The notes under the pieces: generated by a model
Told to the model about the DNA's origin: nothing
Databases searched by the model: none
What the model saw: only the letters and a program-made list of their open reading frames with translations
Assembly: GCA_964016885.1 (NCBI GenBank)
Contig: OZ024740.1
Span: 213,590,001-213,654,000 of the forward strand
Source of the DNA: Eledone cirrhosa
Taxonomy: Eukaryota
Reading direction: 5' to 3'
DNA length: 64,000 nt
In this document: positions 1-64,000 of the stretch, one piece after another
Layout: every line of letters starts with the position of its first letter
Position numbering within the stretch: the stretch's first letter is position 1
Made by a program: the position numbers and the translations under genes

Positions 1-70
1 AATTTAATCGACTTTCCTCTCCCCCTAAAAATTGCAGGTCTTGTGCCTAAAATAGAAACAGTTATTTATT
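1..70 (+). mobile_element. 3' part of the dominant tRNA-derived SINE family
   Basis: tttaatcgactttcc...ttgtgcctaaaatagaaac matches the tail of the full copies at 22046-22670. Confidence 0.75.
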
Positions 71-339
71 ATCTGTAAAAGAAACAGGGAGGGGAAGAAA
101 CCGATCGAACTATGTTTCCATTGATCCATTATTTGAATTGAACTGAGTGCACACAGAACCGGATTAGATACGACAAAGCATCCTCTTCTGATTTTTAATA
201 AATTCGGCCACTCCACCGCCCACCCTTGGATTTGACTTTTATACTTTCGGGATCGTTTAGTAAAATACTAAGTTGACTTCAGTGCGGAGATTGGAGATCA
301 GAGAGTCACTCCAAGTAGAGTCACTACATCTCAGAGTTG

Positions 340-570
340 AGAGATCACAGATCTGATATTAAGGGCATGTGGTTAGAATGTCTCAGGAATGAATCGCTGG
401 ACAGAGTTTAAGGGCGAAACCAACCGACAGGAGACTCAGAGGTAGACCCTGAGCAAGATGGTTGAATAACATCTATGAGCTTGGTTGGCCTCGCTTGGGG
501 ATGCAACCGGATCAGTTGGAGATGGTTGCTTCTGACAGGATCCGCTGGAAGGAGTGTTTCAAGACTCCCC
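340..570 (+). mobile_element. RTE-like LINE 3' end remnant
   Basis: Degenerate GHVVRM...RRLRGRP*ARWLNNI...QLEMVASDRIRWK, typical of RTE ORF C-termini. Confidence 0.5.
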
Positions 571-640
571 CCACCCCCACACCTACCCTCAGGAATAAAT
601 GGGCGAAGAAGAAGCAGAAGACTTCAGTAAAATATGAGTG

Positions 641-3600
641 CAGACAATCCGAACTTATACGGAAGGGAGCACAGACAGTCGGAACATATACGGAAGGGAG
701 CACAGACAGTCGGAACTTATACGGAAGGGAGCACAGACAGTCGGAACATATAGGGAAGGGAGCACAGTCAGTCGGAACATATACGGAAGGGAGCACAGAC
801 AGTCGGAACTTATACGGAAGGGAGCACAGACAGTCGGAACATATAGGGAAGGGAGCACAGACAGTCGGAACTTATACGGAAGGGAGCACAGACAGTCGGA
901 ACTTATACGGAAGGGAGCACAGACAGTCGGAACTTATACGGAAGGGAGCACAGACAGTCGGAACATATACGGAAGGGAGCACAGACAGTCGGAACATATA
1001 GGGAAGGGAGCACAGACAGTCGGAACATATAGGGAAGGGAGCACAGTCAGTCGGAACATATAGGGAAGGGAGCACAGACAGTCGGAACTTATACGGAAGG
1101 GAGCACAGACAGTCGGAACTTATACGGAAGGGAGCACAGACAGTCGGAACATATACGGAAGGGAGCACACACAGTCGGAACTTATACGGAAGGGAGCACA
1201 GACAGTCGGAACATATACGGAAGGGAGCACAGACAGTCGGAACTTATAGGGAAGGGAGCACAGACAGTCGGAACTTATACGGAAGGGAGCACAGACAGTC
1301 GGAACATATAGGGAAGGGAGCACAGACAGTCGGAACTTATACGGAAGGGAGCACAGACAGTCGGAACATATACGGAAGGGAGCACAGACAGTCGGAACTT
1401 ATACGGAAGGGAGCACAGACAGTCGGAACTTATACGGAAGGGAGCACAGACAGTCGGAACATATAGGGAAGGGAGCACAGACAGTCGGAACATATACGGA
1501 AGGGAGCACAGACAGTCGGAACTTATACGGAAGGGAGCACAGACAGTCGGAACATATACGGAAGGGAGCACACACAGTCGGAACTTATACGGAAGGGAGC
1601 ACAGACAGTCGGAACTTATACGGAAGGGAGCACACACAGTCGGAACATATAGGGAAGGGAGCACAGACAGTCGGAACTTATACGGAAGGGAGCACACACA
1701 GTCGGAACATATACGGAAGGGAGCACAGACAGTCGGAACTTATACGGAAGGGAGCACAGACAGTCGGAACATATACGGAAGGGAGCACAGACAGTCGGAA
1801 CATATACGGAAGGGAGCACAGACAGTCGGAACTTATACGGAAGGGAGCACACACAGTCGGAACATATACGGAAGGGAGCACAGACAGTCGGAACTTATAC
1901 GGAAGGGAGCACAGACAGTCGGAACATATACGGAAGGGAGCACAGACAGTCGGAACTTATACGGAAGGGAGCACAGACAGTCGGAACATATACGGAAGGG
2001 AGCACAGACAGTCGGAACTTATACGGAAGGGAGCACAGACAGTCGGAACATATACGGAAGGGAGCACAGACAGTCGGAACTTATACGGAAGGGAGCACAG
2101 ACAGTCGGAACTTATACGGAAGGGAGCACACACAGTCGGAACTTATACGGAAGGGAGCACAGACAGTCGGAACATATAGGGAAGGGAGCACAGACAGTCG
2201 GAACTTATACGGAAGGGAGCACACACAGTCGGAACATATACGGAAGGGAGCACAGACAGTCGGAACATATAGGGAAGGGAGCACAGACAGTCGGAACATA
2301 TAGGGAAGGGAGCACACACAATCCGAACTTATACGGAAGGGAGCACAGACAGTCGGAACATATAGGGAAGGGAGCACAGACAGTCGGAACTTATACGGAA
2401 GGGAGCACACACAGTCGAAACTTATACGGAAGGGAGCACAGACAGTCGGAACATATAGGGAAGGGAGCACAGACAGTCGGAACTTATACGGAAGGGAGCA
2501 CACACAGTCGGAACATATACGGAAGGGAGCACAGACAGTCGGAACATATAGGGAAGGGAGCACACACAATCCGAACTTATACGGAAGGGAGCACAGACAG
2601 TCGGAACATATAGGGAAGGGAGCACAGACAGTCGGAACATATAGGGAAGGGAGCACACACAATCCGAACTTATACGGAAGGGAGCACAGACAGTCGGAAC
2701 ATATAGGGAAGGGAGCACAGACAGTCGGAACTTATACGGAAGGGAGCACACACAGTCGGAACATATACGGAAGGGAGCACAGACAGTCGGAACATATAGG
2801 GAAGGGAGCACACACAATCCGAACTTATACGGAAGGGAGCACAGACAGTCGGAACATATAGGGAAGGGAGCACAGACAGTCGGAACATATAGGGAAGGGA
2901 GCACACACAATCCGAACTTATACGGAAGGGACCACACACAGTCGGAACTTATACGGAAGGGAGCACAGACAGTCGGAACATATAGGGAAGGGAGCACAGA
3001 CAGTCGGAACATATACGGAAGGGAGCACAGACAGTCGGAACATATACGAAAGGGAGCACACAGTCGGAACTTATACGGAAGGGAGCACAGACAGTCGGAA
3101 CATATACGAAAGGGAGCACACAGTCGGAACATATACGGAAGGGAGCACAGACAGTCGGAACATATACGGAAGGGAGCACAGACAGTTGGAACATATAGGG
3201 AAGGGAGCACAGACAGTCGGAACTTATACGGAAGGGAGCACAGACAGTCGGAACTTATACGGAAGGGAGCACAGACAGTCGGAACTTATACGGAAGGGAA
3301 CACAGACAGTCGGAACTTATACGGAAGGGAACACAGACAGTCGGAACATATACGGAAGGGAGCACAGACAGTCGGAACTTATACGGAAGGGAGCACAGAC
3401 AGTCGGAACTTATACGGAAGGGAGCACAGACAGTCGGAACATATACGGAAGGGAGCACAGACAGTCGGAACTTATACGGAAGGGAGCACAGACAGTCGGA
3501 ACTTATACGGAAGGGAGCACACACAGTCGGAACTTATACGGAAGGGAGCACAGACAGTCGGAACTTATACGGAAGGGAACACAGACAGTCGGAACTTATA

Positions 3601-4536
3601 CGGAAGGGAGCACACACAGTCGGAACTTATACGGAAGGGAGCACAGACAGTCGGAACTTATACGGAAGGAAGCACACACAGTCGGAACATATACGGAAGG
3701 GAGCACAGACAGTCGGAACTTATACGGAAGGGAGCACAGACAGTCGGAACATATACGGAAGGGAGCACACACAGTCGGAACTTATACGGAAGGGAGCACA
3801 GACAGTCGGAACTTATACGGAAGGGAGCACAGACAGTCGGAACATATACGGAAGGGAGCACAGACAGTCGGAACATATAGGGAAGGGAGCACAGACAGTC
3901 GGAACATATAGGGAAGGGAGCACAGACAGTCGGAACATATAGGGAAGGGAGCACAGACAGTCGGAACATATAGGGAAGGGAGCACAGACAGTCGGAACAT
4001 ATAGGGAAGGGAGCACAGACAGTCGGAACATATACGGAAGGGAGCACAGACAGTCGGAACATATAGGGAAGGGAGCACAGACAGTCGGAACATATACGGA
4101 AGGGAGCACAGACAGTCGGAACATATAGGGAAGGGAGCACAGACAGTCGGAACATATACGGAAGGGAGCACACACAGTCGGAACTTATACGGAAGGGAGC
4201 ACAGACAGTCGGAACTTATACGGAAGGGAGCACAGACAGTCGGAACATATACGGAAGGGAGCACAGACAGTCGGAACATATAGGGAAGGGAGCACAGACA
4301 GTCGGAACTTATACGGAAGGGAGCACAGACAGTCGGAACATATAGGGAAGGGAGCACAGACAGTCGGAACATATAGGGAAGGGAGCACAGACAGTCGGAA
4401 CATATAGGGAAGGGAGCACAGACAGTCGGAACATATACGGAAGGGAGCACAGACAGTCGGAACTTATACGGAAGGGAGCACAGACAGTCGGAACTTATAC
4501 GGAAGGGAGCACAGACAGTCGGAACTTATACGGAAG
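641..4536. repeat. 31-bp minisatellite, about 125 copies
   Basis: Unit cagacagtcggaac(t/a)tata(c/g)ggaagggagca repeated head to tail; explains all the repetitive ORFs in this interval. Confidence 0.98.
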
Positions 4537-4649
4537 CATTTAATCCGACATTCTCACCACTCTGCTAAATTCTCCATCTATCTATAAGAGAAAGAGAAAG
4601 TCCCGTAAATTCCTTCTGAGGGAGTCGTAGGTGGGGGTAGGGGGAGCGT

Positions 4650-4940
4650 ATTGACATACGGCGATTCTAGGGCATTTAAAAAAGACCTGGTGGAGCCCAT
4701 CTCCTCTTCAGGTTTGAACACAGCAGATTTCTTTCAGAGAAAAATAGAAAGTGAGAGAATGGAAGTGAGAAAGAGATGTAGAAGAAGAATCGACCCAGTA
4801 TTACACTGGTACCTTTTTTTTATCAACCTCGAACGGATGAAAGGTAAAGTTGACCCTTAGTGGGATTTGAACTCAGAGAGCCAAAACTAATACCGCAAAT
4901 CATTCTGTCTGACGTTCTCACGACTCTGCTAATTCACTGA
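4650..4940 (-). mobile_element. SINE with extended tail (related pieces at about 6860-6960, 7900-7970, 14715-14905, 26015-26235)
   Basis: Shared block ggcatttaaa..cctggtggagcccat..gcagatttcttccagaaaag joined to the SINE core on the minus strand. Confidence 0.65.
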
Positions 4941-5289
4941 TCTACCTATATAGATAAATATACAAAAGCATTGACATTGAATCCCTTACAGCTAGAATAC
5001 CAGACGGCATCGTTATTAGTTTAGTGTGACTATTATATAATTTGTGTCATCTTTTTGCTAGTTTCCGGAGTTTTTAAGTACAGTTTAGCAACGGTTTGTA
5101 TCCGGTTCCTTTAACTCGAATTGTAATTATTAAGATGTGATTGCACAAAGAAGACAGAAAAGCATTTGTAAGATTTTATAGCAAACAGAGGCATTTTATA
5201 TATTATATGTTGATTAGATTAACCTATTCGGTTCACCTAATTCTCTTACATATTTTTATATCGGGGCAATAATGGACATGGGCCTCCGT

Positions 5290-5612
5290 CGGTTCTACGA
5301 TGATTGTCTCAGTTCTTTCAACGGAACTGCCTTCTCATGAAATTAACGTGCAAGTGGCTGAGCATTCCATAGACACGTGCACCAGTAGCGTAGTTCTGTG
5401 ACAGATCCAGCGTGACACAGTGTATGACAAAGCTGACCCTTTGAATTACAGGAACAGGACATCTGACGGACTTCCAAACAGCCATCTACCTAGTTTCACT
5501 CCCAAGACATGGGTGGACCCAAGGTTATGGTAAATGACACGTGCCCAAGATGTGGGATCGAACCCGGCATCCAATGTTTGCAAAGCAAACTTCTTAGCCA
5601 TTTGGCTATATT
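5290..5612 (-). mobile_element. tRNA-derived SINE (second family)
   Basis: Minus strand begins tagccaaatggctaag (A-box-like) and gggttcgatccca (B-box). Confidence 0.55.
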
Positions 5613-5744
5613 GCATTCACAATTTAGGGAGGGATGACATACAGTTTGACGTTTTTTTTCTATTTTTGTATTATATGGAGAGGCGGCGAATTGGCAGAGT
5701 TGTTAGAACCTTGGATAGAATCTTTGCAGTATTCGTCCCGGCTC

Positions 5745-6085
5745 TCTGCTCTCTCACCTACCGAGACCTGATTACTAATGTAGAGGTGCTGAAGAGAAGT
5801 AAACAGAGGCTACTGACTGACACCATCACTGAAAGGTACCTGAAACTGGACACATTCTGCGCATGTCTGAGTACCGAAACCCATCTGTGGCAATGAGATG
5901 GATCCCAGTCGGTGGCAAGCGGATCAAAAGGAGACCCAAGAAAACCTGGCACTCAGCTTTCAAAGACCTCCAGAGGATTGGACTGAACTGGGAAATTATG
6001 TAAGATGCCGCAGCTGATCGTGTAAATTGGAGTGGACTCATGATCCAATATGCCCCAAGGCATAGAAGGACCCAAGACTATGATT
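5745..6085 (+). mobile_element. RTE-clade LINE 3' fragment, frameshifted
   Basis: LTYRDLITNVEVLKR...RWIPVGGKRIKRRPKKTW...AAADRVNW. Confidence 0.7.
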
Positions 6086-6544
6086 AAGACATATGCTGTT
6101 AATTTTTTTTTAAATATTAAAACTATTTTAACATCACCATAACTGAGTGTTTTTTTCATTAAATTTCTCTCTCTCGTGATTTCATTAAGAAAACTATCAG
6201 AAAAACCACCCTTCGGGTGGTTTTCTGCTAGCATGTGTAGTGTGTATATTGATATTATATGCAAGTATATATACATGTAGATATGATACGTCAAATAAAA
6301 TGGTAATTCACAATATACATAGAAATTGAACGAAGACTGTGTTACACTCTCTTATGTAATCAGTAACGTAATCCATGATACATTAAAAAAAGATGATATA
6401 ATATATAAACTGCATTAGGAGAAAATTAGTGACAGAAAATTAATGTTTATTTAAGCGATCGCCACCGGAAGTGTTGACATTTGAAAATTTTAAAGAAGTG
6501 AATCTTTAAATAAATAATAAAATATATTTAATGAACAGCCACGA

Positions 6545-6745
6545 AATTTAGTAGATAAATTATTTGCAGCATAGAGTTACGGCCCTTTATGATTTGAGTT
6601 CAAATCCCGCCGAAGTTAACTTTGCCTTTCATCCTTAGGGGGTCGATAAAATAAAGCACCAGTAACATATTGAGGTCGATTTAATCGACTTTCCTCTCCC
6701 CCAAAATTGCTGGCCTTGTGTCTATATAAGAAATCATTATTTATT
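6545..6745 (+). mobile_element. Dominant SINE copy (another at about 7140-7290)
   Basis: B-box gagttcaaatccc plus core gcctttcatccttaggggtcgataaaataaag. Confidence 0.8.
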
Positions 6746-7389
6746 CAAAGTAATCCAACTTATTTTACTAATGGGATAAAAAATTATAAACCGTACGCAG
6801 TCCCGCGCTTCTTACTTGATTATAGTTTAGAAACAAAGTCTTTCTCTCTCTCTCGCTTTCTCTATTTCCCTCTCTTTCTCTCTCCTTCTCAGGGAGAAAT
6901 CAGTTGTTTTCTGACCTGGGAGGTGAAGGGCCCCGTCAGATTTAAAGTGCCATGGACACCTTCATTGCAACCAATTTTTCGATGTTCAATAGATGGACTA
7001 AAGACATATCAGAACAGTGTATTCGAAAGACTATATTTTTGTCAGACCTTCAGTCAGCGTTCTCTAGAGTCAGAGGTAGACTTACCTAGTAGATTCCAAT
7101 ATATATATATATGTACATATACCGGGGTGCTGAAAAGTTTTGAGTCAAATCCTGCTGAAGTTAGCTTTGCCTTTTATCCTTGTGGGACAGATAAAATAAA
7201 GTACCAGTGATGCACTTGTGTCGATTTATTCGACTTTCCTTCTCCATTCAAATTGCTGGCCTTGTGACAAAAGTAGAAATAATTATTTCTAACCGAATAA
7301 TTTAGGTTCTTTGCATTCTGAGTTCAAATGACACTGTGACCTACTTGTGTGGTAAACTTGATCTGTCGTCCAAATTAATACCACCATCT

Positions 7390-7790
7390 AGTCCTTGGGT
7401 GATAGAAACAGCTATAGAAATATGAACAGAAATTCTATTTGTTTATCAAATACTTTTTGAAGATGGTTTCAAATTCATGTTATTTTTGAAAATAAAGTTC
7501 ATCAACAATGCATTTTTTTCTGGGACTGCTGTGATTGAAACATACCATGTAAATATGAAGACCTTTAAACATTGACCTGCCCAGCTGGATAGAAAACTTA
7601 TACTGTTGAAGTTCTGAAGCTATCGTCTTTTCACAATCTTCATTCTCATAAACAAGACGTTTTACTTTATTATTATTCAGCAATAATTCCAGAGTCGTTC
7701 TTCATCTCAGTTTCTCTGACTTTATAACTGATGTAATGATATCTCCTTGCTGTAATGATATTTCATTAGAATCTTTCATAGAATGTTTTG
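7390..7790 (-). pseudogene. hAT (Charlie/Buster, ZBED5-like) transposase remnant
   Basis: NNNKVKRLVYENEDCEKTIASELQQYKFSIQL...KKCIVDELYF resembles the NNTVKRRI..MA.D.E...FSIQLDEST...EELLF block; in-frame stops. Confidence 0.65.
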
Positions 7791-8619
7791 TGGTTTTCGT
7801 TACGTCTCTCTGTTCTCTTAGTTCAAATCCTGCCGAGGTCTGTTCTCTTAGTTCAAATCCTGCCGAGGTCGATAAAAAAGTACAAGTCTAATTTCTCTCA
7901 CTTTCTATCCTTTTCTGGAAGAAATCTGCTATATTCAGACCTGGAAAGGGATGGGCTCTGCCAGATTTAAAATGAACTAGAGATGCTGTATGCCACTATG
8001 GCGTCCCTACGACTACACCAGGAGTTACGGTATGTAAGTAAATAAGCAGTCTTTTTTATTTGTTATGTTAAAGGAAACATTATAAGAAGCCTTCATTTCC
8101 AATTTAAATATGAGCTGGTGACTTCAGAAAAGACAGAGTCTTTAAAAATTGAAAATATTTTCTTTCTTTTTTTTTCTTTTCACCAATAAATCCAGTAAAA
8201 TGTAAGGAGTTACTGAGAAATGAACAAGACAGAGAGAGGACATAAATCAAAAAGAAAGAAAATAATGATTTATATTGCTTTTGAATTCTTGCAAATTGTA
8301 GGGGTCAGAAAAGCAAGAAACTGGAAGAGAATTCCTTTTGTGAGATGTGCGAGGGAAGAAACTATCAGATTGAATTTATGATTACATTTGGGAACTGTCA
8401 ATAGATGAGAACTGCTGCAAATCTGGTGCATTTAAACTGATGAAGACGAGGGCAGCTCATCTGAACAATTTCTATAAAAATGTTTATAGAGAGGCAAAGA
8501 GAGGCAACATCTGGACAGTATGATAGAGATTGAAGTCGACATAAGTCAGGACAAATATGTTGACTTTGGACTTTATCTAAACCCTCAGGACGCACAGCAG
8601 AAGAAGAAGAAGCGTTTGA

Positions 8620-8745
8620 TGGTGAAACCTTTCCCGAGGAGCGATACTTGATGAAGATGTCATCCTTAGAGTCACTAAAGGCATCAATGAAAACCACAGA
8701 GAAATAGATAGAAAAAAGGGTAGTGGCCATGGGATTATCATGCTT
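8620..8745 (-). mobile_element. RTE/BovB-like RT fragment
   Basis: ATTLFSIYFSVVFIDAFSDSKDDIFIKYRSSGKV resembles LAPTLF...GIYIRYRTDGKL. Confidence 0.6.
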
Positions 8746-8883
8746 AACAACATCCATCCATCTATCCATACATACATACAGACAGACAGACATACATTAG
8801 ATACATATGTACATACGTACATACATACATGCAAACAATGATCGCTTCATCTTTGCAGATAATTGCCGCCTTCTTATGCACCG

Positions 8884-9068
8884 CCAACATCGTCCCCCTC
8901 CCTCCCAATCGTCACTCCCTCCCAACATCGTCACCACCCCCAACATCGTCCCACCCCCCAAATTGTCACTCCCTCCCAACATCATCACCATCCCCCAAAT
9001 TGTCACTCCCTCCCAACATCATCACCATCCCCCAACAGCGTCATACCCCCACATCGTCACCACTCCAA
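8884..9068. repeat. C-rich imperfect tandem repeat (cccaacatcgtcacc / cccaaattgtcactccct)
   Basis: Visible alternating motifs. Confidence 0.8.
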
Positions 9069-9069
9069 A

Positions 9070-9323
9070 CGTCCGTTCATGGCCTCTTAGGTGGCCTTTA
9101 AATCCAGCTTTAGATTCGCACGGCCTGCAGCAAATGGGACAGACAAAAGATGTGCCTACTATTGGATTGATTGGGTCAGTTTGTGGGATGTCATCCTTAT
9201 GTACCCTCATATGCCTTTTAAGACCAGAGATTGGTTTGCAGATTTTTCTGCACCCCACACATGTTGTCTCACCTAGTATTGGAGGGATAGAGCTGCATAC
9301 AGCTGGTCTTTCATGTTATTTTT

Positions 9324-9325
<2 letters not shown>
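9070..9325 (-). mobile_element. LINE (RTE-like) 3' end encoding two C2H2 zinc fingers
   Basis: CVGCRKICKPISGLKRHMRVH and CPICCRPCESKAGFKGHLRGH; no TGEKP linker; RTE RT fragment nearby on the same strand. Confidence 0.55.
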
Positions 9326-9413
<88 letters not shown>

Positions 9414-9702
9414 AGAATGGAATGTAAAATAGGAAAATACAAAGAAAAAAGAAAAAAACTGAAAAGGGAGGGAATGGCAAGGACTCTAGCGTCACAGTAG
9501 AATGGAGTTACGATCATAATGTCGTCAGGGTACTAGAAGTAGCTGGGGAGTTAATCCTGCGATAAACTGGCGTCCTGACCATGGAGAGTCTTGTACTCTC
9601 AGTTACTTTACTCCAAGGAAACTGGCCTGTTGAGCCTTCGGCTTAGAACAGACTTTAACTTGAACATTTTTATTAAATAATATATACATTTATATATATA
9701 TA

Positions 9703-9944
9703 TTAATCTGTTATTTTAATAAATATTTGCTCTACGGTTCTTATATATTTGATATATATCAAATATATAAGAACCGTAGAGCAAATATTTATTAAAATAA
9801 CAGATTAAAGTTTAAGCAAAGAATCGCTGCTTTCACCCTTAACGGGATCTTCTGAAACTAATCTAAACCTGGTTAGTTTCAGAAGATTCCGTTAAGGGTG
9901 AAAGCAGCGATTCTTTGCTTAAACTTTAATCTGTTATTTTAATA
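9703..9944. repeat. Two overlapping fold-back palindromes of a dispersed (TA)n-associated repeat (other copies 36925-37230, 61140-61352, 62655-62840)
   Basis: 9703-9808 is a perfect palindrome; 9790-9861 pairs with 9872-9944. Confidence 0.9.
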
Positions 9945-9964
9945 TATATATATATATATATATA

Positions 9965-10115
9965 TAGGAAAAAGTATGACCCCGACGGCAGAGCTCAAGC
10001 CGTTTCGAGCTCTGCCGTCGGGGTCATACTTTTTCCTATTTCCCACTCTACTACCCTAAGTATTGAGTACTCTGGTGCGTTATGGTCCATCTGTTTCCTC
10101 ACCACAATTCCTTTG

Positions 10116-10153
<38 letters not shown>

Positions 10154-10358
10154 CGAAGGGAATGTGGTAAGGAACCAGGTGGACCATAACGCACCAAAGT
10201 ACTCAATATTTAGGGTAGTAGAGTGGGAAATAGGAAAAAGTATGACCCCGACGGCAGAGCTCAAGCCGTTTCGACGGCTAATTCTGGACTAAAATGATTT
10301 TTAGTCCAGAATTAGCCGTCGAAACGGCTTGAGCTCAGTCGTCGGGGTCCTACTCGTT

Positions 10359-10360
<2 letters not shown>
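9965..10360. repeat. Serial fold-back palindromes of a second (TA)n-associated repeat (copies 15925-16125, 34490-34720, 36225-36285, 59870-60005)
   Basis: ggaaaaagtatgaccccgacggcagagctc alternates with its reverse complement; one hairpin is centred on (TA)n at about 10120-10150. Confidence 0.9.
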
Positions 10361-10422
<62 letters not shown>

Positions 10423-10473
10423 TATATAATATACGATATTAACAAATGCAAACTATATTTATAAAACCATATT

Positions 10474-10538
10474 TATTTCATTATACATATTTCAAGGACA
10501 CCAAGTTAAATTATGGTGTGCTTTCTTCAGATAAAATA
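10474..10538 (-). ncRNA. Type I hammerhead ribozyme motif
   Basis: UAUUUUAU-CUGAAGA-AAGCACACCA/UGGUGUCCUU-GAAA-UAUGUA-UA-AUGAAAUA: intact core, 8-bp stem I, 9 of 10 pairs in stem II. Confidence 0.75.
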
Positions 10539-10759
10539 TAATATAGAGCAGTTTTATAAATAAATATTGACATACCCTTAAAGAATGCGACCATTACTGT
10601 TGGAAGCTCCTTGAAATATGTATAATGAAATAAATATGGTTTTATAAATATAGTTTCCATTTGTTAATATCGTATTTTTACTCCAATTATTTGTTGAGTG
10701 CTTTATATCAGTTATAAAAATATTTGCTTGTTGTATCCCAACAATTTAAATAGAATTTC

Positions 10760-10857
<98 letters not shown>

Positions 10858-11625
10858 CACATAAATAACATTACTAACTGCTCACAATTGTTTCAGAATA
10901 ACATTACAAATGTAATGTCGTTGATAAACGCAAGTATAAATACATATAACAAATACAATTAACTATTGCTAGGAACCTCACAAAAACAACACCAAAACAT
11001 ATGACCAGAGTGAGAGAAAGGAGAAAAAAAGGGGGAGTCACCACCAAGTGTGACAATCGGCCACACATCATATCATAAGGGTCAACGGAATATTTTGAAG
11101 CAAGCCAACACACTCACAGCATAACCACACGGCATGGCGAGGCTAAGGTGCTAAAACAACCAAGCGCCTTCACGGGCATCACCTAAAACCTCAGTAAGGC
11201 GAGGTGATGGGGAGGCTAAGACACTGAAACAACCAAGCACCCCCACGGGCATCACCTGACACCTGTGTAAGTTGAGTCGACAGTACTTTAACTTACAAGT
11301 GATGGGGTGCACCCTATATATTTTCGAAAAAAAAACTGAAAAAATAAAAACAAAACGTTTTTGACTTTTTAGGAACATTTCAAACATGTATGTTGGGAAA
11401 ATATCTAATTTAGAACAAAATAGTGATGTGTTAACCACATTTAGGACACTGATACCGCGGGGGAGGGGGACATGGTCGCTACGGAATGGAGCTTGTTTAC
11501 ATTCTAACCCTTCATGCAGGCGTTTCCAAATTATTCCCAACACCCCAGAATCTGTGTACACTGATCTTTACTATATTCTGTGAAGATAAGTGGTGCACTC
11601 GCGCCCCCAAAATATTCAGAGAAAG

Positions 11626-11686
<61 letters not shown>

Positions 11687-11982
11687 ATGTGTGTGTGTGT
11701 GTGTGTGAGAGAGAAAGAGAGAGTTTCTATACCACCCTACTTTGAGACCGTAGGGCGTAGCTAAAACATACCGCTCTGACTGGGGTGTGGTGTCTGTTGC
11801 TCCCTCCCCATCTTCCTTTCTTTTGTTAAATTTATTTCTTCTTCTTCTTCTTCTCTTTTGTTTTCCTTTTCTTACTCTCTTTTATATTGTATAGTTGTTA
11901 TTACATTCCCCCTTTAAGATTAATCTTTGATATGAAAATATGTCACAGTTAAACTTCATCTATCGTGTACATGATTCCCCAC

Positions 11983-12099
<117 letters not shown>

Positions 12100-12290
12100 G
12101 GTTCACACATTCCTAGTGTCATGTTTATTTTGTTATTTAAAAAAAAATCCTCTTCAAACTAAATTGCCTGAACCCGGCCTGCACAAGTGAAGACAACAGA
12201 ATACGCAACTGGCGTCTCCATTCAGTTGTTTTAAAGTCAACTTCTTTGCATTTTTATGTTCGGCAGGTTCATTCCTGATTTACCTTAGAT

Positions 12291-12876
12291 CAGGATTTTC
12301 TAACCTGGGCAATATCGCCCACTGGTGAACGGTCTCAACTGTTGGGTGGGTGATGAACAACTGAACAGAAAATGGTGGGCGATTGGTAATTTTATGAGAT
12401 TTTGAGTATTAAGAAGATATTTCAATATATGCTATCCAAAGAGGGATGGATTGGCAGTAATCGGTAGAGCGTCGGACAACACGCTTTACGGCATAGGGTT
12501 ACGCCCCTTTACGATCTGAGTTCAAATCCTGCCGAGGTTAACTTTGTCTTTCATCCTTATAGGGGTGATAAAATAAAGTACCAGTAATACACAGCGATCG
12601 GTTTTATCGACTTTCTCCTCCCTCGAAATTGTTGGCCTTGTGCCTAAATCAGAAACCAATATATGCTAGCCGAAAAAAAAACATCAAAGAAGATATGCAA
12701 AGAACTTGCATTATACAACAACACGGGACCCTAAATGGGAATAACGAACCAGTAACAAACTTTTACCAAATATTTTTGGTATGTTTTTGATTATTTCCTA
12801 TACAGATGAGCAGTGGAAAAGTTTTCAATGTGAAAGTGAGTGATGACTTCAAAAAAAAAAAGGTTGGGAACCTCTG
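12291..12876. mobile_element. hAT-Charlie-type MITE with a SINE inserted at about 12443-12660
   Basis: Ends caggattttctaacct / aggttgggaacctctg; flanks ccttagat / ctttaaat resemble a decayed 8-bp TSD. Confidence 0.55.
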
Positions 12877-13696
12877 CTTTAAATCATAACTTTCTTCTTG
12901 TTCACATATTTGTGAAACTACAGAGTTGTCTTCATTCTTTTCAGACATTTTCTGTATAATGTTAGTTTTTAATCTGGTACTTAGGTCTTGCTTCTTCGTG
13001 AAACGGTAACATTAAAACGAAACAAACTCTTCTATTGGTATATTTCTGCCATTTTCCTTAACATTATCATCTTTGTTGAGATTGTATATTCTCTACTTCA
13101 ACTGCTTGTAAAACAATTTGTAACTAATTCTATATGTCTGTGTCGTCTGCTTTGTTGGTCATTGTATAGTGTTGTAAACGACTATTACCCACAGAACCAT
13201 TGAAGTAACAACAAACATATGGCGTCTACTTCGGTAGTGTGTCTGTTAGCCTATAAATGGCCGATGACACATCACCATTGTCCTTTCATGATAAACCAGA
13301 CAAAACAAATGGCGTTTTGTTACTGATGCTGGTAAAAAATTTGCATAAAGTACTTACTAGTTACCTTTAATGTATAGTGAAACTACTAAATATGGTAGCC
13401 ATAGTACTGGTGAATTGTATCTGCGGGTTTATATTACGATACTGGAGATCTAGTGAGGACTAACATAACTGACAAACTTTAATCTATAACCTAACCTTTT
13501 AGTAATTAATGTCTTGGGGTTTTTTTCAGGAAAAGGAGCGTCTTATTAACCTGGAAATACAGTAGTTCCTTTTTGAAAACCTGAAAATAAATTCTTCTGG
13601 AGACACATAACATATTCGAAAACAATACGTCGATATCTTAGAGAGTTAAAGCGTCGACTGTATTGTTATTCTGTTTCAATTGTTCCAAACAATGAC

Positions 13697-14513
13697 GTCT
13701 AACTTCCACTAATGTCTAACTTCCACTACACTCCACCATTGTCTAACTTCCACTACAGTCTACCGTTGTCTAACTTCCACTATTGTCTAACTGCCACTAC
13801 ACTCCACCACTGTCTAACTTCCACTACAGTCCACCATTGTCTAACTTCCACTACAGTCTACTAATGTCTAACTTCCACAACAGTCCACCAATGTCTAACT
13901 TCCACTACAGTCCAACACTGTCTAACTTCCACTACAGTCCACCATTGTCTAACTTCCACTACAGTCCACTAATGTCTAACTTCCACTACAGTCCACTAAT
14001 GTCTAACTTATACAACAGTCCACTAATGTCTAACTTCCACTACAGTCCACCATTGTCTAACTTCCACTACAGTCCACCATTGTCTAACTTCCACTACAGT
14101 CTACCATTGTCTAACTTCTACTACAGTCCACCATTGTCTAACTTCCACTACAGTCCACTAATGTCTAACTTCCACTACAGTCCACTAATGTTTAACTTCC
14201 ACAACAGTCCACTAATGTCTAACTTCCACTACAGTCCACTAATGTCTAACTTACACAACAGTCCACTAATGTCTAACTTCCAGAACAGTCCACTAATGTT
14301 TAACTTCCACTACAGTCTACCATTGTCTAACTTCCACTACAGTCCACTAATGTTTAACTTCCCCAACAGTCCACTAGTGTCTAACTTCCATTACAGTCCA
14401 CTAATGTTTAACTTCCACTACAGTCCACTAATGTTTAACTTCCCCAACAGTCCACTAATGTCTAACTTCCATTACAGTCCACCATTGTCTAACTTCCACT
14501 ACAGTCCACCATT
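13697..14513. repeat. 27-bp minisatellite, about 30 copies
   Basis: Unit tgtctaacttccactacagtccac(c/t)a(t/a). Confidence 0.97.
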
Positions 14514-16122
14514 TTGGTAAGTATAAATACTATTTAACATTTAATTAATTATTTTCTGTGCTTGAAACGTTGGAGTCTTTCATCACGACACATTTAAATA
14601 CTTTTAATTCTAATTTAATTTTTTTTTTACATTTCTACTGTTAACTGATTGGTTTATTTGTTGTGATTTGTTCAAATGGCGTCAGATGATAGTACCGTAA
14701 TTCCTGTTGGAATCGTAGAGGATCCGTTTACGGCGTTTCTTGGGCATTTTAAGCCTGGTGGAGCCCATTTCCTTCCCAGGTCTGAATGCAGCAGATTTCT
14801 TCCAGAAAAGGATAGAGAACGAAAGAGAGATAAAGAGGAAGAATAGACCACAGTACTTGGCTGGTACTTTTTTTATCGACCTCGAAAGGATTAAAGGCAA
14901 AGTGCTGTTATGTTAACATCTTGCAATAGACTGTTGTTCGTATTCAGAGAGACAGATGTCTTTAAAACACGTAATGCTATGAAAGTAAACTCCAATATAT
15001 GTCACCTACTACGCAGGACGATTCTCGGAAGCAGATTACGTAAACAAGAAGTTGTTCTGAAAGAGTCTGTTCAAAGTAGATTCAATCAAAACGGCTCATG
15101 TGATTATAGTCGTATATAATTGTAACAGGGTAACAAAAATAGGAGTTTCATTTTTTGACCTTTGAATCAGAGTAACACTCCCTATGAAGAAAAGCAAAAT
15201 AAAAAGGAAAAAAGAAAAAGAAATGAGGGTGTTGCTACATCAACATATTAGTGAGTTTTTATACGATGTAGTCATATAGTCATCTGCAAAACATTTGAAC
15301 TACTAAAAACAGCCGAAAAACATAGTTTTATTTCAAAATAAGCTAAATAGAGATTTAACAATCAAAATATAGAACTGGACAAGCAATAACTATAACTAAT
15401 AGGAAAAAGAGTGACAGATTGGCAATTATTTTTTGACAAGTTCAGTTATACTAACAAAACTACTTTAATATGTTAGCAAATTGGAAGGGATGTGTGTGAC
15501 ACAAACGTTAGTTTAAATATCTTCTGGTATTTTATGTTTTGTATGTTATTGGTTCAAATCCCACTGGTGATAAATCTGCACCGTTTCTTCTTCTATTTCC
15601 AGTTGAAAGACTTGTATTATTTTTTTTTTTTTATATTGTCATTCGTTCACATACTTACTTGGTTGTCTTAATCAAAAGACACACACTCGTTCTCTCCTGT
15701 CTCTATATTGTTGTGTTATCTCATATGCATCTTTTCGGTGGTTTGTTCTAAGCTATCGTGCAACCTTGGCTCAATATTATGCAACATCGCCCTTATGCAC
15801 GAAGTTGCTTTGCCAAGAGTGTGACTTATGAGGAAGTTGATGCTTTTGTTCATTTCATTCGTCCCACGTGTATCATTTTCTTCATGTGTAACTTTTCTTT
15901 TTGCTATATATATATATATATAAAGGAAAAGAGTCAGGACCCCGACGGGTGAGCTCCGGCCGATTCGACAGCTAGATCTGAACTGTTCAGACCTAGCTGT
16001 CGAAATGGCCGGAGCTTAGCCGTCAGGGTCCTGATTCTTTTCCTATTACCCACTCTACTACTGTAAGTATCGAGTACTCTGGTGCGTTATGGTCCACCTG
16101 GTTTCTTACCACGCTTCTTTCG

Positions 16123-16214
<92 letters not shown>

Positions 16215-16217
<3 letters not shown>

Positions 16218-16760
16218 ACGGAATACTCCTATGTTTTACTGGCGAAGATTAGAAACCGAATCTGAGGTTTCTCACCTCTAGAACCACCTATTGTTGGGAA
16301 TTTCCCACGATTGTCCTGTCAAGAAACAGGATGATAAACGTACATACCACTTGGCTTGTGACTCCAGCTTGTAGACAGAAGAAACACATATGGCTGCCCA
16401 TAAATCAACCCCATATACATCCTTCTAGCCATAGGGTTATTATAAATACAAGGACTTGGGAACTCACCAGCCAGACCGATGCAGCAGTCCGTGAGAGATT
16501 ACGATGTAGCCAATTCACTTTCACTCTATCTTTCTCTCCTGACCTTACTGGCTCTCACCTTCTCGGCCACAGACAGAGAGACCCCGAAGCAGCAAGCAGT
16601 CAGTGAGAGATAACGATGTAAGCACCAGCAGACCTTTTACCCTTTCTCTCTCCTGACAGGATAGACAAAAATAAACACATACTCAGTAGGTTTACTTATG
16701 TTTTTCCACTAATCTTTCGTCTTCCTGTTATTTCACGATTATTATATCGTTGTATTGATA
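16215..16760 (+). mobile_element. Possible solo LTR inserted at a (TA)n tract
   Basis: Starts TGTAAC; tataaata at 16441; aataaa near 16670; 3' boundary not resolved. Confidence 0.3.
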
Positions 16761-16949
16761 CATGCATACACGCTAGCTCGAAGTAGCTAGTCAACAAATA
16801 ATGTAGTGATAATTGCTGCCACAATTTTATTATTCGATGCTCAATGTACCAACAAGCGAATATTGTTATTGTAAAATAAACATTGTCAACATCACAATTC
16901 TGGCATTATTCTTTTTATCAAACATCCATCAAAGAATACATTTATCACT

Positions 16950-17172
16950 ACATATATATAAGATGGCTGACTGGATACGCACCTGTGTTTTTCTCCCCTT
17001 TTTTTCCTTAATTTTCTCTTCCTCTCCTCACTCTTTACTTTCTATTTATCTTCTATTTCTAACTCTATCTTCTGATAAAAGACTAATGTCCGAAATGTTA
17101 TTTCAAGTGTTAAACTAATATATTTCTTCCATGTACTGTGTCGTTTGTTTTGTTATTTCTGTTTACCTTTTA
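16950..17172 (+). mobile_element. Penelope-type 3' tail with decayed HHR (CUGAUAA at about 17072)
   Basis: Homologous to 62460-62605. Confidence 0.55.
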
Positions 17173-17256
17173 CACACACACACACACACACGCACGCACA
17201 CACACACGCACGCACACACACGCGCGCGCACACACACGCGCGCACACACACGCGCG

Positions 17257-17391
<135 letters not shown>

Positions 17392-17477
17392 GTAACTTTT
17401 TTGTGGTAGTCTTTTTCCTATATATGTATATATGAAGTTGTCACTTAGATTTCTTTCGTTTGGTCTTGGCTAATACC

Positions 17478-17620
17478 AGTGGTAAGCACGGAGAAAGATT
17501 TCATCAAGTGATCACAATTGCTAAAACAAGGTACCAAGGATGAGCCGACGATCGCTGGCAGACTTTTGCTGGCTCCACTCTTCTTGAACTCCATGCTACT
17601 GATCTTGACAGTGAAATCAA
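17478..17620 (+). pseudogene. Chapaev3-type transposase C-terminal remnant
   Basis: KHGERFHQVITIAKTRYQG...LADFCW, homologous to the motif in 23012-23566. Confidence 0.6.
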
Positions 17621-18834
17621 TGCTGTGACTTTGTTGTGATAAGTTTTTTTCTAAGTGTATAATGTTATTTTAACAGTGATTAATTGTAATTTAGCACACT
17701 AATAAATTATATGTATTGTTCACAAGATTAGACACTTTTCCAGTAAATGTTGTATATGTGGGATATCTTGTAGATCAAAATGTAGAGGCGATGGAACAAA
17801 ACAGATTTCATAGTCATAAAGAACACCTTAAAATTAATCAATATTACCTAAAGTAGTGTCATGCAGTGTTACTAGTTCATGAAGGAGATAAAATGTGATG
17901 TTTTGACAACGAAAAACAAAGATATTCTATTTAAACTTATTTAAACAATACAAACATAAGACATTTACAGAATTTGTTTGTGTAATTGCTGAATAATAGT
18001 AAATATGAATTACTTGACAACAATACATATATTTCAAAATATTGTTATTGCTAAATTTAGACTTCTCGCAAATGATAACGATTAGGAAGGAATGCGTTAT
18101 GTTGATTTCGAAGAAAACAAGATGAATAAAGATGAGGAATCTGGGCTTTATTCCAAAAGACAATCCCTTACGTAGGCCCAGACAAAGAAGGGCGTCGTAG
18201 TTGCATTCTATAATTTGTAGGTGGTCTTCTCAAGAAAGTTTTAATTACCTTGCTTAGAGGAATGAATTCGAAGAATGTATGGCCAACGATGAGAAGTACT
18301 GTAGATGGTTACACTTAAAATTGAAATATTGTGTTGAATTATTGTTTGACTGAAACCTACGAGTTTGGAATTAAAATTATTTTAGGCGAGATTTTAAACA
18401 TTCTAAAATATTTTATAAGTCTATTATTTATTTTAAAATATTATTTTTCTGACGCGGAGAAAAACAATCAGCAACAATATTTCGTTCTAAAATCATGAGA
18501 CATTGAACACATTGTATTTTCCTGTTTCATTTTGTCATTTCAGATGTCTTTTCTTCTCTCATTGTTTTCAATGTTTTGTTTCCTTTAATTTAAAAAAAAA
18601 ATTTAATGAAATTTATTTTGACCGAATTTCGATATCTGCCAGCAAGAAGGAAACGCCGAACGACTCAAATCAAAAACCAATCTCATCAGATGCTTTTCTC
18701 TTCAGCTTTACAAATATAAAAATATAAATCGTACACGTGTGAGTGATTTGGATTTGTTCTTTTATAGAAACAAATGTAAAAATATCAAAAGAAGAATTTG
18801 CTAATCTTTATTCAATTGTCCCTATATTATTTAC

Positions 18835-19830
18835 AAATCCCGCCGAGGTTGACTTTGCCTTTCATCCTTACGGGGTCGATAGAATAAAGTACCAGTAATG
18901 CACTGGGTAATTGCTGGCCTTGTGCCAAAAGTAGAAGCAATTATTTACTTCGGAATATCATTCCAGGGAGATCAAAAGTTAAAGACTACCCCTAAAGTGC
19001 AAGACACAATGTTATCCATTGATGGATAATTAAGATGTCGCTGGCCATTGTCCGCGGAAATACTTTTACAAACTTGTCCGCGGGGTTCAGCCCCAGCACC
19101 GCCGCGCCCTAGGCCCAGAGCCCATCACCCTCTCCTCTTCCCCCGCCTTTTCTTCTGTGGTCCTAGAGTCCTTGCTTTTCCCCTCCTTTTCCTCTCATTT
19201 ATGGTTTTTATAGTCCTTTCCTCTACTTTCCTACACAGCCAGATCTGCCCTTCTTTGGTGGTGGTGGTCGGTGCTGGTCGGTGCTGGTCGGTGGAAGTGG
19301 TAGTGGTGGTAGTGGTGGTGTTGGTGGTGATGATGATGTTGATGTCAGCCACATTTAGCTCATCTGGATCAATGAACACTTCAGTGAGAACTCGATAATG
19401 TATTTCGACAATCCAGCGAAAAAAAAGAATGACGTCATCTACCACGTGGGACTGTGAGGCTCTTTGCTTGAAAACAAACCGAATAATAATAATTGTTTCT
19501 ACTTTTGGCACAAGGCCAGCAATTATCCCAGTGTATTACTGGTACTTTATTTTTATCGACCCCCGTAAGGATGAAAGGCAAAGTTAACCTCGGCGGGATT
19601 TGAACTCAGACCATAAAGGGCCGTAACTCTTTGCTGCAAAGCATGGCGTCCGACCCTCTACTGATATTGCCAATCTACTACGATATTATTATAATTTTAT
19701 TCTGAGTTCAAATCCCGTCGAGGTTAACTTTGCCTTTCATCCTTACGGGGTCGATAAAATAAAGTACCAGTAATGCACTGGGTAATTGCTGGCCTTGTGC
19801 CTAAAGTAGAAACAATTATTGTTATTATTA
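18835..19830. mobile_element. Three dominant-family SINE pieces in mixed orientation (18835-18945 +, 19490-19680 -, 19700-19825 +)
   Basis: Core motif present on both strands. Confidence 0.8.
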
Positions 19831-19861
19831 TTCTCTCGCGTTAAGAGTGAAAACAAATCTT

Positions 19862-20557
<696 letters not shown>

Positions 20558-20769
20558 GAAATCGTTTGTCGAAACAAATATTGTTATACTTGTAATAAGA
20601 TTGCTAGAAATAATAACAGAACACATTCACTGTTTGGTTGGTTTTCGCTTCTGTGTCTTTTATATCTCCACACACAGTTAATTCATTTTATTCTCAATGT
20701 TTATCATTGACTGACCAACGGTAAAAAATACAGATATAATATAGATATAAACACATATATATAGTCTAA

Positions 20770-20808
20770 CAAAGTTCTTTCGTTGCACATCTGCAACATC
20801 ATCAGTGG
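20770..20808 (-). ncRNA. HHR-like motif, weak stem I (homologue at 57296-57336)
   Basis: CUGAUGA-U-GUUGCA gaug UGCAAC-GAAA-GAAC-UU; lies in a (TA)n-associated dispersed repeat (20560-20860, 56795-57490). Confidence 0.5.
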
Positions 20809-21102
20809 TACTATTATGTTCCTCCTATTGTATTGTATATCTACGCCGTTTTTATTTTATCTGTTTATTTATTTATTTTTGTCTTCTTCTCTGCGCATGT
20901 TTTTCTTGCTGTATATCACATAAACGTAAATTCATCTGAAGAAATCGTACCCGTATCAGCAACAGATGCAACTACTGCACCTTGAATGCACATGGGAAGC
21001 CATAGAAATAATTATAATGAATAAACGCTTTATGTAATCACAGCATCTTTCTTAATGTTATTCTTATACTGAATCTGTTAATCTGTTAATCTTATACTGA
21101 AA

Positions 21103-21298
21103 GGGCGGTGGATTGGCAGTATCGGTAGAGGGTCGGACACCATGCTTTCCAGCAGAGTTACGTCCCTTTATGGTCTGAGTTCAAATCCCGCCAAGGTTAA
21201 CTTTGCCTTTCATCCTTACGGGGTCGATAAAATAAAGTACCAGTGGTGCATTGGTGTCGATTTCATCGACTTCCCCTCCCCCAAAATTGCTGGCCTTC
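21103..21298 (+). mobile_element. Dominant tRNA-derived SINE, near full length
   Basis: A-box tggcagtatcggt, B-box gagttcaaatccc, central gcctttcatccttacggggtcgataaaataaagtaccag (Nin/Deu-domain-like). Confidence 0.85.
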
Positions 21299-21365
21299 TT
21301 ATACTGAATCTCCATAGTAACTACGCACTACGAATGTTGAGAGCTGGACATAGCTGGATATATAA

Positions 21366-21433
<68 letters not shown>

Positions 21434-22045
21434 GTCTGTGTGTTTGTGTGTGTTTGTGTGTGTGTGAGAGAGAGAGAGAGTATAACACCTCTTCATTGAA
21501 GAAAATAAATTATTTAATGCTATCCAGAGCATGAAAACAAAAGTGTCAAATTTGCCTGGCGGAGTGTATCCACAGGAAGAATAATAATAAAATGGAATGG
21601 TTTAACAATGATTTGAACGTTCGTCGTGGAATCTAGAGATTCTCACTTGATCGTCTAGCAGAGATATTTCAAAGCAGGGATAGGCAGCAGATGTAAAAAC
21701 AACAAAACACTCCATGTGTATTTTGGATTTATCGTTTAAAGCTGACAGTCGAGTTATTTCTTACAGGTTGCTCACATCTTATAATTAGTGGCAGAAATAT
21801 GTAAATAAATTATATTTCTGTGTATAACAACAACAACAACAGCAGTACAAACAACAGCAGCAACAGCAACTGTACCAATAACAACAACAGCAGTAGTAGT
21901 ACCAATAACAACAACAACAGCAGTACCAGCAACAACAACAACAACAGTATCAACAACAACAACAGCAGTACCAATAACACACAAATTAAATAAGAAATAC
22001 TTCTTTTTTTTTAAACAAACCGCACTATTATTATGCGGTGGTAAA

Positions 22046-22670
22046 GGGCGGTGGATTGGTAGTATCGGTAGAGAGTCGGACGCCATGCTTTGCAGCATAG
22101 AGTTACGGCCCTTTATGAGTTCAAATCCCGCCGAGGTTAACTTTGCCTTTCATCCTTACGGGGTCGATAAAATAAAGTACCAGTAATGTACTGGGGTCGA
22201 TTTAATCGACTTTCCCCTTCCCAAATTGCTGGCCTTGTGCCTATACAAGAAACCATTATTATTATGCAGTGGATTGGCAGAATCAGTAGAGCGTCGGACA
22301 ACATGCTTCACGGTATAGAGTTACGACCCTTTATATTCTGAGTTCAAATCATGCCGAGGCTAGCTTTGCCTTTCATCCTTACGGGGTCGATAAAGTACCA
22401 GTAATACACTGGGGTTGATTTAATCGACTTTCCCCTCTCCACAAATTGTTGTCCTTGTGCCTATAGTAGAAACAATTATGTGAATTGGCAGTATCGGTAG
22501 AGGGTCGGACATGCTTTCCAGCATAGAGTTACGTCCCTTTACGATCTGAGTTCAAATCCCGCCGAGGTTAACTTTGCCTTTCATCCTTACGGGGTCGATA
22601 AAATAAAGTACCAGTAATGTACTGAGATGATTGCTGGCCTTGTGCCAAAAGTAGAAACAATTATTATTAT
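22046..22670 (+). mobile_element. Three tandem copies of the dominant SINE
   Basis: Head-to-tail A-box/B-box/core/tail units; similar trimer at 37385-37975. Confidence 0.85.
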
Positions 22671-22736
22671 TTCTTTAGTAAAATAACAACCATGAAGAAG
22701 AGAACTAGTGATATCTACTGGCAAACTCTCTAATTA

Positions 22737-24435
22737 CACCGTGTAACATATATTTTGTTCCCCGGTTCTAAGTATTATTTCCTGGTTTATTATATCCCAT
22801 TATTATAAAAAAAACACTATTATTTAATCAGAAGTTTGGGTTTGTGGTTAGAAGTTTGATATTTCGAAATTTTCATATTTTTCAAGAAAAAACATTTAAA
22901 AAAAATTTATCATATAATTAAATCAACAGAGTATATATTTATTTTATTACACAAGCTTATCAAAAGCTAACAAGTAAAAACAAATAACACTTATAAAGCA
23001 ACTTATACACGTCAGAAATGACTGGATTTCCTGGATTTGCGGTTGTAGTCCAGGTCGCATTCCCGCACTAGCCCCCAGATATAATCCCCCATAATTTTTT
23101 CATTGTAGTGGCCCTGGTACCCCCGCTCTATCTCTTTCACATCTTGGTGGAATCGTTCGCCTTGTTCTTCTGAGTAGGCGCCCATATTGGCCTTGAATTT
23201 TTCCAGGTGAGCGTCCAGCATATGGAGTTTAAGCGACATCCTGCATCCCATGGCGCCAAAAGCCTTTATCAGATCCTGCATCAGTTGCTGGTAGTTTTCA
23301 GCTCTGTAGTTGCCCGGGAAGCCCTTAACAACTGCCTTGAAACAGTTCCATGTTGTTCTCTCAATCCTATTGAGCTTATTGGAGAACTCGGTAGACTCAA
23401 ACACCTTCTTTATCTGAGGTTCAACAAAAATTCCACCTTTGATTTTGGCCTCAGATAACTTGGGGAAGAACTCAAGAAGGTACTTAAAAGCGGCTGATTC
23501 TTGGTTGAGAGCCTTCACAAACTGCTTCATCAACCCCAACTTAATGTGCAGTGGCGGCATGAGCACAATCCTGGGATCAACCAGTGGCTCCTACATGACG
23601 TTCCGGGTCCCAACTACAAATTCTGTTCGCTGCTCCCAGTTCTTTCTTTTGTAGTGGTCAGAGGTGGCTCTGCTGTCCCAAAGGCAGAGGAAGCATTGGA
23701 ATTTGATAAAGCCTCCTTGGAGTCCAAGCAGGAAAGCCACCATCTTAAAGTCTCCATTGATTTCCCAATTGTACTGGTTGTATTGCAGAGCTTCCAAGAG
23801 GACTTTCACACTGTAGAAATCTTCCTTCAGGCAGACTGAATGAGCTAGGGGCAGTGTCGGGAACTTGTTTCCATTGTGGAGGAGGACAGCCTTCAAACTT
23901 GTGGTGGGGCACAAACGGCACCCCAATAACGTCAAACAGTCCAGGCACGTCATGGCAGAAGCAGAGGCCATCCCTAAGAGTGTAAAAGCCTGAGAAAGGT
24001 TCGTGTCGACTTCTCTGACTGATCATCTGCACTTCCTCCTTGACCAAGTTCCACTGCTTCATCCTGGAGACGAATGCTTAAAACACAACTTACCCTTTAT
24101 TCAGGGTGCGAAAATCCAGTATCAATAAATCTCTTTAATCCACTTTTTAACAATTTTATCCTTTATTGCACTTTTATAATTTTCTTTAGGTATTACTCTT
24201 TATTTTATAATTTTAATTTAACCTGAAACATATATTAAAAAATCATTTAACATAAGCAAATTAAACTTACATACAACGTAAAATCCAGCATACAAATAAT
24301 TCTAGTGAATAGCTTTTTACAAAGCCAAACTTTTAACTATTTAATAGCACTTTTTTATTTATTTGGGACCTAAGCAACACAAAAAAGTGATTACAAGCCA
24401 GAAAAAGAGAAAAAAAAAATGTTTGTTACACGGTG
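22737..24435 (-). mobile_element. Chapaev3 (CMC)-type DNA transposon, internally deleted
   Basis: Perfect 12-bp TIRs CACCGTGTAACA; TTA TSD at 22734-22736 and 24436-24438; transposase motifs inside. Confidence 0.85.
23012..24062 (-). pseudogene. Chapaev3-type transposase with stop and frameshift
   Basis: SLKAVLLHNGN, GDFKMVAFLLGLQGG..CFLCLWDSR, PPLHIKLGLMKQFVKAL, SEEQGERFHQD split over three ORFs. Confidence 0.85.
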
Positions 24436-24438
24436 TTA

Positions 24439-24660
24439 TCGGTTGCTTTCCGACAGGTTTGCGGTCAAGCCCGTAGCAGTGGAGACTTCTGGTGTCCTTG
24501 GCCCTAGGACCACCTCCCTACTCACTACCATTGGCACAGAGTTGGCTACCCACAGGTGTGAGCCTTGCGAGCTGGAATGGCTCTTTCAATGTGTCTCCCT
24601 CACCGTCCTCTGGGGAAACCCCTTCTCTATTCTGTCCACTGGGGCTGCAGGACTTGCTTA
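24439..24660 (+). mobile_element. CRE-like non-LTR element C-terminal (RLE) remnant
   Basis: PVAVETSGVLGP...IGTEL...WLFQCVSLTVLWGN resembles P.AVET.G..G...WL.QR.S.A..RGN. Confidence 0.6.
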
Positions 24661-24744
24661 TAATAGTGAGAGATGGGGGAGAGCGAGAGAGACAGAGACA
24701 GTGAGTGGAAGAGAGAGATAGATAGATAGATAGATAGAGAGAGA

Positions 24745-24820
<76 letters not shown>

Positions 24821-24870
24821 GTGAGTGAAAGAGAGAGATGGGAAGAGACTGAGGCAGTGAAAGAGAGAGA

Positions 24871-24908
<38 letters not shown>

Positions 24909-25013
24909 ATTAAACACAGACATATCTTTGGTCATATTCATCAGTTAGAGAGCAAAAATAAGATTTCTCCTTAAACTGAGGACTTCTTTTATCTGGGTTT
25001 ATGAGTGGACATG

Positions 25014-25091
<78 letters not shown>

Positions 25092-25311
25092 AGTGTGTCT
25101 GTTGGTGGGGGGTATTTGGTGGAAATATACTGTGAATTGGTATAGCATGAAACAAGTGGTGGTGAAGAGTAGTTTCGTTTATGTCGTTAACCTTATTGTG
25201 TATAATATATAAGTATTTTCCAGGGAGCGAGTGGCTGTGGGGCTGCGGAGTTGTGGGCCTGCAGAGATGCGGGGCTGCGGGGCTTCGGGAGATAAAAATA
25301 ATAGTGAGGTA

Positions 25312-25622
25312 TAGCACATGGCTTAGTGGTTAGAGCGTCGGGCTTACAATCACGAGGTTGTAAGTTTGATTCTCGGACCGGGTGATGCGTTGTGTCCTTG
25401 AGCAAGACACTTTATTTCGTGTTTATTTCTATAGTTGAGTGAACTGTAGTTCACTCAACTATAGAAATGAGTTACGACGTCACTGGTGCCAAGCTGTATC
25501 AGTCATTGCCTTTCCCTTGGACAACATTAGTGGCGTGGAGAGGAGAGACTGGTATGTATGGTCGACAACTGGTCTTTCACAAACAACCTTGCCCTGACTT
25601 GATGATGATGATGATGATGATG
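25312..25622 (+). mobile_element. tRNA-derived SINE (third family) with (GAT)n tail
   Basis: A-box tggcttagtggttag, B-box-like agtttgattc, gtgtccttgagcaagacactt; tail fragment reversed at 27063-27108. Confidence 0.75.
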
Positions 25623-25687
25623 ATATATATATATATATTATGTATATATTATGTATATATATATATATTATATATATATATTATATA

Positions 25688-25920
25688 TATATATATGTAT
25701 ACATGTATGTAAAAGGTAAACAGAAATAACAACACAATCGGTACAGTATACGGAAGGGATATATTAGGTTAACGCTTGAAATAGCAGGAAGAGGGTCTTA
25801 ACGTTTCGGACGCTAGTCCTTCATCAGAAGAAAGAATGAAAAATAAGATAGATTGAGGGGACGGGCGGGATGGAATTGGGAAAAATGTCTTTAGATAAAA
25901 ATAACTGGTCCATTCATGTT
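25688..25920 (-). mobile_element. Penelope-type 3' tail (same family as 62390-62605)
   Basis: Close reverse complement of the sequence downstream of the GIY-YIG remnant. Confidence 0.75.
25796..25831 (-). ncRNA. Minimal type I hammerhead ribozyme
   Basis: UCUU-CUGAUGA-A-GGAC uagc GUCC-GAAA-CG-UU-AAGA; loopless ACGU stem III. Confidence 0.75.
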
Positions 25921-26541
25921 ATGTATGCATGTGTATATTTCGGTATTTTAACATTTGTAATCCAATATGTGTGGGGGGGGGGGGGGACTTGTAACTCTTG
26001 TTGGAATCGTAGGAACACCGTAATGACATACGGCGTTTCTTGGGCATTTTAAACCTAGTGGACGCCATCACCTGTTTAGATCTGAACACAAGAGTTCTTC
26101 CAGAGAAAGAAAGAGAAAGTGATAGAGAGGAACAACCGAACTTACTACCGGATTGATAATTGTCTTTTTATCGATCTCTAAAGGATGAAAGGCAAAGTTG
26201 ACCTCGGTGGGATTTGAACTCAGAACACAGAGAGCCACCTACCTAATATAACCATGATTTCTAATTTAGGTACAAGGCCAGTAATTTAGAGGAAGTCGAT
26301 TATATCAACCCTAGTACATTACTGGTACTTTATTTTATCGATTCCGGAAGGATGAAAGGTAAAGATGACCTCTGGTGACATTTGAATATAGATCATAAAG
26401 GGTCGGAACTAACTGCTGCAAATCATTTTGTCCGACGCTCTACCGATTCTGTCCATCCACTGATCTCTAAACTAATATAATATATGCATGTAATATGTAT
26501 TTATTTGTCTGAGCGTAACCTTTCATAAGACCAGCCTCTCT

Positions 26542-26598
<57 letters not shown>

Positions 26599-26714
26599 CT
26601 CTCTCTCTCTATCGTTCTCTTTCTCTCTTCCTTTTTTATCTCCCCCTCTTTCTCACCCAAACGACTTTACTAACGTATCAACTCTCCCTGTTCCTTATAG
26701 ACGCTTTGCTGCTG

Positions 26715-26996
26715 TACTAAGATATATCTCGGTGTGGTTGGAAAGATTTGAGCGCCAAACTCGATCCATCTTGTTGCAAGCTGACCATGTTTGGGCATTT
26801 CTGGTGGTGAAATCCTTCTCAGACCCAAGATACTTGAAATCCTCGACTTGCTTGATATCACCGCCGTTGATTGCTTTGATGCTTTTGCCTGTACAGTTTG
26901 ATATGTACTCTGCTTTACCCTCGTTGAGATGAAGGCCAACGAGGGCGGCAGACTCTTCCAAGTAACAATTCAACCAATCTTGCTATATGGAAGTGA

Positions 26997-27065
<69 letters not shown>

Positions 27066-27355
27066 TCATCATCAAGTCAGGGCAAGGTTGTTTGTGGAAG
27101 ACCATTCAAACAACAAAAGCATCTTGATGGCACTTATATTCGCCTGCTTCAGCGCATTCAGAACATAAGCTGGCGAGATCTGCCTTTGAGAAAGATATAT
27201 GCCAGCCTCCCACGCATATCTGTCGTTGTACGTAAAAGGAGAGTAAGATTTGCTGGCCACTGTCATTGTGCCACCTATGAGGCTGTGTCCCTATTAGTGC
27301 TTTCGAAACCACAAGCAGTCACTAATAACAAGTGGCGCAAGCTCTCCTACCCCTA
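26715..27355. mobile_element. RTE/RTE-X-like LINE with inverted 5' segment
   Basis: Minus strand ESAALVGLHLN..VEDFKYLGS..WRSNLS abuts plus strand RLFQVTIQPILLYGSET...RRVRFAGHC. Confidence 0.75.
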
Positions 27356-27359
27356 TGTC

Positions 27360-27407
<48 letters not shown>

Positions 27408-27628
27408 CTACGATGGACACATGTGCTGAGCTCGCTCGGTAAGTTTTTGTTTAAATTCATACGGAAATTGTAAACTGTAAACTTTCATTTTTGTACCATT
27501 TTGTAGAGGGACTGCCAGGTCAAATTTTGATCTGGTCGGTCTCTCAAAATATTCTGCGCCTTTGGGCGAAATAGTATTGTGAACATTTTATCTTTCGAAA
27601 AACTTCGAAAAACCCTATTTTGAGAAAA

Positions 27629-27805
27629 ATGGCTGAAGCATCTTCACCATCAATCAAAGAAGGAAAGGGGAAGTCATACTCACAGCTTCCCCCTGCCACT
27701 GTCACAGCAGCAGATGCCAAAGGCAGAGGTCAGAGAGAGGAAGAATTGTCTTCACCTGTTGACCGACCACTAGATGTAGCCACAACTACACAAGAATTTG
27801 AAAAC

Positions 27806-27836
<31 letters not shown>

Positions 27837-29173
27837 GCAACAATAAAGACAACAAAAACAACAACAACACAAACGTCACAAGTATCCACACACGAAACGA
27901 GAAAGACAACAACAACAACAAAGAGGAAAACAACTCAAACGACGAGAAACAAAACAATACTAATATCCAAAACGAAAACAAAATATCTTTTGCACAAACG
28001 GCTAAATTATCAGTCGCTTATGTGCTGGAAGATATTTCAAAAGCAAAAGAAATGCTGGAAAAAGCCAAGAAATATGTGTCTTTTGGCGAAAACGGATCGT
28101 TTTCTATACATTCACCTCCGGAGCTAAAAAGACAGACGGAATTACGAACTGTCGTATTCCGAACAATTTTAAATAAAACAAAGAAACCAGCGCAACCATC
28201 TCAAGCGGAAACTCAGTTAGTCTTGAAAGACGCGATGAGAGACATCACTTTCATACAAAAGGATAAACTCTATGGGAGTTTATCCATATTGATGAAAGAC
28301 GAATTGGCGGCAAAAAAATACTCTGTGTCGCCAATTCGGTCCACACACTACACCTTCTTCCCCACCTACATGGGTAAAAAAACCCAGAGGATATGGATAA
28401 CCACCATCACCCCAAACATAAACTACTGGTGGTTACTAACCGGTTTCCTCAATTTAGACGAGGACAACCTCATCTCAATAGGGAAGGCATCCGGCGACGC
28501 GTTCAGTGGAACGAGCCTCGAAGTTCTGACCCAAATAAGGCCAGAACGCATCGCCCAAATCCCTGAGCGCGTCATGCTGGATGACCGTACCCACCTCAAC
28601 ATTATTGTGGAGGGTATGCATCCCTCCTGTTACCTCTGTGGAAATAGAGGTCACCTGAGGGCTGCCTGTCCCCAGCTCACACAGAAAAAAACACTGCTAC
28701 CAACACCAACACCACCCCAACTACAACAACAAAAACAACCACAACAACAACAAAAACCAACAACCCCACCACCACCACCACAACAACAACAACAACAAAC
28801 ACGTGAAAAAATAACACAGAATACTGTCCCACCCAATCCCTCCCCACCCAAAACAAATACAAAAACACGCACACCGCAAACACTACCAGAAAACATACCC
28901 CTCCCACCCAACGAGGAAGACGAACCTCTTTCGTCGCAAGACGAAAAAGATCCCTTCCAACAAGTAAAAAGAAAGAAGAGGAGACGCACCACAGACACAC
29001 ATGTTAACTTTAACCCCCCCCCCCCAAGAGAACACAAACTACACACAAACCACCCCTCCCTGTCACACAACACTAACTGCTACACAAAAAAAGACCTTAC
29101 AATACACATACATGAACACAGACAACAAAGAATTACGGAAAACAATTTCAGCAAACCCTTCGGTCCAAACTGA
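27629..29173 (+). CDS. Tx1 ORF1 (gag-like, CCHC zinc knuckle); probably extended to 29482 before two poly-C frameshifts
   Basis: ATG at 27629; CYLCGNRGHLRAAC knuckle; N-, Q- and P-rich low-complexity segments. Confidence 0.85.
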
Positions 29174-29506
29174 AGGGCCAAACTTTATAACTGCTGTGGG
29201 ACTACCTCATTTGAAAATGATAAAAGTCCCAATGCACTTGTACAAAACACTGAAAATAAATTTCACGGAGGACGTGGGCCCCCCTGCGCCAAACCAATCA
29301 ACCGCGTCCTCCTAAAAAATTTCACCCCCCCACCCCACCCAGACACCCACTCAACGACAAACACCCCAACCCCACAACACACCGATGCCCCTTCACTTCC
29401 ACAAACCACCACCCCACCCAACAACCCATCCCCAACCAGCATGGAAATTGAGCGGCCCGTTTCCCGGGACGCAGAGAGGTAAGTGCCTTTTCTCTTTACC
29501 ACCAAC

Positions 29507-32500
29507 ATGGCTGTGCTAAGAGTAGGGTGTCTAAATGCGCGTGGCCTGGGCTCGTCTTGGAAGCAAGCAATGCTTCTAAATGACCTCAGGTCACAATCTA
29601 TAAATGTGGTTATCTGCGAGGCCCGGATCAGCAGCATGCGACAGCTAGCCCCCACCTTTGACGACTTTGAGATGCACGCATCTCTCTGTCAGCCCGGAGG
29701 TGGGGGTGGGGTTGTCGTTCTGCTGCAAAAACATATGGGCCTTGCAACACAGATAGTTCACTTGGACCCAGGGGGTCGACTGGTGGTGCTGGACCTTGGC
29801 AGTGGTGAAGGTAGAGCCCTTAGGCTGATAGCCGCATATGCCCCTTTTGGGACAGAGCGGCCCGACTTTTTCCAGCGTCTGGAGTCTTTTCTAGGGACGT
29901 CCCGTTCCCTGCTTTTAGTGGGGGATTGGAATGGTATCCTGGATGCACGTTGGGACTATGCAGGGGCATGTCCCGATAGAGAGGGGTGCAACAGCCTCAA
30001 GGGGTTACTCGGCCGATTTGACCTGGCCGATAGATTTCGACTAGATTTTCCGACGGTGCCAACCTGGTCTTGGTCAAATCGCAGCGGATCATCTAGATCG
30101 TACCTAGATAGATTTTTAGTTAGAAATAAGGACAGGGACTTTTTAAGTTGTCCAGAAATGCTCATGGTTGGCTATTCAGACCACAAGTTGGTGACCTGCA
30201 TGGTCAACCTTGATAGAACGCATAGTCAGGGCCCCGGTTACTGGAAGCTCAACTTGTCCTTGCCGGCAAGTAGAGCCTACAGGAATCGGATTAGTACGTT
30301 AGTTAAGGAACGGTTGACTGGAGCGATCGTCAACAGCAGGTGGTGGGTATCTCTAAAGAGAGAGATTAGAGTAGTCTCGATTGAATTTAGTAAGGTTCTA
30401 GCTGCGGATAGGAATAGGAAGGAAAGGGAGCTAATAGATAGAGTAGAAGAGGCAATTAGAAGCGGCGACGTGGCCAGAGTGCTAGCGTCGAGAACGGCTT
30501 TGAGCCAGTTTTTCGACGCGAAGCACGAAGGCTGCGTTGTCCGAAGTAAAATACGTGCTCTAGGGAACGAGGGGGCCAAAGCTGTTAGCTGGGCCCGCGT
30601 GACAGAGGCCAACAGTGGAACTAAATCCACCATCCGGTCTTTGCGAGACCTGGATGGACGGGCGATTCTTGAGCCTAAGCAGATGTGTGAGGCCTTTCAA
30701 AGGCACTTTGCCCGACTGTTCGGGAGGGGCGGGGAGCCGGTTGGAAACGTGGACTTCGGTCCATACCTCGACGGCCTGCCGCGCCTCTCGGACAGGGAGG
30801 CGAAGTCTTGCGAGGAGCCGATTTCGGCCGCTGAGATAGAGGACGTGCTGGGCCAATGCGGCAAACGCAAATCCCCGGGTCTCGATGGTCTTCCTTACGA
30901 ATTATATCTAGCTATGCCGGACTTGTTCCCCGATCTCCTCGAGGCGGTCTACTGCAACTGGCAACAGAACGGGAGAATTCCCTGTACTGTGACCAAGGGC
31001 GTAGTCACGCTAGTGAGGAAGGACGAGAACAAGGGGGACGAAATAAGTAACTTCAGGCCCATAACTCTGCTAAATACAGAGTTACAGATTTTGGCCAAGG
31101 TGCTAGCAAAGAGGTTGGCGCTTGTCGTGGGCAACCTGGTGGGAGATGCGCAGACATGCGCTATCCCGTCCAGGTCCATCCATGACAACCTCCACCTCAT
31201 GCGATACATCATAGAGAGGGTTGGGAACGAACCCGGCTTTGGTGGGGCTCTGATCAACTTGGATCAATCTAAGGCGTTCGATAGGGTCGACCATGGTTAC
31301 GTGGATGCGGTGCTAGCGGCGGCAGGCTTCGGACCCGTTTTCAGGGGCTGGATCACTGCTATGCACAGCAGCCGCATCTGCTCTAGGGTCAAGGTGAATG
31401 GCTACCTCTCGGAGCCGTTCAAAATCGCGCGGTCCATCCGACAAGGGTGCCCTCTCTCCTCCCTTCTGTATGTGTTGACTCTCGAGCCACTACTGCGGAA
31501 GTTGGAGTTGTTGCAGGGCATCCCTTTGGAACCGGGATTGCGGAAAACGGTGTCAGCCTACGCCGATGATGTGACAGTAATGGTGTCGACGGCCTCCGAA
31601 ATCGAGGCGGTCGGCACCTTACTGGAGGAGTACGAAAAGTTCACAGGGGCTAAGCTGAACCGGGACAAGTCGATCGGTTTGCAACTCGGCACGTGGAGGG
31701 GCAGACCGATGCCCTCCGATGGCGTCGTCGGACGCTGGACGGAGGGCCCGGTGAAGTTGCTCGGGGTCTGGTTCGGACCGGACCTCCAGGTGGAGAAAAA
31801 CTGGGCGGAGGTTACGAACAGGGTGTTTGCACTGACCCAGAAGTGGGCCAGTTGCAAACTATCCCTGAAAGGTCGGGCGGAGGTGGCGAACACTTATATA
31901 GCGTCCGTCATCTACTACCGCCTGACCGTAGTGCCCTGCCCAAGGGAAACCCTCACCAAGATGGAGCGCGCGCTCTTCCAATTCCTTTGGAAGGGGCGGG
32001 CTCCTATGGTGAGGAGATCCATCTGCTGTCAACACCCTTCGAAAGGAGGGCTGGGGATGCCGTGGCTAATGATGCGTAAACACGCATTAAGGCTACGGCA
32101 CCTCTACGTATTCCTCACCGGACAACCGGTGTGGGCCTCGTTTGTGAGACGAACCTTTCCCAGACTCGTATCACTCACCGAGCTGCAATCCTGGGTCAAG
32201 CAAAGACCGAGAAAACTGGGCGCCTGGCACACTGAGTGTGCCCAGGCGCTCACCGCCCTCTGGCAGGCGGATCCGGTTATCAGTGGAGACTCCACCGCAA
32301 CATTCTATAGAGGGCTGGTACGCAGCAGGTGCGACGACGCCCTCGGAGAAGCCCTAGACATGGAGGAGGACGAACTGGCCAGCCTGTTCGGTAGGACATT
32401 CAGCCCGGGACCTATGGACAACTTCCAGAAGTCCCTGGCCTGGCAGTGCTACCGAGGGGCTTTACCCGTTCGAGAAAGGCTCTACAGACACGGGCGCCCG

Positions 32501-32725
32501 GGTAGGGACCCCGCCAAAAAGATCTGTCCCAGATGCGTGTGCGACGAGGAAACCGTTGCACACGCATTGGTACACTGCTCGGGCGTAGCCGATCTGTGGG
32601 GCTATGTCGAGGGCTATGTCGAACAACTGCTGTCAAGGGTGGGACCGATCCGGTTGACCACCGAGGATCCGGTTGACCACCGAGTCTATTGTAATGATCA
32701 AGCCGCCTCCCCCCTTCAAAGATGA
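29507..32725 (+). CDS. Tx1 ORF2: AP endonuclease, reverse transcriptase, CCHC finger; C-terminus disrupted (native end about 32972)
   Basis: LNARG, GDWN, YLDRF, SDH (APE); KSPGLDG, FRPITLLN, DQSKAFDRV, RQGCPLS, YADD (RT); CPRC..ETVAHALVHC. Confidence 0.93.
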   Translation: MAVLRVGCLNARGLGSSWKQAMLLNDLRSQSINVVICEARISSMRQLAPTFDDFEMHASLCQPGGGGGVVVLLQKHMGLATQIVHLDPGGRLVVLDLGSGEGRALRLIAAYAPFGTERPDFFQRLESFLGTSRSLLLVGDWNGILDARWDYAGACPDREGCNSLKGLLGRFDLADRFRLDFPTVPTWSWSNRSGSSRSYLDRFLVRNKDRDFLSCPEMLMVGYSDHKLVTCMVNLDRTHSQGPGYWKLNLSLPASRAYRNRISTLVKERLTGAIVNSRWWVSLKREIRVVSIEFSKVLAADRNRKERELIDRVEEAIRSGDVARVLASRTALSQFFDAKHEGCVVRSKIRALGNEGAKAVSWARVTEANSGTKSTIRSLRDLDGRAILEPKQMCEAFQRHFARLFGRGGEPVGNVDFGPYLDGLPRLSDREAKSCEEPISAAEIEDVLGQCGKRKSPGLDGLPYELYLAMPDLFPDLLEAVYCNWQQNGRIPCTVTKGVVTLVRKDENKGDEISNFRPITLLNTELQILAKVLAKRLALVVGNLVGDAQTCAIPSRSIHDNLHLMRYIIERVGNEPGFGGALINLDQSKAFDRVDHGYVDAVLAAAGFGPVFRGWITAMHSSRICSRVKVNGYLSEPFKIARSIRQGCPLSSLLYVLTLEPLLRKLELLQGIPLEPGLRKTVSAYADDVTVMVSTASEIEAVGTLLEEYEKFTGAKLNRDKSIGLQLGTWRGRPMPSDGVVGRWTEGPVKLLGVWFGPDLQVEKNWAEVTNRVFALTQKWASCKLSLKGRAEVANTYIASVIYYRLTVVPCPRETLTKMERALFQFLWKGRAPMVRRSICCQHPSKGGLGMPWLMMRKHALRLRHLYVFLTGQPVWASFVRRTFPRLVSLTELQSWVKQRPRKLGAWHTECAQALTALWQADPVISGDSTATFYRGLVRSRCDDALGEALDMEEDELASLFGRTFSPGPMDNFQKSLAWQCYRGALPVRERLYRHGRPGRDPAKKICPRCVCDEETVAHALVHCSGVADLWGYVEGYVEQLLSRVGPIRLTTEDPVDHRVYCNDQAASPLQR

Positions 32726-33232
32726 AGCAGAGGCGGTGTTTCTGTGCGTAATAGCCATGGCGAAAGAGGTTGTATAGTGGACGCGTCTGAAAGGACTGAG
32801 GTCAGGCACCTTTCTCTCTGGCCAACAACTGGTCCGTTTCTTCCGATATCATTTCGGAAGAAGGATCAGGATGGAGAGAGAGGTGCTGCACCCCAGTCGT
32901 TTTTATGAAAGGTGGGTGAAAGTGGCGAGAATGGCCCGTGTGAATGGGCCTTCTCTTTACATAAGCCTGTAGGTGGAAAAGAGGAAGGAACGAGGGAGCA
33001 CCCCCTCTCTGTGCTCCTGAGGAAAAGGGTTGCACACTTTTTTCGGGGGTGTGTGCGACCCCCCAAGGCGCCTCCTCTCTATTGAGGATTTTGTTAAAAA
33101 TTTTATTTTTTGTTATATCTTATTTTATTTTTATATTTTGTTATTGCCTCCTCCTTATTGAGGACGCCTTTTTGTGTAAACTCCCCCCTTTGTACTTGTC
33201 CCACTTTTAATGCCCTAGTGGCAAATAAAAGC

Positions 33233-33296
<64 letters not shown>

Positions 33297-33355
33297 AAAT
33301 AGAGATAGATAGATTGATAGATTGATAGATAGATAGATAGATAGATAGATACATA

Positions 33356-33728
33356 TGTTTCTTTATTAGCCACAGGGGCACAAAAGAAGGGGACAAATAC
33401 AAAGGAGGAAGTTTACATACAATAAAAACGTGTAAAATACTATCACAACTGCAATTTAAAAATTAATCGATTTTCCACAATAGGGGGAGACATTTCATAT
33501 GAGTAACACATACCCCCGAAAAAATGTGCAACCCTCATCTCCAGGAGTACGAAGAGTTTGTACCCCTTGCCTCTCTTCCTCTTTTTCCTCAATTTTCAGG
33601 CTGATATAGAGAGAAGGCCCATTTACTCGGGCCATTCTCGCCACTTTCACCCACCTTTCATAAAACTTGCTGGGGTACAGCACCTCTCTCTCCATCCTGA
33701 TTCTTCTTCCAAAGTGGTATTTGAAAAA
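33356..33728 (-). mobile_element. 3' fragment of a related Tx1 subfamily, tail to tail with the full copy
   Basis: Encodes MEREVLYPSKFYERWVKVARMARVNGPSLYISL; flanked by (GATA)n. Confidence 0.85.
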
Positions 33729-34064
33729 AAGAAAGATAGATAGTTAAATAGATAGATAGATAGAGAGAGAAATAAACAATAGACGATGATGCAACAAGAT
33801 AGAATACGATTTTCATGACCAGAAATATATATAGAAAGAAAGAAAGAAATCAAAGAGGACTAAAAACAAACAAACAAACAAAAAAAAAGAAGAAAACAAA
33901 ACGTGATAAAATGAAAAGAAAATGGTTTATTCAAAATGGCGACAGACGTTGATAGAATATTGGTCTCTAATGTCGTAACGATGTATATTTAGAAGGATTC
34001 CAATGGATAGTTAGCCATTGATCTAGATTACCTTCACCATCTCTTCCTCTTCCATCAATCCATT

Positions 34065-34123
<59 letters not shown>

Positions 34124-34309
34124 GAGATAGGAGAGAGAGATAGGAGAAGAAATAGGCGAGAGAGAGAGAGGGGCGAGATAGGAAGGAGAGAGAGAGGGGA
34201 GATAGGAGAGAGAGAGAGATAGGAGAGAGAGAGAGATAGGAGAGAGAGATAGACGAGAGAGAGGGGAGATAGGAGAGGGAGAGGGAGAGAGAGAGAGAGA
34301 AAGGGAGAA

Positions 34310-34342
<33 letters not shown>

Positions 34343-34444
34343 GGCATCAGTACTGGATTAGTGCATTATTTATAAAATTCGAATGGATTGATAGACAAAA
34401 TTGATCTGTCTGAGATTCGAACTGAGAGCAAAGAACCGAAACGA

Positions 34445-34492
<48 letters not shown>

Positions 34493-34787
34493 AAAATGTT
34501 CAAGACCCCGACGGCAGAGCTCGAGCCTTTTCGACGGCTATTTCTGGACTGTTTCTGAGCTATTTTTGGACTATTTCTGAGTCCAGAAATAGCCGTCGAA
34601 ACGGCTGAAGGTCTGCCGTCGGGGTCTTGAACATTTTCCTATTACCCACTCTACTACCCTAAGTATTGAGTACTCTGGTGCGTTATGGTCCACCTGGTTC
34701 TTTACCACTTTTCCTTCGTTATATATATATATATACATACACACATACATGCACACATACACACGCACACTTGTGTGTGTATACATT

Positions 34788-34833
<46 letters not shown>

Positions 34834-35009
34834 TATATGGGCTGTATGTATGTTTATATGTGGGGAAGTGAATATGTGAGCTAGAATGTCCACCTCCCCC
34901 ACCTTCCCCTCCCAAACCAATATCAACAACATACATTTCTGACAAATATTCCAAAACTTTCCTTATTTTTCTCTTTGTTGTCATCCTATTCTTATCAAAA
35001 GACATGTAT

Positions 35010-35900
35010 GTCTCATTACATGGAAGCATGGACTAGAAAGAAGGGGTCTTAGAGTCAACCTGACAAAGACTAAGGTCCTCGTAATTAGACGGGAAAACAG
35101 AACCCAGATCCCTTCAGGGAAATGGCTTTGCTCAGTATGCAGGAAATGTGTAGTTAGAAATCCCCCCCCCCCCCAATTGCAAACTATGGGTGCACAAGAG
35201 ATGTAGTGGGATCTGAGGAAGTTTAGTTAAGAATGTAGGCTTTACATGGAGCAATTGCACCGGGATAGTAAACAGCAAACAACTGCAGGAAACAAAAACT
35301 ACCAAATTCTGGGAGGGCTCTGTAGAAACAGTAGACAGCTTCTGTTATCTAGGTGACCGAATTAGCAGCTAAAAGGGGGGGGGGGGCGTGTTCTGAAAGT
35401 ACAGTAACCAGGGTAAGAACGGGATGGAAGAACTTCAGGGAGCTACTACCACTGCTAGCTGCAAAAGGCTTTTCCCTCAAAATGAAAGGCACACGAACAG
35501 CAATGTCACATGGGAGTGAAACCTGAGCGTTGTGTGCAGAATACTTGCGTAGATTAGAAGGAAACGAAGCCTGCATGCTCCGATGGATGTGTAATAGTAA
35601 TATACGCGAACGGAAAAGCATAAATGAATTGAGAGAGAGACTAAGCATAAGAGGAATCAAATGCTGTATGCAGGAGAGGTAATTGCGTTGGTATAGACAT
35701 GTGATGCGTATGAAGGACGACAGTTGCATAATAAGGTGCAGAGCACTAAAAGTCGATAGATGCCTTGGAGTGGGGTGACCCAAGAAAACCTGGGATGAGG
35801 TGATAAAAACTGATCTTGCCCAATTGCACCTCTCAAAGGCGATGACACAGGACCGAGACCTCTGGCGTTATGCAGTAATACAGAAGACCCGACTTCCCAC
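35010..35900 (+). mobile_element. RTE-clade LINE 3' half with PHD-like finger inside the RT region, degenerate
   Basis: GLRVNLTKTKV..GKWLCSVC..CKLWVHKRCSG..DSFCYLGD..GWKNFRELLP..HGSET..PKKTWDEV..QDRDLWR. Confidence 0.8.
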
Positions 35901-36280
35901 GGGTACAAGCTGAAGCTGAAGCATATAGACAATATGCCCCCCCCCCCCTGTAAAGTGGTCGTGTAGGCACCACGGTAAAAAAGCACCCAGTACTGACTGT
36001 AAATGAGGTTGCTATTAGGAAGGGTATCCAGCTGTAGAAACCTAGCCAAAATCAGTTCTTCTACTGGCAAGTTCAGCTATCCCTACCTTCCACAAAATGC
36101 CATAATAGAATCATGTGTCTCAACAACAAACTTTTGACCAATCCTTGTGACAATCACTTTTACCATATATGGAATTACCCCCTGAGAAGTTCGGCTATTC
36201 ATTTACCAGGATAAAAATGTTCATTTAGTCCAGAATTAGCCGTCGAAACGGCTTGAGCTCAGCCGTCGGGGTCCTACTTG

Positions 36281-36333
<53 letters not shown>

Positions 36334-36586
36334 TTTAATTCCTTTAAATATTCATCAACACTCCTTCACTCCCACACTCATCAACACCACACCCACACCC
36401 CAGACACATCCAAATCTCTTTTATATATAGAGTCACATATCACAACACAACCTGATCTCAGTTTGACAATCGCCACCGACGAATGCGAGAAAGTTCTCCA
36501 GGAAAATTAACCAGGAATCTTTAAAAATCTCCCCACCGAAGTTAACAATGAAGTTACTAGATTTATAAAACCAAATCGTAAAATCA

Positions 36587-37019
36587 TCTCTATATCTAAA
36601 ACAGGGAATGTCTGTCTGTCTGTCTGTATGTATGTCTGACTCCCCAAAACTCGAGAACAACCCAACCGATTGTTTTCAAATTTTACACATGTAATATTTA
36701 TGGTCCTGTGAGTGTTTTGAGAAAAAAATATTTCAAATTTTCAATGCCCTAGGGACCGCATTAGGCGATTTAGCGATCTCTCTCTATAATTCTTATTCTT
36801 TATTTTTAGATAGATACATAGATATAACGTAGCGCCATTATAATATCTGTTTGTATGTCTGGCTGTCTGCATTACGACATTATGACGCTGTGTGTGTATA
36901 TATGTATATATAGTGTGTGTGTAACGTTTTTCGAAATATTTACTTTTGCGTTTACAGATTGATTTTTTAGTTTCAGAAGATCCCGTTAAGGGTGGAAGCA
37001 GCGATTCTTTAATCTGTTA

Positions 37020-37115
<96 letters not shown>

Positions 37116-37261
37116 TATATTCGTGTACAGATATTTTTGCATACACAATAACAACATATAAACAAACGTATTTATTTCACGAGGCTCGATAAGGATAAAT
37201 ATATATCAAATATATAAGAACCCTAGAGCAAATCCCGAGCAATGCAGGGCCATTCTGCTAG
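36587..37261 (+). mobile_element. Non-autonomous Helitron-like element with nested (TA)n repeat
   Basis: A|TC start, (GTCT)n, 3' cccgagcaatgcaggg hairpin then CTAG|T. Confidence 0.65.
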
Positions 37262-37384
37262 TAATATTATAAAATGAAATAAAATTGTATAGAACCACAC
37301 ACACACACACATACACACATATATATATATATACGCATGGTATTGGATTCATTTTGTCTAGGCAATGCTTATTGATGTATTATT

Positions 37385-38042
37385 TGGCAGTATCGGTAGA
37401 GCGTCAGACACCATGCTTTGTAGCATAGAGTTATGGCCTTTTACGGTTTGAGTTCAAATCCCGCCGAGGTTAACTTTGCCTTTCATCCTTACGGGGGTCG
37501 ATAAAATAAAGTACCAGTAATGCACTGGGATAATTGCTGGCCTTGTGCCTAAAATAGAAAAAAATTATTAGTATTAACGGTGAATTGGCAGTATCGGTAG
37601 AGGGTCGGACATGCTTTCCAGCATAGAGTTACGTCCCTTTACGATCTGAGTTCAAATCCGGCCGAGGTTAACTTTGCCTTTCATCCTTACGGGGTCGATA
37701 AAATAAAGCACCAGTAACGTACTGGGGTCGATTTAATCGACTGTCCTTGTGCCTATACTAGAAATTATTATTGTGGTTTGGCAGAATTGGTAAAGCGTTG
37801 GATAAATGTTCAGCAGTTTTTGTTCTGGGTCTTTACGGTCTGAGTTCAAATCTCACCGAGGTTAACTTTGTCTTTCGATAAAATAAAGTACCAGTAACGT
37901 ACTGGGGTCGATTTAATCGACATTCTCCTCCCCTGAAATTGTTGGCCTTGTGCCAAAATCAGAAACCAATATTATTATATACATACATACATACATGCAT
38001 ACGCACATACATACACACATACATATACACATACATACACAG

Positions 38043-38073
<31 letters not shown>

Positions 38074-38462
38074 TAATATAGAAATGGCTTCTACAGGACT
38101 AGAACTGTTTCATTCAAAAGAAAGCATCAGAAACGCCAATTTTCCTTATAAAACTGTTGTATTTATAGGTTTTCTGGTGTTTGGTGAAGGTGGTGATTTT
38201 GGAGATGGGTGGAGGTCATGACCAAGGGAGTTTAAAGAACAGGGATTCTTTGAAAAAACTATTTTTAGATATATACTCAATAATTGTTTCTACGTTAGGC
38301 ACAAGGCCAGCAATTACCCAGTGCATTACTGGTACTTTATTTTATCGACCCCGTAAGGATGAAAGGCAAAGTTAACCTCGGCGGGATTTGAACTCAGAAT
38401 GGTAAGGGCCGTAACTCTATACGTCAAAGCATGGCGTCCGACCCTCTACCGATACTGCCAAT
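37385..38462. mobile_element. Dominant SINE: tandem trimer (+, 37385-37975) and inverted copy (-, 38282-38462)
   Basis: Core motifs read directly. Confidence 0.85.
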
Positions 38463-38568
38463 ATCTCAATAATACAAGAAAATAGCAATTTCTATATTAA
38501 ACATGATGTTTACATTCTACTAATGTATTGAGTACCTTACTAACTGTGGTTACCCCTGATTGAACCTG

Positions 38569-38600
<32 letters not shown>

Positions 38601-38972
38601 GTAATCAGGGGATGGGGAAAAATGGAGAGAAATGATTCACGATAGGAGATGTGATAGGTACACGTGTATCCTAATTAGCAGATTTAGCTAGAGGAATAAT
38701 TGTAAATAAGAACCCAATTATTATGCAAGCCCTACTATGTGTAATAAAGGGCTGCAAGCCATAACAGTTGTGCTATTTTCTGTCAGTTGAATGGCCAGAA
38801 AACTTATGTGGCGTTAAAACTTATGTAACCACGGAAATTCTTTCAAAATATTCCTTAATAAGTTAAATTAAAGTAAACATTAAAAAACAGAAGGTTGGGC
38901 TGCAGCAAATTATGAAAGAAAAGAAATTAACACCCCCACATACATACATACATACATACTACATACATATAC

Positions 38973-39073
<101 letters not shown>

Positions 39074-39105
39074 TATATTTATATATACTTATAAATATAT
39101 GTATG

Positions 39106-39153
<48 letters not shown>

Positions 39154-39156
39154 ATT

Positions 39157-39198
<42 letters not shown>

Positions 39199-39414
39199 AG
39201 AAAAACAGATGTGAGAAAAACCACAGACCCTCCATCTCAACTCTACTTTTGAAAAGCAGAAGAACTGCGAAACCGGTAAAGGAACGAAATAAAAATATAT
39301 ATATTTTTTAAAAATAAAACTTCAGTTGCATTTTCGATTTCATCTTTTTTTCTTTATACTTTCACTCGTGTAGGACACCTCGGTTATTTTTCATTCTGTA
39401 AAAACAACCCTCAC

Positions 39415-39489
<75 letters not shown>

Positions 39490-39491
39490 CA

Positions 39492-39523
<32 letters not shown>

Positions 39524-39541
39524 CATATATTTATAAGTATA

Positions 39542-39605
<64 letters not shown>

Positions 39606-39697
39606 TATACTTATAAATATATGCATGTACATACGAATGTGTGTGTGTGTGTATAAGATAACTTGTGAGAAAGCGACAGAGTAAGAGAGAGAGGGAA

Positions 39698-39785
<88 letters not shown>

Positions 39786-40095
39786 AGAGAGAGTGAATGT
39801 GAAGTAGGAATAGAAGAATCACGACTATTGGTGTGGGGGTGTAAACCAGGAGATTGTTTGGAGAGAAATTATTCTATTTCTACAAACAATGTCGTATAAC
39901 ATTTCAGAAAGAAAAGAATAAACCTCCAAATATGAAGAAAAAGAAAATTAATTTTATGTAAACAACCATCCAACAAAAATATTTACGTAATTTTCAATTG
40001 CGTTTTGTACTTTTATGGTTAAACGTAAACGTTTTCCTTATTCTCTTTGTCTAACCGCATAGAGGGCCGGACTCTCACTCCGCTGAGGCCCTAAG

Positions 40096-40424
40096 CTAGC
40101 GTTTCTCACCTGGTATTCTGCGGAACCCTAGGATTCCATAACAGGTCGCTAAGGGTTCTGTGAGAAACAGTGATAAATAAGCTAATGCTTTTTTAAAGTA
40201 ATTTTTGTTTAATTTTATATTGTAATTTTACTTCTCCCATACAGCATGGTTGTTGGAGAATCCTTGGTTATTATAAGAAAGGTTTCAACCTCTTATATTA
40301 TTTAAAACTAGATCGATATAACAGATAGTTATCAATAATTGTATACAATGATATTTATGTAGGGTTTCCCTGGGATATAAAAACTATTTCAAGGGTTCCA
40401 CAAGGATAAAAAGGTTGAGGAATA
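40096..40424. mobile_element. hAT-Charlie-type MITE
   Basis: gcgtttctcacctgg..gcggaaccctagg ... agggttcc..aaaaaggttgagga termini. Confidence 0.55.
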
Positions 40425-40924
40425 TATTTTTAAAAATGAGGCCCCGAGGGTGTGTGGCCCTAAGCTTATTTAGTCTAATGGGTAAGTCCAGCACTGCCCC
40501 CCCCCTTCTTATTCGTTGTCTTATACCCAAAGTAGGAAATATTCATGTTTTCTTTTATCTTTCTTTGTTGTTCTTTGTTTCTGTAGTGTTCTGGAGTGTT
40601 TCAGGAAATGTCTCAAATGTAGTATTTATGTATATATCTATCTATTTATTAACATATGTATAAATGTATATATCTGTATGCATGTATGTATGTGAGTGTG
40701 TATGTATGTATGTGTGTATGTATGCTTGTATGTATGTTCTTCTGGTTTTATAATTTCACAAAGTTTTACCAATAGAGAGAGAGTCGGTTTCTAACATAGA
40801 CACAAAACTCTCTCATTGGAATTTACACAACATCAACTAGGTAGATATGTATGTATGCATGTGTAGATATGGATGTTATTGTATGTGTGGATGTGTATGT
40901 TTTGAGTTGTATGTGTGCATGTGT

Positions 40925-41605
40925 ATATGCTTTGTATCTGTACATGTGTATATGCAGTTATTAGATGCAACATTTTTGGAATGTTTTACATATTTTTACT
41001 GTTCCATTAATGGATTGTACTTGTAGTTTCCTAACTAGTTGTGTTCTTTCTGTTCCTGTGAAGCCTAGCTTTTCAAGATTTGTATTGAGGCAGTTACTAA
41101 CATATCCCAGTGCCCCAATAATCACAGGCATAAATCTGAAGGTATAATCAGTATCTGCAGATTTCTCGTCAGTTCTGCATAAATATTCTCCTTTTCACTA
41201 ATCTTTGATATTATATTGGCATCTGCTGGGCAGCTAATTTCCACTACTGTGCATGTTTTCTTCTCCCTGTCCCATATCATAATATCTGGTCTGTTATGCC
41301 TGCATTTTATTGGGGATTTTACTGGAACATTCCACCAGTACTCTGTCATATTATGTACATGGATGTCTTCCACATTGTTGAAGCTTTTAATGTGTTTATT
41401 ATCGGGGCTATCTTTTCTACGAACTGCATTGTACAGTGTTTTGGCCACCACATCATGCCTCATAGGTACCGCGATGACGTCTTTATGTGAGTATGTGTAT
41501 GCTTTGTATCTGTACATGTCTATATGCAGTTATTAGATGCAACATTTTTTGAATGTTTTACATATTTTTTCTGTTCCATTAATGGATTGTACTTGTAATT
41601 TCCTA
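40925..41605 (-). mobile_element. R4/Dong-like non-LTR 3' fragments (RLE domain)
   Basis: RHDVVAK..HNRPDIMIWD..VVEISCP..EKENIY..PVIIGALG; about 110-bp 3' end present twice. Confidence 0.8.
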
Positions 41606-41903
41606 TGTATCATCATTTCATTTCATTTCATTTTACGTCCGCTTTTTCCCTGCTTGCAAGGGTGGGACGGGAACTGATTTTGGCTTGATTTCTACAGCTG
41701 GATGCCCTTCCTAACACCAACCTCATTTACAGTGAGTGCTGGGTGCTTTTTTGCCGTGGCACCTACACGTCCACTTTACAGTGGAATGATAGGGACCCCA
41801 GTCCCTATCATCTCATTTCTACAGCTGAGTAAATATTTATAAATATGTATGTAAATATTTATGTTTGTATGTATGTATGTATGTATGTATGTATGTATGT
41901 ATG

Positions 41904-41934
<31 letters not shown>

Positions 41935-41988
41935 GTATGTATGTATTTATGTATATGAATATTTGTATATATGTATATATGCATGCAT

Positions 41989-42560
41989 GTCAGGTCGCTC
42001 TTTAGCGTTACCGGTAACATGTAACCCAGTACAACCTGTCGCATGGTCGGGTCGTCGGCAACTAAACCCGCAGCCCCACCAAGCCTGCTTGGTGAGGAGG
42101 GTGATTTTGGACACCCTGCAGGACAAAAAACAAAACCTGTCAAAGGGCGAAGGAACCCAGCAGAGTCACCGGCCACATCCCATAAAATATTTGTTTCTGC
42201 GAGAGACTCCTAGTCTTCATTAAGACATCTCTCTAGGAGAAGGTCACTCTCATATAAAACCTACGACTTCGTTTGCATCCAATGATGTAGACCAGTTATT
42301 CATTTCGGGTAAATGTATTCGATGTTCAGAGAATGGGATTGGCCCCGTGCAAAGTCTTTCTTTACTTAAAAAAGCTTCAAGCACAGGCATCGCTTGATAT
42401 GTGACATTTCTTTTGCAATGCATGGCATTGCAGGCCATAGGCAAGTCCCTAGCAGGACTAAAAAGTATCAAGCAATGGCATTACTCGAATCGAGTTGCAG
42501 ACATCATCATATACATATATACACGGGGACTGCAGCGTTTTCACAGACGATTGCCGTCTC
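41989..42560 (+). mobile_element. Probable LINE (RTE-type) 5' UTR remnant
   Basis: GC-richer island after (TATG)n with motifs such as ctctaggagaaggtcactct; no ORF. Confidence 0.35.
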
Positions 42561-42904
42561 TTATTGATTCTTCGTTATCATCGCATCTGCGTAGATGACT
42601 TTGTAAGCCAGCTATAGATCTGGATTGTTTACGACACAGATGACAGAAGAGAGTTGTGTTTTCCACAGGACCGGTGGTGTCATCCCGTGAGGACACAATC
42701 TTTATGTACCACCATGTGTTTTTTTTTTTTGTCCGGCACTAGTTCTACACACTTTGCATATCACGCACTTTGTTTTGCTAGGTCTTTGTTGAATTGTGAT
42801 GCAGGTGATTATCCTTTAATGTGACTTCAGATAATTAACATAACCAGCCTTTGAGAGGAATACATGCTGACAGAAATTGCATGTCCAACTACTGATGACT
42901 TCAT

Positions 42905-43145
42905 CAAAACTGTGAACGTTTTGCAACCGCTCTTTATGTGCTTTCTCCACTCAGCCCTATTTAGAGCTATCTCCTCTCAGTTGTCTATATCAAATGCCAA
43001 CTCTTTGAGGTTGTTCTTGATGCTGTCCCTGAACCTCATTATCGGTTTGTGTTGAGACCTTTTTCCAAGATGGAGCTCACTGTAAAACAGTTGCTTCGGG
43101 ATCCTGCTTTCTTTCATGCGGATAATATGTCCTGTCAAGCGAATT
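42905..43145 (-). mobile_element. RTE/BovB-like LINE 3' fragment
   Basis: GHIIRMKESRIPKQLFYSEL..RFRDSIKNNLK..ALNRAEWRK. Confidence 0.75.
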
Positions 43146-43271
43146 TGAGATGTTACTTAGGACTCAATGCATTCACATACATACATACATACATACATAC
43201 ATGCATACATACATACATACATACATACATACATACATACATTTAGGGACTAACTATATGCCAAAAAGCAA

Positions 43272-44405
43272 GTTGTCCGACGCTCTACCGATTCTGCCAA
43301 TCCACCGCCCTAAATGGTTTCTGATATAAGCACAAGGCAAACAATTTTTGGGGAGGGAAAAGTCGATTAAATCGACCCCAGTCCATTACTGGTACTTTAT
43401 TTTATTGACCCCGTAAGGATGAAAGGCAAAGTTAATCTCGATTGGATTTGAACTCAGAACGTAAAGAGCCAGAATAAATATAGCTAAGCATTTTATCAGA
43501 CGCTTTAATTAGTCTTTCTTCCAATTCACATAAAATGTTTTCGTATTTCCAACTCCAAAATTATAACAAAAACAAATATATTTTTTTACAATTATTTTTT
43601 TACAACTTAATGTTTGTGATTATTGTTAAGTTTTGACACGTCTGGAATCTTTTAACACCTTCACAATATTTTCTTCAACTTTGACGTCATCACTATACAA
43701 GTGGACAATTCACCGATATACAACCCACGCACTAAAATATGTTATTTTGTGTCTTCATTACACTCTTTCTCCTTAATATTGCTTAGCTTGCGAAGGATCA
43801 ACGAATAATCAGGCTCACCTACAATCCCAGTAAACAGTATGCTTGGCATCGTTGATATTTATTTTTTCTTTATAACTGGGGTTGTTTTGTCTTTTTTTCT
43901 TTCTTTTTTTTTTAATGTTCCATCGAAGTTTCCCCCTTGTGCGCCCACATACGGCTACGTTTCACAACTAGCACGCAAAAGAAAATAATGGTTTCTGATA
44001 TAGGCACAAGGCCAGCAATTTTTTTTTTTTTTGGGGGGGGGGGGGAGTTGATTAATTCAACCCAATGCGTGACTCGTACTTTATTTTAAAGGCAAAGTTA
44101 ACCTCGACGGAGTTTGAAAACAGAATGTAAAGGGCCGTAACGTAACGTAAAGGGCATGTTGTCCGACGCTCTACCAATACTGCCAGAAAATAATATGGTC
44201 ACTACAGTTTAGTGACTTTGAAATAATTGTTTCTATTTTTGGCACAAGGCCAACAATTATCCCAGTGTATTACTGGTACTTTATTTTATCGACCCCGTCA
44301 GGATGAAGGGCAAAGTTAACCTCGACGGGATTTGAACTCAGACCGTAAAGGGACGTAACTATGCTACAAATCTTTGTGTCTGGCCCTCTACCGATACTGC
44401 CAATT
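43272..44405 (-). mobile_element. Cluster of dominant SINE copies
   Basis: Reverse-complement core at about 43315-43505, 43988-44185 and 44222-44405. Confidence 0.8.
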
Positions 44406-44810
44406 AAAGCTAACTAGACAGCCGTCAAGGGCTCAGACATCAGAGAGATGTATTACTGAACTTTAAAGGATCACAGATACAGGTTTGTAAAATTAACTTG
44501 AATAAGAAATAATTACCTGTGATTGATAGGTAAATCGCTTAACGTTATGAACATATCCAAAGCGGTGGAGAGGGTCGTATGGTGTTATAATCTTGAGTAT
44601 GGTGTTATAATGTTGAGTAGGTGAGTGTGGTGTAGTAGAGAATGCAGGTATAGTAATTTTCTAAGAAGTGTCAGAACAAATGTCAAAATCTAAGTTCGTC
44701 GTTTATATATACACTCACACACACGCACATATATATACACACATACATATATATATGTACACACACACAAATATATATATATATAAAGAAACAGACATTT
44801 TTTCTGAGGG

Positions 44811-44903
44811 GTCTCTTGATAAGCCGTATCAACCTCACAGCGATGATGAATTTTTATAGTGCAGAATTCGTTGCACACGAATCGGCGAAAGTGCAGTCAG
44901 GAC
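44811..44903 (+). ncRNA. HHR-like motif with U3-A8 core, imperfect stems
   Basis: GUCUC-UUGAUAA-GCCG...CGGC-GAAA-GUGCAG-UC-AGGAC. Confidence 0.4.
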
Positions 44904-45183
44904 TTTGAAGGAAAAATAGGTATATTTTTGTCTATTATTTCCTCATATTTTGTAATTTGATATATATATATATATATAAGTATGTACACGTACATACATA
45001 TATGTATACCGACGTACAGTAGTATGTATATATATATATACATACATGCACACATATATATATGCACGTATGGATTCACCGAACATTTATTATAATGCTC
45101 GGTGTGTTTGTAAACAAACATCCCGTATTAAGCCGTAGTGTCTAGCAACCACCGTTGCTCGTTTGTTCAACACTGACAAAGGA

Positions 45184-45226
45184 ACGCTGTACTAGTTTCA
45201 AGCTTGTTAGCTATCGTCAGCAACGT
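45184..45226 (-). ncRNA. Type I HHR (identical copies at 45606-45648 and 46028-46070)
   Basis: Reverse complement of the motif at 46705-46747. Confidence 0.8.
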
Positions 45227-46704
45227 ATACCTTCCTGCCAGATTGTTGAACGTATATACTTACCTTATGCATATTAACGGCTGAGTAGCCCAATATGCAT
45301 ATCGAGTGGGTTAATCGGCCGGGTGCACCGAAAACGATAAACGGAAAAAATGAAACGATATTTCATTTCCCACTCTTAGTACGGCTGTTACTTAAATATA
45401 AGTATGTACACGTACATACATATATGTATACCGACGTACAGTAGTATGTATATATATATATACATACATGCACACATATATATATGCACGTATGGATTCA
45501 CCGAACATTTATTATAATGCTCGGTGTGTTTGTAAACAAACATCCCGTATTAAGCCGTAGTGTCTAGCAACCACCGTTGCTCGTTTGTTCAACACTGACA
45601 AAGGAACGCTGTACTAGTTTCAAGCTTGTTAGCTATCGTCAGCAACGTATACCTTCCTGCCAGATTGTTGAACGTATATACTTACCTTATGCATATTAAC
45701 GGCTGAGTAGCCCAATATGCATATCGAGTGGGTTAATCGGCCGGGTGCACCGAAAACGATAAACGGAAAAAATGAAACGATATTTCATTTCCCACTCTTA
45801 GTACGGCTGTTACTTAAATATAAGTATGTACACGTACATACATATATGTATACCGACGTACAGTAGTATGTATATATATATATACATACATGCACACATA
45901 TATATATGCACGTATGGATTCACCGAACATTTATTATAATGCTCGGTGTGTTTGTAAACAAACATCCCGTATTAAGCCGTAGTGTCTAGCAACCACCGTT
46001 GCTCGTTTGTTCAACACTGACAAAGGAACGCTGTACTAGTTTCAAGCTTGTTAGCTATCGTCAGCAACGTATACCTTCCTGCCAGATTGTTGAACGTATA
46101 TACTTACCTTATGCATATTAACGGCTGAGTAGCCCAATATGCATATCGAGTGGGTTAATCGGCCGGGTGCACCGAAAACGATAAACGGAAAAAATGAAAC
46201 GATATTTCATTTCCCACTCTTAGTACGGCTGTTACTTAAATATAAGTATGTACACGTACATACATATATGTATACCGACGTACAGTAGTATGTATATATA
46301 TATATACATACATGCACACATATATATATGCACGTATGGATTCACCGAACATTTATTATAATGCTCGGTGTGTTTGTAAACAAACATCCCGTATTAAGCC
46401 GTAGTGTCTAGCATTATAATAAATGTTCGGTGAATCCATACGTGCATATATATATGTGTGCATGTATGTATATATATATATACATACTACTGTACGTCGG
46501 TATACATATATGTATGTACGTGTACATACTTATATTTAAGTAACAGCCGTACTAAGAGTGGGAAATGAAATATCGTTTCATTTTTTCCGTTTATCGTTTT
46601 CGGTGCACCCGGCCGATTAACCCACTCGATATGCATATTGGGCTACTCAGCCGTTAATATGCATAAGGTAAGTATATACGTTCAACAATCTGGCAGGAAG
46701 GTAT

Positions 46705-46747
46705 ACGTTGCTGACGATAGCTAACAAGCTTGAAACTAGTACAGCGT
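46705..46747 (+). ncRNA. Type I HHR (identical copies at 47127-47169 and 47550-47592)
   Basis: ACGUUG-CUGACGA-U AGCU aaca AGCU U-GAAA-CUAG-UA-CAGCGU: 6-bp stem I, intact core, palindromic ACUAGU stem III, GUA site. Confidence 0.8.
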
Positions 46748-47855
46748 TCCTTTGTCAGTGTTGAACAAACGAGCAACGGTGGTTGCTAGACACTACGGCT
46801 TAATACGGGATGTTTGTTTACAAACACACCGAGCATTATAATAAATGTTCGGTGAATCCATACGTGCATATATATATGTGTGCATGTATGTATATATATA
46901 TATACATACTACTGTACGTCGGTATACATATATGTATGTACGTGTACATACTTATATTTAAGTAACAGCCGTACTAAGAGTGGGAAATGAAATATCGTTT
47001 CATTTTTTCCGTTTATCGTTTTCGGTGCACCCGGCCGATTAACCCACTCGATATGCATATTGGGCTACTCAGCCGTTAATATGCATAAGGTAAGTATATA
47101 CGTTCAACAATCTGGCAGGAAGGTATACGTTGCTGACGATAGCTAACAAGCTTGAAACTAGTACAGCGTTCCTTTGTCAGTGTTGAACAAACGAGCAACG
47201 GTGGTTGCTAGACACTACGGCTTAATACGGGATGTTTGTTTACAAACACACCGAGCATTATAATAAATGTTCGGTGAATCCATACGTGCATATATATATG
47301 TGTGCATGTATGTATATATATATATACATACTACTGTACGTCGGTATACATATATGTATGTACGTGTACATACTTATATTTAAGTAACAGCCGTACTAAG
47401 AGTGGGAAATGAAATATCGTTTCATTTTTTTCCGTTTATCGTTTTCGGTGCACCCGGCCGATTAACCCACTCGATATGCATATTGGGCTACTCAGCCGTT
47501 AATATGCATAAGGTAAGTATATACGTTCAACAATCTGGCAGGAAGGTATACGTTGCTGACGATAGCTAACAAGCTTGAAACTAGTACAGCGTTCCTTTGT
47601 CAGTGTTGAACAAACGAGCAACGGTGGTTGCTAGACACTACGGCTTAATACGGGATGTTTGTTTACAAACACACCGAGCATTATAATAAATGTTCGGTGA
47701 ATCCATACGTGCATATATATATGTGTGCATGTATGTATATATATATATACATACTACTGTACGTCGGTATACATATATGTATGTACGTGTACATACTTAT
47801 ATTTAAGTAACAGCCGTACTAAGAGTGGGAAATGAAATATCGTTTCATTTTTTCC

Positions 47856-47911
<56 letters not shown>

Positions 47912-47951
47912 GAAATAACAGTAGGCTGGACTGGTGCAAATCCTTGAAAGG

Positions 47952-48024
47952 TATATTATACTATGATCATTTCAATGACCGGGTTCCATATGAATCCGGT
48001 GATATCATCAGGTATTGGAATATA
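47952..48024 (-). ncRNA. Type I HHR motif
   Basis: UAUAUU cca AUAC-CUGAUGA-UAUCACCGG..CCGGUCAUU-GAAA-UGAUCA-UA-GUAU AAUAUA. Confidence 0.75.
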
Positions 48025-48127
48025 ACAAAGGAATATGTAAAAAGCCATGGGTCCGAAAAACCATGGGTCCGGGAAACCAGAGACAGAAAGGGCGGCTGAC
48101 CAACTAGCTTCACAGCCAGCCGCCCAC

Positions 48128-48275
<148 letters not shown>

Positions 48276-48442
48276 GAGGGCGGCTGGCTGTGAAGCTAGT
48301 TGGTCAGCCGCCCTTTCTGTAGGAGGTGAGTTTTATTGTAGCACAATAAAGCAATGCAAATATCGGATAAGTAGCACTCAACAGTTTATAGGACTGGAGT
48401 ATAAATAATATAAGATCAAAAGATGGTTAAAAGAGTTCCATG

Positions 48443-48514
48443 TATTTTATTATGCGAATTTCAAAAACAAATATCATCATTGGGATGATATTTGCGTTCT
48501 CATCAGATAAAATA
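48443..48514 (-). ncRNA. Type I HHR motif (mirror of 48642-48713)
   Basis: UAUUUUAU-CUGAUGA-long stem II-GAAA-UUCGCA-UA-AUAAAAUA. Confidence 0.72.
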
Positions 48515-48641
48515 GGGAGACATGATATGAAGCTTAAAAAACACTTGCGAGCAGTGAAGTGCCAAATCAACGTATAACATACATGTTGATTTGACACTTC
48601 ACTGCTCGCAAGTGTTTTTTAAGCTTCATATCATGTCTCCC

Positions 48642-48713
48642 TATTTTATCTGATGAGAACGCAAATATCATCCTAATGGTGATATTTGCTTTTGAAATGC
48701 GCATAATAAAATA
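48642..48713 (+). ncRNA. Type I HHR motif
   Basis: 8-bp stem I, CUGAUGA at 48650, stem II including GCAAAUAUCA/UGAUAUUUGC, GAAA at 48694, AUGCGCAU stem III, AUA site. Confidence 0.8.
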
Positions 48714-48743
48714 CATGGAACTTTTTTAACCATCTTTTGATTT

Positions 48744-48840
<97 letters not shown>

Positions 48841-48971
48841 GTAGATAAATCTATCAAAATATACGGTAGTGTCCAAAAGAACTCAATGTAATCCAAATAT
48901 CATGAAAAGAGAAGATGCATTCAAAAATTTTCGATGAAAATCATAGGAAAACAGAGTCAAGATAAATTAAT

Positions 48972-49768
48972 AAAAACAATGATATAAAAACAAAGAACAA
49001 TTTCCTTATATTAAAAAATTCATCATTTTACGATCGTTTCTAGGATGTATATGTGTGTTGGTATGTATATCATATAGATCTATGTAAAAATATTACAAAT
49101 TATCAGAGGAAATATACATACCTTCACATATACATGCTGTTTTCAGAAATGATGAGATTTGTTTATTGAAAAAAAAACAAAACAAAGGTTTAATATAAAA
49201 GGTTTGTTTGGGAACAGGTTTTGAATTGAGCAATAGAAAAGTAGTTAGAGGTCAAGTTGATAGAATAGTAGTAGTAGAAATTTAATTTAGGGGTAGAGGA
49301 GTGCAGACTTATGTTTTGAATGGAAAGAATACTTTGAATGAAATGAATACTTTGGGGATGACCTCTGGCTTGACCTCTTTTCATCCCCAAAGTATTCATT
49401 TCATTCAAAGTATTCTTTCCATTCAAAACATAAGTCTGCACTCCTCTACCCCTAAATTAAATTTCTACTACCACTATTCCATCAACTTGACCTCTAACTA
49501 CTTTTCTATTGGTCAATTCAAAACCTGTTCCCAAACAAACCTTTTATATTAAACCTTTGTTGTTTTTTTTCAATAAACAAATCTCATCATTTCTGAAGAC
49601 AGCATGTATATGTAAAGGTATGTATATTTCTTCTGATAATTTGTAATATTTTTACATAGATCTATATGATATACATACCAACACACATATACATCCTAGA
49701 AACGATCGTAAAATGACGAATTTTTTAATATAAGGAACTTGTTCTTTGTTTTTATTTCATTGTTTTTC
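48972..49768. repeat. Large fold-back with arms of about 390 bp, containing a mirrored HHR
   Basis: 48972-49361 pairs with 49381-49768 with scattered mismatches. Confidence 0.92.
49587..49716 (+). ncRNA. Type I HHR with a large insertion in loop II (mirror copy 49020-49155 has G8A)
   Basis: UCAUUU-CUGAAGA-CAGCAUGUAUAUGU...ACAUAUACAUCCUA-GAAA-CGAUCG-UA-AAAUGA. Confidence 0.65.
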
Positions 49769-50505
49769 GTTTTAGGTAATCCAGTTAGAGGTTGTGAGTA
49801 CTCTGTACTATGGATAGTTTTAACGTACGGCGTTGTTTGACTCAACAAGAGGTTTCCTTAGTTAGGTAGTGAGTTTGCGAGAATTCCCATGCAGGTCATT
49901 CTTGGAGTAATAGTAGTGAAAGAGTGAAGAATAACATGGTCGGCTGTACAAAAAGGGTTTTGTTTACAGTATTAACAATTGTTTCATTGATCAGGTGAGT
50001 CTAAAGGCCGCTAATCACTCGAAGTTGCGTCACTCGACCTTAAATACAGTGTGTGTCTGATCAAATTATTGGAATACTGGAGGGTGTAACACATGGCATT
50101 GGTATTTATAGATACATCGGAGAATCAAGTGGATGAAAACAATAACATCAATAATAACAGATAATAAAAGATAATAATAAAGAAGTCAGAATGAAAATGA
50201 TAAAGATATAAAAAATAATCAAAAAAAATAAGTACAGAATACGATTGCTGATAATAGTAGTGGTGGTGGTGGTAGATGAAGTTATAGTGGTGAGTAAGTG
50301 GATGTGTAAAATAGTGATGACGGTAAAGATAACAAAAACACGAAAAGAAATACGAGGTATAATCAAATCTCAGAGGATTAAAATAAAAAATAAAAAATAA
50401 AAAATAAAAAATAAGTAAGAGAGGAAGAGATAAGGGACAGGAGATAGAGAGTGAGGATAAGGATTCGAGGATGAGACATAAGGGGTAGGACTAAGGACGG
50501 GGAAG

Positions 50506-51145
50506 GAGTAGATAGATAGATAGAGAACAAAAAGTGAGTAGAATAAAAAGGAGTAGATAAATAGAGAACAAAAAGTGAGTAGAATAAAAAGGAGTAGATA
50601 GATAGAGAACAAAAAGTGAGTAGAATAAAAAGGAGTAGATAGATAGAGAACAAAAAGTGAGTAGAATAAAAAGGAGTAGATAAATAGAGAACAAAAAGTG
50701 AGTAGAATAAAAAGGAGTAGATAGATAGAGAACAAAAAGTGAGTAGAATAAAAAGGAGTAGATAAATAGAGAACAAAAAGTGAGTAGAATAAAAAGGAGT
50801 AGATAAATAGAGAACAAAAAGTGAGTAGAATAAAAAGGAGTAGATAGATAGAGAACAAAAAGTGAGTAGAATATAAAGGAGTAGATAGATAGAGAACAAA
50901 AAGTGAGTAGAATATAAAGGAGTAGATAGATAGAGAACAAAAAGTGAGTAGAATATAAAGGAGTAGATAGATAGAGAACAAAAAGTGAGTAGAATATAAA
51001 GGAGTAGATAGATAGAGAACAAAAAGTGAGTAGAATAAAAAGGAGTAGATAAATAGAGAACAAAAAGTGAGTAGAATAAAAAGGAGTAGATAGATAGAGA
51101 ACAAAAAGTGAGTAGAATAAAAAGGAGTAGATAGATAGATAGAGA
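50506..51145. repeat. 41-bp purine-rich minisatellite, about 15 copies
   Basis: Unit gagtagatagatagagaacaaaaagtgagtagaataaaaag. Confidence 0.97.
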
Positions 51146-51153
51146 AATAAAAG

Positions 51154-51412
51154 CGAGGTCACCTGCTGAGATCATCCTGTTTTGCATCAGATGATGGAGC
51201 TGAACCATTGAAATATGTATAGTGTTTTCACAGAATTAAAATGTACAGCATATCTTTCAATACGGCCTTCTGTTGTCGTTTTAAATATATATATATAAGG
51301 CCGTATTGAAAGATATGCTGTACATTTTAATTCTGTGAAAACACTATACATATTTCAATGGCTCAGCTCCATCATCTGATGCAAAACAGGATGATCTCAG
51401 CAGGTGACCTCG
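51154..51412. repeat. Fold-back carrying mirrored variant HHR scaffolds (51155-51229 +, 51337-51411 -)
   Basis: GAGGUCAC-CUGCUGA...-GAAA-UAUGUA-UA-GUGUUUUC; homologous to the 123-bp unit. Confidence 0.75.
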
Positions 51413-51540
51413 ACAGAATTGCATAAAAGGGTTGCGTAGAACCCATACTTATCGTAGACGTAAAGAGAATAGCAAGTTGGAAAATTGAAAAGTGAAAAGG
51501 AAAAAGAAAACAAAAATGAAAATTTGACTTGAAGACCGCC

Positions 51541-54500
51541 TGTGGAAGGAGTGTTTATCTGTCCACTTGTAATCCTGTCAAAGTTACCTGATGAGACCGT
51601 CCTGTCTTGCATCATAATTAGATGATGAAGCTGGGCCATTGGAATATGTAAGTGATGTCACAATGTGGAAGGAGTGTTTATCTGTCCACTTGTAATCCTG
51701 TCAAAGTTACCTGATGAGACCGTCCTGTCTTGCATCATAATTAGATGATGGAGCTGGGCCATTGGAATATGTAAGTGATGTCACAATGTGGAAGGAGTGT
51801 TTATCTGTCCACTTGTAATCCTGTCAAAGTTACCTGATGAGACCGTCCTGTCTTGCATCATAATTAGATGATGAAGCTGGGCCATTGGAATATGTAAGTG
51901 ATGTCACAATGTGGAAGGAGTGTTTATCTGTCCACTTGTAATCCTGTCAAAGTTACCTGATGAGACCGTCCTGTCTTGCATCATAATTAGATGATGGAGC
52001 TGGGCCATTGGAATATGTAAGTGATGTCACAATGTGGAAGGAGTGTTTATCTGTCCACTTGTAATCCTGTCAAAGTTACCTGATGAGACCGTCCTGTCTT
52101 GCATCATAATTAGATGATGGAGCTGGGCCATTGGAATATGTAAGTGATGTCACAATGTGGAAGGAGTGTTTATCTGTCCACTTGTAATCCTGTCAAAGTT
52201 ACCTGATGAGACCGTCCTGTCTTGCATCATAATTAGATGATGAAGCTGGGCCATTGGAATATGTAAGTGATGTCACAATGTGGAAGGAGTGTTTATCTGT
52301 CCACTTGTAATCCTGTCAAAGTTACCTGATGAGACCGTCCTGTCTTGCATCATAATTAGATGATGGAGCTGGGCCATTGGAATATGTAAGTGATGTCACA
52401 ATGTGGAAGGAGTGTTTATCTGTCCACTTGTAATCCTGTCAAAGTTACCTGATGAGACCGTCCTGTCTTGCATCATAATTAGATGATGGAGCTGGGCCAT
52501 TGGAATATGTAAGTGATGTCACAATGTGGAAGGAGTGTTTACCTGTCCACTTGTAATCCTGTCAAAGTTACCTGATGAGACCGTCCTGTCTTGCATCATA
52601 ATTTGATGATGGAGCTGGGCCATTGGAATATGTAAGTGATGTCACAATGTGGAAGGAGTGTTTATCTGTCCACTTGTAATCCTGTCAAAGTTACCTGATG
52701 AGACCGTCCTGTCTTGCATCATAATTTGATGATGGAGCTGGGCCATTGGAATATGTAAGTGATGTCACAATGTGGAAGGAGTGTTTATCTGTCCACTTGT
52801 AATCCTGTCAAAGTTACCTGATGAGACCGTCCTGTCTTGCATCATAATTTGATGATGGAGCTGGGCCATTGGAATATGTAAGTGATGTCACAATGTGGAA
52901 GGAGTGTTTATCTGTCCACTTGTAATCCTGTCAAAGTTACCTGATGAGACCGTCCTGTCTTGCATCATAATTTGATGATGGAGCTGGGCCATTGGAATAT
53001 GTAAGTGATGTCACAATGTGGAAGGAGTGTTTATCTGTCCACTTGTAATCCTGTCAAAGTTACCTGATGAGACCGTCCTGTCTTGCATCATAATTTGATG
53101 ATGGAGCTGGGCCATTGGAATATGTAAGTGATGTCACAATGTGGAAGGAGTGTTTACCTGTCCACTTGTAATCCCGTCAAAGTTACCTGATGAGACCGTC
53201 CTGTCTTGCATCATAATTTGATGATGGAGCTGGGCCATTGGAATATGTAAGTGATGTCACAATGTGGAAGGAGTGTTTATCTGTCCACTTGTAATCCTGT
53301 CAAAGTTACCTGATGAGACCGTCCTGTCTTGCATCATAATTTGATGATGGAGCTGGGCCATTGGAATATGTAAGTGATGTCACAATGTGGAAGGAGTGTT
53401 TATCTGTCCACTTGTAATCCTGTCAAAGTTACCTGATGAGACCGTCCTGTCTTGCATCATAATTTGATGATGGAGCTGGGCCATTGGAATATGTAAGTGA
53501 TGTCACAATGTGGAAGGAGTGTTTATCTGTCCACTTGTAATCCTGTCAAAGTTACCTGATGAGACCGTCCTGTCTTGCATCATAATTTGATGATGGAGCT
53601 GGGCCATTGGAATATGTAAGTGATGTCACAATGTGGAAGGAGTGTTTATCTGTCCACTTGTAATCCTGTCAAAGTTACCTGATGAGACCGTCCTGTCTTG
53701 CATCATAATTTGATGATGGAGCTGGGCCATTGGAATATGTAAGTGATGTCACAATGTGGAAGGAGTGTTTATCTGTCCACTTGTAATCCTGTCAAAGTTA
53801 CCTGATGAGACCGTCCTGTCTTGCATCATAATTTGATGATGGAGCTGGGCCATTGGAATATGTAAGTGATGTCACAATGTGGAAGGAGTGTTTATCTGTC
53901 CACTTGTAATCCTGTCAAAGTTACCTGATGAGACCGTCCTGTCTTGCATCATAATTTGATGATGGAGCTGGGCCATTGGAATATGTAAGTGATGTCACAA
54001 TGTGGAAGGAGTGTTTATCTGTCCACTTGTAATCCTGTCAAAGTTACCTGATGAGACCGTCCTGTCTTGCATCATAATTAGATGATGGAGCTGGGCCATT
54101 GGAATATGTAAGTGATGTCACAATGTGGAAGGAGTGTTTACCTGTCCACTTGTAATCCCGTCAAAGTTACCTGATGAGACCGTCCTGTCTTGCATCATAA
54201 TTTGATGATGGAGCTGGGCCATTGGAATATGTATAGTGATGTCACAATGTGGAAGGAGTGTTTACCTGTCCACTTGTAATCCTGTCAAAGTTACCTGATG
54301 AGACCGTCCTGTCTTGCATCATAATTTGATGATGGAGCTGGGCCATTGGAATATGTAAGTGATGTCACAATGTGGAAGGAGTGTTTACCTGTCCACTTGT
54401 AATCCTGTCAAAGTTACCTGATGAGACCGTCCTGTCTTGCATCATAATTTGATGATGAAGCTGGGCCATTGGAATATGTAAGTGATGTCACAATGTGGAA

Positions 54501-54985
54501 GGAGTGTTTACCTGTCCACTTGTAATCCTGTCAAAGTTACCTGATGAGACCGTCCTGTCTTGCATCATAATTAGATGATGGAGCTGGGCCATTGGAATAT
54601 GTAAGTGATGTCACAATGTGGAAGGAGTGTTTACCTGTCCACTTGTAATCCTGTCAAAGTTACCTGATGAGACCGTCCTGTCTTGCATCATAATTTGATG
54701 ATGGAGCTGGGCCATTGGAATATGTAAGTGATGTCACAATGTGGAAGGAGTGTTTACCTGTCCACTTGTAATCCTGTCAAAGTTACCTGATGAGACCGTC
54801 CTGTCTTGCATCATAATTTGATGATGGAGCTGGGCCATTGGAATATGTAAGTGATGTCACAATGTGGAAGGAGTGTTTACCTGTCCACTTGTAATCCTGT
54901 CAAAGTTACCTGATGAGACCGTCCTGTCTTGCATCATAATTTGATGATGGAGCTGGGCCATTGGAATATGTAAGTGATGTCACAA
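51541..54985 (+). repeat. 123-bp satellite, 28 copies; unit is a degenerate HHR scaffold
   Basis: Period 123 from tgtggaaggag at 51541; GUUAC-CUGAUGA-hairpin-GGAA-UAUGUA-A-GUGAU in each unit. Confidence 0.95.
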
Positions 54986-55126
54986 AGTTAAAATTTACAA
55001 CATATTTTCCAGTCCGGCCTTCTGTTGTCGTTTTAAGTACTTTACTCCGTTTCCTGCGCCAACCACTGGATACCGCATCTACGATGGATGACGTCCGTAA
55101 TGTCGAGTGCTTTGAAAAATCGTTGC

Positions 55127-56103
55127 GGCGCTACAACGGAATTGGCTGTCAGAAGTGAAAGTAGAAGAAAGTGACGTCAATCTGATGTCAATCGTCAACC
55201 TTCGTTTATTTCCGTATCACCACGCGTTTATTAGAAAACATATGAAGTTCATGGGGCCGACACTACCGACTATCTTAAAAAAAAAAAAAAAAAATTTAAC
55301 GCAGGTAACTACAAGATAACCTTGTTTTGTAATACTGGGAGAAATTGAAATATTTAAAAATCTCTATATAATTTCCTTTTTATCACGTCCGAAGCAGTAA
55401 CGCTTCGAATATTTCAATAAATATTAACCAGTTACTCCCGTTTTCGTTCTTTCTTTAATGTGGTAGAGGGTATAAGATTTGCCTGCTATTTCTAGCAACT
55501 TCAATGACCACATAATTGGTTTGTAATTTTGTTTTAAAGTGTAAGGGTTTACACAACCATTTATGAATTTCTAAGAGATACGTTTACGATGAGATACACT
55601 TATTAAAAATACTTTCATTGCATAGTTCCGTTCGTAAAGGCTTTAATTTACTGTACTACTCGGGAACCTTTTAATAACATACAGGATTAAGTCCATGTTT
55701 TTTCAACCAATTAATGGTATCTGCTGTAGTAGCGGTAGCGATGGAAATATCGCGATGATTAATTCCACGCTGGGGTATAATGTAGAATTCATATTTTTCA
55801 AGTTGCAAATACGTGTATTATCCCAAAGTGAAAAACCAAGTTTTGCATCAACGTGGTGATTTCAAAGTTTATTTATTTACACACAGTGGTGGTGGGGAAC
55901 AAATCGATTCCGCTAACTTGTTTTCTAATTTGATATACAGAGCGAAATAAATATATTTTCATCGATTACTACGCTAACGTAAATAAACCTAAATAAACGC
56001 GTGGTGATACGGAAATATACGAAGGTTTGACGATTGAGAAGGTTGACGAATGACGTCAAATTCTTCTACTTTCACTTCTGACAGCCAATTCCGTTGTAGT
56101 GCC
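55127..56103. mobile_element. Non-autonomous DNA transposon, Merlin-like
   Basis: About 110-bp imperfect TIRs starting GGC(G/A)CTACAACGG; perfect 8-bp TSD ATCGTTGC at 55119-55126 and 56104-56111. Confidence 0.8.
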
Positions 56104-56170
56104 ATCGTTGCATCATGATTTGCCTACCAGAACTACCAGTTCTACAATTAGCTGATGAATATAACTTAGT

Positions 56171-56219
<49 letters not shown>

Positions 56220-56495
56220 ATGAGAAGAAAGAGGAATACTGCGTGGTTGCACATGGGTTACATATGATAAAATTAGTCCCTCGTCAGTGATTTGCCAACC
56301 ATCATTGGTACCTCATCGCATTAAAAATCATATACCTCAGGTTGGTGCGAGCAATAACTAAAAAAAGCTATTGGGACAAGTGAATCGCGCAAAGCGAGTG
56401 AGACAAGTAAACAACATAGAAGGACAAAAGCAAACCGAAGATAGGAAAAAAACAAGCAACATGGTTATCCGGTCAGCATAAGCTGGGTGGATTTC

Positions 56496-56576
<81 letters not shown>

Positions 56577-56763
56577 GTAGTCTTTGCACTTTCCTGTTGA
56601 CAAGTGTTTTTAGGCCTCATATCATGTTACCTTATTTTATCTGATGAGAACACGTAAGGATGAAGGGTAAAGCTAACCTCGGCGGGATTATACAAAAGCA
56701 CGTATGTACGTGCTTTTATATAAACATGTTCTAACAGTCTGTATTCTCCTTTGTAATCCTTTC

Positions 56764-56799
<36 letters not shown>

Positions 56800-56968
56800 A
56801 TACTTGGGGAGGGTCATATTTGTGTAATATTGCCAGAATTAATAACAGAACACACTCACTGTTTGGTTGGTTTTCGCTTCTCGCTTCTGTGTCTTTTATA
56901 TCGGTAATCTAACTTACTCGGTCCTCAATGTTGCCATTGACTGACCGACGGTCAAAAATTCATCGCCG

Positions 56969-57028
<60 letters not shown>

Positions 57029-57483
57029 CGGCGATGAATTAGTTTAGCGAGGTTTTTTATATGAAATCATGTGTCGAAACAGATATTGTTATATTTGGGG
57101 AGGGTCATATTTGCGTAATATTGCCAGAATTAATAACAGAACACACTCACTGTTTGGTTGGTTTTCGCTTCTCGCTGTCTTTTATATCTGCGATCTAACT
57201 TACTCGGTCCTCAATGTTGCCATTGACTGACCGGCGGTCAAAAATAATACAGATACAATATAGACACAAACACATATATATAGTTTACATAATTTACATA
57301 AATCTTTCGTTGCACATCTGCAACATCGTCAGTGGTGTTATATTCATTGTTCCTCCTGTTGTGTTGTATGTCTACGCCATTTTTTATTCAGTCTGTCTAC
57401 GAGAAGCGAAAACCAACCAAACAGTGAATGTGTTCTGTTATTAATTCTGGCAATATTACGCAAATATGACCCTCCCCAAATAT

Positions 57484-57557
<74 letters not shown>

Positions 57558-57560
<3 letters not shown>

Positions 57561-57915
57561 CAAATCCGTCGAGCTTTACCTTTCATCCTTACGTGGTCGA
57601 TAAAATAAAGTACCAGTAATGCACTGGTTCGATTTAATCGAAACTTCCCCTTTCCCTTCAAATTGCTGGCCTTGTACCTAATTCAGAAACCATTATGTGG
57701 ATTGGCAGAATGAATCATTAAAGCATCTGACGAAATGCTTAGCTGTATATATTTAATATGTTCTTTAATGTTCTGAGTACAAATCCCGCTGAGACAATAT
57801 TTACCTTTCATCCTTACGGGGTCGATAAAATAAAGTACCAGTAATGCACTGGGGTCAATATAATCGACTTTCCGCTCCCCTCAAATTGCTGGCTTTGTTA
57901 GAAAGAATTATTATT
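57558..57915 (+). mobile_element. Two tandem dominant SINE copies
   Basis: Core motif twice. Confidence 0.8.
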
Positions 57916-58034
57916 ATGGTTGTGTTTAAAAACACGTTTTTCTTACAATATGAGCAGATTTATTTTGGAGGGAAGTTAAATAAATTTAAATTTAACAGTT
58001 TTACTTCCACATCATCTAATTAGAATAATAATAA

Positions 58035-58206
58035 TAAGAAGAAGAAGGAAAAGAAGAAAAGGAAGAAAAGGAAGAAAAAGAAGAAAAAGAAGAAGAAAAA
58101 GAAGAAAAGGAAGAAAAGGAAGAAAAAGAAGAAAAAGAAGAAAAAGAAGAAAAAGAAGAAGAAGAAGAAAAAGAAGAAAAAGAAGAAGAAGAAGAAGAAG
58201 AAGAAG

Positions 58207-58236
<30 letters not shown>
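58035..58236. repeat. (GAA)n/(GAAAAA) pure-purine tract
   Basis: Direct reading. Confidence 0.95.
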
Positions 58237-58239
<3 letters not shown>

Positions 58240-58360
58240 ACATCTACACATCTAATATATATAAATACAATACTCTTACTCCTGTGAATTGCATGTATCT
58301 GCAGTATATTCTTTCGTAGACTGATAAAAAACATCACATACACATTCATGCACATACACG

Positions 58361-58394
<34 letters not shown>

Positions 58395-58410
58395 CATACA
58401 AATATATAGA

Positions 58411-58473
<63 letters not shown>

Positions 58474-58548
58474 GCATATATATACATACATATCTATATA
58501 CACACATATATATACATAGATACATATTCCTATATATACACACACACA

Positions 58549-58628
<80 letters not shown>

Positions 58629-58708
58629 TGTATATATCTATACACACATATATGTATATGCCTCACACACATATACAGTCATATATATGTATATGTATGT
58701 CTGTATAC

Positions 58709-58752
<44 letters not shown>

Positions 58753-58917
58753 ATATGTGGGTACGTGTATATATATAGATCTGTATGTATGTGGGTATGC
58801 GTTCGCATATACACGCATGTGTGATGGGAAATCGTAGACACGAATACATATCACTATGTGTGAGAATACGTATGCATCTGCTGGGGCACACCTATGTATA
58901 TTTATATATTTTTATAC

Positions 58918-58997
<80 letters not shown>

Positions 58998-59319
58998 ATA
59001 CTTTGGGAGGGTCATGTTGCCAATAAGAAACACACGCACCAGTTGCTTTCACTTCAATTTATTATATATTTGAAGAGGTCACAGAGTGTGTGACGAAAGG
59101 ACTATGACTATATATAAACAACTATCTGGTTGTGGAACCAACCAACCAACCAGAAATTTATAAGTTTGTAGATTTGTAAATTTATAAATTTATAAATATA
59201 TAATAAATTGAACTGGTGCGTGTGTTTCTTATTGGCAACATGACCCTCCCAAAGTATAACAATATCGGTTTCAACACACGATTTCAGATAAAAAATCTTG
59301 CTAAACAAATTCAGAAACG

Positions 59320-59373
<54 letters not shown>

Positions 59374-59724
59374 CTTAAATCAATTTTTAACATTCACATG
59401 ACCTCTACCGACCAATCAAAATTGTTTTGACCACAAGAATTTTTTCATACATCTGGAGCCAATTTTTTTACATAAAACAGGTAGAATTTCCAAAACTAAT
59501 CAGATTAGAGCAAACATCACGGGCGCTCTATCTCAAAATTATTTTTGAAAAGCATTAGAAATGCGCAACCGGTAAAATTTAAAACCAAAACTGAATACTA
59601 ACCAATACTATTACTAATTTCTACTTATTCCTAATTAAACTATTTTTCACTGGGAACAATTTGTCACCATTTTCTTTTCCTTTTACCAATATATCATAAC
59701 TCGTGTGTTACACCTCTATTCTTT

Positions 59725-59833
<109 letters not shown>

Positions 59834-60154
59834 GTATATATACATATATACACATATATATATATATGAAAACGTTTGACCTCGACGGCAGAGCTCAAGC
59901 CGTTTCGGGGTCAAACATTTTCCTATTACCCACTCTACTACTCTAAGTATTGAGTACTCTGGTGCGTTAAGGTCCTTCTGGTTCCTTACCACTCCTCCTT
60001 CGTTATATATGTATATATTTATATATGAAAGTATATATAGTGTATTTTGTAATACACTGTATGCTTAATTAAAAGCATTTCGAAGACCTTACGCTATTGT
60101 TTTAGAGTAGTGACAGTCTCACTTACTTTAATTTTCAGCAAACAGGGGAGATAA

Positions 60155-60199
60155 AGCTGACAGAGCTCTGTTTCGCACTTTTTGGTGCTTATCAAAGCT
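60155..60199 (-). ncRNA. Type I HHR with compensatory U3-A8 core
   Basis: AGCU-UUGAUAA-GCAC caaaaa GUGC-GAAA-CAG agcu CUG-UC-AGCU. Confidence 0.7.
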
Positions 60200-60538
60200 A
60201 AGTACTCTGATGTTGGGTTTGAATAGTTTTTAGGATTTCCCAGTTCAGTTTTAACTCCCACGAACTATTAATGATTTTTTTTTCGATGCATTTTTGTAAA
60301 TAGAAACATTTTATGTTATTTTATATTTCCCTGTAAATAAATATTTTATATCTTTGGTACGTTTTATTAATTTTGTAGTCGACAATGGATTGCAATTTTA
60401 TAGTTTGAACATAACTAACTCTCCAAGGTTGATTTGGTTTAATAAATCGATAGGTCATTGAGAGCAACCGATAGAAGTGTCCAGACAAACTCAGTGATAG
60501 GAAAAATATTTTTATTTTATTTTTTTTTCAATAAATAA

Positions 60539-60580
<42 letters not shown>

Positions 60581-60838
60581 TTTTTTTTTTTTTTTTTTTT
60601 TCTAAATTTCCGTCAGAAATATTTCAATAATGAAAACTTTAGTTTAGTAATCTATTTTTATAATGAAAATGTGATTAGTGAACATTTCAGTATTGTGCTC
60701 TGTATTTTCACTAAATTTACGTTAAACAAAATTGATAGTTACAACAATAAAGGCTGAACAGAGAACACATTTTAAAACAAACTTTACAATAATTTGTACA
60801 ACCATAATGTAAATTCCAAGTAACAGAAAATACATAAA

Positions 60839-61125
60839 TTACATTTTTAGAGCCTCAGAGAATACAATATTTTTTGTTCGGCCCTCGGGAGCAAAAATGA
60901 AGAGATTGTTTGGCGAGCATCCTACATACTATTGACCATGGGAGAAGCATGGTTTTCCCAGATGAAGGCCAGCCACTTTTAGGGTTTGACCCTTAGCTTT
61001 ATTGATGGTAATCGCGATGCTTAGTCTCTCTGTTGCTCTAGTAACACTTTTTCCTCTGGAAAATCTGATCTTGCGGCCAGGCTAGGACATTTTGGGTGGC
61101 ATATCGGCAGTAACAATGACGATAA
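60839..61125 (-). pseudogene. Helitron PIF1-like helicase C-terminal remnant (probable 5' end near 61555)
   Basis: RLSIAITINKAKGQTLKVAGLHLGKPCFSHGQ*YVGCS..NLFIFAPEGRTKNIVFSEAL. Confidence 0.8.
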
Positions 61126-61198
61126 GCCGTCTCTGCTTTCGTGAAATAAATGCGTTTGTTTATATTTTGGTTTTGTGTATGCACAAGTATCTGTACAC

Positions 61199-61243
<45 letters not shown>

Positions 61244-61559
61244 TAACAGATTAAAGTTTAAGCAAAGAATCGCTGCTTTCACCCTTAGCGGGATCTTCTG
61301 AAACTAAAAAAATCAATCTGTGAACGCAGATGTAAATATTTCGAAAAACGTTATTAATTAAAAGTTGGTTAGAAGCGAAGTCAATGCAGACAGGCAACCA
61401 GGCAGACAGATATTATAAATTTAGAAGACAAAAATACCCTCGCTTTCTTACATGGAAAAAGTTACATCTATGGTGCAAATTTGGTGCTGTTTGGTCCAGC
61501 CGTTTGGCGAAAAAGTTTGTTACATACGTACAGCCGTCAGCTTTGTAATATAGATATGT

Positions 61560-62171
61560 ATGTATCCCGCTGCAACACTTGTCCCTTTATTTCCACCCTC
61601 ACCACTCTTACAGGCTCTAACGGGTCTTTCCGTATCCGCCATTCCTTCACCTGCACATCCACCCACGTTGTCTACGCCCTCCGGTGTTCCCTTTGCGGGT
61701 CTTTATATATCGGACAAACACTTGAGGGAAATACGACTCGGTTTGGTTACTCCTGTCGCCCGTCATTTCTGTTCTCCTGGTCATTCTTCCCTACATGTTT
61801 CAGTCCTGGGTGTCCTTTTATATCGTGGATCACAGGCCTCGCGGACCAGGACTGAGCAAAGTCTGATTCACCGCCTTGGGTCCTATTCCCCTCTTGGACT
61901 CAACTCACCTCCCCAATTTCTCTAATACCCCGTCCATTAACACACCCTTAGATTCCTATCTCTTTCTCTTGATCATTAGCAGCTTCTCTTACAACTAATA
62001 CATGCCGACTATATATGCTCACTCCACTTTTCCCTTCACTGCTCTATATACACACATACACACCCTTACATTAACATATTTTTGCTCATAGCTTCGTACT
62101 TACATGCACACAAACTCTTTTACTCACATACACACACACATTTCTTCTTAGCTTCGTACGGACGTATAATA

Positions 62172-62252
<81 letters not shown>

Positions 62253-62605
62253 CTTACGCACGAGCTTAAGTATAGCTCTTTTTACAAAACGTTTTTTTTT
62301 CATTTCAGGTAGACGCGCTCCATCATCCACTTTTCTAAAACATAAATCATACACAAAACGCCAGCACCAACAGTTTTGCAAGAGATGTCAACATAAATGG
62401 ACCTGTTATTTCTATCTAAAGACATTTTTTCCAATTTCATCCCACCCGTCCCCTCAATCTATCTTATTTGTCATTCTTTCTTCTGATGAAAGCCTAGTGT
62501 CCGAAACGTTCAGACCCTCTTCCTGCTATATCAAGCGTTAACCTAATATATCCCTTCCATATACTGTACCGATTGTGTTGTTATTTATGTTTACCTTTTA
62601 CATAT
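61560..62605 (+). mobile_element. Penelope-like element 3' part: GIY-YIG endonuclease remnant plus tail with HHR
   Basis: CNTC..FTCTSTHVVYALRCSLCGSLYIGQT / PVARHF...H...VSVLG...EQSLIHRLGSYSPLGLN (frameshifted). Confidence 0.85.
62479..62514 (+). ncRNA. Minimal HHR in Penelope tail, stem II decayed
   Basis: UCUU-CUGAUGA-AAGCCUAGUGUCC-GAAACGUUCAGA; intact homologue at 25796-25831. Confidence 0.6.
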
Positions 62606-62838
62606 ATATAGTAATAATAATAAATTTGAAGACTAAAATCCAAAGAGGGCTCAATAAGGATAAATATATATCAAATATATAAGAACCCTAGAGCAAATAT
62701 TTATTAAAATAACAGATTAAAGTTTAAGCAAAGAATCGCTGCTTTCACCCTTAACGGGATCTTCTTAAACGTTTCAGAAGATCCCGTTAAGGGTGAAAGC
62801 AGCGATTCTTTGCTTAAACTTTAATCTGTTATTTTAAT

Positions 62839-62895
<57 letters not shown>

Positions 62896-62961
62896 ATAAA
62901 AAAAATTTCACTCTACATGGCTGAATACAATAAATGTAATCTGAGTTTTTCGAATATTAAT

Positions 62962-63155
62962 AATTGTTTCTACTTTTTGGCACAAGGCCAGCAAATTACC
63001 CAGTACATTACTGGTACTTTATTTTATCGACCCCGTAAGGATGAAAGGCAAAGTTAACCTCGGCGGGATTTGAACTCAGAATGGCAAGGGCCGTAACTCT
63101 ATGCGTCAAAGCATGGCGTCCGACCCTCTACCGGTACTGCCAACTCACCGCCCTT
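62962..63155 (-). mobile_element. Dominant SINE, near full length
   Basis: Nearly identical to 38282-38462. Confidence 0.85.
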
Positions 63156-63269
63156 CGAATATTAATAATAACATTCGATTCGTTTGCAATTATGCAAAGA
63201 AGCCTCATTTTTAAAGCCATGTCAGTACAACGAACTCTTCATCCTTGCTCTTGTGTTGGCATGTAAACA

Positions 63270-63319
63270 GAACTGCAGACACTAATGTTTCTGGGTATCA
63301 CGCTTCATCAGTACAGCTC
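63270..63319 (-). ncRNA. Type I HHR motif, weak stem II
   Basis: GAGCUGUA-CUGAUGA-AGCGUGAUACCCA-GAAA-CAUUAGUG-UC-UGCAGUUC; 8-bp stem I, GUC site. Confidence 0.65.
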
Positions 63320-63766
63320 ACTGTTCACCTGCCAACTGTCAGAGCTAGTGAAAATATATGCTATTTTCATAAAATATACAGAGACCGATCGGCCTGATTT
63401 GCATACCAGCAGAGTGGCTGATCAGTCATATTTGCATATTAGCAGTTCCATTGATCAGCCAGATTTGCATATCAGCAGAAAGAGAGAGAAAAGGTGAGAT
63501 TATAAATAGCACGGAAAATATATTTAAGGGCCTGCTTTTTTTTTTCCCTTTTCTTTGATTCGTCAAAGTGACATTATTGAAAAAGATGAGAGGGACAATA
63601 AAAAAAAAAAACAGTTTTATAATGTATATAAAGTATAACCGGTTTCGATGTAATATTAAAATTCATTTTATCAAATGTTGAGTATTACAATTAAAATGAA
63701 TTAAAAACTAAAAATTAAGTGTTGAGGTAAGCTTTTTCACAATGGATAAATGTATGTATATATGTA

Positions 63767-63824
<58 letters not shown>

Positions 63825-64000
63825 GTAAGAGGTGAGTTTTATTGTAGTACAATCTTTCTACCTTATTTCAATGTTATTTATTATACATTATATAATACTA
63901 GTTACTCATTCTATATCACTCCTATTTATCACTTCCCTTTCTTTTTTTTTTCTTTTTTCTTTTAATTTCTAACCTCTAATCTGTACCTTTCCTTCCTAGA

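What the first reader, a model, noticed from the sequence alone, without database searches (positions are those of the whole stretch)
44811..54985. 10-kb ribozyme hot spot built from six unrelated HHR families
Seen: HHR motifs at 44811, six in the 422-bp array, 47952, 48443/48642, 49020/49587, 51155/51337 and 28 scaffolds in the 123-bp satellite. They lie almost back to back, are mostly separated by (TA)n, and four of the six families occur as mirrored pairs. Inference: (TA)n tracts act as a landing pad where HHR-bearing retroelements accumulate, possibly forming a trap or silencing locus that yields dsRNA against many families, or a barrier that would cut any read-through transcript on either strand.
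Basis: partly seen in the sequence, partly recalled or inferred. Interest (0 to 1): 0.75.

Follow-up and report, generated by a model that had tools for sequence, protein, structure and literature searches.

The report
Pile-up of Penelope ribozyme tail ends
This 10-kb stretch is a dense pile of tail ends from seven jumping-gene families that carry self-cutting RNA motifs and end in TA repeats; it is likely a crowded but ordinary landing spot in a genome full of them, not a dedicated silencing trap or transcription barrier.

Summary
The hammerhead (HHR) motifs are real. All are type I with a palindromic stem III, as in Penelope-like elements (PLEs). Only 9 of about 42 motifs keep an intact core; all 28 satellite copies are mutated relics of the 51155 family. 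Family C is the end of a Hydra-clade PLE (821-aa open frame), D and X sit behind Hydra-like fragments, and the 422-bp array is a very young retrozyme with PLE-type ends. Head-to-head pairs and (TA)n targeting are published PLE/Hydra traits. In 139 blind 10-kb samples of the genome I found 107 intact HHRs (about 230,000 genome-wide by extrapolation), and 126 of 173 copies end within 300 nt of (TA)n. One sample held seven families, equal to this locus. So the locus is about nine times the mean but lies in a tail of hundreds to thousands of similar sites. Folding predicts that each mirror copy masks its ribozyme in a read-through RNA, which argues against the barrier idea. The trap idea could not be tested. 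The scan has already noted this system many times on other DNA of this genome.

The parts
44785..44960 (+). Family A 3' end with a U3-A8 variant HHR (44811-44903); this copy has stem III GTGCAG where most copies have palindromic CTGCAG, so it is likely inactive
   Evidence: 90-94% identical to other genomic copies
44974..46413 (-). 422-bp retrozyme array, left arm; intact HHR cores at 45220, 45642, 46064; outer end at unit position 247 on (TA)n
46410..47861 (+). 422-bp retrozyme array, right arm; intact HHR cores at 46711, 47133, 47556; outer end at unit position 306 (59-nt tail) on (TA)n
   Evidence: arms 99.9% identical; identical copies at many other loci
47909..48130 (-). Family B 3' end with one intact HHR (48011 to 47962, stem III TGATCA)
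   Evidence: 96-99% identical to other copies
48125..48322 (.). (CA)n(TA)n(TG)n followed by a 50-nt mirror fragment of family B without HHR
48320..48748 (.). Family C head-to-head pair, the 3' end (pLTR) of a Hydra-clade PLE; right HHR 48650-48705(+) intact, left HHR about 48443-48500(-) with stem III TTCGCA; tail on the left arm only
   Evidence: arms 95.8% identical
48744..48840 (.). (TA)n tract shared by the 3' ends of C (right arm) and D (left arm)
48843..49766 (.). Family D head-to-head pair; right HHR 49593-49710(+) intact, left HHR 49146 to 49029(-) with G8A; tail on the left arm only
   Evidence: arms 96.7% identical
49764..51140 (-).
51152..51284 (+). Family E short copy (HHR 51163-51221, A6C); 99% identical to the minus arm next to it, likely a local fold-back duplicate around (TA)6
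51297..51566 (-). Family E minus arm (HHR 51403 to 51345, A6C)
51541..54985 (+). 123-bp tandem x28, a local amplification; each unit joins about 25 nt of the family E minus arm to about 98 nt of the plus arm; HHR core A13G in all 28
   Evidence: the first 24 nt of the unit matched only this locus among the 40 candidates scored
54986..55125 (+). 3' end and tail of the family E plus arm
   Evidence: 84% identical over 145 nt to L015

Best explanation
The region is a pile of 3' ends of seven hammerhead-bearing element families that end on (TA)n, likely built up by repeated insertion of Hydra-clade Penelope-like retrotransposons and their non-coding passengers into the same TA repeats, and it likely has no function of its own. 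Shown: the families are dispersed genome-wide; each has a short and a long (tailed) 3' end on (TA)n; C is the pLTR of an element with a Hydra-type open frame; the copies here differ in divergence; most cores have decayed. Inferred: the PLE GIY-YIG endonuclease cuts (TA)n and both cut ends prime reverse transcription at two fixed sites of the element RNA. Early 5' truncation then leaves one end or a head-to-head pair with a tail on one arm. Each insertion leaves (TA)n on both sides, so the target is renewed and younger elements land between older ones (A and E, the most diverged, are outermost). The 422-bp array is inferred to be copied by the same machinery from a circular or multimeric RNA. 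The 123-bp and 41-bp arrays and the 51155 copy are inferred to be later local DNA amplifications.
For: Genome searches gave 272-3,734 first-look candidates per family, 40 scored each. Three of five fetched loci hold an 821-aa open frame with DKT, YRDD, CxCX5C, CxxC and CxH, no CCHH, and family C HHRs beside it on the same and the opposite strand; L179 shows minus HHR, RT, EN, plus HHR. A CxCX5C endonuclease lies upstream of D in L180 and L181, and an EN-like fragment upstream of X in L165. Two 3' end classes are clear for A, B, C, D and the 422-bp family, and weaker for X and E. In 5 of 9 arrays read cleanly, one arm ends at unit position 247 and the other at 306. Background: 113 events in 139 samples, 26 head-to-head and 2 tail-to-tail; 126 of 173 copies end near (TA)n; one sample has 7 families; a negative-binomial fit gives P(7 or more) = 0.6% (bootstrap 0.1-1.4%). 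Other families around an HHR (0.68 per 3 kb) are about as frequent as HHR families around a long TA tract (0.54). Published traits match: Hydra PLEs insert in (TA)n and carry HHRs, including Hydra-1_Obim of Octopus bimaculoides (PMC8557442); opposite-strand HHR pairs 100-700 bp apart and the U3-A8 core (PMC4209133); two RT start sites that define the tail, and cleavage of both strands of AT-rich DNA (PMC11167929).
Against: The locus is denser than its TA content predicts: 7 families against a mean of 0.97 and a maximum of 5 among 38 samples with 5-14 TA tracts (the region has 13). No PLE open frame was found for A, B or E, so their link to PLEs rests on end structure. Pfam and PDB did not recognise the Hydra-type frames; the clade call rests on motifs compared by eye with the supplement of PMC8557442. 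The motif reads RWT, not RWK, and the unit is about 3.7-3.9 kb, above the usual Hydra size of under 3 kb. Two junctions lack (TA)n and need later deletion or microhomology joining. The assembly of these palindromes was not confirmed from reads.
Confidence: 0.85

Rival explanations
1. Trap or silencing locus: read-through transcription makes long hairpin dsRNA or piRNA against seven families, and the host keeps the locus for that.
For: Four long inverted repeats would fold into near-perfect hairpins if transcribed. The density is in the upper tail. piRNAs are widely expressed in molluscs (PMC6128900, search listing only).
Against: The same head-to-head pairs occur in 26 of 113 background events. 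The cluster holds only TA-targeting PLE-type ends, not a mix of transposon classes. The 422-bp family is spreading with 100% identical copies, and intact relatives of family C persist.
Confidence: 0.07
2. Bidirectional ribozyme barrier: any read-through transcript on either strand is cut.
For: Three intact same-strand HHRs of the 422-bp unit lie on each strand and could form the dimeric fold; one intact B copy is not masked by a mirror.
Against: About 33 of 42 motifs are mutated in the core or stems. In head-to-head pairs the antisense copy is transcribed first: the predicted stem I pairing falls from 0.83-0.99 to 0 for C and from 0.47-0.97 to 0 for the 422-bp HHR. Single minimal PLE HHRs showed no cleavage in vitro (PMC4209133), and the anole PLE HHR needed its protein (PMC11167929). 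The nearest gene found ends about 52 kb away.
Confidence: 0.03
3. Part of the palindromic or tandem structure is an assembly artefact (fold-back reads, collapsed or expanded arrays).
For: The 422-bp arms are 99.9% identical and the 51155/51337 pair 99.1%; palindromes are hard to assemble (PMC8557442).
Against: The C and D arms differ by 3-4% and have different ends. The 422-bp arrays end at the same two fixed sites at other loci, while their inner junctions differ.
Confidence: 0.05

Closest known systems
Hydra clade of C-terminal EN+ Penelope-like elements, including Hydra-1_Obim (Craig et al. 2021, PMC8557442; passages, section 11 and supplement hits read)
   Same: (TA)n target; HHR in the pLTR; inverted 5'-truncated copy; tail at one end; DKT, CxCX5C, CxxC and CxH motifs; no CCHH
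   Different: RWT in place of RWK; about 3.7-3.9 kb unit against under 3 kb; tails of about 90-160 nt against 30-40 bp; stem I and III sequences differ from the Hydra-1_Obim HHR; only truncated ends lie in this window
Minimal PLE hammerheads (Cervera and de la Pena 2014, PMC4209133; parts 1-2 of 4 read)
   Same: Type I, palindromic stem III, long helix II, solo truncated copies, opposite-strand pairs 100-700 bp apart, U3-A8 variant
   Different: Six of seven families lack G10.1-C11.1; family X has a CCGAUGA core; my extrapolated number (about 230,000, different descriptor) far exceeds the 4,000-9,000 reported for coelacanth and Xenopus
Metazoan non-LTR retrozymes (PMC7229834, passages read; bioRxiv 10.64898/2026.07.22.740005, parts 1-2 of 5 read)
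   Same: The 422-bp unit is a non-coding, low-GC tandem repeat with one type I HHR per unit, dispersed genome-wide; PLE origin or mobilisation is proposed there
   Different: Two head-to-head arms with fixed outer ends 59 nt apart were not in the passages I read; circular RNA is not shown here
piRNA clusters / transposon trap (search listing only; otherwise recalled)
   Same: Dense nested transposon fragments on both strands
   Different: One element type only, explained by a shared target; no small-RNA evidence

Membership tests
Hydra-clade PLE (family C parent) | [quoted passage not shown] | tested here: met
   821-aa open frame in 3 of 5 fetched loci with YRDD and a C-terminal EN-like block; recognised by motif, not by Pfam
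Hydra-clade PLE (family C parent) | DKT motif, CxCX5C linker, CxxC and CxH, no CCHH | tested here: met
   definition
Hydra-clade PLE (family C parent) | RWK motif | tested here: inconclusive
   RWT at the matching place (by eye)
Hydra-clade PLE (family C parent) | HHR in the pLTR and insertion in (TA)n | tested here: met
Hydra-clade PLE (family C parent) | Generally shorter than 3 kb (a tendency, not a strict criterion) | tested here: not met
   about 3.7-3.9 kb between same-strand HHRs
Hydra-clade PLE (family C parent) | Placement inside the Hydra clade on an RT tree | not tested
   no reference sequences held as session data
Hydra-clade PLE (families A, B, E) | Linked RT-EN open frame | tested here: inconclusive
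   none found in 1.5-kb flanks of 9-11 copies each, or in the 2.8 kb between a B pair in L182
Type I hammerhead ribozyme | Core CUGANGA, GAAA, UH with stems I-III | tested here: met
   9 motifs intact; about 33 others mutated
Type I hammerhead ribozyme | G10.1-C11.1 pair | tested here: not met
   present in family A only; read from the sequences
Type I hammerhead ribozyme | Self-cleavage | not testable with these tools
   needs in vitro transcription
Non-LTR retrozyme (422-bp unit) | Non-coding tandem unit of 150-450 bp with one type I HHR each, at many loci | tested here: met
Non-LTR retrozyme (422-bp unit) | Expressed as linear and circular RNA | not testable with these tools
   needs RNA data
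Non-LTR retrozyme (123-bp unit) | Intact HHR in each unit, and dispersal of the unit | tested here: not met
   28 of 28 A13G, 27 of 28 lack a cleavage-site base; unit junction seen only here among 40 scored candidates
piRNA cluster / transposon trap | Locus-derived small RNAs | not testable with these tools
   needs small-RNA reads
Type-SGC (non-circularly permuted) hammerhead | Block order other than CGS | tested here: not met
   none in 44700-55100 or in one exemplar each of six families

The most novel reading that the evidence does not exclude
A self-renewing (TA)n landing pad has become a host silencing locus: read-through transcription folds the head-to-head PLE ends into long hairpins that yield small RNAs against seven ribozyme-bearing families at once. 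Hundreds of such clusters would form a distributed anti-PLE defence in a genome with some 200,000 hammerheads.
Probability: 0.07. Interest if true: 0.65.

Novelty: new member of a known kind. Interest (0 to 1): 0.3.

Why it matters
The locus itself is ordinary for this genome. Its value is as a compact record of repeated PLE insertion into one TA target, with copies from 100% down to about 80% identity side by side. Two wider points would interest specialists. First, the scale: about 230,000 intact HHR motifs in 3 Gb (bootstrap 157,000-315,000), against 126,247 reported for the 28-Gb axolotl genome (different descriptors). Second, the 422-bp retrozyme carries the PLE two-end footprint, which makes PLE-driven retrozyme mobilisation directly testable. 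Both points were already noted by this scan on other windows. My paper searches found no report of either for cephalopods; subscription journals and bioRxiv supplements were not searchable.

Tried and rejected
Rfam at gathering and E-value thresholds gave only hairpin-driven miRNA look-alikes. RNA evidence: no RNA holder was listed for the 422-bp unit; the two guessed-RNA runs had 0 contigs laid. This is no evidence on expression either way. Assembly check of the D/X junction: no listed contig bridged it, but 10,162 pieces were not shown, so it is inconclusive; loose ends showed that D and X normally each end on (TA)n. A general rule of palindromic flanks around (TA)n was rejected: 26 of 2,488 tracts (1.0%) against 1.2% for random pairing. 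Pfam and PDB searches of the PLE frames were blank except a sub-threshold GIY-YIG hit in an unrelated neighbour. Intron test: I scanned 105 of 149 candidate frames from the window and 40 kb on each side, leaving out those in tandem repeats and the nine shortest. They showed a SPOP-like gene whose last coding exon ends about 52 kb left of the cluster, and no exon on the right; intergenic is likely but not proven. One singleton descriptor hit (L135) was dropped from the first library. One of 140 requested background regions did not exist.
Full report
Observation. The region is built from a head-to-head 422-bp array, several shorter palindromes, a 41-bp tandem and a 123-bp tandem. Rfam finds no hammerhead. 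The descriptor is specific: 107 hits in 1.39 Mb of genome against 1 after shuffling. Only simple repeats or direct joins lie between them.

State of the ribozymes. Nine motifs are intact: six 422-bp copies, B, the right C and the right D. Compared with other genomic copies, A has lost its stem III palindrome, X has two core changes and both E copies have A6C. The left C has a stem III change and the left D has G8A. All 28 satellite units have A13G and 27 lack a base at the cleavage doublet. Each satellite unit joins minus-arm and plus-arm sequence of one head-to-head E insertion, so it is a local DNA amplification and not a retrozyme.

What the families are. Each is a dispersed repeat with 272-3,734 first-look candidates. 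Best identities to other copies are 100% (422-bp), 96-99% (B), 95-98% (C), 95-97% (D), 92-95% (X), 90-94% (A) and 79-91% (E), so the cluster grew over a long time, with the most diverged elements outermost. Family C follows an RT-endonuclease frame on the same strand. Three of five fetched loci hold an 821-aa open frame with DKT, YRDD, CxCX5C, CxxC and CxH and no CCHH, with family C HHRs at both ends (one partial in L262) and an inverted copy. These are the traits given for the Hydra clade of PLEs, nearly all of which insert in (TA)n and carry HHRs; the supplement lists Hydra-1_Obim of Octopus bimaculoides (PMC8557442). D and X have Hydra-like endonuclease fragments upstream. A, B and E gave no frame and may be non-autonomous. 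The families have a short and a long 3' end on (TA)n, and in the C and D pairs here only one arm has the tail. The anole PLE protein cuts both strands of AT-rich DNA and starts reverse transcription at two sites that define the tail (PMC11167929). Opposite-strand HHR pairs and the U3-A8 core were described for PLEs in 2014 (PMC4209133).

The 422-bp array. Identical copies occur at many loci, mostly as two head-to-head tandem arms. In 5 of 9 arrays read cleanly, one arm ends at unit position 247 and the other at 306, both on (TA)n; in the other four, locus variants stopped the exact-match read-out of one or both ends. Locus-specific variants run through whole arrays, which fits copying from one circular or multimeric RNA. 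One locus has different arms and one has a single odd unit, so a circle is not proven. The unit fits the definition of a metazoan non-LTR retrozyme (PMC7229834; bioRxiv 10.64898/2026.07.22.740005).

Is the density special? I fetched 139 regions of 10 kb at fixed round-number positions. They hold 107 intact motifs, 183 copies and 113 events. Families per region were 0 in 82, 1 in 33, 2 in 9, 3 in 8, 4 in 3, 5 in 3 and 7 in 1. The locus is about nine times the mean (0.78 families), far beyond a Poisson expectation but matched by one blind sample. A negative-binomial fit gives 0.6% (0.1-1.4%) of windows with seven or more, or roughly 300-4,000 windows genome-wide. This is a rough extrapolation. 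HHR ends track (TA)n (126 of 173 within 300 nt against 19% at random), and HHRs have about as many other families nearby as long TA tracts do (0.68 against 0.54 per 3 kb). Against my reading, samples with a similar TA count average only 0.97 families (maximum 5 of 38), so TA number alone does not predict this locus; renewal of the target by nesting is my inference.

Function. Barrier: most cores are mutated; stem III palindromes differ between families, so cross-family dimers cannot form (inference); and in head-to-head pairs the antisense copy precedes the ribozyme on either strand. Equilibrium folding of read-through segments of 366-901 nt drops stem I pairing to 0 for C, D and the 422-bp HHRs, while unpaired B is unaffected. 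Trap: hairpin dsRNA would form if the region is transcribed, but 26 of 113 background events have the same geometry, the cluster holds one element type only, and the families remain abundant or young. The nearest gene found, SPOP-like, ends about 52 kb to the left.

Novelty. The element class, target, ribozyme type and mirrored geometry are published. The genome-wide number (about 230,000 by extrapolation, inflated by tandem arrays) and the fixed-end footprint of the retrozyme were not found in my searches, but the scan's earlier notes already report them for this genome (350 and 105 matching notes). I reached these readings before opening the notes, and count the notes as leads, not support. 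PMC10085705 was read as passages for the SGC lead. Verdict: a real, dense, ordinary cluster of PLE-type ends; interest 0.3.

Noticed in passing
window 27575-32725 (+): Near-intact non-LTR retrotransposon: a 532-aa first frame and a 1,080-aa frame with AP endonuclease, RT and zf-RVT hits.
   Followed up: partly
L172-L174 (G000:C1 about 213,563,700-213,583,040, +): SPOP-like gene (MATH, BTB, BACK exons); the stop codon lies about 7 kb before the window start.
   Followed up: partly
window 10482-10530 (-), 20936-21016 (+), 63278-63311 (-): Three further intact HHRs of other families in the window.
   Followed up: partly
window 49944-50083 and L162-L170: Family X has the core CCGAUGA (U4C) in all 11 other aligned copies, with an 8-bp stem II and a UU cleavage doublet; activity is unknown.
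   Followed up: partly
L183-L187: 422-bp arrays carry locus-specific variants: 424 nt in all 15 units of L184, 426 nt in 14 of 15 in L185, one shared substitution in all 5 of L183. In L187 the two arms differ (422 against 424), which suggests two templates.
   Followed up: yes
L221 (G000:C3:30,000,001-30,010,000): A blind sample with seven HHR families in 5.4 kb, a natural control locus.
   Followed up: partly
window 641-4536 and 13776-14509: 31-bp tandem x126 and 27-bp tandem x27.
   Followed up: no
window 23012-24022 (-), 9025-9315 (-), 61373-61925: A transposon-like coding relic without Pfam hit, a C2H2 zinc-finger fragment below the Pfam cut-off, and what looks by eye like a GIY-YIG-type PLE fragment.
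   Followed up: no
L181: Frames that look like Helitron replicase/helicase pieces beside a family D insertion; the label is recalled and was not tested.
   Followed up: no

Follow-up and report, generated by a model that had tools for sequence, protein, structure and literature searches.

A mirrored array of hammerhead-bearing 422-bp repeats in Eledone cirrhosa, likely inserted by a Penelope-type enzyme acting in trans

The 64,000-nucleotide stretch of Eledone cirrhosa DNA analyzed here, hereafter the window, contains two adjoining tandem arrays of the same 422-bp unit in opposite orientations. TRF detected the 422-bp period at positions 44974-46413 (3.4 copies, 100% matches) and again at 46410-47861 (3.4 copies, 99% matches), in agreement with the initial annotation, which had described a unit repeated 3.4 times and then 3.4 times inverted. 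The left arm (44974..46413, 3.41 units) has its ribozyme sense on the minus strand and the right arm (46410..47861, 3.44 units) on the plus strand. No differences were found among the left-arm units, and one unit of the right arm measures 423 bp, its poly-T run being longer by one T. As had also been noted before, the array is bounded by (TA)n on both flanks, these target tracts lying at 44959..44976 on the left and, as (TA)25, at 47859..47908 on the right. Units were numbered from 46742, the first base after a predicted cut. One cut-to-cut monomer spans 46742..47163 on the plus strand (422 nt, 38% GC), and only two such complete monomers exist per arm. This monomer has a strong predicted fold (z -7.4) and is 71% paired when folded as a circle. 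There is no ORF in the array, the longest stop-to-stop frame in a unit trimer being 53 aa.

The left arm runs from an outer end at approximately unit position 216 to an inner end at 43, and the right arm from an inner end at 91 to an outer end at 275. They meet at a 4-bp overlap common to both (46410..46413), a microhomology, and at unequal unit phases. The longest mirror register pairs 44974-46365 with 46410-47802 (1392 bp, 0 mismatches, 1 gap), leaving a 44-nt loop at the center and an unpaired overhang of 59 nt on the right. Thus, the 2.9-kb palindrome of the initial annotation holds as to its inverted arms but is not a perfect mirror. The overhang (47803..47861, plus strand, unit positions 217-275) forms a tail at the right outer end only; it contains a short hairpin and would correspond to the stretch separating two reverse transcriptase (RT) start sites.

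A descriptor scan recovered six type I hammerhead motifs in the array, at the places and with the plus-strand cut positions previously announced. On the plus strand they lie at 46705..46747 (CTGACGA core at 46711, predicted cut after 46741), 47127..47169 (core 47133, predicted cut after 47163) and 47550..47592 (core 47556, predicted cut after 47586). Those on the minus strand are at 45184..45226 (core 45220, predicted cut between 45190 and 45189), 45606..45648 (core 45642, predicted cut between 45612 and 45611) and 46028..46070 (core 46064, predicted cut between 46034 and 46033). Each has a stem I of 6 bp (one G-U pair), a stem II of 4 bp, an ACUAGU stem III and a GUA triplet. The pair closing stem II is U.U, not G-C; a U.U at the base of helix II has been reported in the axolotl HHR_Amex2 (PMC7229834). 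Stem III is palindromic. It is too weak to fold by itself, but two copies can pair with each other (the short duplex has -6.8 kcal/mol), as in the dimeric type I hammerhead design (PMC4209133). When the unit was shuffled by mononucleotides 20,000 times, the descriptor matched once; applied to the whole window, it returned three unrelated hammerheads besides these six. The Rfam scan of the window gave 0 hits at the gathering threshold, and therefore the ribozyme call rests on the descriptor and on the covariation considered below.

The array is far from unique in the 3.0-Gb genome. The ribozyme core has 24,001 exact occurrences, and a 291-bp query returned 838 candidates, of which the 40 that were scored are all 100% identical. 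Exact junctions of the unit end at 275 with TA number 3,556, and those of the end at 216, in its young variant, 1,427; the reversed-pattern control gave 0 genome-wide in both cases. These patterns required TA, and the partner ends not anchored in this way likewise lie on (TA)n. AT-rich microsatellites are the targets, as expected of a non-autonomous Penelope-like element (PLE). The high number of dispersed cores, together with arrays that terminate directly on (TA)n, is also what would be expected of a non-LTR element. We conclude that the array in the window is one recent, unmutated insertion of an abundant non-coding hammerhead tandem repeat, ordinary in its family.

By anatomy, this family is a non-LTR retrozyme. 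Published non-LTR retrozymes (PMC7229834; 10.64898/2026.07.22.740005) are non-coding tandem units of 150-450 bp with GC under 45-50%, have one canonical type I hammerhead per unit and a highly self-paired monomer, and reach thousands of copies. The non-coding unit described here, with 422 bp and 38% GC, falls within these limits, and the descriptor places three consecutive hammerheads in each arm, where at least two are expected. Published accounts describe head-to-tail repeats, whereas the portions of these two sources consulted mention neither double arrays in inverted orientation nor a fixed pair of ends, a tail or targeting of (TA)n. In the same portions, the word "inverted" has no use in PMC7229834 and one, in a reference title, in 10.64898/2026.07.22.740005, where "tail" has none. 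Moreover, RNA circles have been demonstrated for published retrozymes, whereas those of the present array are predicted.

A sister family with a unit of 466-470 bp, 63% identical, is also abundant and also forms minus-then-plus arrays. A DNA similarity search with a sister-family stretch gave 0 matches, yet a pattern search gave thousands. Most of 11,279 further cores belong to this family, a count that includes variants nearer to the 422-bp family. The 422-bp and sister units are collinear, with homologous end sites, and unit positions 200-340 are the part most conserved between them. In the sister family (L246-L275, L205, L092, L127) stem III is the same ACUAGU and a G-C pair closes stem II; its dual ends are homologous, its tail has approximately 72 nt, and one array consists of 31 units followed by an inverted copy. 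An older 487-bp subfamily, 81% identical, was found at L205:4500-6120 (minus), mirrored with 275-type and 216-type ends and nested with a sister-family copy inside one (TA)n tract, which indicates that such tracts are insertion hot spots. A third hammerhead tandem family, with 310-bp spacing and an ACGCGU stem III, occurs at L165:143-763, L280:7148-7833 and L039:6953, and is mirrored in L280. Across 22 representative units, 20 of 76 consensus pairs vary on both sides, including pairs of hammerhead stems I and II, in a structure predicted from the same alignment without a control. Most of these paired changes separate the 422-bp and sister families and therefore represent few independent events. 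The stems of the predicted ribozymes appear to have been kept through compensating changes between families 63% identical.

The outer ends of mirrored copies follow a pairing rule. Among 44 ends anchored at 275, taken from the first 40 loci listed on contig C1 (L067 was read separately), an inverted arm is present in 26, which is the inverted 5'-truncated copy beside a forward copy expected of non-autonomous PLEs; by the chaining used, the other 18 have none. The outer end of the inverted arm is at 216 in 24 of these 26, elsewhere in two and at 275 in none. Two pairs of mirrors are local duplicates, so that about 22 events are represented. In the reciprocal sample, 36 ends anchored at 216 were analyzed from the first 50 places listed, also on contig C1: the partner end is at 271-275 in 16, at 216 in two (L120 and L136) and elsewhere in seven, while eight have no inverted arm and three were unresolved. 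The 14 places left out were already in hand or lay less than 1 kb from an opposite-facing 275 end, and since some adjoin such ends their omission biases against the rule. All eight young mirrors of the best-hit set, the one in the window included, are of the 216/275 type. Therefore, in mirrored copies one arm ends at 216 and the other 59 nt further on, at 275, both on (TA)n, which amounts to the two fixed 3' ends and one-sided tail of a non-autonomous PLE.

The mirror form is thus the routine insertion scar of the family and not a selected hairpin. The initial annotation had viewed the locus as a special one, serving both as a source of circular RNA and as a 1.4-kb hairpin for silencing or editing. 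A fold-back of 1392 bp is indeed possible, and mirrored copies are so common that dsRNA from some of them is plausible. On the other hand, the mirror is the family default and this copy matches other young ones, so nothing marks it as selected; the idea is unsupported and we consider a selected regulatory locus very unlikely. In a read-through transcript the antisense arm would come first, and its pairing with the ribozymes should then act in competition with cleavage. At a broader scale, the family seeds long inverted repeats over a 3-Gb genome, a potential source of dsRNA and instability.

We also considered that the mirror could be an assembly artifact produced by chimeric fold-back reads, or else a Helitron-like DNA rolling-circle element. 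Several palindromes do occur in the neighborhood, and TA/TG-rich cores and tandem arrays recall non-autonomous Helitrons. Nevertheless, artifactual fold-backs would not give family-specific unequal ends or locus-specific offset centers. Contigs of public DNA-type runs also contain the 275 end running into (TA)n and opposite-strand joints (X3, possibly the source sample), and an opposite-strand joint is present in one low-depth contig of run X6, which has a different organism code. The conserved hammerheads and an end rule common to a PLE argue against a Helitron, and both explanations are highly improbable.

The insertion footprint finds its closest match in EN+ PLEs, especially those of the Hydra clade (PMC8557442, PMC3846280, PMC11167929), with which the array shares partial tandems, a 5'-truncated copy in inverted orientation, a tail restricted to one end, junction microhomology, hammerheads, (TA)n targets (in the Hydra clade) and two internal RT start sites, putative in the array. 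In purified form, the anole PLE cleaves both strands and extends them; it is a predicted dimer, and has two internal starts whose spacing equals the tail (PMC11167929). The array differs from EN+ PLEs in that both arms are multi-unit arrays of a non-coding unit, with no ORF where an autonomous PLE would have RT plus GIY-YIG; in that the unit is circularly permuted and carries sequence downstream of the tail; and in tail length, 59 nt (about 72 in the sister family) against 30-40. Non-autonomous multicopy PLEs are known from Chlamydomonas, and Chlamys elements such as MRC1 are, like the array, head-to-tail multicopy insertions moved by PLEs (PMC8557442). Unlike the array, the Chlamys clade lacks canonical hammerheads, and its non-autonomous elements have 3' ends similar to those of their autonomous partners (PMC8557442), a similarity not observed for the array. 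In Schistosoma, truncated PLEs give rise to opposite-strand hammerhead pairs (PMC4209133).

The same genome harbors an autonomous Hydra-like PLE family whose intact ORFs encode 821 aa, the 58 copies scored being 96-99% identical. Its copies have tandem pLTRs with a canonical hammerhead and are inserted in (TA)n, and an 86-nt tail is found on exactly one arm in all seven clear mirrors (L165 was left out as too complex). The Atlas neighbors of the 821-aa protein belong to GIY-YIG, HTH_animal and RVT_1 families, and the DKT and CxCX5C motifs of the Hydra clade (PMC8557442) were read in its sequence, without a tree. Pfam named none of four PLE-like proteins, with a sub-threshold RVT_1 match for one, and a solved-structure search gave chance matches only. 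Within the window, 48319-48756 is an ORF-less mirror of a Hydra-like pLTR, approximately 85% identical to that of the 821-aa family, with a hammerhead in each arm (48506 minus, 48650 plus), an 86-nt tail on the left arm only and (TA)n at the right. The window also has, at 61373-61855, part of the GIY-YIG region of a Neptune-like PLE; candidates for this family number more than 12,000 genome-wide.

Because its two outer ends, fixed, unequal and placed on (TA)n, correspond to those of a PLE from this very genome, the array was likely made by a PLE enzyme acting in trans, and would represent a non-autonomous, ORF-less PLE parasite. The relation to retrozymes and Penelope elements, and the retrotransposed origin, suggested by the initial annotation are accordingly supported by thousands of dispersed copies with PLE-type ends. 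A pLTR homologous to the 422-bp unit was not found in the five ORF families whose flanks were examined (the Hydra-like 821-aa, two Neptune-like, a third Neptune-like and a second Hydra-like), those flanks being short for two families and the genome containing more families. In the stretches examined, the flanks had other hammerheads or none. By comparison, 24 of 57 Xenopus retrozyme families have homology to PLE pLTRs, and PLE mobilization of retrozymes was proposed from such homology and from co-occurrence (10.64898/2026.07.22.740005). Retrozyme copies beside PLE ORFs (L046, L066, L103, L205) were rejected as pLTRs, being nested insertions in (TA)n, and an apparent 2.3-kb gap in L031 turned out to contain more units and no ORF.

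Such an insertion might proceed as follows. Multimeric transcripts would self-cleave through dimeric hammerheads and be ligated into 422-nt circles, as in other animal retrozymes. A GIY-YIG/RT PLE protein, probably a dimer, would cut both strands of a (TA)n tract, as the ends suggest, and, judging from the one-each rule, one free 3' end would prime cDNA at 275 and the other at 216 of the same RNA. Each RT would read past the ribozyme sites and copy from 0.1 to more than 10 units, and the two cDNA ends would then be joined at an arbitrary phase, via 1-4 nt of microhomology or a short insert. The expected product has the antisense arm first and the sense arm second, and carries the 59-nt tail on one side only. 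In young copies, the arms overlap by 1-4 nt or are separated by short inserts at the junctions, which lie at scattered phases. In L1 twin priming, both target strands also prime on one RNA, resulting in an inversion with a microhomology join, as proposed here. There, priming occurs first on the poly(A) tail and then at an internal site that varies, so that the copied pieces do not overlap, whereas in the array both priming sites are fixed and the arms copy overlapping sequence.

For the arms themselves, 43 mirrored loci were given to the analysis and 38 insertions were resolved from 36 of them, five loci being unresolved and two skipped. One arm could have been made by TPRT and the other by fold-back (self-priming) of the cDNA or of antisense RNA, as proposed for rotifer PLEs (PMC3846280). 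This would account for variants common to both arms, and about 6 of the 38 junctions join nearly equal phases, in a snap-back-like manner. However, in 11 of the 38 mirrors, the one in the window included, neither arm is contained in the other, and either arm may exceed its partner. These 11 cannot be fold-back copies in either direction, which indicates that arms are independent copies and leads us to reject fold-back as a general rule; nor would it explain why the second arm ends on (TA)n at the other of the two fixed positions. We therefore regard it as unlikely, and dual priming by a PLE enzyme remains our preferred reading.

As to what was copied, the cut site is crossed by 61 of the 76 arms, and at least two cut sites by 23 of 76. 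Inner ends within 5 nt of the cut number 3 of 76, against approximately two expected if uniform, and in 77 of 78 distinct units the bases that immediately follow the cut are free of indels. A cleaved linear monomer copied by template jumping is rejected on these grounds, the arms crossing cut sites and the inner ends not being clustered there. In L116, A97G and A344T are present in all seven full units of both arms. The A344T 26-mer occurs 18 times genome-wide, eight of them in L116, and none of the ten singletons has A97G in the same unit; a source monomer with both variants was not found in the assembly. This suggests that one template supplied both L116 arms, although arm-to-arm gene conversion could be another source of variants common to both. 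Likewise, A185G is present in all three units of L037. The long homogeneous array of L032+L141, with more than 25 units, is uniform for a variant. Other arrays are internally mixed (L031, L041, L052, L130), and the ten units of L078:584-4372 alternate two variants (ABAB), so that either a dimer was amplified as a block or a dimeric template was copied. A single monomer circle is insufficient for these cases, which suggests that DNA-level amplification, conversion or multimeric templates also occur.

Local amplification, attested by L078 and the very long arrays, brings in the possibility that a satellite derived from a PLE terminal repeat was amplified in place by unequal crossing-over and later inverted, a satellite scenario having been offered for Xenopus retrozymes (10.64898/2026.07.22.740005). 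However, identical units recur at numerous loci scattered over the genome, the ends join (TA)n precisely in thousands of cases, and mirrors obey the one-each rule. These observations require repeated de novo insertion, and make an origin by amplification in place extremely improbable.

Returning to insertion by a PLE enzyme, we lean slightly towards a circle, copied round and round, as the RT template, while giving serious though lesser weight to an uncleaved multimer. The initial annotation had derived rolling-circle copying of a circular RNA from the non-integer tandem copies. Such copying is plausible from the arms that cross cut sites and from the L116 variants, but non-integer copies alone are no proof, since a multimer predicts the same. 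Dual priming could also take place on a linear, uncleaved multimeric transcript of an existing array, with circles as a side product and no role for the ribozyme in insertion. The anole PLE enzyme prefers uncleaved RNA; its template is unprocessed, and insertion proceeds as usual when the hammerhead is mutated (PMC11167929). Of nine predicted dimers from Xenopus, eight showed no cleavage in vitro (10.64898/2026.07.22.740005). In addition, stems II and III are weak here (U.U closing pair, minimal stem III), the four mixed arrays fit mixed-multimer copying, and possible source arrays such as L032+L141 exist. Against this stand the L116 double variant, present throughout the units of both arms and lacking a source array in the assembly, the similar case of L037, and the compensating changes that keep the ribozyme stems across families. 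This linear version is possible, if somewhat doubtful. Our own full version of circle copying is put forward just as tentatively: a PLE RT/endonuclease dimer would hold one 422-nt RNA circle generated by the ribozyme and prime both (TA)n strands at fixed sites 59 nt apart, and both RTs would go around it by strand displacement, producing the mirror array in a single step. If true, it would account for the inverted repeat and one-sided tail of PLEs, and the arrays would document, across a whole animal genome, the retrotransposition of circular RNA.

The mobilization of retrozymes and the origin of inverted, one-tailed PLE insertions are both posed as open questions in the literature consulted. 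Within that literature (including PMC13282606 and PMC8490949; Repbase, most subscription journals and some supplements lie outside it), we found no account of retrozyme arrays that are mirrored and obey a one-each end rule, nor of octopus retrozymes. Retrozyme anatomy and the one-end tail of PLEs were known; what appears to be new is a family-wide one-each end footprint on a hammerhead retrozyme. Thousands of young copies of an ORF-less hammerhead repeat bear the complete footprint of PLE insertion. The strict pairing of ends constrains the mechanism: both RT start sites known from in vitro work appear to be employed jointly, each by a different target strand. The mechanism, including the copying of circles, is testable in the existing assay with a 422-nt RNA, a (TA)n duplex and intact PLE ORFs of the same genome.

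Other repeats surround the array in the window. Palindromes at 48083-48320, 48972-49767 and 51154-51412, all within 3.5 kb, are probably further PLE-type mirror insertions; the last resembles part of an adjoining 123-bp unit, present in 28 copies at 51541-54985 (99% matches), which has CTGATGA and in which the descriptor identified no hammerhead. At 10470-10540 (minus) there is a solitary type I hammerhead whose stem III is palindromic, with relatives in L033, L093 (a mirror pair) and L154. A LINE at 27575-32725, which we take to be L1/Tx1-like, has a 532-aa ORF1-like frame and a 1080-aa endonuclease/RT frame, and 43377-44359 is presumably a SINE. Minisatellites with periods of 31, 27 and 41 bp were found at 641-4536, 13776-14509 and 50513-51139, respectively.
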